From assembly GCA_027604505.1 (NCBI GenBank), contig JADIIX010000049.1, forward strand, positions 62,001 through 126,000: 64,000 bases of DNA, read 5' to 3'. The notes below the pieces were generated by a model. The model worked only from the letters and a program-made list of their open reading frames with translations. It was not told where the DNA came from and searched no databases. Shown here piece by piece: positions 1 to 64,000 of the stretch. How positions within the stretch are numbered: position 1 is the first letter of the stretch; each line of letters opens with the position of its first letter. Source of the DNA: Gonapodya sp. JEL0774 (lineage: Eukaryota). A program made the position numbers and the translations under genes.

Positions 1-3000
1 GGCTGGTAAATCCCTTTTCAAGTCGAGAACCTGGATCCACAGCAGCTCAATGTTGCAGTGTGGAGTGGAGACGTTGTTCTGAAAAACTTGAGATTGAAGA
101 GGGAGGCTTTGGATAAATTCCAGATACCGATCGATGTTGTTGAAGGTGTGTTTGGTGTTTTAAAGGAATTTGCTAATATTTTGCGCAAATTCTTTTTAAA
201 TTCGCAACAATCAGGCCATGTTGGGGAGCTTACCATGCAAATTCCGTGGTCAGATTTGAGGGGTTCTCCAGTTAAAATCCTGCTGAGGGAGGTGTCAGTC
301 CTTGCTGGACCGAAGGCGGAAGCGGACGTGAGTGGCGGCGATGCGAGAATCATTGTTGCGGCCGCGAATATATGAATGATGGCGTTCGGTTCAAAGTACG
401 ATCCTGCAGTGGAGGAAGAGCGCAATCAGACAACAAAGCAGCAAAGGTTGAAGGCAATGGAGGCCATCTCTGCCCCCAGTACTTTAGCTAGTGAGAGACT
501 ACGTTCCTCGGGAATAGCACTGACAAGACTGGTGCTAAAATTCTGTTTGGCGCTTTGGCTCAGCTGACACGCCGGAAACGCAGACATTCCTTACGCAACT
601 TACGACAAAGATCATCGATAACCTTCAGTTCACTTTCACGGACATCCACATTCGTTACGAGGACCGCTCAACTAATGTAAACCACGTGAGTTCCTTTGCT
701 GCGGTGAGGGTCTGGGAGGGAATAGATGAAGATGGTTTCGCATCATTTTCTCATTCTCGACACCCACACCCACCACTTGGAGCCTTTCGGATTTGGAGTC
801 ATGTTGAAGGAACTGACAGCTGTTTCCACGGACGAGAATGGCAAAGTGGCGTTTGTTCAGAAAGCTGAGATCATCCATAAGCTACTTAACTTAAAGTGCT
901 TGGCAATTTACTTCAACACTTCTTTGGGTGCTCCGGGGTTTGAGGATACAGGTCGAGAACAGCTTTTGGGCCTTGCCCCAGAAATTCTACGGTCAAAGCT
1001 CCGAGCATTGGTGAGAATCGAACGTCTCCACAAAGAAGTTTGTTCGTTTGTATGCCATAACCTCTGATCCAACAGATTGCATCACCGGAGATCGACACCA
1101 GCAACCAATATATACTGCGGCCTGTGTCTGGAGTCGGCCGAATGCACATCAAGAAGAACCAGTACAAACAAGATGGAAACACAAATGACGTTGATTTGGA
1201 TTTTGACGACTTTACTCTCGTACTGGACGATGAACAATACAGAAACGCATTTATGCTACTTGGAGCTTTCTCGGCGTACTCGAGATCACAAAAGTACCGA
1301 AGATTTCGACCACCACATGTCCACACCCCAAAAACGAATCCACTCGAGTGGTTGAGATACGCAGGCAACTCTGTTTTATCTGACATTCAGGACCGGAATA
1401 CCCGTTGGACCTGGAAACATATGGAAGAGCGCCGGCAAGATAGGCTAGCATATGTCAAACTCTGGAAGGAACATCAAAAAGAGCTCAGATCTCTCGTGAA
1501 TCGAAATCCTGGTGCGATTCCATCCGGCGAGCAGCAACTGGCACTCGCCGAGCTTGAAAGAAAGCTGTCGTTTGAGGATATTCGATTTTATCGGAGTATT
1601 GCCATGTTGGAACTCAATAAAGAAGGGAAAGGCATGTAAATCCACAGGCATATTTCTGTCTATTACCCTGAATATCCACGTGACTCTCACTTGTGTCCGC
1701 CTTCTCTAGAATCGAAAGTTGCAGGAGAAGACAACCTATCGCATCCAGAGTCGAAGGCAAAGGAGTCGCAGACCCCGGTATCATTACCATCTGCCACTTT
1801 GAATGTTGAAAGTCCTTCTACGGGGATTGGATTTGGTTGGATGTCATCTTGGTGGTCCGCAACCCCAGCCCCGAGTGCGGCCGCTCAGTCAACGGTAGAT
1901 AAGGTCATAAGTTTTCTTCCTTGTTGAACTGAAAATTAGCTTGTCTCAATATTTCCAGAGCGTCACTCCAGTTTCTACGAGTCCTCAGATTGCCAAGGAT
2001 GACTTGGAGAAGATTTTTGCGTCAATCGAGTATGACCCGTCAAAAGTCTTCGAAACAGCGGTTGTCCCCCGAGATTTCGAAAAATGGATTGTGCGCATGC
2101 AATTGAAGACAGGATCGCTTCGAATCAACACAGAACCTCACCAACAAACACCAAAGAATTTAACTTCCCTTACATTTGAAGGGTTCAAAACCGAGTTCTT
2201 GCAACGTCCAGATTCATGGCGTCTAACGTGGGACCTTGAAGGAATGTCGGTGTTTGATGGAGCTAGTTCTTCCTCGTTGTTCCCGATGTTTGTTCAGGCA
2301 AAGAGCTCGAAGGCTGAGGATGCAAACAATGATTCCGTATCCAAGGTGTCCTTTTTCCACGGGGAGTTCGAGCAGAACCCACTAGATGTGGATGCTGACG
2401 TGACTCTCAAACTGAAGGTTCTGCCTTTGGAGATTGTGTACTCTCCATATCTGGTGACTGCACTTATTGCCTTCTTCAAACCACCGGCCTCCGAGTACGA
2501 AGCTGCCGATTTGTTGCGCACGTATGCAGAAGATACGGTGCAGTCATTGGCGGTCTCTACTCGCGCTGGCCTCGAATACGCGGTTCTTCAACAGAAATCC
2601 ATGTTGATGGTTTTGGATTTGAAAGCACCTATCATCATTGTTCCAGAGAGGTAAGTTATTTTTCTTCACCAGCTGCAGCTGCTCTGAAATCTCAATTTGC
2701 TGTTGTGCCATTACAGCGTTACGGAGCAAGATACGACCGTTGTCGTCGTTGATATGGGCCACCTTTTGGTGGAATCGAAACCGGTTTCCTCCAGTGTGAA
2801 GGAGCTCGTTAAGCAGCGACAAGGGAAAATGCTTTCTGAGAGTGAATTTCAGGACTTGCAGCAGTTAATCTACGACAAATGGGTTTTGAAGCTCAGCAAC
2901 GTGCAGTTTTTGGTTGGACACACTGTCAAAAAGACTCTCGAACAGTTATCAACATCCACTTCAGACCCTAGCTGCAAATTTCATTTCATCGAGCGGATTG

Positions 3001-6000
3001 AGGCGCTCGTCGATGTCGACATCTGCCATTTTCAGGAAGTCGAGCTTCCCAAAGTTAAAGTCTCTGCGAGAATCCCCGACATACAGGTTAACTTCTCTGA
3101 TTTTAAGTACCAGCGATTGATGGTTTGTGTTCGTATTTTAATGATTCTATCGCTGTCTGAGTTCCGACTGTTACGTCTTAGTTTTCGCTGGATTATGTTC
3201 TTGCCCCTCTCATCGGCACATCCATGTCCAAGCAAACCCTTTCATCTTCTTCGATTGAATCACCGGGGTTTCGGGGGGACAGCGAATCATCTGCACCAGA
3301 AGTGGCTGCCAGGAGAAGCTCACCGAGTGACACTGCTCACAGTAAAGGGCCCGATACATCTCCAATTGCCAGTTTGCCAGTGCCAGTCACATCTTCCAGT
3401 GAAGGAGATCTGAGAAATTCTGGTATAGCTGTGATCGATGACCCACGGCATATCTTTTTCCAGCTTTGCATGGAGTTAAAGCGAGCGTCGATAGCTGTTA
3501 AGAAGTCAAATCGTCCCCACGAACCAGAGACCATGCTGGCAGATTTGACGATCACCGGACTGGGTCTCCAAGTGGATACGAGGAAATACGACTTGAGCGT
3601 CGCCCTACACGTACACGATGCCTACATATCAGACATGGTTCATACCTCGGAGCAACGAGACTATCTTATGGAACCGTTAAGCAAGCGAAATGCTGTGGAT
3701 GAACTGGACCCCTCAAGGAATCCACACTTGGTGGTTATTCGATACCTGTCCGTCAGCCCTATCCACCCGGAGTTCGGTACAAAATATGACTCTGTGAACC
3801 AAACAATCGACGTAGCAATGCAAACTGTTCTCATCAACCTCAACCCTGAGTCTGTACTTTCGTTGTATGACTTTGCAATGGTCACGTTCACTACTCCTTC
3901 TTCGTCGCTGACGTCTCACTCCGCGAGCACGAGCGTAGCGAGCAGTCATTCGAAAGGCGCATCCGTTGCTGAAGCACAGACGTCGAATCCTGTACAGTCT
4001 CCTGATTCGAAACTGTCTTTCAACCTGGACCTGAAAGGAGTGCGTGCTGTCATTCTGACCAAATCTTCGAGGCAACTTGCGACTGCGGATATCAAACGGT
4101 GCCAAATATCAGTTGCAACCGCTCAAAACTCCATTGTTGTGAAGGGTACCCTCGGTAATATTCTTCTCGAAGATAATATAGGATATCGGCCCCCTTTCCG
4201 GGAAATTATCAGCATTGCTGGTGACAGGATTGCCGACTTTGAGTTTCAAACGTTCAACAGAACCACGGTTGGGTATCCAGGTTATGATTCGTCACTGAAA
4301 CTAAGTGGTGACTCGATCAAATTCACGTGAGTAGTGTTACAAGAATCCTTTGCGCTTCCTCGGCATCGACATCATACGCTTTTGTTCGAAAAGTTATCTG
4401 GAGCAGTCCGTCGCAAGTATCATTGAATGGATTAGCGAATTCGAAAGGATGCGTCAGGTGTATGAATCCGCACGCAAGTACGCACTGTGAGGCTTGGAAG
4501 TGTTTGTATCATGATGTCAACCAACACTCGTGTTCTTGTTTTAACGTCAGGGCCGCGATCGATTCTGCTGTTCAAATCCAACAGTCAGCAGGACTGTTCC
4601 ACTTTGACGTTCACTTCAAGAGTCCAGTTGTTGTTCTTCCCCGCCCAAACAAGCAATCTTTCGACTTTTTGGAAGCCCATCTCGGCGAAATATCGGCAAG
4701 GAATGAGTTCCAACACATGACTTCAAACGGGATCGTGTTGGCAACTCGTAATTCGATAAAGGTTGATTTGCAGTCGATCGCTTTGGAATCTTCTGCTCTC
4801 GATTCTACCGGTGGTGTTCTATCTACAAGCTTCCCCATTCTGAAGGACTTGGATATTGGTCTTGCTGTTAATCTCACGAGTGGTGAAAACCCGCCACCTT
4901 CTCCAGTTGTCGAGGTTCGTTGTTTTGAGGATAAATGCTCCCGACATTCGTTGTGTTGGAACATTGCTTTTTGGTGGATACCAGGTTCAGGCATCACTTT
5001 CTCCTATCAGATTGCTTGTCAATGAACGCCAATATGCCATGATGCTGGAATCATTTGTGTTTCTTACCTCATCGTCATCGGAAGGCACTGCCACCGGGAC
5101 TTCGACTGTCGAATCGAAAGTCGTCGCTGGCTCTCAGTCTTCAGACATAAGTTTATCACTGCGTCTAGATTTTGTAAGCATCGTTCTTGAGCTTTTTGAT
5201 GGTGATGGAATCGGTATGATTCCACAACTGGGACAATCATTGGCTCGCGCAACTGTAAACGGTCCGTATTATCGCTTTCCAGTTCTGCGAGCCGTACAGA
5301 ATTACTGATATTTTTGCTGGCTTCTGGCCTGTCATGTCGTACAAACCTTCACCACTACTTCGTTCTCAGACTTTTCTGTAAAAGTTAGTGCCCGCAAGAA
5401 CTCCACTCTAGAGACTGGTATGGAATCAGTAGTTTTGACCTCTGTTCGATCTTTAACCGCGTGGTGTCTTATATTCTTATGTTTAGAGGTCCGATTGGGA
5501 ACTATTTCGGTCTTTGATACCCGTACTGGTTTTGAAAGTCACTATCGTGATGTATTATTGCCTGGTTCTGGCCACCAGCAGGTGTTGGTTGATTATTCTA
5601 TGGCTGAAACCGGTCATGCTACAATTGTTGTTACTGTTGACTCTCCAAAAGCGATTCTCCCTATGAAGCTCGTCTTCGGAATTGTGGATTGGGTGATGCA
5701 CCCGAAACATTACATTCCTCCTCGAGAAATTACCCAGAAAGATGATATGCCTTCGCTCGCCAGTCTGGACATGGAATCTCAGGGTCGCTTCTCATTTAGA
5801 ATCAAATTTGTGGATGCGGATATTGCTATACTGGACGACCCGTCAAAACTTGAGACTGAAGCTGTGTACCTTGAGGCGAAGCAAGTTGTCGTTACATTCG
5901 AAGACGCACTTAGATGCAATATTAAGGAAGGCGCGATCTGGATTTGTGCCATGGATCGGCGGGCAGATACCGCACTGAGGTTGTTCTACAATTGTGAGTC

Positions 6001-9000
6001 CACTGAGCTGTTTGAGGAGGTGGCCTTTCCTCACGCCACATCCTCTTTCAGTCGATTTGTCCGCAATGTTTGACAAGCGGATTACCGGCCCTGGTTTGTT
6101 TCGTGCTGATGCCATCGCTGCCGATGTGTTTTGACGAATTGTATTTGTCATCCAGGTCATCATTTGACCAACATCGTTGTCGATGTGCCGAAGCAATTGA
6201 ATGTGCGACTATCGTACAATGATATACAGCTGTTCCGGCGCCTTATTAATAAGCTGACAAAAATGTTTGAGAGCACGTCTATGGCACTCGAAGCTTCCAA
6301 GAATCCCACTCCAAAGATCCCGGAAGCAAACAATGCGGCCAGGTCTGGGCCACTTCTTGAACAGTCTCGTTCAGGCTCAGCGGAGATTATCGACTATCTG
6401 TCTGCAGAAATTACACGACATGAATCTGTAAGTCATCTTCGGGAGAACACCACTGCACTTATCTTTCCCACGATAGTGACCCTTGATGTTGGTAGCTTCG
6501 ATTCTGTGTGGCAGGTATTCAATTCATCTTGATAGATGATATGAAGGAACCGGTATTCCAGATGCTCGACGTAAGTTGCACATGGTGCCTGTAAACACTG
6601 CGGATTCAATGATTTCCGTGCTTAGATACACATTGGCAAACTTGAACTTCTTGCGACAAATTGGTCGAACTTGTTGGACATGAACCTGTTTCTCGATGCC
6701 TCAGTATGTTCGAATATATGTTGTTTAAGGAACCGTTAGTGATCAAGCAAATGACACTGCCAATCGGTCAGGTTAATTACTACAATCTGAAAGTGTCACA
6801 GTGGGAACCACTGCTTGAGCCTGTTGTTTTCAATGCTACTATTGCGAGGGCCGGCCCCGATCAGGAACTAACGGTCGATCTATCACCAAAAGGGAAAGTG
6901 GAAATCAATTTAACGCACCAATTGGCGCAGAGTTGTCTGGATGCTTTCAACTCCGTCGGAAACGTGAAAGAGGTGTTTACGGGTGATAATTTGACTGCAT
7001 GTCGAGTACTCATTTAATTGCATGACACATTTCCCAGAGGAACTTGGCGACTCGCAAAGCCGGATTGGCTCCTTACCTTTTGCGTAACCGGACAGGATAT
7101 GAGCTAATCGTCACGTCGGAGAACGGAGCACAGCAAACCCTCGAAAATGATTCAGACACGATGTACAAAACTCAAGATTGGAAGAAGATGCGAGAAGTAT
7201 GGAAGCACTTTCAGCTACACGAGCTTACCAGGCCCTCAACGTACTCTTGGCGTATTGTATCAGGGTCAGACCGCGTCTAACAGGCTTTCACTTGAAATCA
7301 GGCGGCAATTTGATTCGAACAATCCTTGGTACAAGATCGCGGTACGTGAGACTTCGTTGGCAAGCAAAGATCAATCGTTGAGTACCCTCACCGCCACAAT
7401 GATCAGGGTATCAATATTGAAAGTGAAGGCGTAAAAACTTTTATTTTGCGACCTCCCATTAACGGGGCTTTCCATCGCCTCGTCGTTGACATCCGGCTCC
7501 GCGATAAGATAAAATTCGTCACTTTCCGCTCGACTTTGCTCGTCAAAAATGAGTGTCTCGATCCTGTCGAAGTAAAATTAATAGCGTCTGGGCTTCAGAG
7601 TCAAGCGTCTGGAGAGTATCGTATTGGTCGGTTTCAGAGAGTTCAACTCTGGAGCGTCTCCCAAATCTTAAACACCTCTTCTTTAAAGGACCTGGAGATG
7701 AGTGGGCTGTCCCAATCGAAGCTGCATATCACGACAAACTTCAAATCAAGCCTTTGGGTAAGGTAATTTCCGGTGTTAGAAACGTTACATTGGATTTTGA
7801 TATTTGTGCGTGGACAGGTCGTTATGGTTACGCCCCGGAGGAACTCATCGACTGGAAGAAAATTCGGAAGCCTGGCCGCTTCATGGACATCTCCTGTCCG
7901 CCTTTAGCTCCCAACCTGTCTTGGGAGAACTTTTCTCTGTTTACGGATGTCACCCCAGATTCCAAAGCTGTGGAACAATATCCAGACATGACGATTAGCA
8001 TTTTTCCACCTTTGGAGATCGAGAATCTTCTTCCATTTGACTTCCGTTACGTCATTGTCAATCGATCTCAGAAAGATCAAAGGATCGCAAGTGTGAGTAA
8101 TGAGGTGAATTTAGTTTCGGGCTTCAGTTCGCTGAAGCATGAATATTAGTCCTTGCGGGCCGGACAAGTTGGCCCAATTCATGGTGTGCTCCCCACGGAT
8201 ATTATTGTACTTGACCTCGACATTCCAGAGATAGGTTAGTGAAATGGTTTGTGAGGAAGCTCGGCCCTAGTAAATGGAATCACCCTCTCATAAACGCATC
8301 ACCAGGATATCAGGCCACTGACGTTGCAATTCTGAGCAACGTTGAGATTGGATATCAGGACGATAAAATCGAGCTTCGGAATGCCAATAAACACGCGGTT
8401 CTGTTGCGTCTCAAGTATATTGAGTCACCTGCAAGAACCACTCGTGTCCAGTTATACTGCCCTTATTGGATCCTCAACAAGACGAACTTGGACGTTTCAG
8501 TGTCTGCCAAATCCGTTTTGAGCAGTTCATACATCGCTTCTCAACGTAAGTTTGTCTCTGGTCCTTGGAAACTTGCTACTCCCCAGAAAGCTCTCACATC
8601 ATGATCGAATGTCGAAGGTGCTGTCAACCGAAATTCTTTGCTTACTGCTGTTAAGCCCTTCCTCTTCTCTTTTCCATCCCGCGAGCTGAGAAACCGAGCA
8701 GTTCTGACTATTGGGAGTTCAGCACCGAGCCGCCCTATCACGTGGGTTTCCTGTTTCGGCATTGAAACTTATAGGTAGTATTTTCACACCAATGACACAA
8801 TTTATGAACAGACTTGATGCTGTCGGGGGTTCCTACGAGGAAGTGAGTCATTTCGATTCCGTTAGAATTCATTACAAGGCCCGACTTCTTTGGCGCTTGC
8901 TAGTTGCTGCCTTCTTCAGAGGGAAGAGTTTATCACACTGCTGTCAACATCACCGAAGGCGAAGGCAAGTATCATTTGACAAAAGTGGTTACTATCGCGC

Positions 9001-12000
9001 CTCGCTTCATCATTAAGGTGGGTACAGAGAATGAAGTATCTGTCGTCGGAATCCTAAGCAATCATTTTCATATAAACAGAATGATCTCGATGATGATTTG
9101 TGCTTCAAGCAGTATGGCGCATCCAACGGGATCGAAGATCGGTTTCCGAAAAAGAGTGTTTGCCCATTAATGCTTTTGTGAGTTAGTGATGGTGAGCCTG
9201 TCAAAATCAATTGGCATTCCAGCATGCGTCTGTTTGGCTCAATTAGAGAACAATCGGATGACGTCCTTTTGAGAGTCCACCTTTCCGGCCTCCTGAATGA
9301 ATGGTCCACCCCTTTTCGGTTGACGGATGTGGGTCGAATCTACTTGAAGTTGGGCAAAATGGGTTCTGCGGAAGAGGAACTCCTTCGAGTGACCACAAAA
9401 GTGGAATCAGCGATAATATTTGTGCATTTCAGGTGGGTTGCGCCATTTTAGGTTTCTGTCGTGTCACTGAAGGCCATTGAGGAACTGCTACCAGTCGCGA
9501 GGAACGATGGCCCTACCGTATTGATAATAACACGGACATTGACTTCTATGTTTTCCAGAAGGTACGGCTGCTCTCTTCTTGTCTAAATTGGAGGTTCAGC
9601 TCGCGTAATTGTAGCAAATTCACCCAAATTACGACAAGGATAATTCTAAACGAAAGTATCCATTATCGCGAAAGAGCTACCTCAACTATGCTTGGGATGA
9701 TTTGTTACTGCCGAAGTCACTTGTCGTGGCATTTCAAAACATCGAGCGAAAAGTCAGCTTGCAGGAAATAGGACCTGCCCTGTGAGCCATTGGAAGGATT
9801 GATTTGCAAGGATGTATTCTGATCAATATTTTTGCTTCAAGTCCCATGCGGATTAAGACATCCTCAGGAGAGAGGCTTATAGATGTTGAGGTCAAGTCTG
9901 ACGGTCTACAAATCGTACTAGCTCTCTCCAACTATGACCCTGCCAAGTCGAGATTCCGGGAGTCGAAGAAAAGATCGTCTTTTGAGAGTGCGCGCCGATC
10001 ATCTTTTGAGACCGTGCGGCGATCTACAGAAAGTGATCGTTCTGGAAGTGGTAATTCTTACGACGTTTCGCGGAAATCAAAGGAACTTAAGCCGAGTACA
10101 ACTAAACTCGATGATCTGGAGCGTATTCGAAGGCCTTCGCCGAGCTTAGGTGCAGATGAACGAGAAGGCTTCGAAGTGGTGAGTTCGTCACGCTATTTAT
10201 CACAGAAATATGATCCCTGACCCATCTATTTGGACAGGTGGGGTTGAATCAAAAGGACTTAATATCGGTGCACATTGGCTTCGAACGACTCGGACTGTCG
10301 ATTGTTGGTTCTGATGGACAGGTAGCATATCCGAAAGACGATCTCTGTTAACTTCGTTTACCTTCTTGTAACTGTCGACGATGTCTTCTGCTGCACTTCC
10401 TGGTATCTTTCCTTTTGTTAACTTACAGGAGCTTCTCTATGCGTCCTTGGAAGGAGTTACTATCGAGTATCGCGAAACGAACCTGACATGGCTGTCTACT
10501 TTAGTCATTAAGTGGTTACAGGTGAGTCCTCCACAAACCTTTGGGTATTCTTTTCTGATTTGTACACATTGGAAGCTGGACAATCAAATGGCAAATGCGA
10601 GGGAGCCCATCATTTTGTATCCGACTGTGGTTCCAAAGGAGCAAGCGGGGTCAACCCCGCTACCCGTTATTCAAGGCGCTTTCGTCGTACTAAAAGACCA
10701 GGAAAATCATTGTGAGTGGTTATTGATCATAAAGTTTCCAGCCCGATTTTTCTGCACCCTTAAGGATGTTGCGTGATTTAGCGTATGGTCTGCCATATGT
10801 AAAGAGCTCTGATTTTCTGATCCAAGAACTGAGTGTGGAGCTGGATGAAGATGTCTTGGTGGCACTCATTGAAATGACAAAGTTTCAGTCAGAAACAGAG
10901 AGCTCTGAGTGAGTACGAACATCAGCCAATGGTGCATGCGATTTTACTCAGACGGTGGTGCAGGCACCCCTATGACCCGAACCTACTCCTTCCACAATTC
11001 CCCAAAGAATATGAGCATCAAATGTGAGTTTTTCCACCTGAGATTTAAATAGCAGAGTTCTATCTTATTGGGATTGTTCTACAAGATACTTTGAAAGCTT
11101 CCGACTTCAACCAATGAGGTTGAATTTGACCTTCACCCGGACGGAACACGTGCAGAGAGAAGACGATGTTGCACGGTGAGGTTTGCTGCTCCTTCGTGTC
11201 CTTGACAAAGAGTTCTGGAATGTTTAGTATCTTCGAGTCTCCTTGCAGACGTCCCAAAACACTTGCGTCCTTTTTCTTGGATGTGCTCACCACAACGATT
11301 GGGAATGTACATGACGCGAGATTGGACTTTGGAGTGAGTGCGCAAATCTTTGCAAGGAAAAATCGATCGTATGTTCATGTCTGCGTGCGAGTAGATGCTC
11401 TACGTCGAAAATATGATCGTGGACGTCAACGAACTTGGTGACAAGCTGGCCCAGCGATATTACTCTGAGGTCATGTCTCAGGTGAGCATTCGGATGCCTC
11501 TTCCACCCTAGTTGAAATTAACGACACAAGATGAATCCAAAAGATTCACCGAGTGATTGGATCTGCCGATGTTCTGGGCAACCCAGTTGGATTGTTCACC
11601 AACATCAGCTCAGGTGTCCAGGACTTTTTCTATGAGCCTATCGCCGGAATTGTAGATGTCAATCCTGAAAGTGTTGTTAGGGGATTTCAATTGGGCACTT
11701 CCAGTAAGATCTAGATGGATTTTCTGCCTTCTGCTTCATTTCTGTTGATTGCACAACACACCGAAAGAGTTGCTCAACAAGACTGCTTTCAGTGTCAGTG
11801 ATACCTTCCAGAAAATATCAGGTTCCCTGGGGAAAGGGCTTGCGGTTGCGTCCATGGATGACGAGGTGAGCAATCTAATTTGAACTGGCTTTAGAGGAGT
11901 TAACTCAATATGTACAAATCGGACAGTATCAACGGCAGCGTCGAATGGCGTCCCTACGGAAGAACCGGCCAAAAGATCCCCTTAGTGGTATCACGAGTGG

Positions 12001-12965
12001 AGTCATGTCTTTTGGACAGAGTTTGACCAGCGCAGTAACGGGCGTTGTCACCCAGCCAATGAAGGGCGCCTCGAAAGGTGTTGAAGGACTTGCAAAGGGA
12101 TTGATGATGGGAACTCTAGGGTGAGCGTTTGCAGTTGCTCAGTGCTGTTGTTGCAACTTTTACCATTGGCGAGTTGCCCCTATTGTCGATACTGCCGATA
12201 CTAGATTGGTGACCAAACCTGTCGCTGGAATATTTGATTTGGCGTCAAATGTTACGGATGGCATCAGGGCTTCCACCCAAGCAACCAATGGAGCTGGAGA
12301 GAATCAGTTGGATCGCATACGTTTACCCCGATACACCGGCAAGGATGGTATACTGCGGGTACGTGGATGAATTCTGGGAAATCGGAGATTGTCTCTCAAG
12401 AATCGTTTGGAGCAGACATTCGATGAGATTAAAGCACGTGGACAGTGGATTCTGCGGTTGATCCAAAACGAGGACGATGCACCCGAGTTCTACACCTTCC
12501 ATTGCGAATTGTCTGATTCACCCATTCCGGAGCAGTGGGGAAGCGGCGTAACCCATATGTTCGCTCTTGTGACTGATCGCAGAATTTTGCGAATTCGCGT
12601 TTCATTTGGCGCTTCCACGGCTTCCCAAGAGTGGGCGGTAGAATTCGATGGTGTGTTCGTTGAAACTCTGCATGTGCCATCAGCCGATATTCAAACTTTT
12701 TGCGGCAGACCTTTTCCTGGCTCCGAGAATAGACAATTCAAGTACGGTAGTTGTCACAGAACGGCATGGCGCAGCAAAGGCCCGCGAACGAGCTCTTAAT
12801 GTGAAGAACGAATTCTCCGCCAGGGTATGTGCGCCCACAACTTGTCGTGGGATGTTGCTCTGAATGAAGATCTTACTTTTCACTGTTTCTTTTTACTGTT
12901 GTGACCCTCAGGCGCTCCACGAAGCTATTTCTAACTCATATCAGGCTTGGGCTACTGAACATTAA
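1..12965 (+). CDS. VPS13: Vacuolar protein sorting 13 (bridge-like lipid transfer protein), multi-exon, 5' end outside the window
   Basis: Chorein-N motifs ([40 protein letters not shown]), [100 protein letters not shown]. Joined by many GT-AG introns. Inferred stop TAA at 12963-12965. Confidence 0.97.
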
Positions 12966-13061
12966 TATTATATACCATGACATTCATCTGTGATGTAAAA
13001 GATACCCCATGAATGCGCCGCGAGCAATTAAGCAACCCAATTATCCACCGGTTGACTCACT

Positions 13062-16038
13062 ATGTCTGATGATGGATTCTCGCAACTCCTTGCACTTTTT
13101 CCTGAACATGATCCCAGCCTCTTGCATCAAGCCTTGGCCGCGAGTGGAGGTTTTGTGGAAGACGCGGTTGAACGTGTTTTGTGTCCCTCACTCAGTGTCG
13201 TGGTAACATCGAATGCTTCCAGCGCATCGAATTCTACTCGTCAATATTCTAAGAGCAACGGCGAAACTGATGTGGAGGTTGTCGGAGGATGGGATACTCA
13301 TTCTGATGCAAATCCGACCTGTCGTCCGACTGTTCCTGAAGACCGTACTATCGCGGGACGCTATCACATGGTGCGGAATGACGCACCTAATGGCGACTCT
13401 TCACGAGCAATATCGAGCGGAAAATCATTGAGAGAACCTGCCGTGCAACACTTGACATCAGATGAACTAACCGCCTCCTTCTCTGCTGCGACTCACCTCC
13501 ATCAAGAGGATATTCTATATCATTATGATTTTCTGGATCGTGAATCTCCGCGGATTCCGGACTTGGTGAACGATCAAGTAGAACATTCTGTTTCTCGAGG
13601 GAGGACTGTAAATCGAAGAAGGCTGCAACACCTCCCTCAATCAAGATTGGATGGTGACAATGCATCAAATTTTCAGGAGTTGCTCGCTTCGCCAGTTCAA
13701 AGTGGAGCGAACGCACAAACCAATCTCATTCCCACAGCCCCGACAGACCTTGATGAATATAGGTTTGAAGACAACCTACGTTCTTTGTCAGAAGTTGGTG
13801 CAATACGAAAGCATTTATTTGAGGCAATAGTACGATCCATAACATATGTATCTGCCCTTACAGATGTTTCTCTCCATAGAACACCACCGTTTGGTGGCGA
13901 CCTTGCACGAGCATCAAAACGATCTAGAGCTTGCCATCAACGCCCTTTTAGCCAGTGATGATTCTGTGGATCATCTTGTCGAGTCCTTGGGAGATAGTGA
14001 TGAGGGTCATCGTCAGATATCGGGCCTCTCTTCGGACTATGTGGACACAACGGAAGACTCTATTGATTACGGGAATCTTATAACATCAATGGGTGTCAAC
14101 GACCCTCAAATGCCCGTTGGGGTCCACCGGAAAGCAAAAGACAGACCACCGGATCCTGGCAACCCCACGGAGCAGACAGTGCAGGAGCATCTTCCTGCAC
14201 CAGTCCCGTTTCGATCCTGGTCACCGTCGTCAGAACCGCGTCCAGAGATTGCGTCTGCTGTACTGCGTCCGATGCCGCTGCGGCGGCTCAAAAGCGAAAG
14301 TAGTTCTCCCTTGAAGCCTGCCCGAGACTTTATAGTGGGCTCCCGTCAGTTTCCCTCTGGATCGGATGTCAATAATACAAGGTCAATCGGACAGAGTGCT
14401 ACCAGCAGCGAGTCGCAAAGTTTGTTTGCTGGGTCAGGGACGAATTTTGGTGATGTGGTGCCGTCGTTTGAACGTGCACCCAGCACTACGGAGATCATAG
14501 ATGGACTCGGTGAAACGGAACCAGCTCAAGACTTAATCGCTGACCTCTTTCCAACTGTTCCTCGATCAAAGCTTCAGAGACTTGTGTTCCTCGCAGAGGC
14601 AGAAGGAGCCGAAGATCCGGTCCAAGAGGTTGCGGAAAGACTTCTTCCTCTAATGCTTGACCCACCCGAAGGATTGACTTTCGAGGAACTTGTAGCCCAG
14701 GAATGTGATGGAGCATGTTTTGAATATGGAGAAAGTTGCTGGTGGCACGGAGGGAGCAACAAGGGTCAGAGCCAGGATGTTTTTTTAGCCGCTGCATCGA
14801 ATCGCTCTCCAGCAAATGTGGCAGCACGAAAGCGAAAGCGCGGTCACATGCCCAGGTCGGGTACGAAGTCCTTCGCGGCCATGGCGACAACTGGCTCAAT
14901 CTCGCGATTCGCCACTCCGACCTCTGGTAATCTCCAGCCTAGTGTTAGAAACGCATCTTGGAGTAATGTGGCTTCTATTGGCGTGGAGTCTCGTCCAGTT
15001 CAGGGCCCGGTCGGTTTTGTGTTGCCCGCGTCCCGAAGCACCCAGTCTTCAAGGAGTTCCCATTCGGAACCTCCTAAACTGATTTACATGAGCGAGCGAG
15101 ACGATCCAAGCAACCAAGGATCGTCGAGCTCACAGATGTCTGGTCGAAACCGCCGATTTGACGGATGGGATGGAGACGTGAGTGGTCTAGCCGAGGCCGT
15201 TGTTCTTGCATCTGAACTACGGTGCACAATCAGCGCGATATTCCGGAGCCGCGCGTACCTCGGAACTCTGCCGAATGGCATAAGTATTATGCTAATGCTT
15301 ACAGAAATAAAGCAGTCGGTGTCATAACCAACAGTCGGCATCCAGCGCACGCGGCAGTGAAGATGGAAGATGTAGGTTGAAACGCCAACAAATATTCTCA
15401 TTCTCTGGTTTGAACAATGTGTCTCTGTTTCTTTTAGGCGCGGCGATATATGGCGAAGGTACAAGAACATTGGGATTGTTTTGATGAATTAATCGCTACC
15501 CGTGAACGGTAGGTTCTCGCTGTGCTCGTCAACAGTAAAATAATAATTTGTCGGTGTTCTCCTGCTTGCAGCCAAGGAGCTCAACCAAATATTGTTGATT
15601 TGCATCATTTCCGAGCAAAAAGGGCTGTCGAACACGCAGAAAAGGTACAAACAACGTTTATCTTTCAAGTTGTGGGTGAGGATATTAACATTATTTCATG
15701 TTTCAGGTGCTGAATGACTACATAAGCTCATCGCAAGGTAATAAGCATTACGCACAATTTAACACTGAATCTGATGTTCTATTTTGGGTGTTGCCTGTAT
15801 CACTAACAAGACCGAGCACGATGGGGACCCACGTTCAAGGTTCTTGTTTTCGTTTGTTCTTGTCGGTTCGAGCAACAACTAAAAATTTTGCATTTAACTC
15901 CATTAACAGATTATCACTGGTCGCGGTAATCATAGTGATGGACATGTTCCCATTATTAGGGACAAAGTCATTCAATGGCTTAGACGCGAAGGACACACAT
16001 TCACCGAATATGAAGGACACGTCGTAATTAAGCTATGA
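13062..16038 (+). CDS. CUE-domain + Smr-domain protein (Cue2/N4BP2-like no-go-decay endonuclease), multi-exon
   Basis: CUE-like repeats (LLALFPEHDPSLLHQALAASGGFVEDAVERVL; MFLSIEHHRLVATLHEHQNDLELAINALL; DLFPTVPRSKL). C-terminal Smr motifs IVDLH and IITGRGNHS. Stop TGA at 16036-16038. Confidence 0.85.
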
Positions 16039-16053
16039 TCGAATTATTGAGAA

Positions 16054-19001
16054 TTAATCTAGTGTAATAGTATCGTCATCATCGTCCAGTACAATGGGGT
16101 TACCGGATCCTCCGCCATCTAAACGGGCCCGTTTAGTACTCTCCTCTCGTTCCGCCATACCTTCATCTCTTTGGCGTTTTGCATTGGCTTTTGCCGCAGC
16201 TTCCCGATACGCGATGGTAGGAATGTCTGTGCTCTTGTCTCCCGAGAGAGTAAACAGAGACGGAAGGTCATCTCTGTGGTGGACATCATCTGGGTGTGAT
16301 GACAGTCCCGTCGACAACAGCTTTGACAACTTCACTTACCTCTGGAGAATAAAAATGTAAACCATTCGTTTCGTGCCTGCGTCATCATCGTCCACAATGG
16401 CCTGTATGTTCTTCCCATGTGTAATTTTTAGCGCCTCGAGAGTCTTGTCGAGATTATCTGTAAAATCGTCATCGTAGTATACGTCTGCATGGCCCCTGTT
16501 TGAGTTATGTTTTTTTGTGTTGAATTTTTTGATCTGGATCAGAGGATGGGACACGCAGCTCCTTGGATGGTTCCTCACTTAGCATTTTCGTTGATTGACA
16601 GGTCGCCTTTCAGGGAGAGGCCATCGGCTCCCCTAATAACGCGTTCAACCAAATCTCGCAATGTCATCTTCCTTGTGTCGGTTTCCACCACCACGAATCC
16701 AGCCGTGCACACACCGCATTCCGGATTTTGGGTGAAGTTACTTTCCGAGGTCAGGATTGATCCTCTTCCAGTTGATGTGCTCAGAGTGACTCGTTTGATT
16801 CCCGAAAGCGGTACCTCTGTGGATGCAAGAAGTTTGAAGAGATGAAGAACCATGACTCCAGATACTATGGCGTTGGCCGTTGCAACGGCAGGAATGATGC
16901 TTCCCGCCATTTCTGTAACAGAAAATTTACAAACGAGTGCAGTGTAGCCGAGTCTCCAGTCGAAGAAGAAAATGAATATTGACTCACGTTTGGCGTTGAA
17001 TCTACTCTGTCGGTCAATTTGGTAAATGTGGGCACGTAGATTTGCGGTGGCGGCAACGAAATCCATAACTGGGTCGTCATCCTTGTCGAATGAAAGACCA
17101 GCCTCTGCATCCGATGCACGTGCTTCAACAAACCGTGCGGCTAGTGTCCGAACACTGTTTCGCGTCCATTAACACAAAAGGAGCCTGCATAGTCACCAAA
17201 TAACTGTGGAATCAATAAAAGCATAATCTCCGGATCACACCTTTTCAGAAAAACTCCCGCGCTTTCCTCTAAAGTCCAAAGCTTTTGTTCCCATTCGAGC
17301 CTTTCCCTCTCGCCTTTCTTGACTTCTTCCTTTTTGGAGGGCAATTTTCCCTTTGCTCTTCTCTTCCCCTTCGCCTGATCTTTTTCATCAGCGGGTGCCA
17401 CATCATCAAAAGAGAGGGGTGTCGGTGCCTTCCTTGATTTCCACAAGTCGGGCATCGAAAGGAGTCGCTTCACATCTGCATCAAAAACCTAAAGAAGGCA
17501 GCAGCCCCTAGATGAGCCTTTTCAAGGTCGAGAGAGTATTTCGAATCATCGGATACCTTTTCAAAAACCATTCTCGGGAAATCATCTGAACCCATGGCAT
17601 CCTTGATAACCTTGAGCGCATCTGATTCGACTTTGAGCTTGCCGATCTCCTCCACTAGTGCCGAACAAGATACCATGCGTGTAATTATTGACAAGATGAG
17701 TTTGATGGAAAAGTTGCTTACCATTTTCGGCGTCCACGGTAGTGTCCAATACTGGATCCTCACTGTCTGATGGAGAGCCGAACAGTTGGCTGAAAATTGG
17801 GACCGAATCCGCCGTGAAATTTATCTCAGTCTCTTTCATATGTTTCACGACTAACTCGGAATCGCTCGGAGAAGTGGTGATTCCCACTTCTCCTGGGCCT
17901 AACACTCACCTGAACAAGTAGCTTTTGGCCCACACGACACAGTGGATTGGTAAACTTGGTGTACTTCGAATGGTACATACAGCATACGTCTTGGGCAGTA
18001 CTTTTGGAGTGCAGTCATAGCATGCGGTGATTCTCTAAATTAGAAAAAGCATTTCATTATGAAAGGAACTCGCTCTCAATCAAATGAATGCTAAATGAAC
18101 CTTCTTTATAACGTAAGACTGACCCTGGAAGCCAGTTGTTCCAGCTTCAATCAGTGGACGGTCTGCGGCAAGGCACATGAGATTGACATGGCTACGGGCA
18201 TCTGTAAGGGTCGAGGCGTAAATGATAGGGAGAGCAGCGAGAATTTGAGAAGGTCCTCCGAGTGGTAATAAAGGGGATATGTGAGTGGGAGAATTCATGG
18301 AGCATCACAGTCGCTTGCACCCTCTTCGCATTGAGCCTGAGGCTCGCGGACAGCTTGGGTGATTGGAAGGAAGCAATACTCTCATATTCCTCCAGCCTGC
18401 GGTCGGTGCGAATCCAGAGTTGTTTGGAGACAGACTCACCCAGATTGTCCAGAGCATTCATGACTACCGTGAACTTCCTGAAGAACGCAACGTCAAAAAT
18501 AGGATCCTTGATATTCGCGTGGTGTGATATGACGTTTGCCTGAGGGTTAAACCTGAGTGCCGATTCTCGAGCAACATGAGCCTTGGCTTTCGAAATGTGC
18601 TGTTTCTGGAAAAGAAATTGGCGATTTAGATTCGATAGATCAATCGTATCGAGGTCGACCTTGAGATTGTGTCAGTTTGTGTTCGGTTTTCATTGATTGG
18701 GGGATTGGTGAGTATAGTTTCAGTTGAGGAAATGATTCGAGCGATTTGCGAAGGGATCAATCACGCAGACATCGTGAAGGAGCAACACAAGTTTGTCGAA
18801 CGGAAATAGCCTCGCTCCAACTTCGCGGTTGGATGAACTGACCACTGTGATGTTCTTGACACCCGAAAGCAGGAGTGTTTTCAGCAATTCGCATCCGATT
18901 CCTCCGGCCCCTACCATGAGGATAGAAGCATCACCCAGTGATTGCACCAAACTCGGGCCGAGCGTGGTCTTCAAGTGGGTACGGCGCTCAGAATCAGTCA
19001 T
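16054..19001 (-). CDS. UBA2: SUMO-activating enzyme subunit 2, multi-exon
   Basis: [38 protein letters not shown], catalytic region [58 protein letters not shown], CxxC, and a SIM-like acidic C-terminus ([13 protein letters not shown]). Confidence 0.95.
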
Positions 19002-19738
19002 ATTTTTGTGTGGATGTAGCTCTAATAGTCCAAAATGATGGTGCAGTTGCACTTGGGAAAGCCTGCTTTTGAATCTTTAATTGCAACGAACTACCATAAA
19101 ACTTCACCCCAGCTATAGTGCGCTTTTGTCGGCGGAACTTTGAGTGATGGTTCACGAACTTCTTGGCACCTCCCGCGCACTTCTCCCATTCGCTTGAATG
19201 CAAATAAAACATACATTGCGTCTCTTCCACTTTCATGACAAGCACTTGGTCTCTGTCGGCCGTGGTTTTTCAAAGCATTGAAAAGGAAGAATGGCGTGGC
19301 ATTTATGCGGGGAAGACAGCCCCATACTACTGGTGCACTGACCGCGTGCTGAACGGGAGATCCAGAAGTGGGGGGAATGTGGGGGAGATTGCGGGGAGGA
19401 GCGTAATGCCCTTGGAGAGTGCGAACGACCGCCAATAACCAGTAGTCGCGTCTGATCCTGTTGCCCTTTCGGTTCCGACTCCCAAATCCCACTGGATCCC
19501 ACCTGTGACGAAACGGCGAGATGATGGGGAAGGGTGTCTGGCCGGGACAGGAAGCGCGACTTCGACTGACTCCAACCAATCTGTGGATGCCAAAATCTAT
19601 GTGGCCTGGAGCCTCGTCTTAAACCACTTTTTACGGGGGAAATCGGAGCCAAAAACTGGCGAGTGACACACTTGGCTTATTCAAGAAAGTTCCTCCTTAT
19701 TGACATCCGGAGATTGCTCATTTGCACTCCATTATTCG

Positions 19739-20966
19739 ATGCAGCGCACCACCACCACACCAACATTTCTCCCATCTCGCCATCACGTCATCCCTCGTAT
19801 CCTCCCCAACCACGCCGCAGACATCGACTCGTCTGACACAAACAGGCACGGGATTCCTGAGAGCTCGGTATCATCTGCACTAGCAGTACTTCATGCTTCC
19901 GAGACCAGCACTTCAGCCACCAGCACAAATCAGCCGATTGCCGAGGGAACGACCTCAGACGTGATGCCAACGTTGGCTCGAGGTGTGGTGGCCGGAATGG
20001 TGGCTATCACTGTTGTAATTTTTGCATTGTTGTATGGGTTATTTTGGTTTTGTGTGAAGACGAGGTGCGTTGAATAGGGCAATTGGTGCCCACGGAACTT
20101 CACACTGATTTGTGCTCTCCTCATGCCACGCGTGGCCCGAAAACTGATTCACCTAACTCCAGGTACGGTCGACCGTGGCCCCAAAGACGGTTTCAAGAGG
20201 TTGATAGAAAGCGCGGGTTGGATGAGAAGGTTGGTGTTTCATCCAAGGAGCCGGTCACTCAGGTTTTCGTCCTGGATCTCTCAATATTTTCAATCCTGTC
20301 ACCACAGATCCTCGAATCACTTCCATTAGTGCCATATGTGCCTGGAAGCTGTCACACCATCTCCGGGCAACTCGAGCCGGGGCGACCTCCGAGTTCTGAT
20401 AAAGCAGAACTCGAACTGGAACAATTGAGTCAGATATCACGAGGATCGGAAGTGACAATCACAATAGTCGAGGGGTCGCCACGTGCTGGGGATGCGCTGA
20501 TGGTGGTGCAGGATGGGGTGGAAGTTGTCAAGAATGAGATTCACCTCTTGCGGTCGCCGATCGCAGACATTACCCTTTCTGCACGTTTGTCAAGCTGGTT
20601 AATGAAGCGATGGCGCTCGAATTTTCATGGAGCACGAGTGACAAACGGACAGGAGATAGGGGAGGAGTGCGCAGTGTGTTTGGAGCTGTTTGTATTGGGG
20701 CAGCATTTAAGACTGCTGCCGTGTGGTCATCGATTCCATTCACACGTGAGTTTTGTCATCAAAATAGGTCCATGCTTTTGATCCGGTGTCTCACGGAACT
20801 GGTATACCGTTAATCATGTTTTTAGTGCGCCGGCCGCTGGCTCCTCAATGAGTCCACGCTATGCCCTCTTTGCAAGGGTGATGTCGCTGCTATGCTCGCT
20901 CAAGAGACGCAGTCTAATCGTCATGAGAGTATCGAAGGGAAGAGATCCAAGGAAGAAAGTAAATAG
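19739..20966 (+). CDS. Single-TM RING-H2 E3 ubiquitin ligase, copy 1
   Basis: TM segment (GVVAGMVAITVVIFALLYGLFWFCV), then RGLDEK/ILESLP, then RING-H2 CAVC..LPCGHRFHSH|CAGRWLLNESTLCPLC across an intron. Stop TAG at 20964-20966. Confidence 0.88.
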
Positions 20967-21244
20967 GAATTGGCTTGTCGATCTGGCAGTTGAGCTCGAT
21001 CCAGGGTAACGATTAGCCCACTGCAGATTTGTGCAACAATTGCAGCATCATTATGTAAAGTGCATTTCAAGAGACCACCGACTACTACGGAGTTCTTTTC
21101 ACACAGCATATCCATGCATTTGGGTGTGTGCTGAGCTGATCGCAGTGGGGTGCAAGCCCCTGATTGTGGTAACTTTGTTCGGCCCCACCACCAGGCAGTA
21201 GCCAGGCACACCTGCAGTTACTTCCCCCATTTTGACTTTCCGTC

Positions 21245-22828
21245 ATGCCCGCCACTCCTGTCCTCGCTAGACGTTCTCCTCCTTCTGCTCCCCCTGGGCC
21301 TCCGCCTCCACCTCCCCCTCCATCCACTCAACCAACCACCCCACCCGGCCAGATTATTCTGTACGCGCTGATTGCAGTGGCAATATTCGGATTCATCTGG
21401 TTTGTTTGGTGGTTTTTCATCTCAACCAGGTGCGTTTCACAGCTAATTGTTTCGAGAGAACTGAGGATCGCTGGTCAGCACGGCAGGAGTTCGATACCTT
21501 ACACGCAGCAAAATCATGCACGATGAGGAACGGTGGATTGCACTTGGATAAGGGACGTCGATGCCATCCTCTCATCGACGTTTGGTGCAGATATCATCAC
21601 CGATCACAGTCCAGTCCATCCTCGTTTCCTCCTTTGGTATTCTCACTTGCTCTTGGTATCTCTAATCCCGATCTTATTTCTTTCTTTCTTTCTCAGATTC
21701 GGCCGCCGCCGCGTCCGAGCTAATTCAATGCGCAAAGGCCCGGGAAGTGGTCTCAAAGTCGAGGTTGGTAAACTTTACATTCCGCTTGATGTCACAGAAC
21801 TTGGCGCTTTTCAACAAACTGTGCATTGCGTGGACATGTCTCAACCTCCGCTGTCGCTTGTATTGCGGTCCTCCGGGGCTCACACTTTACACAATTAACG
21901 GCCTGCGCTGTTTTGTTCAACCACCACAACCACGATTCCAATCTTAATGCGTCTCCAACCAATCTATCGGTGGCGTAACAGGTCGTTCGGAACCTTCCCC
22001 TCCGGATATTCGATCCCTTTTCTCCACCACCACCTGCATCCACATCTGCAGCCTCAACAACAACAATCCCAACCCAGTCACCTTCATCCCCTACCCTTCA
22101 CACTCCCATTTTGTCTCCCGACGAATTGAAGCAATCCATCTCCGCAGTCGACTCTCGCGCTGTACATCCACAACCCCAATCCCCACTGGCGCGCCTCTTT
22201 GCCCCACTCAGAAACCTCGTACCCGAACCAGCCTCTTGGGGTATTACTGTACGTGGCAATGTAGATACGAACCCTGCCGCGCAGACGGTGGCAATTGGAA
22301 TGGAACAGGTGCGGGTGGACGGACAGGACCACGCGCAGGGCAACGGGATGGACTGTGCGGTGTGTTTACAGGCTTATGTGGCAGGAGATGAAGTGAGGGG
22401 ACTACCATGTGGACACGAATTTCATGGGGTGGTGAGTGCAGAGTTTGGCAAAGGCCTGCAGACCTCTCCCTATTGCAAATTTCACTTCACCCTCCAACCA
22501 CCCACCACCGTCCTCCAATCTCGCGACTCACGTCCACTCCCACATTCAAACACCCATGTTAATCCGCTCACCGCTCACTCGATCATTTCATTCCATCCTT
22601 TGTCAGTGCATCGACCCATGGCTACTGGACGTATCCCCGCTCTGCCCACTGTGCAAGCGGGATGTGCGGCCCGAAGAAGAAATTGCTGCCGCCGCTGCTG
22701 CTGCAGAGGGTGGGGAAAGCCCCGGGAGGGGCACAGCGACCACGGAGGCAGCAGATGACGGAGGGGAGAGGAGGCGGAGACGGATGATCATGGGATTTGG
22801 GGTGCATGGAGGAGGCCCAGTGATGTGA
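21245..22828 (+). CDS. Single-TM RING-H2 E3 ubiquitin ligase, copy 2
   Basis: Pro-rich N-terminus, TM segment (IILYALIAVAIFGFIWFVWWFFI), GLKVE/VVRNLP, RING-H2 CAVC..LPCGHEFHGV|CIDPWLLDVSPLCPLC. Confidence 0.88.
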
Positions 22829-23550
22829 ATGGGGCTGCGGGCCGTAGAGACGCAAACGGGGGTACGGGAATCCCAGTCAAGCATGGTCCGACACCAAAGG
22901 CACCACACATAACTCCTTATTGAGCTACGAGCGCTCTCTTGGTAATGATCTTGTGTATGGATTTTGTGTTCAGTTCCGCTACCAACGTAATGGACTTGTT
23001 TTGTGATCCCATTGATCGACTTCTTTATTTGTGTTGCTTTTGTTGTTATGTGTTGAGATTTACTTTTGTGTTCGTGAAACGAAATCATCCTTCCGTAGTG
23101 GTTGTCAAGGAACCTTTTACTGTAACATAATCAGTTTCGGTTTTCCTGTTTGCGCATTCGTACATCCTATTGTCAAAGGAGAAAGGGAGTGGCAGGCGCA
23201 CCTGAGCAGATGGAACGGCTGAACAGCAACACGGACCGGTCCGACCAAGACAAGGTATCCGTTTATCACGCAGAGAAGCCCGTGCCCGCTGCTTGCAGAT
23301 CGGCATACTTCCATAAGTCTTTGGCGGCAATAACGTTTGATTTTGGTGTTGTCGTGTCCTGGTCAACTTGTTAAAAATACGTTGGTTGACGTGTCCCAAG
23401 GTGGTATGCTGTTGTTCAGAATCAATTCGTAATACCAGTCCACGGGAAGCAACTTATATACACATATGACTGACATTGGGACGGATCAACTGAAGCCATG
23501 GACACACTTTTCCAAGCTCGATATATTGAATTCAAGTTTGGCCTAAATTC

Positions 23551-25984
23551 CTACAACTGCGACCGGGCTGTTCCTTGTCGAAGTGGGAGCCAAATCTGTG
23601 ACTTATACTTGCCCCCAAAATAAATGAGTTGCTTTCCTTTGTTTGCATTATACTGCGGAATACGGATGGGAACTGGAATGTCTGCAATACATTATAGAGA
23701 AGATGATTCGTTGTAATTCAAAGAAGGTAAAGTTGTAGACGTACCTGAGTAATTACTGTTCACCGGTGTGATGTCCAGTCTCAGTCCTTCGCCAGGTGAA
23801 ACGGACATTGCCATCGGCCAAAGACCAGTGACTATCTCCACAATCTCCCCGGGCTTAACCGGAGTGTTTTCATCGTGTGGGTGGAATGGAACCCCAGGGA
23901 AGTTAATTTCAATCTCTTCGCGGGATGCAGGTGGGCGAACCTTCCGCCTCGATGCACGGATTAGACCATTCGGCCCGACATATCTGAAAAGGCTGCTCTT
24001 TGGAAGACTCTCGTAACTGGTTGGTGGAGTTTGCCCCATTTCTATGGCTGCCCGTTGCATATCTTGGAGTGGATAGGTAAAGAGATCCAGCGGCTTTCCT
24101 TCCCGAGATAGCTTACGAACAGTGAAGCACAGATCAAAATCGGTGTGCGATTCAGCCGCAGCGTGCACACAGACGCGGGGTAGGCCCACGAACTCAAGTG
24201 TGGTACTGGCTTGAGCAGAGTGTATGTATGTCCAACTTGCCACCGAGGAGTTGTTGGCAGAATCATACTCCACCCAAGACTCTACGTCCAGTGGTGATTT
24301 AGAGAGCACTCCATCACGCGTCAAAGAAAGCGACCATTCACGAACGTCAGGTGGAGGAAAGTCAGATGCAACTTGGTAGATCTGAACCGGATCACCGCCA
24401 TGTGGGTGGACTTGGTAGCGGACCGGCGGAGTTCTATCGGGCCATTTATTGTCGATCCCTTTCAGAAAATGATCAAAAAATCCAGCAAGATCCTCAACGT
24501 TTTGGCGCTGGTGAAGATCGTGCCACTCCTGTCCACCATGGAAGCGAAGCCTTTGAAAGAGCATTCAACAAGCTGTGTCGCTCACTGAAATGTATTCCTT
24601 GAGGACGGAATCGCATGATCCTCTTACCATTTATGTATGCTCGCAGCGTTTTTCCATGCCGTAATGCTTCCAAGTAAATGCGCAGTACTGCCCATTGCCG
24701 CAGTCGCGTAGATTGGTACCACAATCTTTGAAGGTTTTGCAGCCTTTGTTAAGGCGTAGTTTCGAAAAAATCCATCTTGTCCAGGCATCACAAACGATGC
24801 GAGTGAGTCCTCCACTTTGGTTCTGGTGCATTGAGTGTTTGAAAAGACGAAATGGGCGAATTGAAAGTTTGGAATTCCACCCCGATATACGTTTTGGCGG
24901 TACTCGTCGGCTAGCCTGTGAGTACAGGAGTTAATCAAGGGGTGGACGAATAGCCTTCACCAATTACGCGTTCTGTTGCTTACCCCTCCCATGGAGCGAT
25001 CGCCGCGAGGTGGGGAGGCTGACTCTCAGCGACCCAGTACTGACTCATGGCTAGCTGACTATTTCCACTCATTCCGACCTGTGAAGAAGTCACCGCTCTG
25101 AATCATGATGGTTGGATCCGACACGGATGTTGTCATTACATACCTTGCCATTGCACCACTCTTGCGCCGCTATCCATTCTACAACATCGTAGCCGTCCGT
25201 TATAGTCTGTGAGAGACAATTCGAGAGATTAACAAGGGAGAAGGTCCCTGGATTCACAGCGGCGAAGGTACCTGACCGCCAGGGGTGTTGGTCAGGTTTC
25301 CTCCAGAATCGTACGATCCACGGCAATCCACATGGACTATCGCATATCCACGTGGACACCACTCTGCCGGGTCGAGTCTGCACAAAATGATTGAGTAAGG
25401 TGTCGCACTTAGGCGACATTCGTTGTTTCAAACGCAAAATACATACCCCTCAAACACTTCCAGCCCCGACAGCGCAGCGGGACGCACGCCCGCACGATAG
25501 GGGACGACATTCAACTGCCAAATGTGGTTGTAGTTGTGAGCACGCAAAATGTGCCCAAAAGCAGAATCTCCCTGCTTACTGAAAATTTCCCCCGAAAAGT
25601 TTTCCCGTACGGAGTCCACATTATGATAGCTGGGAACTTGTTATCAGCACGACCGGCGGGACGGAGAATGTCCACCATGAGACTGACGTCGTCACGCATT
25701 TTTACTGTAACGTTTTGGGTGAGGATGATAGCCTCATCCAGAGGGCGAGTTGTTTTATCCAGCCTCCATCCGACTGGGAGAATTCTTTCAGTGAATTCAG
25801 GGCCATCGTAATGCGGGTCAGATTCTGGGAGATTGTACGGAGGCCGAAAGAGAACAGGCACCCCGTTGACTTCAAGGAGCTCTCGAGGAACGTTGGTGGA
25901 AATGACCGGCTCGAGGAGTTCGTTTGGGAGCAACAGCTTGAGGATAAATGTCGGAAGTTGCAGATGTGCGAGTAGAAACGCCAT
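23551..25984 (-). CDS. CocE/NonD family (peptidase S15-like) alpha/beta hydrolase, multi-exon
   Basis: VKMRDDVSLMVDILRP, WTPYGK, DGYDVVEWIAAQEWCNGKV, nucleophile elbow GMSGNSQLAMSQY, AAIAPWEG, and C-terminal GPNGLIRASRR..PGEIVEIVTGLWP. Last exon ends ...GTARSQL-TAG. Confidence 0.9.
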
Positions 25985-26549
25985 GATTGAGAGCGCAATC
26001 CCTCTTTTGCAGGTGAAGCGGAGTCAGATTTGAAGCCAACTATCCGGAGCATCTTTCTCAGAAGCGTGCAGCAGATGAACCGGAACGTCGGCTTGTAGAA
26101 TAGGCTGCACGGTGTTCGCCAAAAACATCTTTACCCGTCTCAACAGGAGCTCCAATCATTCACAGCTTCGAGCGGCGGCGATCGGCACAATCGGGTGTTT
26201 TGTGTTGGAAGACGGGAACACTTGACCTGGATAATAATTTTGGAAAGTGCTTTTGTCAATGGATCGCCTCCGTTCTTTCTAACCTCCCACCCGCACGGAC
26301 AAACGACTGATTGTATCTGATTCCATACAGGTCGAGCTCACCACCACCATGATCGGTCTGTGCAATGCAGAATGCATCTGATTAAAACTCAATCGTGACA
26401 GCTCGAGTCCTTGATCGCCACAAGTCGTAGTTGGTTCGTCATTTGGTGATAGCTTTGACATGTAATAAGTGATTGAGAACGTGTACAAGACCCGACGTGA
26501 GAGACCATCTGATAAACCAGCTCTGCAACTCAAGTCCCAACCAATTATG

Positions 26550-26684
26550 CTACACGTTCCGTTCCATTTCGATCTCCCGATCGTCTGCCTTCCCTTCAAC
26601 GTTTGCGAGTTGCCTTGGCGGAGCGAGCGTAACAAAGACATCACCCTTGAAAAGAGGGCACAGCGTGGACTCATTGAGAAGTCA
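26550..26684 (-). pseudogene. Inverted, degenerate copy of the last exon of RING-H2 copy 1
   Basis: The minus strand reads TGA-LLNESTLCPLFKGDVFVTLA..., against W-LLNESTLCPLCKGDVAAMLA in the gene at about 20838-20900. The nucleotides are near-identical over about 45 nt. Trp has become TGA and the last RING Cys has become Phe. Confidence 0.8.
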
Positions 26685-26837
26685 GAGGATGGATCCTCCT
26701 GCTCTGTATCCGCGGCGTGACGGCGAGTGTTGGAGGGAACGCGGCAGCCGGTCGGTGATGAGTGGTGAATGATTTGAGTGGGATAGTGATAAGTGGCATC
26801 GATGAATGCAACGGGCAGCGCTTTGGGAGAAAATTAG

Positions 26838-28135
26838 TTAAGTGATCCAGATAATCCAGTTGGTCGGAGTATAGGATGTCCTGAAGTGTCCGCCGTCCGT
26901 GTATGTGACAGGTGGGAATGTGTGTACACAATATTTTGTGCTGCGGCTGACACCAGCCCGCAACTCCAGGTCACAGATATACCTATTCCGCATTGTCATT
27001 CGACAGGAAGAAACGGTGAGAGAGCAGACGAACGGGGAGGGGGGGGAGATGGTGGGAGGAGGGGAGGAGGGTATCTACTACCAACGGATCCGGCCGAACA
27101 ATAATGACAGCAATGGTTAATTATGCTCTAAATTGGAATGCTTTCTGTAGGGAACTTGGGGAAGTTATGCTCATGATGGCAACCAGCAACAATTATTACA
27201 TTCTATTTATAAATTAAAATTGCTCCTCATCGACTCAACTATCTTCCCGACAATTCAATTGCAAAACTAAAATAGAAAGACGACACACGCAGCACAGTTC
27301 CCTTCTGGGTAGTCCCAACACGGCATTCCTCGAAGGCATCATCCGTGAAGCACACTTGGTAGCTTTGAATCCAACTCATTTCAGACGCACAAACACTCTT
27401 TTCGTGGTAGACGAGTTGATTCCTGTGCCTATTGCACGTAGCGCAGTACTCTTTGTTGAAAACACATTGAGTCTCCGCGAAACCTTGGGTGGTTCGACAA
27501 ACAGAGCAGTCTGGGAGTTCTGATATCGTCCCAGAGCACACACCCGAGGGTTCAGCATACTCTTTTAATTCTGAAGGTAATGATGCGGCCGATGACGGTG
27601 CTGGAGAAGTTGGTGATGATGCATCGTCTATTTCTGAGATAAGAGTGAATTTCTAACGTTCAGACCAATGCAGCTGGCGGGGTTACATAATGCTCACTTT
27701 GGGTACACTTGGCGCACTGTTTGTTCTTGTCAACGCACGGTGTTCCAATATTCCCGTTGTTACAGTCACAACAGCGGGGGAGCCACGACTCCAAACCAGA
27801 CAGAATCTCGAATCTTGAAGTTCATAAGAACGCGGAGTCCTTTTCTCGACTAGAGTTAGTTTTTGGAAGTGAGCGAGCTAACATGTCAAAGTTCCGCATT
27901 TGATTCAAGCAAAAACAAGAATCCAACGCCGACTTGTGGTGCACCATCCATTGTTCGGAAGGAAGTCCATAGAATTTCGAAACAAGCCCAACTACTCATG
28001 GCCTTTCGATTCGTGACCGCTCAGGTTTCCGCGTTTCCGTAGCTGTTTCCACCCTTTCGCCGCCACGAAGGGTGTCCCCAGCAAGAGGGAGGTCGCAAGC
28101 GCGAGCAGCAGGGCAATGAGGAAGTGGGATCGCAT
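26838..28135 (-). CDS. Secreted cysteine-rich protein of unknown family, multi-exon; 3' exons uncertain
   Basis: Signal peptide MRSHFLIALLLALATSLLLGTPFVAA. Cys-rich exons (CDCNNGNIGTPCVDKNKQCAKC; CSGTISELPDCSVC..YCATC), with further candidate Cys-rich exons down to about 26838. Confidence 0.6.
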
Positions 28136-28488
28136 AAGAGGAGGTTGGCGATGAGGATTTGGGAACTGTGCTTTTGAAAATCGGTTAGAAGGGGAGCACT
28201 TATTTGGTTTATTCCGCATGTAACAAGGCTGTTGTCTAAGTACTGTGAAGTATCCAAGCAGGGGCCTTCCCCGCATGCTTCAAGCCGATTATTCTCATCT
28301 CATGGAGTGTCGTTCTATTTGTTAAACTGTCATGGCTCGCTTGTGTTAGTGGCGAGACTAGAAAAACGTCGCTTGTGCGTATGGTTGTGTTACAAATTAA
28401 CGTCACAGCAAAATGTGCCTGGTCCCGTCCCACTGATCCGTCCCCCGTGTGATCTTCCCATTCGCCCGGGCAGGCTGCAATCGGAGAC

Positions 28489-31400
28489 ATGGCGGACACC
28501 GCAGGCGTCCCGTCGACAGAATTGCCCATGACAGCACCAGCACCGGCATTGAGCGCAGCGACAACAGCGACACCATCGCAACCTAAGGAAGGTGAAGGGC
28601 CGGCAGATGCCACGACAGCAACGGCGAATGCACCGACGATGGCAGCTGGAGTGTCGCGAAAACGTGAACGGTCTCCTGTTCCGTCCGTGGCGAATAAGAT
28701 GCTCAAGACTGAATCAGGGGTTGGTGCTGTAGTTACCGGAGTTTCTGGAGCCAGCGAAGCCTCAAATGGTACAGGATCTGCCGTGCCTGGGGCAACAGGG
28801 GCAACGGGCGTGACTGGAGCGACCCCGACGACTTCTTCCATAGCTACTACTTCCAATCCTCAACCACAACCCGCTCAACCCGCTCAAAAGCCTCCTCCTC
28901 CCCCCCCACCACGGAAACGACTCGATGGCGAGCCCCCGCTCATTGTCGACGATCCTGCCCTGTCCCATTTGCCAGACGGAGTCGTCGAGAAGTTTCTTGG
29001 TGAGCTCCCAGAGTGTGGATCAGACCTCAGTGATGGATGCGGGGGGATGAGTGTTGTTGACATACGACTATTTCGAAATTACATTTACGGCAGTCAAATA
29101 ACGGGATAGTAAATTGGGTGGCCAAGAACATGAAAGCCGTGCAACCAGGCAGCAACTCTGCATGTTGTTGTGGAAGTGTTGTCTCTACCGAGGCACCCAT
29201 AATGAAAATATGGAGTTGACCTGGATCTGGCGGTGTTCAGCATGTGCTGTGGTACAGTCTAATTGGTCCAAGTACCCTCTGGCAAGCCTCGGAGAACAGA
29301 GCAGCCGCCGGAACGACTGAAGAGTCAATGGCCATCAATGCCCGATTTGCATCATCGGCGGATCTTTTTTTGAAAGCAGAGAACACTGCGCTAGGTGCTA
29401 GGAGCAGTGGAGTGGTGTGGGTGGACTTTGGGGGAGGAGTTATGTTGGTGTGTCTGTATGCCGCATGGACCTCCCCCGACGAAGGAGACACAGACTCATC
29501 CCGGAAAACACAAAAGGAGAGAAGGCTTGTGGATCAACTGAGTGGTGAAGGATGATCGAGCGATCATGATAGGGTGGAGCGGATGGTCGCCTGCGGCATC
29601 ACCCTCTTCCTTCGTTCGCCGCTCATACCGCGCTGTCCACCCACCCACCATACCTACAGGGTCCCTCCCCTACCAACCTCCAACATACCCCCGCCCCTCC
29701 CTACCCACAACCGTCTCTGTCCGTTTACGTCCTCTACCCCTCTTCGCCTCGGCGGATCTCTACGGTATCGTCGAAATACGCGTACCGTTGGAAGAAATAT
29801 CCGTAACAAATCTGGCAGTGAGGAAAAGGGCGGTGTGGGGGACTGGAGTCTACACAGATGATTCTGATGTGGTGGGCGGTGAGTTTGCGGGGCGGGTGTT
29901 GCGGTTGGCTCATATGTGCAGTATCACACTATTGGACAGGGTCGGATGGTAGAAGTTTACCGAGCCAGGTGCTGCTGGGAAACAAATTTCGAAAGCTTCG
30001 TAAATAATGGGAGAGAGTCTGCCCTGACCTACTCTGCCCGCGCTGTGCAACATCCCACTGTGCCACCGCTCTGCCAAGCTCGCAACTTACATTCAAAATT
30101 CAACTTCACAATGCCACCACACTCATCCACCACCCTCCGCCGACCACGTCACACCCCAAATCTAAGCGCTTATCCACTCGGGCTGGATCCGGCCACTCGA
30201 CGCACCTCCGATCGTCTCCCCTCCAGATAACTTTACCACATCGGGTTACATTCTCCCCGGTGACCCCGTATCCCCAAACTTCTCTTCCGCTTCCTCCTCC
30301 GACGCATTCGCTTCCGCTTCTTCCACATCAAAACCGACCAACAAAGCCCCTTTCCCAGGCCCACCACCACTCCCGCTCCCGCTCCCGGCCCCCCACCTCA
30401 CCTACTCCCACACCCTCCTCGCCCGCCTGCGCATCCTTCCCAAACTTACCCGATATACTGGCACGGTCCGTAACGGGCTTCGGTCGCGGTCATGGGGGGG
30501 CAGCCATTTGGGGGAAAGTTTTAGGATTGAGGGAGTCGAAATTGTGGAAGGGGGCAGGAGGGCAGGGAGGAAGGGGATCGTGAAGAAGGGGGAGATGGAA
30601 GGGGTGGTGGTGTTGGTCGGCGAAGGCGTCGTCAGGTGAGTCGCGCGTGGCAGTTTCGCCTGGCGATTTGCTTCGTGTGAATGGAACACTGACATGATGA
30701 ATCTTGGTTTTCGATGGGGTAGTTTCAAGTACGATCCCTCCCTACTTGTGAGCTGGCCCCCGCATGTGTATCGGGCCATGTGGCAACAGATGGACGACGC
30801 AGGGAAAACCGACGATTCGTCATCCTTCGAAACCACACGCGCCCCCAACCCCACCCTGTACCCATCTTCATCCCACCCCGGCTCTGCCATCTCTTCGACC
30901 TCCAACTCTCCTGCTGATCCCGCTGCGGTCGACGACCTCAGACTCAAAACGTGGCAGGCAGGGTGGGACGAGTTGAGCGGTATGTACAAGGGTGTGCCGT
31001 TGCCGCGATTGTGGAGCGAAGGGTGGGAGGGATGGAGGGTGAGGATGGAGGTGGAGGTGCTCTACATGGACGTGGTGGAGGGGAAGAAGTGGGTTCCTTA
31101 TCATTTGATGCTTTTTACACTAGGGAGTCTGGGGTGTGTTTGTAACCCGCTTTTCGTTTCTGCCGGTACAAATCACAGTCGCTCCCGCTACGAACTCTCT
31201 CTCCAAACCGCTGTCACCACCCCTACCCGTCCCACCCCTGCCCCGCTCGCCGCCCGCTATCGGTTAGCCTTACTGGACCCTTCAGCCTTCCCGTCCTGGG
31301 ACGACCCACTGCCAGCCTGTCCTGTGCCTGGTTCTCACGAAGGAATTCGAGGGAAAAAGGTCGTTTTGGGAGTTTTGGCAAGGGATTTGGAAGGCGGGGA

Positions 31401-31818
31401 TTTGGGGTTCGTGGGGATGGGGTTGGTTGTGAGGGGAGGGGGGAGGTATGGTGAGGAGGGGGCAGAAGGAGATGTGGTACCCAGGCAAGAAGGAGACGGT
31501 GGTAGTGGGAACGGGAGTGAGGTAGATGGGGCGGCCGTACCTTCAATGGGAGGTGGGAAGCCGCCTCTGTATCCAGTAAAGGGGTTGTCTAGTGGAGCTG
31601 GTCCGGCAAGCGCAGCAAGTCCCGGGGTACAACAAGGTCTTTCCGTGGTTCAGAGCCAGGGCCAAGTTGTGTCTCAGCACAAGCGCTCGGCGAGTGCAGT
31701 GGTTGGCGGGGCGAGGAGGAAGGTTGGAATAAATGGTGGTATTGGTGCATTAGGGGGTGGGGAGGGTGGGTTTGCATTGAGGATTTCGAGATTTTTTTGG
31801 AGGAAGAGGGTGGGATGA
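28489..31818 (+). CDS. RXT3: Rxt3-like histone deacetylase complex subunit, multi-exon
   Basis: VEIRVP..RAVWGTGVYTDDSDVV and LRILPKLTRYTGTVRNGLRSRSWGGSHLGESFRIE match the Rxt3/LCCL-like core motifs. Confidence 0.8.
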
Positions 31819-32227
31819 GTCTGCCTGCATGCGGGCGAGGTTGCGCCAAGGCGACATGATGACAATGGACTTTGTGTCGCTGTGGCGATATTTGATGATT
31901 GGACATGGTAGAGGCAAGAATACACAAGTTCCAGAGATATTTATCGTTGCGTGAATGTTTGGTGGAAGTCACCTTTAGGTCCATCTGCACTACATGTCTT
32001 GGCGGCTGGGGTAGAAAAATCTGACATTCGCCCTTGTCACCCATTCCCCCCTTCTCCTCACAAAAACCCATGAAAGTTTTTTTATCGCGGGGCTTGAATT
32101 CAAGATTGGGCTCCCTGACCCTGCTAACTTTACGTGTGCTGTGCCAGCCTGGGGCCTGTCACGGTGTGGTCTCCTCGCCCGCCGAAGCCATATAAAACCG
32201 AAAACCGAAATTCGAAACTCCCTCGCC

Positions 32228-35200
32228 ATGGCTTCGATGTCAACCGCTACTGGCTCTACCACCCAGACAGCTCTGGAATCCGCTCCTCCTGCTACTGCAG
32301 CGCCAGGTTGGCGGGTATCAGACCAGGAAATCGCTGATTTCGAGCGTAGATTCGCGGAGGGTCCGCAGACAGTGTTTCTCGCAGAAGCGCAGCTGGAAAT
32401 CTGTCCTGGTGAGTCTCCACAAAGTTGAATGAATTTCGCGGGCGGTGCCGTCTCCCAAAACGGACAGCCTTGGCAAGCACTCAACACCAAAGGCGAACAG
32501 CACTTCCAGTGCATTCAAATACTTCGCGCTAATCCACTGGCATCACATCTGTGTCTTGATTGCGTGTTGATCGTGTCTCGTTCCAATCTCGTTAAAGATA
32601 TCTCTGGTTCCACCGCGGGCACATGCCTTCAAGTTGAGAAACTTGCCGCGAAGGCTATCGCAGGACGCAATACGAGGGCAGGAGTTGTTCCATGGCATAG
32701 CACTACACTACCTCGTATACCCATCACGGATGTAGACACGCTCAGGGCTATGGGAGGCACCAGTCCCCAATACTTACTGAAACAAAATGAGTCCTTGCAA
32801 TTCATTAAGGCGTCTAGTGAGTCATCCTGTGACTATCAAGTTTGCAACATATTGACTCGACCACGCGTCTCCTACAGATGTCTGGGCGCTTTTTACTGAC
32901 GGTGAAATTGGCGTCGCTGATGTCAATGAACTCGCCTCGCTTGTCGCTTCGGAAAATATGGGACACTTGCCTGTCATTGTCGCTGTGTTTGGTCCGGGAA
33001 GGGAGACGCCCAGCGCGACAAATATTTCAGTAGGAATATCTCTGTTCGCAGGTTTGTCATACTCTACTCTTCCCCGGCTAAGCACTCGGCTCTCAACAGA
33101 AAACGGAATCATGCTTCTTTGTTTTTTACGTTCCGCGTATTTCAACCTCCAGCATGCGAACACGTCTTGTTCCTCTACCAAAGGGTGGACATCGCCCTCC
33201 CCGAACCGTACATACTTCAAAGCAAAGGTTGCTTTGCCGCTCTCGGCACCGTCGCCACTCTCGACAGCACTATATCTTGGACTGATCTCCCCAGAATAAG
33301 CTGGGAGGCCGTCTCCGCCACCGAGCTCCCCATCACCCACGCGGGCATGCCTGGAGTAACGCGCCTGTCACCCACACTCACCATTCGAGTAGCTCAGTTG
33401 CTCGAAACCCATCTACCGACTGAGACTCTTCTCGAGATTATCAGTGACGAAGAGGTGCTTAGGAATCTTATACTGCTCTGCACCACAAGGGGTCTAGGGG
33501 CAAGACTGAGAACATGGCTCGGCTCGCACATGATGGATGCAGCTGAGGTGGTGAAGCCAGAAGACGTAGCTGGTGCGGCGGTGGCGATGCAGAGACTCAT
33601 GGCAGCAAGGGAGAGGAACGCCCCGGTGCAAGTGAGTGGTTGTCCAGCTCGAAGGACCTGACTCTATCGGGTAACAACCTCTTCTTAGGAATTACTGTCC
33701 CTCCAAGCCGCTCTCAGATCCGCCCACGCCACCAACGATGCTCATTACCGCACTCAATACGAGACTCTCGCTCGGGCACGAACTTCGGAAATCCGTCGGA
33801 TCAATTCTGCTATTAACGCTGCCATGGCGCAACTGGGAGAAACAGAGCGTGCTGGATACTCTGCTGAGGTTTTGGGAACCAGATTGTCCAACCGAGCGAT
33901 GCGGGCAACCAAGGTTGGTGTGTGAACCATGATATGCTGAGTGCCGCCGAACTCGTTTGACAAGTTGAGCGCATAGGTAACAGAATCTGACACTGTGGAT
34001 AATCTCATGAGGATTGTCGAGGGTGATGTTGAGGACGCCACTGCTGCCTTTAGAGGCGATTGCACAATATGCTGTGAGCAGAATGTCCTGGTATGTTGTG
34101 TTCACTGTCACAACGGGTGTAGTGCCCTGAGGGGTGCGTTGTTGCTGACCATTTTATAAACTGAATAGCTTTCCCTGACCATGAAGAGAGTGTTGCCAGA
34201 GAGTGAGTTGCCGTCGTAGAACAAAGGCGGGGGTAAATATCAACCAACTCAACCCTCTCACAGACACGGAGGTTAATACTGCTGATTTCGCCCTCGATTT
34301 TCCGCTTGCAGTCGGATCACGAGTGAGTTTGCACATCTCCCTCTCTTCTGGATATTGGATAGGTGATGGCCATTCCCTCAGACGCACAATGACATTATCG
34401 CCTCGCAAGTGGTTTGCTCAGGGTGTGCAGATCAAGTTGTGAGCACATATGGAACGACACTGGTGAGAGGACTTGACTGAAACTTCCCATGCAGTTGCTG
34501 TGAATGTTTCTATATATGGCGCCTCTCACCCCTCAGTTCCGTGAGAACGCGACCATTACCATTCCGCTTGCCTCTATCAAGTGAGAACCAGCGATGTTTG
34601 AAGCAAAGTTCTTATTAATTTTGAAATGCTCGAATCACCCGACTGCTGAACAGAGATAATACTAACCGTGACATACTTAGCACTCGCCTTGCGATCGCGC
34701 TCACAAATGGTCTCAAGACTGGCAATGTATTCCAGCTAATGATTTCCGTACTGGACAACACCCTTTCAACCAAACTCTGGGCGCGTGTGGAACCGGGCAG
34801 CGACGATGCAGAGAACAGGGTTCGACGGGCGGCACTGGAGTGGTTTCGGGACGACCTCGCGACCCATGTCCGTACAAAAAATAACTTCCAAGAGACGGGC
34901 GAGTGGACAACCCTTCCGTTTGCAATCCAATGGGCGGTAGAAGATGCAGTGACCAATGGCTATCGCGCGTGGCTGTACCGGTACCCCGTCGAAGGCTTTG
35001 CGGTCTTGATCAAATTGGCGAGGAATCCGAAGTTTGCTGTTACGATGCCGCTTGACGGAGGAGTAAACTTTGTGCACAAGAGATTACTTTTGGGGATTGT
35101 TGATTGGTAATGTCTCTGTACTGCGAATTCTCTATCCAACAGCCTGTCCACTCACTTTTCCCCTCGATAGGTACATGCGAGAGACATTGAAGGGCGCGGA

Positions 35201-36264
35201 CCAGCAAATTAATGCTCGAACAACAATCTGGAGAGCGTTGTACGGCGAACTACGCTATGGGAAGCCGGTGGAGGGTTGTGGACGAATCATCAAGACATTT
35301 GGCGAGCTGGATTTCCACAAAACTTTTGAAGGCCCGCACTATTCTCGTTTGTTGACCGAGGTGTATGGCTTGGGAGAATCTGGGAACGTTGCCGGTACAC
35401 GATTTCCTTTTCCTGCAGCGACGTCGATGTTTCTTCGACGACTGTTGGAGATAAACAGACATGATTCGATCACAAACGCGGTGCAAACGGTGCGAACCAA
35501 CGACCCGGAATGTGTGAATGCTATTGACTTCCCGAACCTCGTGTCCGACGAAACGGCTATTAACACAATCGAGGAGATGTTCTTCCACCCAGAGCTCCCA
35601 CCTCAATCGTCTCTTGATGTCATTAACCGTCACGTGCGACACAGTCCAAAATTTGTCACGCCGTATGGGCCTTCGATACTCGGTTGCGACTGCTGTGGTG
35701 CTCGATTCGCGCCCCCTGGAACCCAAGGCACACCCGAAGAGCTGGCCGCCGTGATTCGTACTGGGAGAGCCGAGCACTTCCGGTCGGTTTATGGCGCCAC
35801 GTCCTCATCCGGTTTACCGATAAAGATTGTGGAAAGGAATGGCAGACTTACAGCGCCGTCAGCACACTGGAACGGAGGAAGAGTCGTCACCAGACAATGG
35901 GTTAAGCTTTCCCAGGAAGCGCAACAAGAATACCTTGCAGGAACAGGGAACGTCGATGCCTTTGTAGAGGAAGCAATGCGATATATTGTTCAAGAAGATG
36001 AGAAAGGTGATCGCTTGCGACGGCAGAACATCTTTATTTATCACTGACACAGAACAATGTCGATTAGGCAATATCTACTCATCCGCGATGAAAGAGGATC
36101 TCGAGACGATGTTTCGCTCATTCCTGTCAGTCGTTCGCGTGCACGGTTTTGAGAACAACGGCGATAACTTTTCAGTGCCGTGGAAACTGGGTATGGAACT
36201 TGGAAAGCAAAAGGAGCAGATTGCAAAGGACATTGTCCAAGGAGCGCGTTGGACTCTGCCCTGA
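32228..36264 (+). CDS. Large uncharacterised protein with N-terminal VWA/MIDAS-like domain and Cys motifs, multi-exon
   Basis: DISGS..GGTSP..WALFTDGEI (MIDAS DxSxS/T/D pattern), LSNRAMRA, CTICC, CDCCG..EHF. Consistent GT-AG introns. Confidence 0.7.
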
Positions 36265-36318
36265 ACTGAACATGATTCAATATTGACTTGACTACCAGAA
36301 AGATTATGTAATTCGGTT

Positions 36319-39300
36319 TTAAAATTTGAATTCAGTTTCATAATATGCCAATTCTCTGCTGATGCATGTTGAAATATTAATGTCCTCTACTCTTGTTGCT
36401 TTTATCACCAGCCTCGGAAGTGAAAAGGTTTCTAAAGGGGCATCACCACTGCTGAGTTTTACTGTTCTCTCGGGGTACTTCTCGTCTCCTTCTCGCCGAT
36501 ACCTTTTCCCATAAACTACGACATCTCGGAAGATGTGGTCATCCCTGCAGATAGCTCGCAAAACGTCATCGTCAGCAGCCTCATCCTGCGAGCTCAAAGC
36601 AGCGCTGTAAATATCCTCCTGATCCTCAGCAATACTGTAGAAGTCAACATTTCGGTAGCTTATTTCACCTTTCCTCGAAGTGACCTCTTGCAGCGAAGTT
36701 TCTAGAATCGCACCAGTGCGTAACAACTCAAATACCGCTCGGGGACCTTCGAAATATACGTGTGCTTCCCCCGTTCCATCTTCCACCACTGCCCTTGCCT
36801 CAGCAGAAAAGTGGCCGCGATCTGAACCACAGGAGTTGCCGCATCGTTGATCGCGATACCGAGTGCCACACACATCACATTGGAACCGCAGAGTAACTTC
36901 AGCAAGTGCGATAATTCTGCATGATACTTGTAAAGTGGTGCGGAGATGCAGAAGCTCAACCTCTAAGAGTTCACAGAGACAAAATCGTGGGGCTCGGGAT
37001 AATGATGCGATGTCCAGTTCATTTGGTAGTCTGTTCCGCACGGAAAACCCAGCGCCATCAGTGGAGCTGACATTCCCACATACCTCCACCGCCGTGCACG
37101 CGAGGCTGGCACAGTATATCGATCGACCACCCTTTGATGCCTTCCTGGCGCTATTCCACACCCGGATAATGGCACCCGGAATCACCCCGAGGGGCCAGAC
37201 GTGAACACTGAGATCCCAGTAAAAATCTACCACGTCGATTCCTACAAGATCTCGGATCTTCAAATACAACACCTTTCCGACTCGTCCAGTTCCGACTGCG
37301 AATTCGTGGAATAGCTCAACGGGGCGAGCAATGTTAGGTTTTGAAGTTCCGGACTCCAGGTTTCGCATCCACCAAACACCACCACCCTCTCTATCCCGAA
37401 ACTCTTTGGACACAATAACACCCTCAAATGACGCGAGACGTTCCAGATAGCCATGCTGTGTGCCTTTGAACGAATGTGCGTCGTTCGAGTTAAGTACCTC
37501 GCAAACATCAGACAAATAGGGTGCGTGCGCGGAATAAACCATTTGAACTCTTGTTAGCGCTGGCGACGACGTAGACTGCGTCACAGGATCGAACACTATC
37601 CGACCAAGAAGGTCCACTTTGATTCCGGAATTGTTTTTTGAGGAGTCGCAAGTTGGGCCAGCTGCGATTGAACCATTTGCACTTGAGGCATTGTCCATCC
37701 ACAACCTATCTTCTTGTGTCATTATAGACATCGTATCATCCGACATGTCCGGTAAATTTTGACCACCGTCCTCGGGGTTAATCAGTCCACGAGATTCAAA
37801 ACCGTTCCGTGAAACGATCTCGACCCTCGATTTCTTCCCAACTTCCACAACAAACTCGCCGGTTTCCCTGAGTTGTTCCTCCATGATCACTCGATGAATG
37901 CGATAGCATCGCCCGGTCTCGAGATATGCCAGCCAAGCAACGGCGTCCCCTCGAAAAATCAAGTGAGCGAAAACCGGTGCTGAGGCGACTGGGATTCTGT
38001 CCGCCTCGTCAATCGAGCCCGTGTTCGTCGTTGAATCTTCCCGAACGATCCCTTCGCAGGAGGCTGCGAAGGTGGTCTGTCCGTCAGATAACAAATGCAG
38101 TCGAGGAGCACTCACGAACGTGAACTTCACAATGATGTCAACAAAAGTATTGGCAGGAGCATCTGACTTGCTCACGTCAGCTCCGTTTTTCGAGTCTTCA
38201 ACACATCCATCACTTTTTACTTCTGCAGACTCAAGGAGACCACCACGCTCCACCAAGCAAACCAGGTCTTCCTCTTTGCACCGCACCCACATTGTTATCA
38301 ACCCGTTCGCCACCCGCTCCACCACAAGCTCCCACTGTTCCACCATCCACAACCCGCCAATCATAGATGGGTCAAGAGAACCGTTGATAGGCACACCTTC
38401 CGATCTCTGTACTACGAGCGGAATCCTACCGGTGATGTCAGCGAGCTCAAAGTGTCCCCGAGAGGACGCTTGAATTTTCCCCCCCAACACCGCACGATCC
38501 ATCCCGACATCCGCCGGAGCCAATACGGCTAATGCATACTCTTCGCTCTCTCTCATTGCAAGCACCGCAGGGTGTCTTGACAACTCATTCAATGTAGGAA
38601 ACCGGCGAACTTCGAACCCTCTTCTGGCGGCGCAGCACTCCGAGTGGTTCAGGAATGTGGTGAAAACGTCCGCGCAAGGCACATCGACGATCTCAGCGTA
38701 TCGCCAACGGGTAGCGAGGGCAGCTAGCAAGCTCGGATGGTTGGGGTCGCCTGAGCCGTATACCAAGTTCCGGGGTATCAAGCGAATCAATCCTTTACGA
38801 CGCAGGTCCGAATGAATTATGTGCAAGTGAATTGCATCGAGTGCAGAAGACCAAGAAGCTATAGCGACCGGCACTGGGTAGGATGGTACGACAACGTGAG
38901 CTGTGTCCGATGGAGTCAGAGACGAAACAGAGCCTCCAGAAGGGTGCGGCGCCTTGACCACCACCTCGATAGTGGACCGAGAGCACGCGACAAGAATGCT
39001 CTTTCCGTCAATTGTTCTCGTGAGATGAACATTGTGACATTCCACTGAAGACCCCGCGCAGAGGTCTCGTGCCACTGCGATTCTATGGAAGTGAAGCTGG
39101 ACTTCGCCGTCGAGTAGAACGAGCGGCGTTATAAGAATATCAGATGGAATGTTAGAGACAGTGCCGGAGTAGGAGATCATCGAAGGGGTTCCGGTAGTGC
39201 AGTCGTGTGGTGGTTTTGCCCATTGGCGGACGTTGGTGGTAACATCAGACAACAAAGTGGTGGCTCTTGAATTCACATGGTTGGTCATGGCGTTCGCAGT

Positions 39301-40815
39301 TTCCGTCGTTGTCGCCACAGGAACCACTACCTCATCTCCAAGTACAGGCCACAATCTACTCTTCCCCTCTACCCACGATGCTACCATCTGTCCTCCCTGA
39401 AACTGCCTCACAGCCACTTCAGTGAAAACGTAGTCAGCACCGACGCGGATCAGGTCGTGGAGGGGATATAAGCGAGGTAACTTGAAGACCACAAAGGTTG
39501 AAAAGTAAGTCGGGGCGAGGAACGGAGTCGGGGGATGGACCGAGGTTGCCGGAGAAGTAGCATTGAAGGGATACCCGAATGATTCCAGGGGTTCCTTGCC
39601 CTTTTCTTTGTCCTTTTCAGCGGCCCTCGCGCCTTGCCCGTCGCCTGGTCCCACTTGCGGGTCCACCCCGACGTCGCCGGCTGTCCTCTCACCATATCTT
39701 ACTTCTACAACAAAAGTCTCGCCACCTGACCGGCCCTGTATCACGGGAGATTTTGCCACTACGATTCCCCGGAAAGTAAAAGACTTGATGCGGGGTATCG
39801 TTGTGCGTGTGAAAGTAACGACTGAGGGATCGATGGGTGGGGAAGGTTGGTGGGCGGTGGGATGGGAAATGGGGGAGGGACCTGCTGGGAGGGAGTTGGG
39901 ATTGGGTGAGAAAGTTCCCCATTGTAGAAAGTAACGTATGAACGTACCCATTACAGTTCCAGTTCCTTCGAGGTACCTGTTAACTGGCCTCAACGCAGCG
40001 AGCAGAGTCGGCGCGTGGAGATGCGGGAAGCGTTGGCGGTCGTCGATCCATCCCTTGGCCAGACTCTTGTCGGAACGGGGGTCAAAATCGTCCGAGGTGA
40101 AAGCGTACCTGGGGATTTTGTTGAGTGGATGGTGGCGTGGCAGGGGGATGGGGAGGTCGGTGATGAAGAGAGTACCCATGTGGAGGGAGGTTGAATTAGA
40201 GCGGCGTGCCTTAGGGAACGTGTCCGATGCATTTGAGGCACCGTTGGGCTGGTATGTGTATGATGTGATGCAGAGAGGAATACCGGACCAAGGGGATAAG
40301 GTAAAGTGAGGGAGAGTTTGTGAATTGTGGGTGACGGTGGTAGGAGTGTCTTGGGAACTCGTATTCTGTAATATCCGCACAGAAGATGTTGTGGTTGATG
40401 GCGTGAGCTCGGAGTGATATGGTAGAGGTGCGTCCACGGGCGACGTGTAACCAGAGAGGAGGATGTCGAGCGGGGGTGGATAGACCGCATTCGATGAGGA
40501 AGGGTGGTGGAATTGGGACCGTTGGGGAGCAAAGACACAGCGCAGCGCTCCGGTTTTATCGGACACGAAGAACGAGTCAAGGTCATTCCGTGCATGCGGA
40601 GATATAGAAAGAGGCCAGCCGATGTGGAGGGTGACCGAGAGGACCGGGAGAGGGTTCGCAAAAGTTCCCTTCTCCGGCAACGAGTGCGAAGAGTGAGGGG
40701 AAGAAGCTGTGTTGCTGGTGGTGATGTTGTTGGTCCCGGCAATGAGAGACGATATGCAGATGAATTTGAAATGGACGAGGCTTGATTCCTCGATAGTGGT
40801 CGATCCATGGCTCAT
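36319..40815 (-). CDS. CTC1: CST complex subunit CTC1 (multi-OB-fold telomere/replication protein), single 1498-aa ORF
   Basis: Motifs resembling animal CTC1: VECHNVHL; LGGKIQASSRGHFELADITGRIP; WPLGVIPGAIIRVWNSARKASKGGRSIYC; and a C-terminal Zn-ribbon OB fold, FQCDVC..RC..C..AEARAVVEDGTGEA. Confidence 0.8.
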   Translation of the reverse strand: MSHGSTTIEESSLVHFKFICISSLIAGTNNITTSNTASSPHSSHSLPEKGTFANPLPVLSVTLHIGWPLSISPHARNDLDSFFVSDKTGALRCVFAPQRSQFHHPSSSNAVYPPPLDILLSGYTSPVDAPLPYHSELTPSTTTSSVRILQNTSSQDTPTTVTHNSQTLPHFTLSPWSGIPLCITSYTYQPNGASNASDTFPKARRSNSTSLHMGTLFITDLPIPLPRHHPLNKIPRYAFTSDDFDPRSDKSLAKGWIDDRQRFPHLHAPTLLAALRPVNRYLEGTGTVMGTFIRYFLQWGTFSPNPNSLPAGPSPISHPTAHQPSPPIDPSVVTFTRTTIPRIKSFTFRGIVVAKSPVIQGRSGGETFVVEVRYGERTAGDVGVDPQVGPGDGQGARAAEKDKEKGKEPLESFGYPFNATSPATSVHPPTPFLAPTYFSTFVVFKLPRLYPLHDLIRVGADYVFTEVAVRQFQGGQMVASWVEGKSRLWPVLGDEVVVPVATTTETANAMTNHVNSRATTLLSDVTTNVRQWAKPPHDCTTGTPSMISYSGTVSNIPSDILITPLVLLDGEVQLHFHRIAVARDLCAGSSVECHNVHLTRTIDGKSILVACSRSTIEVVVKAPHPSGGSVSSLTPSDTAHVVVPSYPVPVAIASWSSALDAIHLHIIHSDLRRKGLIRLIPRNLVYGSGDPNHPSLLAALATRWRYAEIVDVPCADVFTTFLNHSECCAARRGFEVRRFPTLNELSRHPAVLAMRESEEYALAVLAPADVGMDRAVLGGKIQASSRGHFELADITGRIPLVVQRSEGVPINGSLDPSMIGGLWMVEQWELVVERVANGLITMWVRCKEEDLVCLVERGGLLESAEVKSDGCVEDSKNGADVSKSDAPANTFVDIIVKFTFVSAPRLHLLSDGQTTFAASCEGIVREDSTTNTGSIDEADRIPVASAPVFAHLIFRGDAVAWLAYLETGRCYRIHRVIMEEQLRETGEFVVEVGKKSRVEIVSRNGFESRGLINPEDGGQNLPDMSDDTMSIMTQEDRLWMDNASSANGSIAAGPTCDSSKNNSGIKVDLLGRIVFDPVTQSTSSPALTRVQMVYSAHAPYLSDVCEVLNSNDAHSFKGTQHGYLERLASFEGVIVSKEFRDREGGGVWWMRNLESGTSKPNIARPVELFHEFAVGTGRVGKVLYLKIRDLVGIDVVDFYWDLSVHVWPLGVIPGAIIRVWNSARKASKGGRSIYCASLACTAVEVCGNVSSTDGAGFSVRNRLPNELDIASLSRAPRFCLCELLEVELLHLRTTLQVSCRIIALAEVTLRFQCDVCGTRYRDQRCGNSCGSDRGHFSAEARAVVEDGTGEAHVYFEGPRAVFELLRTGAILETSLQEVTSRKGEISYRNVDFYSIAEDQEDIYSAALSSQDEAADDDVLRAICRDDHIFRDVVVYGKRYRREGDEKYPERTVKLSSGDAPLETFSLPRLVIKATRVEDINISTCISRELAYYETEFKF

Positions 40816-41583
40816 CAGGGTCGCCAGCGACAGCCAATCATCCCTTCCCGGGTTCCCGGTTGCGACTTCTCAAACGAGAAGCAATCCAGCAACTTCGGGT
40901 GAATAGTTTCCGAGTTCTAGACTCGTGGCGGCGAAGATTCGGTTGGGACTAGCGCTTCAAAGGCCGGCAGCTGGAGGTTATCAAGATTTTGAATTGATTC
41001 GAAATCTTGCACGGATTCGCTCACGTGTTCCGCTTTCAGACGCTTTCTGAACTACACTGGCACTTCACCCTCTCGTGTTCTTCCTCGTATGTAGGTTCGT
41101 TCTTTTGCCCAAACCTGTGAGGATTCGCATTGGGTGCTTGATCCAGTAACACAAGAAACTTCCGCACATTTTCACTTTGAATCAGGAGTTATCGACGAAG
41201 ATCCCCAATGTTTTCTCCTCTGATTGCCGCTTTTTTTATGAAGCACTAAGACTTTTTGTTAGCGTCATGGGGATAGTGCGATTTTGAAGTTGGATCCCCG
41301 TAATCAAACTATCTGGGACCTCGCGATTTAAGAAATCTTTTTTTTTTCCAATACTGCACGTCTATTCAATACGCCCATTTTGAGCCGAATGGTGGGGCAA
41401 GTTGTCATGGAGGTCGGGGATGTTCCTGCGGAGCGGAACAACTCTGAGACCTGGACACAGGGTTCACGATCACAGTGTGATAAGGATTGATCCACCACAC
41501 AGATATATATGAATGTATGTCCACACAGCGCACAGTTTTCTTGACCAAGACTCCCTACAGGGCAGAGTTTCATCTCCATCATC

Positions 41584-44500
41584 ATGCCCTCGGATATCAG
41601 AAGCCATTCTTTCCATCGCGTGGTCATCGTCGGTCTGGGCATGGTCGGCCTCAAGATGTGCGAGTCGCTCATCTCCATCGACGAACTGGCCGGCGCTTCT
41701 TCCTCGGAGTCATTCCAAATCACCGCTTTCTCGGAAGAACCCAATGCAGCTTACAATCGCATGCTACTCACCTCCTATTTTGAACATGGCTCCGTCGAAG
41801 CGCTGACGATGAAACCTGCCAGCTGGTTTGTGGGAAAGGGCATTAAAGTGGTCAAAAGGAGAGTCACAAAGATTGATAGAGCAAGGAAGGTGGTCACTGA
41901 CACTGCTGGAGCGGAAACAGAAGTATGTGTGGAGGAGCGGTGACTCGATGACGCAAATCTCTCACCACTCGCATCTAATCGTCCAGTACGATACACTTAT
42001 AATTGCAACCGGATCTAACTCCTTTGTCCCTCCCATCAAAAATGTTGAAGCCCCCGGTGTCTTCGTCTACCGAACCATCGAGGACCTTGACAACATGATT
42101 GCCTACGCCAAATCCTGCAAGCAAGCGGCTGTTCTTGGCGGAGGTTGGCTCATTGAATATTCACAAAAACTGAATCTCGTTTTGTTATAACCCGAGAACA
42201 TCTACCGATAGGCCTTCTCGGTCTTGAAGCCGCCGCCGCCCTGATGCACCTCAATCTCCAAACTACCGTCGTTGAGCGAAATCCGCACGCGCTTGCCCGC
42301 CAACTTGATGCCGAAGGTGCTAGCGTGATGATGCAAGAGCTTGACCGATTAGGACTCAACGTGGCAGTGCGCAAGGACACCAAACAGATTCTGACAAACG
42401 CAGAGGGACGCGTAAGAGGACTTGAGTTCGTGCACAAGCAGGGAACTCACAGCGGAGACGATGTTTTAGAATGTCAGATGGTTGTGGTGAGCGTCGGTAT
42501 CGCATCGAGGGATGAGTTGAGCAAGGAGTGCGGGTTGGAGGTATGTTAGCAACACATGATGACAGCACTCAGCGAATCGGGAGATCTCATGCCACGAAAC
42601 TCCGACATATCCAATAGACTCATGCAAGGGGTGGTACCGTTACAGATGACGAGCTCCGCACTTCGGACCCCTCCATCTTCGCCGTCGGAGAGGCTGTTTC
42701 TCATCGGGGAATTGTATACGGGCTTGGTGAGTAATACTGGCGTTTGTGTCCATACCATCAAAATCTTACTACAATCTCATGCAACATCCTCTTCTTCCAG
42801 TTCAACCTGGCTATGAAATGGCCCAAGTGGTTGCATCTGTGCTTGCAAAGGAACGTCACATGCGCTGCCACGCTGGGTCCGCCCTCTCGGCACCGGCCAC
42901 CAAGCGATTCTTGGGGAGTGACATGTCTACAAAACTCAAACTCGCGGGTGTGCACGTGGCGAGCTTCGGAGACTACTTTGCGGACAGGGACGGTTACAAG
43001 GGGGTGCCCGCGGCGGATGTCGTAACGGCGGTAGCCAAGGATCCGTTCGGTAAGCCTTGAATGGCAATCGATTTTGGGCGTTGGATGGGGAGAGTGGTTT
43101 TCTTACGGTCATGTTCTTCGCACAGGGTGCTCCTACAAAAAGCTCCTCTTCTCCAAGGATGGCAAACAGTTGTACGGTGGAATCGTACGTTTTTCTCTCT
43201 AAGTAATCTATTGTTGCTCTTCAGTACATCGACTGACTCCGTTATCTGATCGTCCAAAGCTCGTGGGCGATGCCACAACGGAGTACACCAAGCTACACAC
43301 TTTGGCTCGCAGTGCAGCACCGCTCAAAGTCTCACCCTCGGAGCTACTAGGTCGCAAGAAGGGTGGTGATACAGAAGAGGAGGATGTGAGGTTTTCTGAT
43401 CCGACCCTGGGGGCCATTTTCTGCCCCTCTCTAACTTCACACATGCAACATGTACACCTCCCAGGATCTCCCCGACGAAGCTCAAATTTGCTCTTGTAAC
43501 AACGTCACCAAGAAAGCTCTCGTTGAGGCTGTTAAGGCCGGTAACAAGACCCTCCCCGCACTCAAATCCTGCACGCAGGCCGGTTTGGGCTGCGGCGGAT
43601 GTGTTCCCGCGGTGACATCGATCATGAACGCGGAGATAAAGAAAATGGGAGGAACAGTGAAAAACTCTTTATGCGAGCACTTTGACTTTTCGAGGAAGGA
43701 GGTTGGTCTTGTTGTGCACAAAATATTGACGTGGTCTGATCAATGGTTCTGGTACGTTTCAGCTATTCGAGATCGTTAAAATAACAAAAACGAAGACATT
43801 TTGGGACCTTTTGAAGACTCATGGCCGAGGTAACGGTTGTGAGGTCAGTCAATTCTCAAGTGTTCGTTTATGAACTTGCTCGTGCTCACTCTATTGTTCT
43901 CGGCCTGACAAGGTCTGCAAACCAGCCGTCGCCTCAATTCTCGCCTCTCTTCACAACGAAAATGTCATTGCTAAGGCGCACATGCCGCTACAAGACACCA
44001 ACGATAGATTCCTCGCCAACATTCAGCGAGGTGGTTCGTTTTCGGTTGTGCCTAGGATCGCCGGGGGCGAGATCACTCCGGAGGGTCTCATTGCTATCGG
44101 GCAGGTTGCCAAAGAGTTTGGACTCTACACCAAAATAACTGGTGGACAGAGGATCGGTGGGTTGTCAACGGGGAGGGCTTCCGTGTTTTGCGGAAACCTG
44201 ACCACTTCCGGTTCTTCAAGACATGTTTGGTGCGCAAAAGGAGGACCTCCCGACAATCTGGGAAAAACTCATTGCAGCTGGCTTCGAATCTGGCCACGCG
44301 TACGGAAAATCCCTGCGTACCGTCAAATCATGTGTAGGCTCCTCGTGGTGTCGGTATGGTATGAGGGACTCTGCTCGTTTTGCGATAGAGGTGGAGAACC
44401 GATATAAGGGAGTTCGGTCACCTCACAAGCTAAAGGGCGGTGTGAGTGGGTGTGTGCGAGAGTGTGCTGAGGCTCAAAGCAAGGACTTCGGCCTTATTGC

Positions 44501-45740
44501 TACGGAGAAGGGATGGAATGTGTAGGTTATCAGATGCTTCCGTTGCCTCCATGAAAGTGGTTTTCTGAATGTACTCCACTATTTCATTTTATTTGTGCAG
44601 CTACGTAGGCGGCAACGGCGGATCCACACCGAAACACGCTCTCCTTCTGGCATCGGAAGTGCCCGAAGAACTCGTTATCAAATATCTCGATCGGTACCTC
44701 ATGTACTATATTGCTACAGCCGACAAGCTCACCCGGACTGCGCGGTGGATCGAGAAGCTAGAAGGGGGAATTAAGCACTTGCAAGATGTCGTGATTCACG
44801 ACAGCCTGGGGATTGCAGTGGAGCTGGAGGAGCAGATGGCGCACCTCGTCAGCACATACAAAGAGTGAGTCGTACTTTGAGGGGAACCGAAGGAAGCGCA
44901 GAGCATTATGTTTGCTCACTGATCGGCCGTGACATCTTCCAGCGAATGGGCGGAAGTCGTTAACAACCCGGAACTTCGAAGGCAGTTTAAGCAATTTGTG
45001 AACTCGGAAGAGACGCAGGAGAGCATCGTCATGCTCAAGAAGCGTGGTCAGATCGAGCCGGCACCGTGGCCCAAGAATGGAACCGGTGCGGGACCGTCAA
45101 AGGAAGACACGGAGGCGCTCATCCGTGAGAGTGGTGACCAATTGGAATGGGTGGATGTCGGTAAGGTGGTGAGTTCCGTGACTCACTGAGACCAAACTAA
45201 GTTTGCACCTTATGAGCACGTCGGCTTGATTGTAGGCCGATTTCGTTGACGATACAGGTCGCACGGTGAAGTACGGTGACACTCAACTCGCAGTATTCCG
45301 GACATTGTCCGGCGACGGATCCATTCAGTGGTATGCTTCTCAAAATGTGAGTTTCGTGAATATGTGAAGATCTATTCAAGGACTATTGTGACACAAGCAC
45401 AATCGACTCGTAGATGTGTCCCCACAAACGGTCCCTCGTTTTGTCCCAGGGTCTCCTCGGCGACGCCAATGGTGTTCCCAAGGTTGCTTGTCCCTTCCAC
45501 AAAAAGACATTCGCACTCACTACTGGCGAAGGTATCGACGATCCCAGCTTCTCGATCAGCACCTTCGAAGTTCGCATTGCGGGCGGGGACAGGATCGAAG
45601 TGAAGCTACCCAGCATCAAAACCCTGGATCGGGCATTAGGTACGAGTGCATGGAAAGTTGGCAAAGAGAGACGGCGAGCGAAAAAGATTGAGGGAGGGTG
45701 CGGTGGAGCATGCGGAGGAGGGGAGGAGCTAGCGTGGTGA
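41584..45740 (+). CDS. niiA: Assimilatory NAD(P)H nitrite reductase (NirB-type with fused Rieske NirD-like domain), multi-exon
   Basis: FAD site VVIVGLGMVG, AYNR, IIATGS, VLGGGLLGLEAA, MSTKLKL, 2Fe-2S motifs ICSCNNV..CGGC and GCEVCKP, LQDTNDRFLANIQR, siroheme/4Fe-4S motifs KSCVGSSWCRYG and GCVRECAEAQ, Rieske CPHK..CPFHKK. Stop TGA at 45738-45740. Confidence 0.97.
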
Positions 45741-46126
45741 AAGAACTCTCGTTCGACTGGTCGTCCACATTTAAAATATCTAGAGGATTTGTATCCCGCT
45801 GCATTACATAATGATCATGTATACTACTAGAAAAGTTTTATTGCTGAATAATCACAACTTTGAATCTTTCATTGCCTGCTCAATAACACGAAGACAGAGC
45901 TGACAATTTACACTTTCCTCTCACCAATATCTGCATCGATCATAGTTCTACGAACTCTGATTTACGTCAGGTTGGGTTGTTCTTGTCACACGTCGCGCTT
46001 CCCCAGTGTTGTGACACCAGTTTTCGACTCAACCTTACAAATTTGGATCTTTCTGAGCATACTCAGTACTGAGCACAATTTCAGTGTCTTAGAGGGCGCT
46101 CAAACTCGAATCACCGAAGCTGCGTA

Positions 46127-47987
46127 ATGTCCCAAATCACAGAACTATCGCTTCAGAATCCGCTTCTTTCCGTGCACCAATTGGAGTCGACACCGAGCAC
46201 TCGCGATGGACTCTCTGAAGGTGGGTTATTCCCGCCAGGTTGTCTCAGAATGAAAAATGCGTTGTCGGATCCCATCCAACAACCATATCCCCTTTGGCGA
46301 TACTGATTTCAACTCCGCGCGTGACTTTTCACGCTCTCTGACAACCGAATGACACTCAACGGTAGATATGGAGGAGGACCTGCGCCTTTTTGGGTCGGAG
46401 CTGGTCCAGTCCGTCGGGATTCTGCTGCAGTTGTTGGTTCTATTCCTTTGCAACGGTGGTTTGTTCATATATTGGTTTCTCACACGTCAACCTTCCGATT
46501 TGGATTGTGCGAAGGCCTCAGACTGCTGTTGCGATAGCCTTAGTGCTGTTTCAGCGTTTCTTTTCTGTCTCGTCTTTTCGACAATATGGTATTCGGGTAC
46601 GCTTTCTGTTGAGTTCAGTGAAAACATATTCCTCGTGCTCCAACACGCTCTACACTCTTCTGCTCATTAGGACGTTGTTCTTGGCTCCATATCTCTTGCC
46701 TCAAAAGTCTCAGAACATCCCCGAAAACTTCAAGACATGATTGCTACTTTCGATTACGCCGTTAAACGTCACCGTCGACGATTCGCCGAGCCCCTCGAGG
46801 CATTCTCGGCTCAATTTTTTGAATTGCGAAGTTCGCTGTTGGCGGGAGAGATGCACGTGCTGAGGAGACTTGGTTTCAACGTCCATGTGGAGCACCCGTA
46901 CTCATTGCTAATAAACTACTTGAAAGCTCTGGAGCTGGACGGAAACCAAGAAATGTGCCAAAAATCTTGGAATTTCGTCAACGACATGTGAGCCGCCCGG
47001 CATATGATGTTGAACGGTTTCGTTTCGAACCAAACCCCCAAACCGCAGGCTTCGCACCCGTCTTCCAGTTCTCCTCCCACCCACCGTACTCGCCGTCTCG
47101 GCCATTCATCTTGCTGCCCTTCACCTATCTATCCCTCTCCCAACCTCTTGGCTTGCGGTGTTCGAAGCAGACCCGGCAGATGTGTACATTGCGTGTGCGG
47201 TTGTCGAACAGGGATATGCCAGAGTCAAGGCTCGGAAAGTGAAGAAGTCGTGGAAGAAGGATATGCCCGTCGCGTTAAGGGAGGTTGAGGCGTGGGTTGC
47301 AAAAGTGGAGGAGGGAGAAAGGAATGGGGGTGTGACTGTAGAGGAGGAGAAGGTGGATGTGGACCCTGGAGGGGATGGTTCCGGAGATAGAGAGGAAAAC
47401 GATAATAAGGACATTGTGATCAGTGCCTCAAATGGGAACGGAAACGGTGAGAACCACCCTGCTTCGGAGCCCCGTGTTGGCTTGACAAACGGCACTGAGG
47501 CCAGCAAAGGGTCCATCCACCCACTACCACCCAAACCTGACGGCGGTGGCAGCGGGAGTGCTAAAGTGGGCGTGGTAACGGTCGGGAGTGAGGATTCAAA
47601 GTTTAGGGATGTGGACCGTAAAGTGCGCGGGTCGCGTACCGAGTCACGAAGAAGTGAAAGCAGGAGTCGGAGCAGAAGCCGGAGTCGGAGCAGAAGTAGA
47701 GACAGGTACAAGAGGAGAAGGAGGTGAGTTCTATCAGAAGCTGTTAGTGGTATTGCGATTCAAACCGTCGCCATCTCAGGGACTCTCGTTCGCGTTCCCG
47801 TTCCCGGTCACCCTCGCGTTCCCCATCCCGCCGGGACCGCGATCGGCGAGATCGTTACCGGGACGGTGACGATCGTCGACGAAGAGGGAAGAGTAGGAAT
47901 AGATCGAGAGATCGGAGTAAGGATAGAAGAGTAGGTGGTGGAGGGAGTAGTGGTGGAAGTAGGACTGCCGATAGGTATCGGCCGTAA
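46127..47987 (+). CDS. Cyclin L (cyclin box + C-terminal RS domain), multi-exon
   Basis: TPSTRDGL..E..LRLFGSEL, LPQTAVAIALVLFQRFF, LASKVSE, EMHVLRRLGFNVHVEHPY, WNFVND, and an Arg/Ser-rich tail. Stop TAA at 47985-47987. Confidence 0.9.
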
Positions 47988-48170
47988 TCGAGGTGTACAG
48001 GTTGTAACTATGGAGTCGGGTGTCCAGTGTCCCCGCAGCGGAACAAGCATAGAATCGGGTCCGTGATGGTGCTTGTGCGATCTTTTTCTTTTATGGTACA
48101 CATAATAATGCAACCGAGGCGAGCGAGAACAGGCGATGTCTGTTCCTCATAAACTTCCACACACGACTCC

Positions 48171-50078
48171 TCATAGCTTCACCACTTGCTCTTGCTGATA
48201 CCCCATCTTCTTCAGAACTCCGCCCAACGGCCCGGGGGAATCGTCGGGGGCGCGGGGACCTGCCAGGTGCGCCACCATGCTGGATAGGCAGGGAGAAGGA
48301 CGAAATCGCGTGAGGAAGAAGGGTTTCACAGGGACGAGAAGGATGGATTACAGGGCGGGGGGAACAATCGACTGATTCAGTGCGACGTACCGTTCCGGCC
48401 CACATACAAGCACCACACCATTTTTGCCTGTACCTGGTGGTGGTAGCCCAGCCTTCTTCACCATCGCCTCGTCCACTCTGCCTACCAAACCGCGCCACTG
48501 TGCCTTGCCGGCATCATCCACCGTACTGTCCACCGTGTATGTGACTCTGAACCTATTGGGATACATGGCTGCCAGCGAGTCGAGTTCGTTTTTGTAGAGA
48601 ATTGATTCGGGGGAGCGGGATGCGTACAGGAGTGTGACTTTGGGTTGGACGTTGTATAGGGAGGAAGTCGGAGGAGAGGTTGACAAGAGATGAGGGAGGA
48701 GTTGGATGAGCGGTGTGATGCCAGTGCCGGCGGCAATCTGGAAGAGGAATCGGCGAGGAACAGTGAGGTGGTGCGTAGCGAGTGGGGTGAGTTGTGTTGA
48801 GGACAAATTAGTCCGCCCGTCAAATTAGTGCGCCCGTCTCAGCTTCAGTGGTCTCAAAATCCCTCTCGCCCGCACTGAGTCGTGTATCCAATACTCACAA
48901 ATCCAATCTCTTTCTGACTCCCAACTTCCCACCCTACGAACAGCCCCCTCATGTCGACCTTGGCTCCCACTTTCCTCCCAACCAGCCACGGTGTCACACC
49001 TCCTTCGTCATACCTTTTGACGACCAAGGCAAATTCGGTCGGTGTGATGAAGAGCGGGGTGTAGAAGCGGAGTAGTTGCGCAGACGGCTCGCGGAGGTGG
49101 AGGTGGATCAACGCGAGGGGGGGAAGGTCACGAGGAGAAGGCTGCAGGAAGGGGTGGGTGGGTGAAGGAGTGGAGGGCCTGGATGGGGTTATTGGGGACA
49201 TGGAAGAGCAGTGAGGTAGGTCCTGTTGCTCTCGGGTGGTTGAGCGTGGAAAGGGAATTGCGTTCGTTCCTCTCTGTGTTTCACGGACTCTCTCACACCC
49301 ACCTGGAACTTTCTTGACTACCCGTCACTGACGGAAACGCTGTTGGTGCGAGACCCCCCACGAGGGTCTTTGCTGTTGCGCTCTTTTCCTTTTCGGCAAG
49401 GAGGTCCGCCTCCCTCGAGACGGGGATCTCTCTCCTAAACTTGAGTTTGTATACATGTGGAGCGATAAGTTGCTTTTCGATCAACTCAAAGGCCGTGAAT
49501 TTGCGTGTGTCGAATACAGGTGGTGGTTCGTAGACCGTCAAGTAGTGATGTACTTGGTACGCGAGGAGCGCTGCAGATGCTATGAGGCCAATAACAAGTG
49601 CCGGGGTCGAAGACTTGTCTATGGTCGGAAATGTATGTCGGGCTTGGGGTGGTGCAAAATTTGACGGTGGTGGCAGTGAGAAGGAATTGTAATCGTGGTT
49701 ACCGTTCTGGCGTGGAAAAGAAAACGGTGGGAGCGGCGACGGGGGGTCAGTCCGGTGCAGACTCAGTGGTCCCACAAGCGGGGGAAGGTGCGCAGCCTGT
49801 TCGCTCCGGGAAGGTCGCGGTGGAGAAGATGTCGGGGAATCGTGTTCGTTGGGGGTATGATGTGGACCGGACAAGGACGAAAAAGAACGCGAAGAATACA
49901 ACCATCGCGGATGCATTTGTTGCAAAGTCCACGCAGGATGTGTCGATCGCTTCTCTCGCCCTCCTTGTAGCGGTGTCCGAGGGCCAACCACGATATTCCC
50001 ACTTGCAAATCCTCTCGCTGAAGATATCGAGTCCGTTCCTCGGAAAATTCCCCGTCTAATCCTTGAAACTGCTGCCAT
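48171..50078 (-). CDS. NADH-cytochrome b5 reductase-like flavoprotein (MCR1/CYC2-like) with basic presequence and TM anchor
   Basis: Arg/Ser-rich N-terminus, TM segment ALVIGLIASAALLAY, FTAFELIEK, RFYTP, VKRYDEGGVT, IAAGTGITPLIQ, TLLYASR, VLVCGP. Last exon MVAHLAGPRAPDDSPGPLGGVLKKMGYQQEQVVKL-stop. Confidence 0.88.
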
Positions 50079-50227
50079 CACGACGGTGTTTCGATGCTTG
50101 ATAGGCGATGATCCATCGAGGTGAAGAGACACTCGAAGTGTCTAAACGGGTGGTGGCACATGCGTTCGTTGCCCAGACAGGACCAACGGGCAAACACTGC
50201 ATATTATTACACATTGTGAATCTGTGC

Positions 50228-52376
50228 ATGGCCTACTTATCGGCCAAGCCAGCAATCCCGGTTGTGAAGTCCGGTGCTTCCTTAGTTGGTGACCAGCAAG
50301 CCAACGAGAAGCAGTATAATATTGAGTTCGCATGCAAGGCGCGACAAATTTCATGTATACAATAGAGGAAATTGTCGAGGCAGCATCTGGGACGCCCCAT
50401 TCCTCCCAGATCCTCTATACAACGTGCTTCATCGTTTTGAACCCAAGCCGGACAATTCAAGAATAATATATTTACCCCGCAACCCACATATATGCCAGCC
50501 ACACAGCCGCGCGACTCGAATTTGAGGATCACATTCGCTGGTCGGGTAAGTGAGAGACAGGAGTACGTGTCTCCATCATATTCTCAATGCATGTTTTGGC
50601 CGGAGAGAGCGCCGTAGGTTGACTTGTTCGTGTCTGGTCTTCGAGTCGGATCTTCAGCGAAGCGATGTACGTCCCCGCCGAAGCGTCGACCTAAGAATAC
50701 TTGCTCGAACTACTCGTGTGTATTTTCCAGGACCGACATCAATGTTGCCGGAGGGACATGCACAGTTGTGCTGCTGGACCCCAACTCGGGTTTTGCCAAG
50801 GGAGCAATCAAGTTCCTGCAGGATTACCTTCAACCAAAAACGCTACTGTGTACTCGTTGGCGGAGCTTATCACAGTGAGGAAAGTTGAACTGAGCACCGA
50901 CGTCCATCTCGATGAGCTTGGCGTGAAGCTGCGGAATCACTTTGTGAAAATGAATTCATTGGAAGACTATGACGGCATTGGCAGTCTCATTGAGAGTGCC
51001 TGGACGGCAGAAGAAGTGGGCCCGTCCGTCGTCCGCCCCAAAGAGTTTGAAAACATGGGGAAGCTTCACACTCTGAAGACGACTTTGAGCACACCTTTGA
51101 GCACGACTTTGAGCACATCTCCGCTGCTGGTTCCCATATTTGCTTGTTACAAACACATTACAAGAGCGGGTAGTCATGAGTGCCTTCCTCGAGATGTTCT
51201 TGGCACTGGCGTGGTTTCAGCTCTGATGGGACAGAGATTTGACTCCCCGTTGTGGTTGTTGTATCCTGAGGACGATGATTTTGTTGCTTCGTCAGAATCT
51301 CGCTCTTCGGACTTCGTCCTGGTCTCGTTCCTACCCAAAGACAGTCTTATCGAGGATGTGGTTGATTTACGAGATGACAGTGCAATGCCTTCCGACTGGG
51401 CGCACATCAAAGTAGGCTGCTGCGAACGTTGTGAGACTATTGCAATAAGGTTGGTTGTCTTTAGTTTCTGGAGGTTGTTGTGGAGCTAACGATGTACCTT
51501 AAAAGCTACACCAAACTCCAGAAGAGACAGAAGAAAGAGAGTATGACAACAGCCTCACCGATATGGTCTTCGAGTCCAATACCTCGCTCTCAAGGGTTCC
51601 ATCGAGAAGTCGAGACCCAGGCTCTCCAAGTCCCGCCGAAATCGCGCCAGCAGCCCCAACCACCTTGAAGTTGCTTGAGACAGCATCTCCCCTCACTAGC
51701 GAACTAAAGAGCACCATTAACGCAGCGTACGAAGTATACAAGGCAAAATTTGGAAAGAAAGCACGTGATGAGGCAGATGAGGAAAACAGTCCGGACACCA
51801 AGGAAGACTTTACAATTATGCGGAGGAACTATAGCGGAGATAAACTAGCAAACGATGGCTCTGGACTGAGAAGGAACGAAGTCATCGTATTGGAGACAGC
51901 AATGGACATGTCTGAGAGTACCCCGCCCATGCCTATCACTGCTAAGAACGTCGTGACGTTGCTGCACAGCAAAGGCGCTTTTATAACGATCGCTTTATGA
52001 AGATCTCGCAAGTCGACCTTGCTAAGGATTTCTTCCACACTACTGGTGGCCAAGATATTCATGATATAGTACGCCAATTGTTGATGTCGTTGAAAGACAA
52101 GGAGTGGTTTACCAAGGCAAACAAGGACGGAGAAAGATCGCCATACACGCCACTTCAGAAATTCACAAATCGCCTCAACGCCAGAAGGGGTAGAAACCCT
52201 GAGTGAAGACGTGGAGTATGTAGTCAGAATAAGGTGAACATGTGCAAGCTCAGTATCAAAAGGTATTATGTATGTCAAATAGTGGATTGCAGAGGCTGAA
52301 TGGAGCTAAACTATCCTTCTCCACGGGAGTGCTGAAGGAATTGCAGCACATCATTGAACATTCACATCGGTCCTGA
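50228..52376 (+). CDS. Hypothetical protein, multi-exon; both ends uncertain
   Basis: Consecutive + strand open segments (50701-51489, 51563-52000, 51997-52206) bounded by plausible splice sites. No family recognised. Confidence 0.5.
51078..51117 (+). repeat. 12-bp coding tandem repeat, about 3 units
   Basis: ACTTTGAGCACA CCTTTGAGCACG ACTTTGAGCACA, encoding TLST-PLST-TLST. Confidence 0.75.
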
Positions 52377-53258
52377 CGTCCGAAACCATTTCTCCGAGGT
52401 CCATGAGTGCACTCCGCATGTTGCCGGAAGCCTGCCAACCTTTTGAGTGCAACCAAGCGACCGGCTGTCCTGCTTAGGTACGCAAATTTAGCAATTTGCG
52501 TTCTAAAGATAATTGAGCCAGCGCGGTACCACTGCCGGCTCATGTCCTCTCCATTTCTGAACGGAACGTGCACCTGTCCATTTCTCCGCAACCGTTTTGT
52601 CGCAACTCCAATTATTCATTCTAAACTATATCTCCGCCCTTGTGAACCCACACAGCGTCCCGAAACAGATTTGATCTCTCCCCAGGTCTTGCGTGTGCGA
52701 CGCTGTCATCGCACCAACTTGGAGGCCGAGCTGGGAATGTCAGGGTAAATACTTGGCCGTTTGGGACAGAGAAATATTCCATATTGTAACTGAGGAAATC
52801 GCAATTACGAACGTGGAGATTACTTTGTTCGAGGGAAACATTGTTTTCCAGAGAAAGTATGTTTGCTGAATGTTGCCCGACAAATGCAAATAATATTGAA
52901 ATGAGAGCCACATTCCATATGAAGATATCTGGCGCATGCATCCTTGAAGGATATGAAGACACAAGTGTGCGATTTTGTGAGTTGTGTCGCAATCGATGTT
53001 TCAATAAAGCACGGGGTTTCGCCGACAGGGTTTGGCCGACTGTCCAGAGGACGTTGGTTCCACCGACGGGGAACGGGACAGACACACAACCACGCAACAT
53101 CCCCACTTCTGTGGAAAGCAATTTCACTGCTTGCGGTAAAGTTTACGAAGCATCTGTGTCATATTCGCGAAGGTGTGTGGAGATCCGCTGGTTTGTGGCT
53201 CCTAATCTGTACCTTACAGTCGGCCTTCGGCAGTCAGGCAGCCGACCCTTAGTCTTGA

Positions 53259-55471
<2,213 letters not shown>

Positions 55472-55829
55472 ATGTGTCTGTGAATGATGGGTTATGTCTC
55501 CCCATCGCAGGACATATTGAGGACCAATCTTTGCTCAACCTCTGGTGGAGACGATACATCCCCACCTCATAGTAACTGACTTAAATGAATTCCAATATTA
55601 CAAATTGAATTTGAATAAAATCGTTATCTATTGTATCTATATCAAAATTTTTGCACCGGTGCGTGAACCATCAGCTCTATTTAAGATGTGATGTCGAGGG
55701 TGAAGGTTCGAACCCCAAAGTAGTAGGCCGACAAGGAGCGAGTTTTCGTCTCACTCGCCAGTGTATACATCTGCCTCACTACAGGCATCTGGAAGCGTCA
55801 GGAAATCAGACGGACATCACCTGTACACA

Positions 55830-57092
55830 TCAGGTCGGTGCGTTCTTCCCGAAATCCTTTGTCACCTCTGGCTCCAAGGCATCTGCAGAGGAATCTCCCA
55901 CACCACTTTCCACTCCAATCACACCCACACTCGTGTCCTCCTCTCGGTACTTCTCCGAGATTTGCATGGTCCCTCTTCCACTTCGTACCCACTCGTACCA
56001 AAAGTAGAACAAAAACGTCCCAGTCTGGGCAATGGTCATGGAGAAGAAGTTGAGAAACGCAAGAGAATCCAGAGGAGGTGGGCGAAAGACCACGGATATA
56101 GCATTGAAGAGGCCACCAGCGCCGTCTTTGATCGCCGTGTCACGGAAAACCTCGTATAAGAATCAGCAAAAGGAGTCACTGGCAGTACACACTCACCGAT
56201 AAAGGAAAAGATAAGCGATATGCCTATCACGCGCTTCAACCCTGAAATAGCAGGAGGATCCAGTGAGGTGGCTCTAAAAGTCGTAGTGCCAATCCGGGTC
56301 GCCATCCACTCACTCAAAAACTCCCAGTACTGCGGTAAGAATCCTATCATAGCAAAGACAATAGGGATAGTGCCTAAGGCGTTCACCGCAGTATCAACGT
56401 TGTTTTCACGGGCGACCTTCAGGTCGTGAGCAGGGATCAGATTGATGTAATGAGGTGGAAGAACGAGAAAACACGCTACCGCGACTTACTTTTACTCCAA
56501 AGTACACCGCCAGCTCCATCAAAAGTCCGCCGACAAGGACCGCGATAAACACGCCAAAACTAGCTCGCAAGGACCACCTGGAGGGTACTGTTTGTCAAGG
56601 TCCAGTACAAAAGAGGCTGACCTCTTCATTCTCACTTCCTGCCGTAGTAGAAGCACTGGGAAATCGCCACAGAATTAAAGAAATAGAAGAACTGTGGTTG
56701 GACGATGAGCATGGTTGCGAGACCCATCGCCGCACAGTACCCTCCTAAGGGGGCAAAGCATGGGCTTTCTCGATCAGTGCACGAGCGGCGGCCGGCAGTG
56801 AACGGGAGTTTGAGAGTGTTGATATCGAAAACGATCTTTGGACTAACTCACGCCCACAAAAGCAGCATCCACACGGAGAGGCCATCAACGGATTTAGCAC
56901 GATAATTTTTCACGACTGGTACGACGAAGTGTGTAACATTCCGGTGTGTGGTGTTGAGCGATCCGTTGAACTAACTTGCTCACTTTGAGGAACGAGCTGG
57001 AACGACCAGCACACAAATCCGAGGGCAGCAAAAACTTGCTCCAATGCAGGGTAGTAAGACGGGACATCGGATGGTGGAGTTAAAGTGCTCAT
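55830..57092 (-). CDS. PQ-loop repeat membrane protein, multi-exon
   Basis: Two PQ loops (CWSFQLVPQ..KNYRAKSVDGLS; IGFLPQYWE..VIGIS) and several TM segments. Confidence 0.88.
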
Positions 57093-57213
57093 GAAGAAGA
57101 AATCAGCTCGATGATGGAATCATTCTGTCAGCCGCGACTCTTCACCACTTCTGTGGCCTCGGCCCCTGTGTCGCTCATTCCGACGACTTCAGCCATATGA
57201 TTGATACTCCCAA

Positions 57214-58964
57214 ATGGTGTCCTCCACAAATTCAGCACCATCACCAGTAGACGTTTCCACCATTTCGTCCCTCGCCAATCGCGCCTTGCAGTCCAACGAT
57301 GCTCAGGATTTCGCTGCTGCCGAAGCAGAAAGCACCAGAATTCTGCTCGCTTCTTCCCTCAACAAATTAGAAAAGCAAATCAAGGACCCTGATGTAAAGC
57401 CTGAGCGATTAGCAGCGGCGATTGCTTTCATTTCACAGGTGAGTGCGTGTGGGGTGGGTGGTACGTAAGGAATAGCTTCCGAATATCCCACGACCATGAG
57501 TCGAGCCTCCAGCCCCTGCGAAGTATTAGAATTCTTTCGCCTGGTCTTACGATTGATATCTGGCTTATTCACCTCGTTACAGGCTACACATGCGTCTGCT
57601 CGGATGCAACCCGAACATGTTTCGCGCTATTCTTCCCTGTTAATTGCAGCCATCCATCGGTATCCGGATCATCCACGACTCGTAGATGCTGCAGCTGGTG
57701 AGTCCAAGTTGTGGACTCAGCATTCCGGACCGGACAGGGTTGTTTGTGAAGTAGATGCTTGATGCAATCTCGAGATTGGTAAACCGGTCCGTGTCCAACC
57801 ACCTCCTTTCCCCGACAGCGTCTCTCTCCTCTCTCCTTTTCCTCTCCCCTTCGCTTGCCACGCCCGAACTCACCGCGACCCTCACCCAACTTCTCGAAAC
57901 TCACGCATCCGACCCTCATGCCTCACTTCACCTCTCCATGGCCCTCAATGCCGCCTCCTCCTCTTCCTCTTCACTCGCGTCGGTGTCCGACCAAACCGCA
58001 GCAACCTCAAATTCGACGACGACGACCATAACACCCCGGATAGACGTCGTCGCCCGTGCCCTCGATTCCATCGAATCCCTCCTTCGTGGTGAGAACAACT
58101 CAATCTCACTCGAACAAGACGAGCTCGCTCAACGTGTCGCAGAGGCCGAGTCGGTGCTGGTGGATTCTCGGAACCGAGACGTCGTGATGAAACAGTACCG
58201 AACTCGGGTCTTCAACGTGTACTTGGACATATTCACAGCGCTAGGGTGGGGGCCGAAGAGAGAAGGCGCCAAGGGGGACAAAAGCGAAGAGAATGCGACG
58301 TCAATGATACCAGAGGTTCCGATGTCTCAGAAGAAGCCAGTCACCGGGGGAGACGTCGCTCACCATCTGGTAGCTGCCGCGAATACCAACACCACCACGA
58401 CAGTGAATCCCGAACACGCCCCCGCTGATGCGTCAGCCACACCCGCCATCGGTGACACTGTCACCGACGACGATTGGGATCCTTCCACTGCTGTCCGACT
58501 CGACCCGTTCTTGTTACGAGCGTACGAAGGTAACATCTGCTCGTTCTCCTCACTGTTTTACACACCTCTCACTCAAATCACCGTACGCTGCACTCACCCC
58601 TCGCCTTTAGACTTTTCCAACCTCTTCCACTGCTCGAACCCCGCTTGCCTCCGCGTCGCCCGGCACAGTTTGGAAGAGTTCAAATCGTGTGGTGGGTGTG
58701 GTGTGGTGTTCTACTGTGGGAAAGAATGTGAGTACGCTGTAGAGGAGAGCCAGAAAGTGCCCAATGAACTGACATGAAGCGCTGACGTGCGGACATCCTC
58801 TGGACCGACATCGGGGTTCAACAAAGGCCAAAAAGGTGAGATGATATGGAGTGGTGCACGTGTTTGAGACATCCCAAACGAGTGGTAACACGTTTAACGC
58901 TACGTTTTGTCTATATTCAACAGCCGACTGGAAAGAACATAAACCGGTGTGCAAGAAACGATGA
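57214..58964 (+). CDS. Protein with C-terminal MYND zinc finger
   Basis: CSNPAC..CGGCGVVFYCGKE-C-QKADWKEHKPVC, assembled through a 9-nt micro-exon. Stop TGA at 58962-58964. Confidence 0.85.
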
Positions 58965-59209
58965 GCTCCCAGGAACGACCGAGTGGCATCCGTAATTTGA
59001 ACGGACCACCCATTTGCGCATCGTTCAACACTAATATGACTTTGTTATGTACTTTATCGAATACAGTGATGCATAGCTCTTGATTTGCAATTACCCAGCC
59101 CTCCCGGAATGTGAGAAATATGAGAACATGTGTACACGACGAACCACCAGCGAATTACTCCACTCTCCCAGCGCATCTAGGATCTATCTAGGATGTACGA
59201 AATTGGCTT

Positions 59210-61696
59210 TCACAAGATGTACCCGATCGCGAATTTGTCCTTCATCGCCTTCGCAGCGGACCCGTGAATGGCGTGGAAGTCCTCCGACGCATCCTGTCCA
59301 GCGACGATCATGATGGATTTCAGGCCTGGAAGGATGACGACAGAGGTGTTCAGTCGTTGAGGGGCGGGGACACTTTGGATCCACCAAAGAACCAAACACT
59401 GGCAAAACACTCACCACCAGGATGTCGCTTCAGAAACTTCGTGCAATCCAACACCATCCCATCGATCACAATCCAGCAGTCTGTTTCGGACTTGTGCGAC
59501 GCCACGTCGGCCATAGTCATGGGGTTCAGACCTTCCTTGCGTTTTGCGGGTGTGTTGACCAGGACGGAAGGTTTGGTCGCAGCGTCGGCTGCGGCTTTGA
59601 GTCGGGGCATCCAGCCGGCTTCTTTAGATTCACCAATGTTGGTTGGGTGCTGCCATATGTAAGTTGAGGTGGTCGGGTTATGGAATAGTTTCACTCGGTA
59701 CCACTGACAAGGTTACAACGAGTGGTTGCCAGTGAGCTCTGAGAACCTACGGCAATTGACATAGCGAGATTGGCAACTCCAACTCACATTATTCGACATC
59801 ATGCCAAGTAAGTTCCACGTTTGATCGCGCGGTTGTGTGTTTTGGCTCGCATCCCAGCATCTGACCAGCACCTCCGCAACCTGAACAGGCGTACCATCTG
59901 TGCTCTGAGTGATTGTTGTGTCCACGAGTACATCTATTTCTGCTTCCCATAAAAACCAGCACCAGAATTTCGACCCATGACGCGGCGCTCCATCATTCGA
60001 CCCGTGGCGCAGCGAAGGTGCGAGAATCCACGTCTGGCCGTCATCCACAGACAACTCCACCCGTATAATCCGCCGTCCGCCACCAGTGTAAGCGTATCCT
60101 TTGACAGGTAACCGTATCGTGAGAGGATTCGGGGCTGATGTTTCGATGGCGACGACTCTGTGGTGTGCAGGTGAGGTGATGACCGAGTTGATGTTACGTT
60201 CGTTGATAATGAATTCGGGTCGGCGCCACCAGTTGACTTTCTTCATCCCCGAACCGTTGGGGTCAGGTGTGAGTGTGGTGGAGAGGGCGACGGCGGCGGA
60301 GGTGACGTTGGGTGGGAGTACGCGGTTGTCTTCGAAGTGATAAGTTGAGTCGGATTCCTGCGGGTTATCACACAAGGTTTTGGGTGAGAGCTTGATACAA
60401 TCAATCGCGAAGTTCCTTTGAGGTACTCACAGAGTCGCTGACGGTGATTTTAGAGAGCCATTTGACCATTCTTCCGCCAATCCAGCCCGGAATGATTACA
60501 CGAAGTGGGTAGCCGTGATCTGGTGGAAGACGCTGTTGGAGCGTCAGTGTCTCATGCACGATCTTATGGGGATGCACAATCAAACAGGGTAGACGTACCT
60601 CTCCATTCATCTCATACGCAAGTAAGATATCTGATGTGTGATCAAGTGCCATCTCTAAAGGTACAGTGGTGCCGTAGTGACCTTTGGGCAGGTTGTCGGA
60701 CCCCGAGAAATTCACGTATCGCGGAACCGCGATCGTGCCATCTTCGCGTACGCCGGACTTTGGACCACCACAAAGGTTCAGAATGTGCGAGAGAGGAACA
60801 CCTGTCCAGACGGCGGTAGAAACAGCTGCAGGGCCCCAGCTTTTCCAAATTATATGCATGCAAGTGTTGAAGAATCATAGCAGGTGACGGTGACAACAGC
60901 GGGAGGACCACACCTGAAGCCTTGTGAGTTTTTTGTGACATTTTGTTCATGCCTTCGGTTACCCGCGCATGTCAAAGTGACTTGGAAGGTTGCTCTGGGC
61001 ATGCGAGCAATCTCATCCATGGAGAACGTACGAGGTTTCCGGACGAGGCTGTGTGTGTGCGAAAAGGAGCAATAAAAGCTGATAAGATCACTCATGTATG
61101 CAGTAAAGTGTGCAAAGAGAATTTACCCGTCCAGCGATACATTGAAGTCTGCCCATTCAAGATTGGGTACCGGGCCATGGTTGCGCACGTAGTGCAAGGA
61201 ATTCGGCGTCAGACCTTTACTCTTCTCGGCAGCAGCCATTAGCGTGGTGATAGGTGCCTGGAGATGGTCAGCACGAAAATTAGATGCACTCTTACCAGAC
61301 GACCCCGTTTCGAACTCACCTCTGAATTGAAAGGATGGCGACCAGTCAAGCGGATCATACTAGGATGTCGAGGAACCCAATTATCCTAGAGGTACAAAGA
61401 AAACATCGAAGATTGTCCGTTTCGAATGGGGGATAGCGACTCACTGGTGTGTCCACATCTTTCGTGTCGACACCGCCTTCCCATTGACCAAATCCCTCTG
61501 GCAGTTCAATGACTTTCTCTCCACCTTTTCCTTGATCACTCTTCTGACTGAGGGATATTGATGAGAGCGTTGACACCAAAGTAACTCCAGCGATCCCAGA
61601 TATTGCACCAAGCGCGGCGGCGACCGCCCACAAAGGTTGCGCCGTCTGAGACGAATCGACCAAGGATAGCGATGCTATGAGCGGGGCAATCGACAT
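59210..61696 (-). CDS. Nitrate reductase-type Moco + cytochrome b5 protein lacking the FAD/NAD(P)H domain, with N-terminal hydrophobic segment
   Basis: TPDNWVPRHPSMIRLTGRHPFNSE, HYVRNHG, Mo-ligand LTCAGNRRHEQN, WGPAAVSTAVW, PDHGYPLRVIIPGWIGGRMVKWL, YHFEDNRVLP, NINSVI, KGYAYTGGGR, WCW, NTQP..WNLLGMM, hinge QHPT..GWM, b5 DCWIV..HPGG..FHAIH..IGYIL-TGA. Confidence 0.9.
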
Positions 61697-62117
61697 TATG
61701 CGTAAATCTGGACTGTGAGAATTCTTGTCTGAGCATTTAAGAGAAATGATCGGTGGTGGGGTTTGATGGCATCAACTCGACCGAGTTGTTCCTCGTTTAG
61801 GAACATTTCCAACACCCACGACTCACAGCGACAAACAGAAATCGTGGACCCATTCCCAATATCCGGTAGTAAGGAATTGGCTTTCTGCGCTCGTCATCGC
61901 CTTTGCGAGCGAATTAAAAGACCAGAAACCAATTACTCGGAACTTCAATGTTCCTGCCGGCGAGGCGGTCCACAACTCAAGGCACCTCTCCCTAAATCTG
62001 GATTCCCCAAGAGCCATGACTCAGATTGCAGAAAGTTGACTAAGCTTGTCCTTCGTGCGGCCAGAACTTCACATTCAGTCGCGTGCGGTGATAATATATT
62101 ACATTGTTGAATATATG

Positions 62118-63530
62118 TCATGTTCGGCGTTCTATTTGGAGTTTTGCTGTCCCCAAGTGGGATGCTCGCTCCACAGCTAAATCCGCACTATCGCGGTTCT
62201 CCACGAAATGTCCTTGCAGCATTGCCGTGCTCACATGGCGATCCGCAAGGCTTTGCACGAACCTCTCACACAGCTTTTCATCTGCGTTCGCGAAGAATCT
62301 CCGAAACATTCCACGTATTTGATGTGGAGTCGCCCACCCGAATTCGTGCCGCACGTCCACACGGCCAGGTCGGATTAGGGCCGGATCTAATTGGGATGCG
62401 TGGTTGGTGGTCATGAAAATAATGCGCTCTTCCGAGGAAGCAACACCGTCGAGAGCATTTAGCAGGCCAGAAAAAGTGACCATGGAGGAGAAGCTATCAC
62501 CGCATCGGTTGGTTTCAAACCAATACTGTCAACAACTAAAATCACATATATTCCTTCAACCGTCTACTCACCCCTGCTTGTCCGTCTGCTCTCGCTTTGA
62601 AAACGCCGCATCAATATCCTCGAGCAATATTAAGCTGCGATGCGGCGCATGGCTAAGGAGGTGGTTCAGGCGGTCGTCAGTAAGGCCGCGTTCTGCGAGG
62701 TTGAGGACACAGATATTGTACTCTAGGTGGCCAGCCAGAGCCAGAATGAACGATGTTTTACCAGAGCCAGGAACACCGTACAGTAGGTACCCCCTTCGAT
62801 AGGGAATACCTTGAGGAACGTGAGAAGAGATTTACGGTCCTGATGTTAGAAAACGGCTGTGTGACGCACCTCTGTCGTAGTACCATCTGCCATTGTCAAT
62901 AAATCCTCTGACGTCATTCAATATCTTTTCCGTGACTCCATCGTCCAAAACCACGGAATCGAGTGGCCGTCTTCGTCTCGGCTGGCCGAATGGCCTCCAA
63001 TCAGGCCCATAGCTCGAGTAAATCACCGTTTTACCCTCCTCCTTCTCCAACGCTAATACCCTTGATTCCTCGAGAAGCTCAGCGAATAACTTCCTGTCCC
63101 GTGTCAGCGTCGTGAGCGTCACAGTCTCCCATGGAGCAGCGTTCGTTAGGTCCAACATCTGCCGCTCCCGCGTTCTCTCCACCATGAACCATGCGCCCCG
63201 ATAACGAAAAAAGTGAGTACCTGGGCCTGCAACGAGCCCAAACTCAGTCTTGGTACTTCCGTTATCGTGCCGGGTGTGCTGAGTTTGGACGCTCAAAGTA
63301 GGGTTCCATGCTGAAGCGGTAGGCGATGAAGTCATCCAATTCAGCACCCACGGGTATGCTTTGTCTTTGGATGGAATTTCCAAGGTAACCAAGAGCCGCC
63401 GACGGGCGATGCTAGCTCCCTGAACGAATCCTTTGCGAAGTACGGCGAGCGCGGTGCCCACGCCGAAAAGGCCGAATCCGGCAGTGAAGTAAGGGTTCCC
63501 TTCGAAAGCTGCAAAAATTGTTTCGCTCAT
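62118..63530 (-). CDS. BCS1: Mitochondrial AAA chaperone BCS1
   Basis: [112 protein letters not shown]. Confidence 0.97.
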
Positions 63531-63881
63531 GGGCTGGGCGATGGAGCAAAGCGCCGATGGGTCGTGACGGGACGGTGGCGACAGAGAATTTGCTTTTCTC
63601 GGCAGGTGAAGATGTGAAGACCTACAATGACCTCTGGCCCGCCCCATCAAACAGAAGTCACACATCATTCAGTCTATTTGTGGTTGTGAAACAAAACTAA
63701 TCAACAAACGGTAGTACAACAGCGTGTCTCGTTTTTCAAGGTATCTGCCCTGCAGTTCAACAAATGGGCGGTGTCAAAACTCTTTACACTCCAAACGCGC
63801 CAATCAACCCCGTTCCCCAACTATTGCGCCGCCTGCGCCTCCATCGCTGGCTCGAAGCGTTCACTGGATGAGGACCGTGAA

Positions 63882-64000
63882 ATGGTGGTCGAAGATACAA
63901 CACCCGATCGCGTGCTCAGGCTGCGGCTGGTGGAGTTCCCCAGGTTTGTCTGCGTTGTGGACGAGGCACTCCCTCGGTGCCCATCGAGAGAAAAGCGACG
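63882..64000 (+). CDS. Possible first exon of a gene continuing beyond the window
   Basis: ATG..MVVEDTTPDRVLRLRLVEFP followed by a GTTTGT donor, divergent from BCS1. Too short to identify. Confidence 0.25.
   Translation, partial: MVVEDTTPDRVLRLRLVEFPRFVCVVDEALPRCPSREKR

What the first reader, a model, noticed from the sequence alone, without database searches (positions are those of the whole stretch)
41584..61696. Candidate split nitrate-reduction system: nitrite reductase + stand-alone b5 reductase + reductase-less NR
Seen: within about 20 kb lie an intact NAD(P)H nitrite reductase, a TM-anchored FAD/NADH b5-reductase-family gene, and the NR that lacks exactly this domain class. The last two are on the same strand about 9 kb apart, and both have N-terminal hydrophobic segments. 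Known: the mARC system uses a membrane-anchored Moco enzyme fed by separate b5 and b5 reductase proteins. Inference: a two-component NADH to FAD to b5 to Moco chain feeding nitrite to the nitrite reductase. The flavin module of the nitrite reductase is an alternative donor. Caveat: the reductase looks MCR1/CYC2-like, so its proximity may be chance.
Basis: inference. Interest (0 to 1): 0.8.

Follow-up and report, generated by a model that had tools for sequence, protein, structure and literature searches.

The report
Chytrid nitrate reductase without its reductase
This Gonapodya (chytrid fungus) contig carries an intact nitrate reductase gene that ends after its cytochrome b5 domain, and the missing flavin module is likely supplied by the nearby nitrite reductase rather than by the b5-reductase-like gene lying between them.

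Summary
The window matches annotated proteins of Gonapodya sp. JEL0774 at 97-100% identity. It holds an NAD(P)H nitrite reductase (41584-45740, +), a membrane-anchored b5-reductase-family gene (48171-50078, -) and a nitrate reductase (59210-61696, -). The nitrate reductase stops three residues after its cytochrome b5 domain, and no FAD/NADH remnant lies downstream.

This is not an artefact. The enzyme belongs to a well-supported chytrid clade (UFBoot 99, SH-aLRT 97; 8 rows). All eight members lack the flavin domain, yet all keep 12 of 12 residues that separate nitrate reductases from sulfite oxidases.

Two clade members (Gaertneriomyces, Geranomyces) are annotated as one polypeptide with the whole nitrite reductase. 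Its flavin module sits where the lost domain used to be.

The neighbouring b5-reductase-like gene gets about 0.12. It looks like a stand-alone fungal b5 reductase with a mitochondrial-type leader, and no G. prolifera counterpart was retrieved. A generic b5 reductase remains a serious rival.

My eight literature searches found no description of this clade or these fusions.

The parts
41584..45740 (+). NAD(P)H nitrite reductase gene (HDU93_007418). It has 15 exons and carries Pyr_redox_2, Rubredoxin_C-like, BFD [2Fe-2S], NIR_SIR_ferr, NIR_SIR and Rieske_2 domains. The stop is TGA at 45738-45740.
   Evidence: Pfam on ORFs and on P0016. Exact exon blocks of P0016. Stop codon. The C-terminus ...ELAW matches the ...KLEW ends of the other chytrid nitrite reductases.
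41584..43701 (+). Flavin/[2Fe-2S] module of the nitrite reductase (residues 1 to about 535: Pyr_redox_2 12-306, Rubredoxin_C-like 354-425, BFD 464-511). This is the proposed electron donor for the nitrate reductase.
   Evidence: Domain positions and exon blocks. In the fused relatives P0004 and P0005 this module starts 64-86 residues after the b5 domain. The donor role is inferred.
45414..45449 (+). Twelve codons (MCPHKRSLVLSQ) that hold the first Cys-x-His pair of the Rieske motif. The public gene model leaves them out, but the DNA encodes them behind a TCGTAG acceptor.
   Evidence: (DNA, frames, comparison with G. prolifera P0017).
48171..50078 (-). b5-reductase-family gene (HDU93_007420, P0040, 409 aa), five exons as annotated. 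NAD_binding_1 is clear and FAD_binding_6 is only weak. The sequence contains RFYTP, GTGITP and CGP stretches; reading these as the family's FAD and NADH motifs is from recall.
   Evidence: Best solved relative is yeast CBR1 (7rom), E 9e-20. Nearest Atlas clusters are stand-alone fungal b5 reductases.
49530..49613 (-). Uncharged 28-residue segment (residues 62-89) of the b5-reductase-like protein, a likely membrane anchor. It follows an Arg-rich N-terminus (MAAVSRIRRGIFRG...).
   Evidence: Membrane and mitochondrial targeting are inferred from sequence only.
59210..61696 (-). Nitrate reductase gene without a flavin domain (HDU93_007425). The corrected model has 9 exons and 633 aa, with Moco, dimerisation and b5 domains, and stops at TGA 59210-59212. 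Exons: 61696-61445, 61385-61320, 61257-61127, 61048-60914, 60839-60599, 60532-60431, 60357-59788, 59703-59413, 59323-59213.
   Evidence: all introns GT..AG. Nitrate-reductase-type signature 12 of 12 columns. Phylogeny.
60914..61048 (-). Exon that the public model P0001 skips. It encodes LVRKPRTF...TLTCAGNRRHEQ...QGFS, including the invariant cysteine aligned with the Mo-ligand position.
   Evidence: (DNA with GTAAAT..CACAG and GTGTGG..AAAAG borders). The cysteine is invariant across nitrate reductases and sulfite oxidases.
61544..61654 (-). Uncharged 37-residue N-terminal segment (residues 15-51) of the nitrate reductase, a likely membrane anchor. It is present only in the two Gonapodya enzymes among the clade members with a full N-terminus.
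   Evidence: It lies in the same exon and frame as the conserved DTKDVDTPDNW motif, and no other in-frame Met precedes that motif.
59213..59517 (-). Cytochrome b5 domain (residues about 562-632, split by one intron) with HPGG and a second His. The protein ends ...AIGYIL.
   Evidence: Net charge is -1 against a mean of -5.4 in 32 full-length nitrate reductases.

Best explanation
The window encodes an intact nitrate reductase that has Moco, dimerisation and cytochrome b5 domains but no flavin domain, and it likely receives NAD(P)H electrons in trans from the FAD/[2Fe-2S] module of the nitrite reductase encoded 13.5 kb away.

**Shown**
- The truncated architecture is real.
- The active-site signature is nitrate-reductase-type.
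- The enzyme belongs to a chytrid clade in which every member lacks the flavin domain.
- Two sister members are annotated as single polypeptides in the order Moco, dimer, b5, linker, Pyr_redox_2, BFD, sirohaem domain, Rieske.

**Inferred**
- In those fusions the only flavin module reduces the b5 haem. One NAD(P)H entry point would then drive nitrate to nitrite and nitrite to ammonium.
- In Gonapodya the same two partners would work as separate proteins.
- The Gonapodya-specific N-terminal hydrophobic segment would tether the nitrate reductase to a membrane with its catalytic part in the cytosol, where the soluble nitrite reductase could reach it.
- The b5-reductase-like gene between them would be a bystander.
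For: 1. **Real truncation.** TGA falls three residues after b5. There is no FAD/NADH remnant. Orthologues in G. prolifera (645 aa) and Cladochytrium (598 aa) end at the same point.
2. **Nitrate-reductase-type enzyme.** 12 of 12 columns that separate 31 full-length nitrate reductases from 5 sulfite oxidases are nitrate-reductase-type in all 8 clade members. In 35 of the 40 columns near-invariant across nitrate reductases and sulfite oxidases, every clade member that is aligned there keeps the consensus residue. The other 5 are one Thr-to-Asn change in Geranomyces and four C-terminal columns where Boothiomyces is gapped (one of them also Cys in three members). The best solved match is P. angusta nitrate reductase 2bih at 1.3e-78, against 1.9e-66 for the best sulfite oxidase.
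3. **One old loss.** The eight rows without a flavin domain form one clade (UFBoot 99, SH-aLRT 97) spanning Gonapodya, Cladochytrium, Boothiomyces and Spizellomycetales. It is separate from the full-length chytrid nitrate reductases.
4. **Fusion evidence.** P0004 (Gaertneriomyces, 1651 aa) and P0005 (Geranomyces, 1675 aa) join this truncated nitrate reductase to a whole nitrite reductase. They are sister to Gonapodya plus Cladochytrium (97/86). In a small tree, their nitrite reductase halves are also nearest to the Gonapodya, Cladochytrium and Zopfochytrium nitrite reductases.
5. **Precedents.**
   - The Creolimax/Sphaeroforma chimera replaces the nitrate reductase flavin domain with Pyr_redox_2 plus BFD from nitrite reductase. 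Nitrate assimilation works in S. arctica (PMC6400420: abstract, section 17 and further passages). It arose independently (P0065 sits elsewhere in the tree, 100/99).
6. **Linkage.** The two genes share a scaffold in both Gonapodya species. They are 7 locus tags apart here and 17 accession numbers apart in G. prolifera.
7. **Weak supporting sign.** The b5 domains of the clade are much less acidic than those of full-length nitrate reductases. Seven of 8 have net charge of -1 or higher, against 4 of 32. This fits a change of redox partner, but the clade counts as one evolutionary event.
Against: - No binding or activity test was possible, because complex prediction never ran.
- The two fusions are automatic gene models that I could not check against DNA or RNA. 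Their linkers (86 and 64 aa) are no more alike than shuffled sequence (score 28 against 31.4 +/- 5.9; 1444 of 2000 shuffles reach it). Another protein in the same set, P0066, is annotated as MFS transporter plus nitrate reductase, so merged models of neighbouring genes are possible.
- The fusions are nested among unfused members, so the unfused state looks ancestral and its original donor need not have been nitrite reductase.
- Three unfused members end in peroxisome-type tails (SKL, SKL, ANL), whereas the chytrid nitrite reductases seen here end in ...KLEW or ...ELAW.
- The Gonapodya nitrate reductase has a membrane-anchor-like N-terminus, which would suit a membrane-bound b5 reductase.
- The linkage is loose, with unrelated genes in between and convergent orientation. 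PMC6400420 Table A scores G. prolifera as not clustered.
- G. prolifera has a second, full-length nitrate reductase (P0099). The truncated enzyme therefore need not be the assimilatory one.
- The nitrite reductase tree contained no other eukaryotic nitrite reductases, so its agreement with the nitrate reductase tree is weak evidence.
Confidence: 0.4

Rival explanations
1. A generic b5 reductase or P450 reductase encoded elsewhere in the genome reduces the b5 domain. The nitrate reductase would be membrane-anchored beside membrane-bound reductases, as with b5-fused desaturases and the mARC system. The nitrite reductase would only take over the nitrite.
For: - Established knowledge (recalled): b5 domains fused to desaturases and hydroxylases are reduced in trans by microsomal b5 reductase.
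- The Gonapodya nitrate reductase has a 37-residue uncharged N-terminal segment, conserved in both species.
- The unfused state looks ancestral in the clade.
- Some members carry peroxisome-type tails that the nitrite reductases lack.
Against: - The clade's b5 domains have lost most of the net negative charge that full-length nitrate reductase b5 domains carry.
- The only re-fusions seen in the clade are to nitrite reductase, never to an FNR-type reductase.
- No such reductase was identified here, because no whole genome is held.
Confidence: 0.25
2. The b5-reductase-like protein encoded 9 kb away (HDU93_007420) is the dedicated NADH-FAD donor, and it forms a two-component membrane-bound nitrate reductase like mARC with b5 reductase.
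For: - It shares a strand with the nitrate reductase, 9.1 kb away.
- Both proteins have anchor-like uncharged segments.
- It belongs to the very domain class the nitrate reductase has lost: NAD_binding_1 at 2e-21, and 26-36% identity to nitrate reductase NADH domains.
Against: - Its best solved relative is yeast CBR1, at only E 9e-20.
- The nearest Atlas clusters are stand-alone fungal b5 reductases of 298-374 aa from Ascomycota, Basidiomycota and Zoopagomycota, and none is a nitrate reductase.
- It has an Arg-rich leader plus a membrane segment. This suggests mitochondrial sorting (inference), whereas the nitrate reductase N-terminus has no basic leader.
- The homologue search returned only the protein itself among 1328 candidates, so no G. 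prolifera counterpart of 278-2000 aa was found.
- Four of the other five genes in the interval gave no Pfam family above cut-off and one is a sulfatase.
- No 12-mer or longer is shared between any pair of the three upstream regions.
Confidence: 0.12
3. The truncated enzyme is not the assimilatory nitrate reductase. The full-length paralogue would do that job. The Moco-b5 protein would have another role, for instance working on nitrite or NO, acting with a different partner in another compartment, or being a decaying duplicate.
For: - G. prolifera has a second, five-domain nitrate reductase on another scaffold (P0099).
- Clade members carry varied targeting signals: an N-terminal anchor, or SKL/ANL tails.
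Against: - The truncated enzyme keeps 12 of 12 nitrate reductase signature columns, while the full-length paralogue keeps 7 of 12 and has CDGNRR in place of CAGNRR.
- The architecture is kept across four chytrid orders, with 80% identity between the two Gonapodya species over 488 columns. This argues against decay.
- The fusions to nitrite reductase tie it to nitrate assimilation.
Confidence: 0.13

Closest known systems
Canonical eukaryotic assimilatory nitrate reductase (EUKNR; NiaD/NIA; solved Moco fragment 2bih)
   Same: It has the same Moco, dimerisation and b5 domains in the same order. It has the invariant cysteine and all 12 residues that separate nitrate reductases from sulfite oxidases. 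It nests inside the nitrate reductase tree.
   Different: It has no FAD_binding_6 or NAD_binding_1 domain and the protein stops after b5. It has an extra N-terminal hydrophobic segment. Its b5 domain is near neutral rather than acidic.
CS-pNR, the chimeric nitrate reductase of Creolimax fragrantissima and Sphaeroforma arctica (PMC6400420)
   Same: A nitrate reductase whose own flavin domain is gone, with a NirB-type Pyr_redox_2 (plus BFD) module from nitrite reductase thought to take its place.
   Different: - CS-pNR carries a duplicated copy of only the first two nitrite reductase domains, on the same chain.
- The chytrid relatives are joined to the entire, apparently single-copy nitrite reductase.
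- In Gonapodya the two are separate genes.
- The origins are independent, since P0065 sits in a different part of the tree.
Bacterial NasC-NasB-NasG assimilatory system (Paracoccus denitrificans)
   Same: A nitrate reductase with no NADH site of its own is fed by the flavin of the NADH nitrite reductase through an iron-sulfur carrier (PMC5424462 introduction). The fungal nitrite reductase is the fused NirB-plus-Rieske homologue.
   Different: NasC is a bis-MGD molybdoenzyme unrelated to the sulfite-oxidase-family Moco domain here. There is no cytochrome b5. This is an analogy, not homology of the nitrate reductase part.
mARC with cytochrome b5 and NADH-b5 reductase
   Same: A membrane-anchored Moco enzyme that depends on outside NADH-to-haem electron supply.
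   Different: mARC has a MOSC-type Moco domain and a separate b5 protein. Here the Moco domain is of the sulfite oxidase/nitrate reductase type and b5 is fused. No evidence ties the neighbouring b5 reductase to it.
Sulfite oxidase
   Same: It shares the Moco and dimerisation fold, and a haem b5 domain occurs in the animal enzymes.
   Different: The domain order is Moco then b5, not b5 then Moco. All 12 discriminating columns are nitrate-reductase-type, including Asn where sulfite oxidases have Tyr.

Membership tests
Eukaryotic nitrate reductase (EUKNR) | Oxidored_molyb domain with the invariant Mo-ligand cysteine | tested here: met
   PF00174 on two exons (7.4e-32 and 5.5e-10). TLTCAGNRRHEQ lies in the exon 61048-60914. 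The cysteine column is invariant.
Eukaryotic nitrate reductase (EUKNR) | Mo-co dimerisation domain | tested here: met
   PF03404, 4.8e-33.
Eukaryotic nitrate reductase (EUKNR) | Cytochrome b5 domain C-terminal to the Moco part | tested here: met
   PF00173 on two exons; 4.4e-21 on P0001. HPGG and the second His are present.
Eukaryotic nitrate reductase (EUKNR) | FAD_binding_6 plus NAD_binding_1 (b5-reductase-type) C-terminal domain | tested here: not met
   No Pfam hit downstream. No tblastn hit outside the separate gene at 48.4-49.2 kb. TGA stop after b5. The same holds in 7 other clade members.
Eukaryotic nitrate reductase (EUKNR) | Nitrate-type rather than sulfite-type active-site residues | tested here: met
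   12 of 12 discriminating alignment columns. The residue roles themselves are recalled from the literature, not tested.
Eukaryotic nitrate reductase (EUKNR) | Placement inside the nitrate reductase clade with sulfite oxidases as outgroup | tested here: met
   The nitrate reductases split from 5 sulfite oxidases at 100/100, and the window row lies inside.
Eukaryotic nitrate reductase (EUKNR) | NAD(P)H-dependent nitrate reduction | not testable with these tools
   This needs an enzyme assay.
NAD(P)H nitrite reductase (NirB/NirD-type, fungal NiiA-like) | Pyr_redox_2, BFD [2Fe-2S], NIR_SIR_ferr, NIR_SIR and a Rieske-like C-terminal domain | tested here: met
   All five are found on P0016 and on the window ORFs. 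The Cys-x-His ... Cys-x-x-His motif is encoded.
NADH-cytochrome b5 reductase family (for the gene at 48171-50078) | FNR-type FAD-binding and NAD-binding domains | tested here: inconclusive
   NAD_binding_1 scores 2e-21 (met). FAD_binding_6 scores only E 0.007, 17.1 bits, below the 21.1-bit cut-off. The RFYTP stretch and the alignment to yeast CBR1 over residues 199-379 cover the C-terminal part of the FAD domain as well.
NADH-cytochrome b5 reductase family (for the gene at 48171-50078) | Orthology to a named yeast member (CBR1, MCR1, CYC2) | not tested
The CYC2/MCR1-like label is a recalled resemblance only.
mARC-type three-component system | MOSC-type Moco protein with separate b5 and b5 reductase proteins | tested here: not met
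   The Moco domain is PF00174/PF03404, not MOSC, and b5 is fused.
Nitrate reductase fused or chimeric with nitrite reductase (CS-pNR type) | Pyr_redox_2 module on the same polypeptide after b5 | tested here: not met
   It is absent in the window protein. It is present in the sister proteins P0004 and P0005 and in Creolimax P0065.

The most novel reading that the evidence does not exclude
A whole chytrid lineage of nitrate reductases gave up its own flavin domain and runs on the flavin module of nitrite reductase. The two are fused into one 1650-residue nitrate-to-ammonium enzyme in Spizellomycetales and split into two partner proteins in Gonapodya. This would be a eukaryotic counterpart of the bacterial NasB/NasG/NasC arrangement, and a second, independent invention of what ichthyosporeans did.
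Probability: 0.35. Interest if true: 0.8.

Novelty: new variant of a known kind. Interest (0 to 1): 0.62.

Why it matters
Textbooks describe the eukaryotic nitrate reductase as a self-contained five-domain enzyme. A conserved fungal clade that lacks the NAD(P)H-FAD domain, yet keeps a full nitrate-type active site, shows that the electron-input module is exchangeable.

If the fusions are real, one flavin site would feed all eight electrons from nitrate to ammonium. That bears on three things:
- how nitrite, which is toxic, is kept from escaping;
- how the composite nitrate reductase first arose by domain fusion;
- how nitrate assimilation genes are scored in genome surveys. PMC6400420 Table A counts the G. 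prolifera gene as an ordinary nitrate reductase, and the paper's main text contains no "Gonapodya" or "chytrid".

The finding also gives a directly testable pair of natural states, split and fused, for studying electron transfer between redox proteins.

Tried and rejected
- **Whole-genome search of the window's organism.** No genome is held. I could not look for other b5 reductases, nitrate transporters or a second nitrate reductase in this strain.
- **Metagenome scan.** I used a profile of the truncated clade (74 loci), then tblastn. The hits were 36-55% identical; 44 of 74 loci showed a FAD/NADH domain in the locus (39 of them together with the b5 domain), 0 of 74 hit the nitrite reductase, and I did not place the loci in a tree. 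This was a dead end.
- **Complex prediction.** I set up the b5 domain against nitrite reductase residues 1-535 with FAD and haem. The job never ran because the queue was full.
- **Sequencing runs.** None was listed, so splice sites and expression could not be checked.
- **Earlier notes on this genome.** There were none.
- **Shared promoter words.** No 12-mer or longer is shared among the three upstream regions. GATA-site density is 2.4-5.6 per kb, against 2.5 per kb for the window. With three short regions this has little power.
- **Linker conservation between the two fusions.** Not above shuffles, so it neither confirms nor refutes the fusions.
- **Convergent substitutions shared by the clade's b5 domains and the Creolimax chimera.** None was found, and the chimera's b5 charge (-4) is not shifted.
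- **Idea that the b5-reductase-like gene is the split-off C-terminus of this nitrate reductase.** Not supported. It scores slightly better against stand-alone b5 reductases than against nitrate reductase flavin domains (74 against 53.5 bits in PDB). Its nearest Atlas clusters are stand-alone reductases. A proper tree was not possible without reference b5 reductases.
- **Idea that the Moco protein is really a sulfite oxidase.** Rejected.
- **Idea that the truncation is a gene-model or assembly artefact.** Rejected.
- **Literature.** Eight searches found no paper on a chytrid nitrate reductase without a flavin domain or on a nitrate reductase-nitrite reductase fusion in fungi. In one search none of the 8 listed papers held "Gaertneriomyces". 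The supplement searches of PMC6400420 covered only part of its 31 files.

Full report
**Source and contents of the window**

The best protein matches are to Gonapodya sp. JEL0774, a monoblepharid chytrid fungus, on a contig of 155,387 bp.
- The nitrite reductase exon I used as query is 100% identical to HDU93_007418 (P0016).
- The b5-reductase-like exon is 99% identical to HDU93_007420 (P0040).
- The nitrate reductase exon is 97% identical to HDU93_007425 (P0001).

No whole genome is held for the window. Pfam on stop-to-stop ORFs shows ordinary housekeeping neighbours: VPS13, an E1-like ThiF protein, RING fingers, an S15 peptidase, Rxt3, CTC1, a sulfatase and BCS1. No nitrate transporter was detected.

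The nitrite reductase runs from 41584 to 45740 on the + strand. It carries Pyr_redox_2, a weak Rubredoxin_C match, BFD, NIR_SIR_ferr, NIR_SIR and Rieske_2.

The b5-reductase-family gene runs from 50078 to 48171 on the - strand. The nitrate reductase runs from 61696 to 59210 on the - strand, with Oxidored_molyb, Mo-co_dimer and Cyt-b5 and nothing after them.

I rebuilt the nitrate reductase gene model. It has nine exons, all with GT..AG borders, and gives 633 residues.

The public model P0001 (588 aa) skips the exon 61048-60914. That exon encodes the TLTCAGNRRHEQ stretch with the invariant cysteine. The DNA has this exon intact, with good splice sites.

The protein ends ...AIGYIL, followed by TGA. 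tblastn with the flavin domains of five full-length nitrate reductases hit only the separate b5-reductase-like gene. Nothing scored better than E 0.19 anywhere else in the window. The truncation is therefore real and leaves no pseudogene remnant.

**A real nitrate-reductase-type enzyme in a clade that all lack the flavin domain**

The word-based homologue search with the dimerisation exon returned 15 proteins. The full HMMER search of 1.84 billion representatives with the G. prolifera orthologue returned 15,720 proteins at E 0.001 or better, of which the best 150 were listed.

I scanned 51 of these with Pfam and 10 more. Of the 51:
- 36 have FAD_binding_6 and/or NAD_binding_1;
- 12 have Moco, dimer and b5 only;
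- 2 have Moco and dimer only;
- 1 (P0065) has Pyr_redox_2 and BFD after b5. One search names it as Creolimax fragrantissima.

For the tree I chose 56 rows:
- the window protein;
- 32 full-length nitrate reductases;
- 15 proteins ending at b5;
- the 2 nitrite reductase fusions;
- the Creolimax chimera;
- 5 sulfite-oxidase-like outgroups.

I left out the shorter fragments and the hits I had not scanned. The alignment was cut to the Moco-to-b5 region, giving 500 columns.

The finished IQ-TREE run (quick versions) gives one clade of eight rows at UFBoot 99 and SH-aLRT 97. No member of it has a flavin domain.
- The window protein joins G. prolifera at 100/99.
- Cladochytrium tenue joins these at 100/99.
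- The two fusions are their sister at 97/86.
- Boothiomyces sp. JEL0866 comes next at 99/80.
- Two unnamed Logan proteins (P0006, P0007) complete the clade.

The full-length chytrid enzymes (Spizellomyces, Phlyctochytrium, Chytriomyces, Irineochytrium) form a separate clade. The other 10 rows that end at b5 are scattered among full-length relatives and may be fragments.

I then took alignment columns where at least 85% of 31 full-length nitrate reductases share one residue and at least 4 of 5 sulfite oxidases share another. There are 12 such columns, and all eight clade members have the nitrate reductase residue at all 12. One of them is an Asn where sulfite oxidases have Tyr. Of the 40 columns near-invariant across nitrate reductases and sulfite oxidases, 35 are kept by every clade member that is aligned there. 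The exceptions are a Thr-to-Asn change in Geranomyces and four C-terminal columns where the Boothiomyces row is gapped, one of which is also Cys in three members.

The closest solved structure is the Pichia angusta nitrate reductase fragment 2bih, at 1.3e-78. The best sulfite oxidase scores 1.9e-66.

**The fusions**

P0004 (Gaertneriomyces sp. JEL0708, 1651 aa) and P0005 (Geranomyces michiganensis, 1675 aa) are annotated as single proteins. Their domain order is Moco, dimer, b5, a linker of 86 or 64 residues, Pyr_redox_2, then a Rubredoxin_C match (P0004 only), BFD, NIR_SIR_ferr, NIR_SIR and Rieske_2.

The nitrite reductase flavin module thus sits exactly where FAD_binding_6 and NAD_binding_1 sit in a normal nitrate reductase.

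In Gonapodya the nitrate reductase stops at the end of b5. The nitrite reductase starts 12 residues before its GxGxxG strand.

A small nitrite reductase tree (17 rows, with prokaryotic NirB as outgroup) places the nitrite reductase halves of the fusions next to the Gonapodya, Zopfochytrium and Cladochytrium enzymes. This mirrors the nitrate reductase tree. No other eukaryotic nitrite reductases were available, so it is weak evidence.

**Precedents in print**

Ocaña-Pallarès et al. 2019 (PMC6400420; I read the abstract, section 17, further passages, and parts of the supplements) describe a chimeric nitrate reductase in Creolimax and Sphaeroforma. It consists of Moco, dimer and b5 plus the first two nitrite reductase domains.
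- The authors state that this architecture is restricted to those two species in their data.
- They show that the pathway works in S. arctica.
- Their Table A lists G. prolifera with two nrt2, two euknr (Gpro_102987, which is P0002, and Gpro_95808) and one NAD(P)H-nir, and no cluster.
- The main text has no occurrence of "Gonapodya" or "chytrid".

**The b5-reductase-like gene**

P0040 (409 aa) has a clear NAD_binding_1 domain at 2e-21. Its FAD_binding_6 match is below threshold (E 0.007).

Its best solved relative is yeast CBR1 (7rom) at only E 9e-20. Maize nitrate reductase flavin fragments follow at 1.6e-13.

The two Atlas look-ups place it nearest to stand-alone fungal NADH-cytochrome b5 reductase clusters of 298-374 aa. 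None is a nitrate reductase.

It begins MAAVSRIRRGIFRG..., followed by a low-complexity stretch and a 28-residue uncharged segment. From general knowledge this looks like a mitochondrial presequence plus a stop-transfer anchor. That reading is inference.

The word-based search found only P0040 itself among 1328 candidates of 278-2000 aa. By contrast, the G. prolifera nitrate and nitrite reductases were found at 69% and 77% identity. A conserved G. prolifera orthologue is therefore not shown. A shorter gene model would have been missed.

- The two Gonapodya nitrate reductases carry a roughly 65-residue N-terminal extension with a 36-37-residue uncharged stretch. It lies in the same exon as the conserved DTKDVDTPDNW motif. 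The clade members with full N-termini (P0005, P0007, P0044) lack it.
- The unfused state looks ancestral in the clade.
- Three unfused members end in SKL, SKL and ANL. From recall these are peroxisomal PTS1-like tails. The chytrid nitrite reductases end ...KLEW or ...ELAW.
- G. prolifera also has a full five-domain nitrate reductase on another scaffold (P0099). That paralogue is the more divergent one, with 7 of 12 signature columns and CDGNRR.

**A further weak sign**

Over 76 aligned b5 columns, the 32 full-length nitrate reductases have a mean net charge of -5.4 (sd 2.8), and 4 of the 32 are at -1 or above.

Seven of the 8 clade members are at -1 or above, and the window protein is at -1. 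The Creolimax chimera is at -4.

b5 reductases are known (recalled) to dock on the acidic face of b5. The loss of charge therefore fits a change of partner. It is one evolutionary event, however, and the ranges overlap.

**Caveats on the fusions**

I could not see their DNA. Their linkers are no more alike than shuffled sequence. P0066 (1592 aa) is annotated as MFS transporter plus nitrate reductase, which shows that merged models, or other fusions, exist in this protein set.

If the fusions are merged models, they still show a truncated nitrate reductase immediately upstream of, and co-oriented with, the nitrite reductase.

**Verdict**

My estimates for the electron donor are:

| Explanation | Confidence |
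|---|---|
| Nitrite reductase flavin/[2Fe-2S] module, acting in trans | 0.40 |
| Generic b5 reductase or P450 reductase encoded elsewhere | 0.25 |
| The neighbouring b5-reductase-like gene | 0.12 |
| The truncated enzyme has a role other than assimilation | 0.13 |

Eight literature searches found no description of the flavin-less chytrid clade or of the fungal fusions. I class this as a new variant of a known kind.

Noticed in passing
window 60914-61048 (-): The public gene model HDU93_007425 (P0001, 588 aa) skips a 135-nt exon that carries the invariant Mo-ligand cysteine motif TLTCAGNRRHEQ. The DNA has the exon with GT..AG borders, so the true product is 633 aa.
   Followed up: yes
window 45414-45449 (+): The public nitrite reductase model (P0016) uses a downstream acceptor and loses 12 codons (MCPHKRSLVLSQ), which include the first Cys-x-His of the Rieske motif. 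G. prolifera P0017 keeps them.
   Followed up: yes
P0006, P0007, P0190, P0044, P0011 (relatives, not in the window): Several b5-ended nitrate reductases finish in peroxisome-type tails: ...RRSKL, ...SSSKL, ...TSSKI and ...QANL (Boothiomyces). Outside the clade, Gigaspora margarita ends ...HKAKM. This suggests that some flavin-less nitrate reductases are sent to peroxisomes, and that Gigasporaceae may have lost the flavin domain independently.
   Followed up: partly
P0099 (G. prolifera KXS18993.1, contig of 758,273 bp): Gonapodya prolifera has a second, full five-domain nitrate reductase. It has CDGNRR in place of CAGNRR and only 7 of 12 nitrate reductase signature residues. It groups with Borealophlyctis and unnamed proteins (97/91).
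   Followed up: partly
P0066 (1592 aa, unnamed source): This protein is annotated as an MFS_1 transporter (residues 79-540) joined to a full nitrate reductase, within the full-length chytrid clade. It is either a transporter-reductase fusion or a merged model of neighbouring genes.
   Followed up: no
window 49296-50141 (-): The 282-nt first intron annotated in the b5-reductase-like gene (49707-49988) is open in frame. The ORF 49296-50141 runs through it, so an unspliced form would add about 94 low-complexity residues between the Arg-rich start and the membrane segment.
   Followed up: no
window 36322-40869 (-): A single 1516-codon open frame with a CTC1 (CST telomere complex) match at its C-terminus (1.4e-25) lies directly upstream of the nitrite reductase.
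   Followed up: no
window 57755-58774 (+) and 46353-47724 (+), 50695-51997 (+), 55801-56485 (-): The ORFs of four annotated genes between the nitrite and nitrate reductases gave no Pfam family above cut-off. The only match was a weak zf-MYND hit (E 0.0017) at 57755-58774. Their functions are unknown.
   Followed up: partly

What the first reader, a model, noticed from the sequence alone, without database searches (positions are those of the whole stretch)
59210..61696. Truncated nitrate reductase: Moco + heme b5 only, no FAD/NAD(P)H domain
Seen: NR-type motifs (CAGNRRHEQN, GRMVKWL, YHFEDNRVLP, WCW, hinge-1 HPT..GWM) and a b5 domain with both His ligands (HPGG, FHAIH) on the C-terminal side. 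The frame ends at TGA directly after IGYIL. Only about 245 bp separate this stop from the convergent MYND gene, too little for a reductase domain. The exons I could read show no frameshifts or internal stops. Known: canonical eukaryotic NR is Moco-b5-FAD in one chain, while animal sulfite oxidase has b5 at the N-terminus. Inference: this is an apparently maintained NR that must take electrons from a separate partner.
Basis: partly seen in the sequence, partly recalled or inferred. Interest (0 to 1): 0.9.

Follow-up and report, generated by a model that had tools for sequence, protein, structure and literature searches.

The report
Chytrid nitrate reductase without flavin domain
This zoosporic fungus has an intact nitrate-reductase-type gene that lacks the part that normally supplies electrons, and because predicted genes of related fungi join the same short enzyme to nitrite reductase, it likely borrows electrons from the separate nitrite reductase encoded nearby, a wiring known from bacteria.

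Summary
Observation confirmed. Nine GT-AG exons (61696-59210, minus strand) give an open 633-aa protein: Moco, dimerisation, heme b5, stop. No flavin domain follows. The active site is nitrate-reductase type, not sulfite-oxidase type. Gonapodya prolifera and Cladochytrium orthologues end at the same place, so this is neither decay nor an assembly break.

New here: on a Moco+dimer tree the gene sits in a 14-row clade (99/97) with no canonical FAD domain. In five or more chytrid genera of that clade the enzyme is predicted as fused to NAD(P)H nitrite reductase, and an intact nitrite reductase gene lies 13.5 kb away in this window. Best guess: the nitrite reductase's flavin/Fe-S module feeds it in trans (0.4). 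A membrane b5 reductase is the close rival (0.3), because the protein has a conserved N-terminal hydrophobic segment.

Against: published isolates of two fusion-bearing genera grow poorly or not at all on nitrate. No activity or expression data exist.

The scan noted FAD-less nitrate reductases before on other DNA (peroxisome-tagged fungal form; Ostreococcus). I found no paper on the short chytrid form or the fusions.

The parts
59210..61696 (-). Short nitrate-reductase-family gene, 9 exons (61696-61445, 61385-61320, 61257-61127, 61048-60914, 60839-60599, 60532-60431, 60357-59788, 59703-59415, 59325-59210), 633 aa
   Evidence: exon 7 is 100% identical to P0001
61571..61633 (-). N-terminal hydrophobic segment, aa 22-42, predicted signal anchor with basic residues after it; no basic presequence before it
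   Evidence: KD19 1.9; first 50 aa 58% identical to G. prolifera; 10 of 224 rows with an N-extension reach KD 1.6, two of them this gene itself
60914..61048 (-). Exon 4 with the Mo-ligand Cys177 (codon 60969-60967) and Arg182; missing from the public gene model P0001
60431..61385 (-). Molybdenum-cofactor domain (exons 2-6, ending in exon 7)
   Evidence: Pfam PF00174 on exons 4, 5, 6; best PDB match is the yeast NR Mo fragment 2bih
59788..60357 (-). Exon 7: Asp319/Asn320, dimerisation domain, Leu493/Met495 (NR-type specificity positions)
   Evidence: PF03404 E 3.8e-33; residue mapping
59213..59529 (-). C-terminal heme b5 domain, His593 (59424-59422) and His616 (59266-59264), ending at the stop; no PTS1
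   Evidence: PF00173 on exons 8 and 9
41584..45740 (+). NAD(P)H nitrite reductase gene, 15 exons, 1052 aa, intact (Pyr_redox, BFD, NIR_SIR, Rieske); candidate electron donor
   Evidence: 47-50% identical to the nitrite reductase halves of the four full fusions
48172..50078 (-). Cytochrome b5 reductase-family gene with its own Arg-rich N-terminus and hydrophobic segment (Cyc2/Mcr1-like, label recalled); second candidate donor; start and first exons uncertain
   Evidence: PF00175 E 4.5e-20; open 4-exon model; 27-34% to NR FAD domains
57755..58964 (+). Convergent MYND-finger gene that bounds the 3' end (context, not part of the system)
   Evidence: zf-MYND E 0.0017, below the curated cut-off; stop position

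Best explanation
The gene encodes an intact, conserved nitrate-reductase-family protein with Moco, dimerisation and heme b5 domains and no flavin domain, which likely reduces nitrate with electrons passed in trans, most likely from the flavin/Fe-S module of the NAD(P)H nitrite reductase encoded 13.5 kb away. Shown: the anatomy, the NR-type active-site residues, the conserved stop, the clade, and the intact neighbour gene. Inferred: the flow NAD(P)H -> FAD of nitrite reductase -> its [2Fe-2S] centres -> heme b5 -> Mo -> nitrate, so that one pyridine-nucleotide input would serve both reduction steps. Also inferred: the N-terminal segment would hold the enzyme on the cytosolic face of a membrane. 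My odds that it is a nitrate reductase fed in trans by some partner are about 0.75; the confidence given is for nitrite reductase as that partner.
For: (1) On a tree built from Moco+dimer columns only, the gene lies in a 14-row clade (99/97; 15 rows at SH-aLRT 92 in the 86-row tree) in which no row has a FAD_binding_6/NAD_binding_1 domain. (2) Five rows of it are predicted fusions to the NAD(P)H nitrite reductase flavin module: Gaertneriomyces, two Geranomyces, two Rhizophlyctis. In Globomyces the tail after b5 matches the start of nitrite reductase (E 3e-11), and a Borealophlyctis fragment runs from the end of b5 into nitrite reductase. In six chytrid rows the distance from the second heme His to the flavin motif is 60-106 aa. 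(3) An intact nitrite reductase gene lies about six genes away. (4) Precedent that this type of flavin module can serve an NR b5 domain: Creolimax and Sphaeroforma have the chimera Moco-b5-Pyr_redox-BFD, and S. arctica grows on nitrate (PMC6400420, passages and section 26). [quoted passage not shown] (6) G. prolifera is listed with two nrt2, one NAD(P)H-nir and this gene as euknr (supplement Table A).
Against: (1) Rhizophlyctis rosea did not grow on nitrate above the no-nitrogen control and Gaertneriomyces semiglobifer grew less well, while a Spizellomyces isolate grew equally well (PMC9024642, passages). These are not shown to be the sequenced isolates, but they are the fusion-bearing genera. 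(2) Four of the 14 clade rows (two Boothiomyces, two unnamed) and a second Cladochytrium fragment (P0121) end in PTS1-like tripeptides; a peroxisomal enzyme could not use a cytosolic nitrite reductase. (3) The N-terminal segment points to a membrane partner. (4) The linkage is loose and convergent, no nitrate transporter was seen in the window (ORFs of 95 aa or more), and G. prolifera is scored as having no cluster. (5) The fusions are automatic gene models; I could not see their DNA or transcripts, one lacks b5 (P0007) and one lacks the siroheme half (P0026). (6) G. prolifera also has an approximately 864-aa paralogue of the CDG-motif type (length read from a cut supplement run) that could do the assimilation or donate electrons.
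Confidence: 0.4

Rival explanations
1. Membrane-tethered nitrate reductase fed by a membrane-bound NADH-cytochrome b5 reductase (or P450 reductase), as in the mARC three-component system; the lost FAD domain is simply replaced by its free-standing homologue.
For: Hydrophobic segment conserved in both Gonapodya species and rare in the family. The lost domain is of the b5 reductase family (PMC6400420 section 9 passages). A b5-reductase-family gene with its own hydrophobic segment lies 9 kb away. The Ostreococcus nitrate cluster also holds a Cytb5R gene of unknown role (PMC4620153, passage).
Against: The neighbour has an Arg-rich presequence-like start and a C-terminal insert that I recall as typical of mitochondrial Cyc2/Mcr1 proteins, so it may face the intermembrane space. 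It is only 27-34% identical to NR FAD domains and is not shown to be a split-off piece; chytrid NR FAD domains can be as far from each other (33-47% best matches), so identity does not settle this. It does not explain why relatives fuse to nitrite reductase.
Confidence: 0.3
2. Not assimilatory: an organelle-bound reductase for nitrite (NO production), N-oxides or redox balance, of the same kind as the peroxisome-tagged short forms.
For: 14 of 27 short rows with a complete b5 domain end in a PTS1-like tripeptide, against 0 of 232 full-length NRs (the looser pattern was set after seeing some tails). Glomeromycota keep short and full-length copies side by side. Poor nitrate growth of related genera. 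His instead of Lys follows the catalytic Arg pair, seen in 3 of 274 rows.
Against: The window protein has no PTS1 or PTS2. All NR-type substrate positions are kept. In G. prolifera it is the only listed euknr with the canonical CAG motif and Trp.
Confidence: 0.14
3. It pairs with the full-length CDG-type paralogue, whose flavin domain supplies electrons across a heterodimer or between molecules.
For: G. prolifera has such a paralogue; the paper calls a fungal euknr paralogue clade of uncertain function (section 14; that this gene belongs to it is my inference from the motif). Complementation between NR mutant subunits is recalled from plant genetics, not checked.
Against: No genome was held, so the paralogue is not shown for this strain; no positive evidence for contact.
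Confidence: 0.06
4. It runs in reverse as a sulfite oxidase-like enzyme (substrate -> Mo -> b5 -> cytochrome c or O2).
For: Same two cofactors as animal sulfite oxidase; plant sulfite oxidase is peroxisomal (PMC10574614, passage).
Against: Asn, Leu and Met stand where chicken sulfite oxidase has Tyr322, Arg450 and Val452; score 268 bits to the NR fragment against 221 to wild-type sulfite oxidase; nested among NRs, far from the one sulfite oxidase row; b5 is C-terminal.
Confidence: 0.06
5. Pseudogene, mis-assembly, or splicing on to a distant FAD exon.
For: A possible donor site lies 12 nt before the stop, and the b5-reductase-family gene is on the same strand 9 kb downstream. No transcript was seen.
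Against: The residues after that site are conserved coding in G. prolifera and Cladochytrium, which stop 2 and 5 residues after b5. Introns in the NR and nitrite reductase genes are 59-89 nt. Four genes lie between. An ESM Atlas cluster of 119 proteins has this 548-aa architecture.
Confidence: 0.04

Closest known systems
Eukaryotic assimilatory NAD(P)H:nitrate reductase (EUKNR; yeast Mo fragment PDB 2BIH/2BII)
   Same: Moco-dimer-hinge 1-b5 order; R131, C177, R182, W196, D319, N320 and M495 match the yeast enzyme's active-site positions
   Different: No hinge 2 or FAD/NAD(P)H domain; N-terminal hydrophobic segment; Leu at the yeast Thr position (common in NRs, 40 rows)
Chimeric nitrate reductase of Creolimax and Sphaeroforma (CS-pNR, PMC6400420)
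   Same: Canonical FAD domain absent; nitrite-reductase-type flavin module is the (inferred) electron source
   Different: There the module is a fused duplicate; here it would act in trans. Creolimax falls outside the chytrid clade in my tree, so the link looks convergent
Paracoccus denitrificans NasBGC (PMC5424462)
   Same: Nitrate reductase without its own NADH site, fed through the nitrite reductase and a Rieske centre
   Different: NasC is a bis-MGD DMSO-reductase-family enzyme (recalled), unrelated to the sulfite oxidase family; no heme b5
Animal sulfite oxidase
   Same: Moco plus b5 heme, no flavin, N-terminal hydrophobic segment
   Different: b5 on the other end; Tyr322/Arg450/Val452 not kept; opposite direction of electron flow
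mARC with cytochrome b5 and b5 reductase (recalled; review PMC6321594 seen as search listing only)
   Same: Membrane-anchored Mo enzyme that relies on separate redox partners
   Different: mARC is a MOSC-fold protein without a fused heme domain

Membership tests
Eukaryotic NAD(P)H:nitrate reductase | Sulfite-oxidase-family Moco and dimerisation domains with the Mo-ligand Cys | tested here: met
Eukaryotic NAD(P)H:nitrate reductase | NR-type substrate positions (Asn, not Tyr; no Arg450; Met; Trp) | tested here: met
   the roles of these residues are recalled, the two source papers were not held
Eukaryotic NAD(P)H:nitrate reductase | b5 domain with two His after hinge 1 | tested here: met
Eukaryotic NAD(P)H:nitrate reductase | C-terminal FAD/NAD(P)H domain in the same chain | tested here: not met
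   so it is not a canonical member, although it descends from the family
Eukaryotic NAD(P)H:nitrate reductase | Branches among NRs | tested here: met
   (one sulfite oxidase row as outgroup, long branch); orthologue listed as euknr in PMC6400420
Eukaryotic NAD(P)H:nitrate reductase | Nitrate-reducing activity and nitrate-regulated expression | not testable with these tools
   needs enzyme assay and RNA
Sulfite oxidase | Tyr322, Arg450 and Val452 equivalents; b5 N-terminal or absent | tested here: not met
Ichthyosporean chimeric NR (CS-pNR) | Pyr_redox and BFD domains fused after b5 | tested here: not met
   tblastn finds these domains only in the separate gene at 41.6-44.0 kb
Peroxisome-tagged short NR (scan note e1-9826973; Glomeromycota) | C-terminal PTS1 | tested here: not met
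   window protein ends at the b5 fold; one clade of Glomeromycota short forms with the chytrid short and fused forms is rejected, p-AU 0.0007 (group named after seeing the tree)
NasBGC-type shared electron input | Nitrite reductase flavin module reduces the nitrate reductase in trans | not testable with these tools
   inferred from fusions and linkage only

The most novel reading that the evidence does not exclude
A chytrid lineage dropped the b5-reductase domain of nitrate reductase and rewired the enzyme to the flavin module of nitrite reductase: as a single 1,650-residue nitrate-to-ammonium chain in Gaertneriomyces, Geranomyces and relatives, and as two proteins in Gonapodya. One NAD(P)H site would drive the whole eight-electron reduction, a eukaryotic counterpart of bacterial NasBGC built from unrelated parts.
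Probability: 0.38. Interest if true: 0.85.

Novelty: new variant of a known kind. Interest (0 to 1): 0.68.

Why it matters
Eukaryotic nitrate reductase is taught as one chain with its own NAD(P)H input. Here a conserved FAD-less form, predicted fusions to nitrite reductase and peroxisome-tagged forms show that the flavin domain was lost several times in early-diverging fungi, including mycorrhizal fungi. Natural split and fused versions make it testable which partner can reduce the b5 domain, whether nitrite is channelled, and whether short forms have a non-assimilatory job. It also matters for annotation: these proteins are filed as 'nitrate reductase [NADPH]' although they have no NADPH site.

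Tried and rejected
No genome was held, so I could not search this strain for a full-length NR, nitrate transporters or other b5 reductases.

No RNA holder was listed; this is no evidence on expression.

A complex prediction of the b5 domain with the flavin/BFD module of the Gaertneriomyces fusion gave no verdict (score 0.00, alignment not used).

A search with the fusion's flavin module returned mostly bacterial proteins and no Gonapodya nitrite reductase; I modelled the gene from the window instead.

The idea that the 48-50 kb gene is the detached NR FAD domain: not supported (own N-terminus, different C-terminus, 27-34% identity), but not excluded by a tree. PDB scores for its NAD-binding exon do not separate NR from b5 reductase (46.6 against 45.3 bits), and the Atlas gave only the generic domain.

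A single origin of all short and fused fungal forms is rejected.

The two structural papers on NR and sulfite oxidase specificity were not held.

Paper searches that found no description of a FAD-less chytrid NR or an NR-nitrite reductase fusion in fungi: (listings read; open-licence library only). In PMC6400420 'truncat' and 'chytrid' occur 0 times in the main text; supplement files 25-31 were not searched and file 3 is cut, so a remark there could be missed.

Full report
Observation. The region 61696-59210 on the minus strand holds nine exons with GT-AG introns of 59-89 nt that translate to 633 residues without an internal stop. Single exons match Pfam Oxidored_molyb, Mo-co_dimer and Cyt-b5; none of the 14 pieces scanned, including frames over and after the stop, matches a flavin domain. 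The stop lies 245 bp from the stop of a convergent MYND gene, and the window has no N. A profile of NR FAD/NAD domains found one real hit among 2318 stop-to-stop pieces of the window, in a separate gene at 48-50 kb. Exon 7 is identical to P0001, named as a Gonapodya sp. protein on a 155-kb contig. That public model skips exon 4, which carries the Mo-ligand Cys; the G. prolifera orthologue has the exon.

It is maintained. G. prolifera (645 aa) and Cladochytrium tenue (598 aa) have the same three domains and stop 2 and 5 residues after b5. Identity to G. prolifera is 84% in the Moco domain, 69% in the dimer domain and 84% in b5, against 45-54% in linkers. No dN/dS could be computed.

It is NR-type. 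The best PDB match of the orthologue is the yeast NR Mo fragment (268 bits), ahead of chicken sulfite oxidase (221). The model keeps R131, C177, R182, W196, D319, N320 and M495 and both heme His, and has Asn, Leu and Met where sulfite oxidase has Tyr322, Arg450 and Val452. The functional roles of these positions are recalled; the source papers were not held. A 2019 survey lists the G. prolifera orthologue as one of two euknr genes, beside two nrt2 and one NAD(P)H-nir, without a remark on the missing domain in the main-text passages I searched (PMC6400420: abstract, passages, sections 14, 26, 28, 36, parts of supplements 1-3 and 22). The other euknr is an approximately 864-aa paralogue with a CDG motif.

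The family. Among 356 proteins then held, 27 rows (26 genes, as the model and P0001 are one) end within 40 residues of a complete b5 domain; some are partial models. They come from Gonapodya, Cladochytrium, Boothiomyces, many Glomeromycota, Chromosphaera and unnamed records. 14 of the 27 end in a PTS1-like tripeptide (7 strict, 7 by a looser pattern set after seeing some tails), against 0 of 232 full-length NRs. The ESM Atlas has a 119-member cluster of this architecture. The short form is therefore a real design, not a run of broken models. The window protein has no PTS1 but has an N-terminal hydrophobic segment shared with G. prolifera and rare in the family.

The tree. I picked 86 rows by hand and used only Moco and dimer columns. 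The quick tree put the gene in a 15-row clade at SH-aLRT 92. After dropping 37 rows (the sulfite oxidase, ten CDG-type rows, other long branches, near-duplicates and one partial clade member), the careful tree gave a 14-row clade at 99/97. It holds three Gonapodya/Cladochytrium rows, two Boothiomyces, Globomyces, two unnamed short forms, five predicted fusions to the nitrite reductase flavin module and a Borealophlyctis fragment. None has a canonical FAD domain; canonical chytrid NRs form a separate clade. The order inside the clade is weakly supported, so fusion-then-fission and repeated fusion cannot be told apart. Glomeromycota short forms nest among their own full-length NRs in two groups, and one clade with the chytrid forms is rejected (p-AU 0.0007; group chosen after seeing the tree).

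The fusions. Gaertneriomyces and two Geranomyces proteins of 1651-1675 aa run Moco-dimer-b5-Pyr_redox-BFD-NIR_SIR-Rieske; one Rhizophlyctis model lacks b5, another lacks the siroheme half. The Globomyces tail matches the start of nitrite reductase, and a second Borealophlyctis fragment runs from b5 into it. All are automatic models that I could not check against DNA or RNA; the similar spacing in six chytrid rows argues against chance merging.

The neighbourhood. An intact 15-exon NAD(P)H nitrite reductase gene lies at 41584-45740 on the plus strand. A b5-reductase-family gene lies at about 50078-48172. Between them and the NR gene are unrelated genes (sulfatase, a membrane protein, MYND). With some 14,000 genes (recalled figure), a single-copy gene within seven genes is about a 1-in-1000 event, but this is reckoned after the fact, and G. 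prolifera is scored as having no cluster.

Mechanism. The heme and Mo centres can only turn over if something reduces the heme; NR's terminal activity with artificial donors is a known partial activity (PMC4620153, passage). I put nitrite reductase first (0.4) because relatives fuse to it, it is linked here, a nitrite-reductase-type flavin module serves the ichthyosporean chimera, and Paracoccus feeds its nitrate reductase this way (PMC5424462, passage). A membrane b5 reductase is close behind (0.3) because of the anchor-like segment. Against an efficient assimilatory role, R. rosea did not grow on nitrate and G. semiglobifer grew less well (PMC9024642, passages), and five close relatives carry PTS1-like ends. 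All electron-transfer steps are inferred.

Novelty. This is a new variant of a known enzyme. The ichthyosporean chimera is published; I found no paper on the stand-alone chytrid form or the full fusions (listings only, open-licence library). Earlier notes of this scan describe a peroxisome-tagged FAD-less NR in another fungus and a Moco-only form in Ostreococcus; I had found the PTS1 pattern and the separate Glomeromycota origin before reading the first. What this window adds is the anchor-like form, the clade shared with nitrite reductase fusions, and the linked nitrite reductase gene.

Noticed in passing
proteins P0004, P0006, P0008 (also P0007, P0026, P0274, P0382): Predicted single-chain nitrate reductase-nitrite reductase fusions in Gaertneriomyces, Geranomyces, Rhizophlyctis, Borealophlyctis and Globomyces; no paper found. 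Worth a study of their own.
   Followed up: partly
proteins P0359, P0272, P0269, P0112, P0281, P0095, P0276: Glomeromycota carry short NRs with PTS1-like ends, in two groups nested among full-length NRs; Rhizophagus and Funneliformis have both forms.
   Followed up: partly
window 61048-60914: The public model P0001 omits this exon and with it the catalytic Cys: an annotation error.
   Followed up: yes
window 50078-48172: b5-reductase-family gene with a long Pro/Ser-rich N-terminal stretch and an insert in the FAD domain; start codon and first intron uncertain.
   Followed up: partly
protein P0368: The Powellomyces nitrite reductase model starts inside the flavin-binding motif, as a split model of a fusion would.
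   Followed up: no
proteins P0151, P0020, P0149: Short Moco-dimer-b5 forms outside the chytrid clade (Chromosphaera perkinsii, an MMETSP transcript marked complete, an unnamed record).
   Followed up: no
window 36322-40869: Intronless-looking 1516-codon frame with a CTC1 telomere-complex match, unusual among the intron-rich neighbours.
   Followed up: no
window 20074-22755: Two RING-finger-bearing frames in tandem on the plus strand.
   Followed up: no
window 1-12800, 16500-19100, 23700-25450, 29500-30650, 53259-55470, 62121-63530: Ordinary neighbours by Pfam: VPS13, an E1-type ThiF enzyme, an X-Pro dipeptidyl-peptidase, Rxt3, a sulfatase, BCS1.
   Followed up: no

What the first reader, a model, noticed from the sequence alone, without database searches (positions are those of the whole stretch)
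61553..61696. N-terminal membrane-anchor-like segment on the nitrate reductase
Seen: the protein begins MSIAPLIASLSLVDSSQTAQP-LWAVAAALGAISGIAGVTLVSTLSSISL, an uncharged stretch of more than 25 residues rich in small residues. It is followed by Lys residues and then the first NR motif. Known: assimilatory NRs are soluble cytosolic enzymes without an N-terminal anchor. Inference: gain of a signal-anchor together with loss of the diaphorase domain suggests coupling to a membrane electron donor in the ER or mitochondrion.
Basis: partly seen in the sequence, partly recalled or inferred. Interest (0 to 1): 0.75.

Follow-up and report, generated by a model that had tools for sequence, protein, structure and literature searches.

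The report
Membrane-anchored, reductase-less fungal nitrate reductase
A Gonapodya (early-diverging aquatic fungus) gene encodes a nitrate-reductase-type enzyme that lacks the usual built-in NAD(P)H/FAD domain and begins with a conserved, uncharged hydrophobic stretch that is predicted to tether it to a membrane, where it would likely be fed electrons by a separate membrane-bound reductase.

Summary
On the minus strand, codons 1-48 (61696-61553) of a nine-exon gene read MSIAPLIASLSLVDSSQTAQPLWAVAAALGAISGIAGVTLVSTLSSISL. This stretch has no K or R and one D, and is followed by K52, K57 and K61 and then the conserved NR motif DTPDNWVPR...HPFN.

The protein matches the NCBI model for Gonapodya sp. 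JEL0774. It has Oxidored_molyb, Mo-co_dimer and Cyt-b5 domains and stops right after the haem domain, with no FAD/NAD domain.

The hydrophobic core (residues 22-44) reaches Kyte-Doolittle 1.92. G. prolifera keeps it: 27 of 27 positions are uncharged small/hydrophobic, though only 14 are identical. It is missing from the other evaluable NR homologues: 3 of 93 reach KD 1.6, namely the two Gonapodya proteins and one merged gene model.

The best reading is an uncleaved, moderately hydrophobic N-terminal signal-anchor with the catalytic body in the cytosol and the haem domain reduced in trans. This is inferred; no dedicated predictor, RNA data or localisation data were available.

Loss of the diaphorase domain is older than the anchor. 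It is shared with chytrid relatives whose NR is fused to nitrite reductase.

A standalone NiR gene and a TM-bearing cytochrome b5 reductase-like gene lie in the same window. Verdict: a new variant of a known enzyme, moderately to highly interesting.

The parts
61445..61696 (-). Exon 1 (84 codons): start ATG at 61696-61694, N-terminal hydrophobic region, basic flank, start of the conserved NR motif (..DTKDVDTP)
   Evidence: Same start in P0001 and P0002. BLASTP to P0002: 52% identity, E 7e-26. No Pfam family.
61658..61696 (-). Residues 1-13, MSIAPLIASLSLV: short first hydrophobic stretch, too short to span a bilayer; 11 of 13 identical in G. prolifera
61553..61633 (-). Residues 22-48, LWAVAAALGAISGIAGVTLVSTLSSIS: predicted transmembrane helix (core 22-44 = 61565-61633), with G30xxxG34xxG37 kept in both species
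   Evidence: KD19 1.92. The recalled Hessa scale gives a sum of +1.1 to +1.6 kcal/mol. The recalled WW scale gives a mean of 0.10-0.12.. In G. prolifera, 27 of 27 positions are uncharged small/hydrophobic and 14 of 27 are identical. AF2 of the orthologue predicts helices 22-33 and 37-48 at low pLDDT.
61508..61552 (-). Residues 49-63, LSQKSDQGKGGEKVI: C-terminal flank with 3 Lys and 2 acidic residues (G. prolifera: 4 basic, 2 acidic)
61320..61385 (-). Exon 2 (DNWVPRHPSMIRLTGRHPFNSE)
61127..61257 (-). Exon 3 (includes the HYVRNHG Arg equivalent to P. angusta Arg89)
60914..61048 (-). Exon 4: Oxidored_molyb segment with the Mo-ligand Cys motif TLTCAGNRR; the NCBI model P0001 skips it
60599..60839 (-). 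Exon 5, Oxidored_molyb
60431..60532 (-). Exon 6, Oxidored_molyb
59788..60357 (-). Exon 7, Mo-co dimerisation domain (includes DNRVLP Asn and WNLLGMM Met, the NR-type substrate-pocket residues)
59415..59703 (-). Exon 8, hinge and first half of the cytochrome b5 domain (..HPGG)
59210..59325 (-). Exon 9, second half of the cytochrome b5 domain and the stop codon (59212-59210); no FAD/NAD domain follows
41584..45740 (+). Standalone NAD(P)H nitrite reductase gene (Pyr_redox_2, Fer2_BFD, NIR_SIR_ferr; starts MPSDIRSH..). Orthologous to the NiR half of the chytrid NR-NiR fusions. A possible alternative electron donor.
48174..50078 (-). Cytochrome b5 reductase-family gene (P0121 = HDU93_007420, 409 aa). 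Arg-rich N-terminus, hydrophobic helix near residues 62-82, RFYTP and GTGITP motifs. Candidate membrane-bound donor (inferred only).

Best explanation
The first 48 codons of this nine-exon, minus-strand Gonapodya gene encode a conserved, uncharged hydrophobic stretch that is predicted to act as an uncleaved N-terminal signal-anchor, likely leaving the molybdenum-cofactor, dimerisation and cytochrome b5 body in the cytosol at a membrane surface, where its haem domain would be reduced in trans by a membrane-bound NAD(P)H flavoprotein of the cytochrome b5 reductase kind.

Shown by calls or sequence:
- The gene model and its start.
- The NR-type domain set and active-site residues.
- The absence of a FAD/NADH domain.
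- The hydropathy and charge pattern of the N-terminus.
- Conservation of that pattern in G. prolifera and its absence from other NR homologues.
- An NiR gene and a helix-bearing b5-reductase-like gene in the same window.

Inferred:
- Membrane insertion.
- N-out/C-cytosol topology, from the net positive charge on the C-terminal side.
- The membrane. The outer mitochondrial membrane is slightly favoured over the ER, because the helix is only moderately hydrophobic and is followed by 3-4 basic residues.
- The donor.
- The electron path: NAD(P)H, then the FAD of a separate reductase, then the b5 haem, then Mo, then nitrate.
For: (1) Start and coding status. The ATG at 61696 is the only in-frame ATG in exon 1 and follows an in-frame stop. 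Exon 1 carries the conserved DTP motif that continues as DNW..HPFN in exon 2. P0001 and P0002 use the same start. Only 421 nt separate it from the upstream BCS1 gene.

(2) Hydropathy. The KD19 maximum is 1.92 (G. prolifera 1.78-1.91), against at most 1.24 in the rest of either protein. The first 50 residues hold 0 K/R and 1 D. At most one charged residue in the first 50 occurs in 1 of 5000 shuffles.

(3) Conservation of character. Residues 1-50 are 29/50 identical without gaps. In residues 22-48, 14/27 are identical but 27/27 are uncharged small/hydrophobic in both species.

(4) Specificity. Of the 120 listed homologues, 93 have at least 19 residues before the HPFN motif. Only 3 of these reach KD19 of 1.6 or more: the two Gonapodya proteins and P0013, a gene model merged with a mitochondrial carrier. 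The median is -0.01.

(5) Topology and targeting rule. The N-flank has 0 basic and 1 acidic residue. The C-flank has 3 basic and 2 acidic (G. prolifera 4 and 2). Mean WW hydrophobicity is 0.07-0.12 (scale values recalled). A review states that organellar signal-anchored proteins have TMD WW values below 0.4 plus at least 3 basic residues in the C-flank, and lists Arabidopsis Cbr1 as such a protein (PMC4010795, passages).

(6) Need for a donor in trans. The only domains are Oxidored_molyb, Mo-co_dimer and Cyt-b5. The stop comes right after b5.

(7) NR-type chemistry. The best solved match is P. angusta NR 2bih (E 1.3e-78), ahead of sulfite oxidases (1.9e-66). The equivalents of Arg89, Cys139, Arg144, Asn272 and Met427 are present (residue roles recalled).

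(8) Candidate donor. P0121 at 50078-48174 has NAD_binding_1 and a weak FAD_binding_6 match. Its best solved match is NADH-cytochrome b5 reductase 1 (7rom, 9e-20). It has its own hydrophobic helix (KD19 1.75), which is kept in G. prolifera.

(9) Precedent. Human mARC sits in the mitochondrial membrane with its catalytic domain facing the cytosol, and is fed by cytochrome b5 and its reductase (PMC6321594, passages).

(10) AF2 of the orthologue predicts helices at 22-33 and 37-48.
Against: No dedicated TM, signal or targeting predictor could be run.

On the recalled Hessa scale the best segment sums to +1.1 to +1.7 kcal/mol. That is marginal for translocon-mediated insertion.

KD19 of 1.92 or more arises somewhere in 537 of 5000 shuffles of this Ala/Val/Leu-rich protein, and in the first 84 residues in 67 of 5000.

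Only two species carry the segment. The Cladochytrium model starts at an internal Met on a 3.5-kb contig, so it cannot be judged.

AF2 confidence over residues 1-60 is low (10-residue block means 39-61), and the alignment has no depth there.

Identical positions in the helix do not cluster on one face more than chance does (1700 of 10000 random placements reach the observed value).

The C-flank also carries two acidic residues.

The b5-reductase-like gene is separated from the NR gene by several unrelated genes. In G. prolifera its orthologue sits on a contig of a different size (929 kb against 234 kb), so the linkage is probably not conserved.

The closest relatives have a fused NiR, which points to the NiR flavin module as the ancestral donor.
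Confidence: 0.5

Rival explanations
1. The segment is a real membrane anchor, but the electron donor is not a membrane b5 reductase. The standalone NAD(P)H nitrite reductase (41584-45740), or another soluble flavoprotein, would reduce the b5 domain in trans, as the fused NiR presumably does in chytrid relatives. The anchor would then serve only for localisation, for example near nitrate import or to channel nitrite.
For: The nearest relatives outside the Gonapodya/Cladochytrium group are NR-NiR fusions of 1540-1675 aa with no FAD_binding_6/NAD_binding_1 domain. These group with the Gonapodya clade (SH-aLRT 82, inside a 97% clade of FAD-less forms). NiR is in the same window and is up to 83% identical to the NiR part of a fusion over one segment. 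The ichthyosporean chimeric NR, which carries only the first two NiR domains, is reported as physiologically active (PMC6400420, abstract and passages).
Against: NiR here begins MPSDIRSH.. with no anchor or docking extension that I could see. NiR and the NR gene are 13.5 kb apart with unrelated genes between them. Nothing here tests an NR-NiR interaction.
Confidence: 0.17
2. The N-terminus is a cleaved or import-type targeting signal that places the whole enzyme inside a compartment. One form would be a signal peptide (residues 1-13 plus a polar stretch) for the ER lumen. Another would be a stop-transfer signal for the mitochondrial intermembrane space, as in animal sulfite oxidase.
For: Residues 1-13 are hydrophobic and nearly invariant (11 of 13 identical), and are followed by a polar stretch, D-S-S-Q-T-A-Q-P. 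Relatives in the sulfite oxidase family are organellar (PMC6321594 passages). Other FAD-less NR-like proteins carry PTS1-like ends, so organellar sorting of this enzyme type does occur.
Against: The first 50 residues have no Arg or Lys, so it is not a matrix-type presequence. A second, longer hydrophobic segment follows and would stop transfer, leaving the body in the cytosol. The charge balance favours a cytosolic C-terminal side. From general knowledge, Moco insertion is cytosolic, and no SO-family enzyme is known in the secretory lumen.
Confidence: 0.1
3. The segment is not in a membrane. It is a lineage-specific Ala/Gly/Ser/Val-rich low-complexity tail of a soluble enzyme, replacing the variable N-terminal extension of other NRs. 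It might contribute to self-association.
For: The hydrophobicity is only moderate (recalled WW about 0.1; recalled Hessa sum positive). Shuffles of this protein's composition reach the same KD fairly often (537 of 5000 anywhere). phmmer of exon 1 against 1.84 billion representatives finds only a compositional match to a repeat protein. AF2 confidence is low.
Against: Across 48 residues in two species there is no K or R and a single acidic residue (D14 in both), although only 29 of the first 50 residues are identical. This argues for selection on hydrophobic character. A solvent-exposed 23-residue apolar helix on a soluble enzyme would be unusual. 90 of 93 homologues have nothing like it.
Confidence: 0.15
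4. Gene-model artefact: the real protein starts elsewhere, through an unrecognised 5' exon or an internal start, and the hydrophobic codons are 5' UTR or intron.
For: No RNA evidence was available. Both public models of this gene family have errors: P0001 skips exon 4 and P0002 retains intron 1. All three reading frames are open over 61553-61696. Use of common codons is lower in codons 1-50 (14 of 50) than in the rest (277 of 583).
Against: The alignment with G. prolifera is gap-free and in frame from Met1, with conservative replacements. The conserved DTP.DNW motif forces a start inside exon 1, where Met1 is the only ATG. The ATG has A at -3. Only 421 nt lie upstream before the next gene.
Confidence: 0.06

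Closest known systems
Canonical eukaryotic assimilatory nitrate reductase (EUKNR; e.g. Pichia angusta NR, PDB 2bih; Arabidopsis NIA1)
   Same: The first three domains come in the same order (Oxidored_molyb, Mo-co_dimer, Cyt-b5). It has the CAGNRR Mo-ligand cysteine, NR-type pocket residues and the HPGG haem motif. It is 39-49% identical to these proteins over exon 7, and the best solved match is NR.
   Different: It has no FAD_binding_6/NAD_binding_1 (diaphorase) domain, and it has an N-terminal hydrophobic helix that 90 of 93 evaluable homologues lack.
Chimeric NR of ichthyosporeans (CS-pNR, PLoS Genet 2019, PMC6400420) and the chytrid NR-NiR fusion proteins found here (P0004, P0006, P0007, P0008, P0026)
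   Same: An NR-type N-terminal three-domain module without the canonical diaphorase domain. The chytrid fusions are the nearest clade.
   Different: In those proteins NiR domains are fused behind b5 and the N-termini are short and polar. Here the protein ends after b5, NiR is a separate gene, and a hydrophobic N-terminus is added.
mARC1/2 with cytochrome b5 and NADH-cytochrome b5 reductase (mitochondrial outer membrane three-component system)
   Same: It would work in the same way (inferred): a Moco enzyme without its own flavin, held at a membrane by an N-terminal anchor with the catalytic domain facing the cytosol, and supplied through b5 by a membrane-bound b5 reductase (PMC6321594 passages).
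   Different: The Moco fold differs (SO/NR family, not MOSC; no MOSC hit). The b5 is fused to the enzyme, not a separate tail-anchored protein. The substrate pocket is NR-type.
Membrane-bound enzymes with a fused cytochrome b5 domain reduced in trans by Cbr1/Ncp1-type reductases (e.g. yeast Ole1, Scs7; recalled, not checked here)
   Same: Same logic: a fused b5 domain on a membrane-held enzyme is reduced by a separate membrane flavoprotein.
   Different: Those are di-iron lipid-modifying enzymes with polytopic membrane domains. This is a soluble-type molybdoenzyme on a single anchor.
Plasma-membrane-bound nitrate reductase activity of plants (PM-NR)
   Same: A eukaryotic nitrate-reducing activity associated with a membrane. 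The term occurs in 13 papers of the library (search listing only).
   Different: As far as I recall it is known as a biochemical activity, with no TM-bearing NR gene assigned to it. No paper was read for this point.
Animal sulfite oxidase (mitochondrial intermembrane space)
   Same: Same Moco and dimerisation fold plus a b5 domain, and sorted to an organelle by its N-terminus.
   Different: In SO the b5 domain is N-terminal, the pocket is SO-type (Tyr/Arg, recalled) and the presequence is basic. Here b5 is C-terminal, the pocket is Asn/Met, and the first 50 residues have no basic residue.

Membership tests
Eukaryotic nitrate reductase (EUKNR) | Oxidored_molyb domain with the Mo-ligand cysteine (CAGNRR) | tested here: met
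   Pfam PF00174 hits on exons 4-6 (E 4e-09 to 1.7e-14). TLTCAGNRR lies in exon 4 of my model. The NCBI model P0001 omits this exon.
Eukaryotic nitrate reductase (EUKNR) | Mo-co dimerisation domain | tested here: met
   PF03404, E 3.8e-33, on exon 7
Eukaryotic nitrate reductase (EUKNR) | Cytochrome b5 haem domain behind the dimerisation domain | tested here: met
   PF00173 on exons 8 and 9. In P0001 the hit covers residues 517-587, E 4.4e-21. HPGG and the FHAIHG histidines are present.
Eukaryotic nitrate reductase (EUKNR) | C-terminal FAD_binding_6 + NAD_binding_1 (cytochrome b5 reductase) domain | tested here: not met
   No such Pfam hit in any exon or in P0001/P0002. The stop comes right after b5. 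tblastn with the canonical NR P0013 finds FAD/NAD similarity only at 48456-48737, which is a separate gene.
Eukaryotic nitrate reductase (EUKNR) | NR-type substrate-pocket residues (P. angusta Arg89, Arg144, Asn272, Met427; roles recalled from the 2bih structure paper) | tested here: met
   The alignment of P0002 to 2bih shows the R of VRNHG, the second R of CAGNRR, the N of DNRVLP and the M of WNLLGM at the equivalent positions. The window protein has the same motifs.
Eukaryotic nitrate reductase (EUKNR) | Nitrate-reducing activity | not testable with these tools
   Needs an enzyme assay
Signal-anchored (N-terminal single-TMD, uncleaved) membrane proteins, organellar outer-membrane type | One hydrophobic helix of about 20 residues near the N-terminus | tested here: inconclusive
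   KD19 is 1.92 and a 23-27-residue uncharged stretch is present. AF2 predicts helices at low confidence. No dedicated TM predictor was available, and the recalled Hessa sum is positive.
Signal-anchored (N-terminal single-TMD, uncleaved) membrane proteins, organellar outer-membrane type | Moderate TMD hydrophobicity (WW below 0.4, rule quoted in PMC4010795) | tested here: met
   0.07-0.12 for residues 22-44 in both species. The scale values were recalled from memory and the TMD borders were chosen by eye.
Signal-anchored (N-terminal single-TMD, uncleaved) membrane proteins, organellar outer-membrane type | C-terminal positively charged flank with at least 3 basic residues | tested here: inconclusive
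   There are 3 Lys (JEL0774) and 4 Lys/Arg (G. prolifera) in residues 49-63, but each flank also has 2 acidic residues. The review says the definition of this flank is not settled.
Signal-anchored (N-terminal single-TMD, uncleaved) membrane proteins, organellar outer-membrane type | Demonstrated membrane integration and topology | not testable with these tools
   Needs fractionation, carbonate extraction and protease protection
Chimeric NR / NR-NiR fusion (CS-pNR type) | NiR domains (Pyr_redox_2, Fer2_BFD, and others) fused behind the b5 domain | tested here: not met
   The protein ends after b5. NiR is a separate plus-strand gene at 41584-45740 with its own start.
Chimeric NR / NR-NiR fusion (CS-pNR type) | Phylogenetic affinity of the Moco-dimer region | tested here: met
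   A quick ML tree of 33 rows puts the Gonapodya+Cladochytrium clade (100) next to the chytrid fusion clade (99). The join has SH-aLRT 82 and lies inside a 97% clade of 12 FAD-less rows. Creolimax CS-pNR falls outside this clade on a long branch.
mARC (MOSC-domain amidoxime reducing component) | MOSC / MOSC_N domains | tested here: not met
   No MOSC family among the Pfam hits. The resemblance is in mode of working only.
Sulfite oxidase | SO-type pocket (Tyr and Arg in place of NR Asn272 and Met427; recalled), with SO as the best match | tested here: not met
   Asn and Met are present. NR 2bih scores 268 bits, against at most 228 bits for SO chains.

The most novel reading that the evidence does not exclude
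Gonapodya has turned the soluble assimilatory nitrate reductase into a membrane-tethered, flavin-less terminal reductase that draws electrons from an organellar membrane redox chain (an outer-mitochondrial or ER NADH-cytochrome b5 reductase). This would be the first gene-encoded membrane-bound eukaryotic NR. In a fungus that lives on submerged decaying fruit, it could serve as an NADH sink for nitrate reduction under low oxygen and not only for assimilation.
Probability: 0.2. Interest if true: 0.8.

Novelty: new variant of a known kind. Interest (0 to 1): 0.62.

Why it matters
Eukaryotic nitrate reductase is the textbook case of a self-contained soluble redox chain: NAD(P)H, FAD, haem, Mo.

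This gene would show that the chain can be taken apart. The flavin domain is gone, and the rest is predicted to be pinned to a membrane, which is how mARC and the b5-fused desaturases work.

If confirmed, it would give three things:
- A gene for a membrane-bound eukaryotic nitrate reductase, so far discussed mainly as a biochemical activity.
- A natural experiment on which flavoproteins can feed the NR haem domain.
- Together with the chytrid NR-NiR fusions and the PTS1-ending forms noted here, evidence that early-diverging fungi have rewired both the electron supply and the location of nitrate reduction several times.

It also matters for annotation. Both public models of this gene are wrong in detail, and these proteins are auto-named 'Nitrate reductase [NADPH]' although they have no NADPH-binding domain.

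Tried and rejected
- RNA or DNA read evidence for the 5' end: none was listed, and the cap is 1, so the start and splicing rest on sequence logic and orthology only.
- Whole-genome search of the window's own assembly: no genome is held. I therefore could not ask whether a canonical NR, NRT2 or other b5 reductases exist elsewhere. Among the 120 homologues listed, only one protein per Gonapodya species appears.
- phmmer of exon 1 against 1.84 billion representatives: 1 hit at E 5e-07, a bacterial repeat protein rich in S/T/A/G. I rejected it as compositional. The orthologue did not appear in that table, and I cannot say why.
- ESM Atlas look-alikes of exon 1: no usable hit.
- First word-based search with the NAD-binding ORF of the b5-reductase-like gene: only the protein itself. 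The repeat with the whole protein found the G. prolifera orthologue and a few distant relatives.
- Conserved helical face (GxxxG-type interface): the identical positions are not clustered more than chance (1700 of 10000), so I make no claim.
- GC3 and codon usage of codons 1-50 against the rest: GC3 is 0.57 against 0.58, and commonest-codon use is 14 of 50 against 277 of 583. This is not decisive.
- Tandem repeats in 61300-62200: none.
- Matrix-type mitochondrial presequence: rejected, because residues 1-50 contain no K or R.
- Nitrate-assimilation cluster as an argument for the b5-reductase-like gene: weakened. Six or so unrelated genes lie between NiR, that gene and the NR gene, no NRT2-like ORF of at least 110 aa was found in the window, and the G. 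prolifera orthologues sit on contigs of different length.
- Klein et al. 2012 on the mARC1 anchor: the paper is not held, so I used a review instead.
- Complex prediction was not used. A pass for a b5 domain with a b5 reductase would follow from family likeness and would not single out this gene.


Full report
**What is at the coordinates.** The finding lies on the minus strand. Reading 61696 downwards gives MSIAPLIASLSLVDSSQTAQPLWAVAAALGAISGIAGVTLVSTLSSISLSQKSDQGKGGEK...

I built a nine-exon model from the sequence and checked it in a script.
- Exons: 61696-61445, 61385-61320, 61257-61127, 61048-60914, 60839-60599, 60532-60431, 60357-59788, 59703-59415 and 59325-59210.
- There are eight GT..AG introns of 59-89 nt.
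- The product is 633 residues.

Pfam on the single exons finds three families and nothing else at E up to 0.01, apart from a sub-threshold WW_TCERG1 match:
- Oxidored_molyb on exons 4-6.
- Mo-co_dimer on exon 7, E 3.8e-33.
- Cyt-b5 on exons 8-9.

Exon 1 matches no family.

**Whose gene it is.** A word-based search with exon 7 returned 199 proteins at E up to 0.001, of which the best 120 were listed.
- P0001 is a 100% match: a 588-aa hypothetical protein of Gonapodya sp. JEL0774.
- P0002 is a 69% match: 645 aa, from G. prolifera JEL478.
- P0003 is a 58% match: 598 aa, from Cladochytrium tenue.

P0001 has the same start as my model but skips exon 4, which carries the Mo-ligand motif TLTCAGNRR. 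P0002 has the same start but reads intron 1 through as a 20-residue insert. P0003 starts at the internal Met of MIRLTG on a 3.5-kb contig, so its N-terminus cannot be judged.

**Is the start right?**
- An in-frame stop lies at 61772-61774, and Met1 is the only ATG of exon 1 in frame.
- Exon 1 ends with DTKDVDTP, and exon 2 continues DNWVPRHPSMIRLTGRHPFNSE. This is the D.RD..TPD.W..R.P..IRLTG.HPFN motif seen at the N-terminus of relatives. Translation must therefore begin in exon 1.
- The upstream gene on the same strand, BCS1 (Pfam BCS1_N, AAA and AAA_lid_BCS1), ends at 62118. That leaves 421 nt.
- The G. prolifera protein aligns from Met1 without a gap over the first 55 residues. Exon 1 is 52% identical, E 7e-26.
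- No RNA evidence could be obtained.

**Is it hydrophobic beyond chance, and is it conserved?**
- The 19-residue Kyte-Doolittle maximum is 1.92 (residues 24-42). The 23-residue segment 22-44 averages 1.85. The rest of the protein reaches at most 1.16.
- G. prolifera gives 1.78-1.91.
- The first 50 residues hold no K or R and one D in both species.
- Among 5000 shuffles of the protein's own composition, 1 had at most one charged residue in its first 50 positions. 67 reached KD 1.92 within the first 84 residues, and 537 reached it somewhere. The charge-free run is the stronger signal; the KD peak alone is not rare for this composition.
- Between the species 29 of 50 residues are identical. In residues 22-48 only 14 of 27 are identical, yet all 27 are uncharged small or hydrophobic in both. 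Selection on character, not identity, gives this pattern.
- Identical positions do not cluster on one helical face more than chance (1700 of 10000). I therefore claim no packing interface, although G30xxxG34xxG37 is kept.
- AlphaFold2 on P0002, with 64 of the 120 listed homologues as alignment, gives mean pLDDT 77.4. It predicts helices at 4-9, 22-33 and 37-48, but the block pLDDT there is only 39-61.

**Is it unusual for the family?** Of the 120 listed homologues, 93 have an HPFN-type motif with at least 19 residues before it. The other 27 lack the motif or have a shorter N-terminus and were not scored.

Only 3 of the 93 reach KD19 of 1.6 or more. These are P0001, P0002 and P0013. P0013 is a Nowakowskiella model that merges a mitochondrial carrier (PF00153) with a canonical NR. 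The median is -0.01.

phmmer of exon 1 against 1.84 billion representatives gave one hit, a bacterial S/T/A/G-rich repeat protein, which I regard as compositional. The ESM Atlas gave nothing.

**What enzyme is it?**
- The best solved match of the orthologue is the Mo fragment of Pichia angusta NR (2bih, E 1.3e-78), ahead of sulfite oxidases (best 1.9e-66).
- In that alignment the equivalents of Arg89, Cys139, Arg144, Asn272 and Met427 are kept. The numbering was derived from the chain index plus 10, and the residue roles are recalled from the structure paper. The same motifs are in the window protein. The pocket is therefore NR-type, not SO-type.
- The protein ends 37 codons after the HPGG motif (stop at 59212-59210).
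- A convergent plus-strand gene follows.
- tblastn with a canonical NR finds FAD/NAD similarity only at 48456-48737, in another gene.

**Relatives change the evolutionary reading.** After the three proteins above, the next hits are chytrid proteins of 1540-1675 aa (Gaertneriomyces, two Geranomyces, Rhizophlyctis). In these the NR module is followed by a complete NAD(P)H nitrite reductase. There is also a 1174-aa Rhizophlyctis protein and the Creolimax chimeric NR. Their N-termini are short and polar.

I built a quick maximum-likelihood tree of the Moco-dimer region. It had 33 rows: my model plus 32 of the 120 homologues. The 32 were hand-picked as the FAD-less or fused forms I had noted plus a sample of canonical NRs. 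Support is SH-aLRT only.
- Gonapodya x2 + Cladochytrium: 100.
- Chytrid fusions and fragments: 99.
- The two groups joined: 82.
- With two unnamed FAD-less proteins, a clade of 12: 97.
- Creolimax falls outside on a long branch.

The canonical reductase domain was therefore lost before Gonapodya arose. The hydrophobic N-terminus is a later, lineage-specific addition. The 2019 paper on the ichthyosporean chimeric NR states that that architecture was restricted to two ichthyosporeans in its databases, and its main text does not mention Gonapodya (abstract and passages read).

**Context in the window** (Pfam on 136 of the 141 stop-to-stop ORFs of at least 110 aa; the 5 omitted ORFs lie within the NR gene span; plus tblastn).
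- A standalone NiR gene lies at 41584-45740 (+). It starts MPSDIRSHSFHRVVIVGLGMVG.
- A cytochrome b5 reductase-family gene lies at 50078-48174 (-). It is P0121 (HDU93_007420, 409 aa).
  - Pfam: NAD_binding_1, E 2e-21, and a weak FAD_binding_6 match.
  - Best solved match: NADH-cytochrome b5 reductase 1, 7rom, E 9e-20.
  - N-terminus: Arg-rich, with 5 K/R in the first 40 residues.
  - Hydrophobic helix: KD19 of 1.75, at residues 64-82.
- That helix and the catalytic part are kept in the G. prolifera orthologue P0124 (43% identity).
- Unrelated genes lie between NiR, this gene and the NR gene, among them a sulfatase and ORFs with no Pfam match.
- No NRT2-like ORF was seen.
- The G. prolifera orthologues sit on contigs of 929 kb and 234 kb. 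Linkage is therefore weak evidence.

**Mechanism.** I commit to an uncleaved N-terminal signal-anchor.

The N-flank has no basic residue. The C-flank (residues 49-63) has 3 Lys and 2 acidic residues; G. prolifera has 4 basic and 2 acidic. By the charge-difference rule (recalled), the N-terminus would cross the membrane and the large Moco-b5 body would stay in the cytosol, where Moco is inserted.

The helix is only moderately hydrophobic.
- Mean WW is 0.07-0.12 (scale values recalled).
- The recalled Hessa sum is +1.1 to +1.7 kcal/mol.

A review states that more than 85% of ER signal-anchored proteins have WW above 0.4, and more than 89% of mitochondrial and chloroplast ones have WW below 0.4. 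It adds that at least 3 basic residues in the C-flank help evade the ER, and it lists Arabidopsis Cbr1 among outer-membrane signal-anchored proteins (PMC4010795, passages). That leans towards the outer mitochondrial membrane, but I hold this loosely.

Having no flavin, the haem domain must be reduced in trans. Two precedents apply. One is mARC, which is membrane-held with its catalytic domain cytosolic and is supplied by cytochrome b5 and its reductase (PMC6321594, passages). The other is the b5-fused ER enzymes (recalled). Both make a membrane-bound b5 reductase the most economical donor. P0121 is one candidate. The NiR flavin module is the main alternative, because of the fusions in relatives.

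**Novelty and limits.**
- A library search for 'nitrate reductase' with 'Gonapodya' found 0 papers.
- 'Nitrate reductase', 'nitrite reductase', 'gene fusion' and 'chytrid' together found 1 unrelated paper.
- 'Plasma membrane-bound nitrate reductase' found 13 papers, mainly on plant physiology. I saw the listing only.

These searches cover open-access text only, and supplements were not read. I therefore rate this a new variant of a known enzyme kind.

Everything about membrane insertion, topology, compartment and donor is inferred. Dedicated predictors, cDNA ends, localisation and reconstitution assays are the deciding tests.

Noticed in passing
window 60914-61048 (-); P0001; P0002 residues 87-106: Both public gene models look wrong in detail. 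The NCBI model of this genome (P0001, 588 aa) skips exon 4, which encodes the Mo-ligand cysteine motif TLTCAGNRR. The G. prolifera model (P0002) reads intron 1 through as a 20-residue insert between DTP and DNW.
   Followed up: yes
P0009, P0010, P0020, P0095, P0112: 5 of the 120 listed NR homologues end in a PTS1-like tripeptide (SKL x3, SKI, AKI). All five are FAD-less forms that stop just after the b5 domain (Glomeromycota, an MMETSP protist, unnamed assemblies). This suggests a peroxisomal class of reductase-less NR-like enzymes. Their pocket residues were not checked.
   Followed up: partly
P0004, P0006, P0007, P0008 (1540-1675 aa), P0026 (1174 aa): Chytrids of the Spizellomycetales/Rhizophlyctidales have single proteins joining the NR module (Moco, dimer, b5) to a complete NAD(P)H nitrite reductase with Rieske-type C-terminus. 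Rhizophlyctis also has a shorter form like the ichthyosporean chimeric NR. The 2019 paper described that architecture as restricted to two ichthyosporeans, and my two library searches found no description of the chytrid fusions. Gene-model merging has not been excluded.
   Followed up: partly
window 41584-45740 (+): Standalone NAD(P)H nitrite reductase gene, 13.5 kb from the NR-like gene, with unrelated genes in between. No NRT2-type transporter ORF of at least 110 aa was seen in the window.
   Followed up: partly
window 48174-50078 (-), P0121 / P0124: Cytochrome b5 reductase-family gene with an Arg-rich N-terminus followed by a hydrophobic helix, a layout that recalls yeast Mcr1 (recalled). 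It also has a long Pro/Ser-rich insert inside the FAD-binding region. Both Gonapodya proteins end in QVVKL. Word-based searches found few relatives, so it is a divergent member.
   Followed up: partly
P0013 (Nowakowskiella sp. JEL0407, 1397 aa): This model joins a mitochondrial carrier (PF00153) to a canonical NR with FAD/NAD domains, which is probably two merged genes. It shows that some chytrids keep the canonical NR.
   Followed up: no
window 61536-61736 (-): An upstream ATG at 61736, 40 nt before the start codon, opens a 66-codon ORF in another frame that overlaps the anchor-coding region. Its context is weak (T at -3). If the 5' UTR reaches that far, it could act as a uORF.
   Followed up: no
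window 1-12800 (+), 36322-40869 (-), 53259-55300 (+), 62118-63668 (-): Other genes in the window by Pfam: a VPS13-like lipid transfer protein, a CTC1-like telomere protein in one 1516-codon ORF, a sulfatase, and the mitochondrial chaperone BCS1 immediately upstream of the NR-like gene.
   Followed up: no
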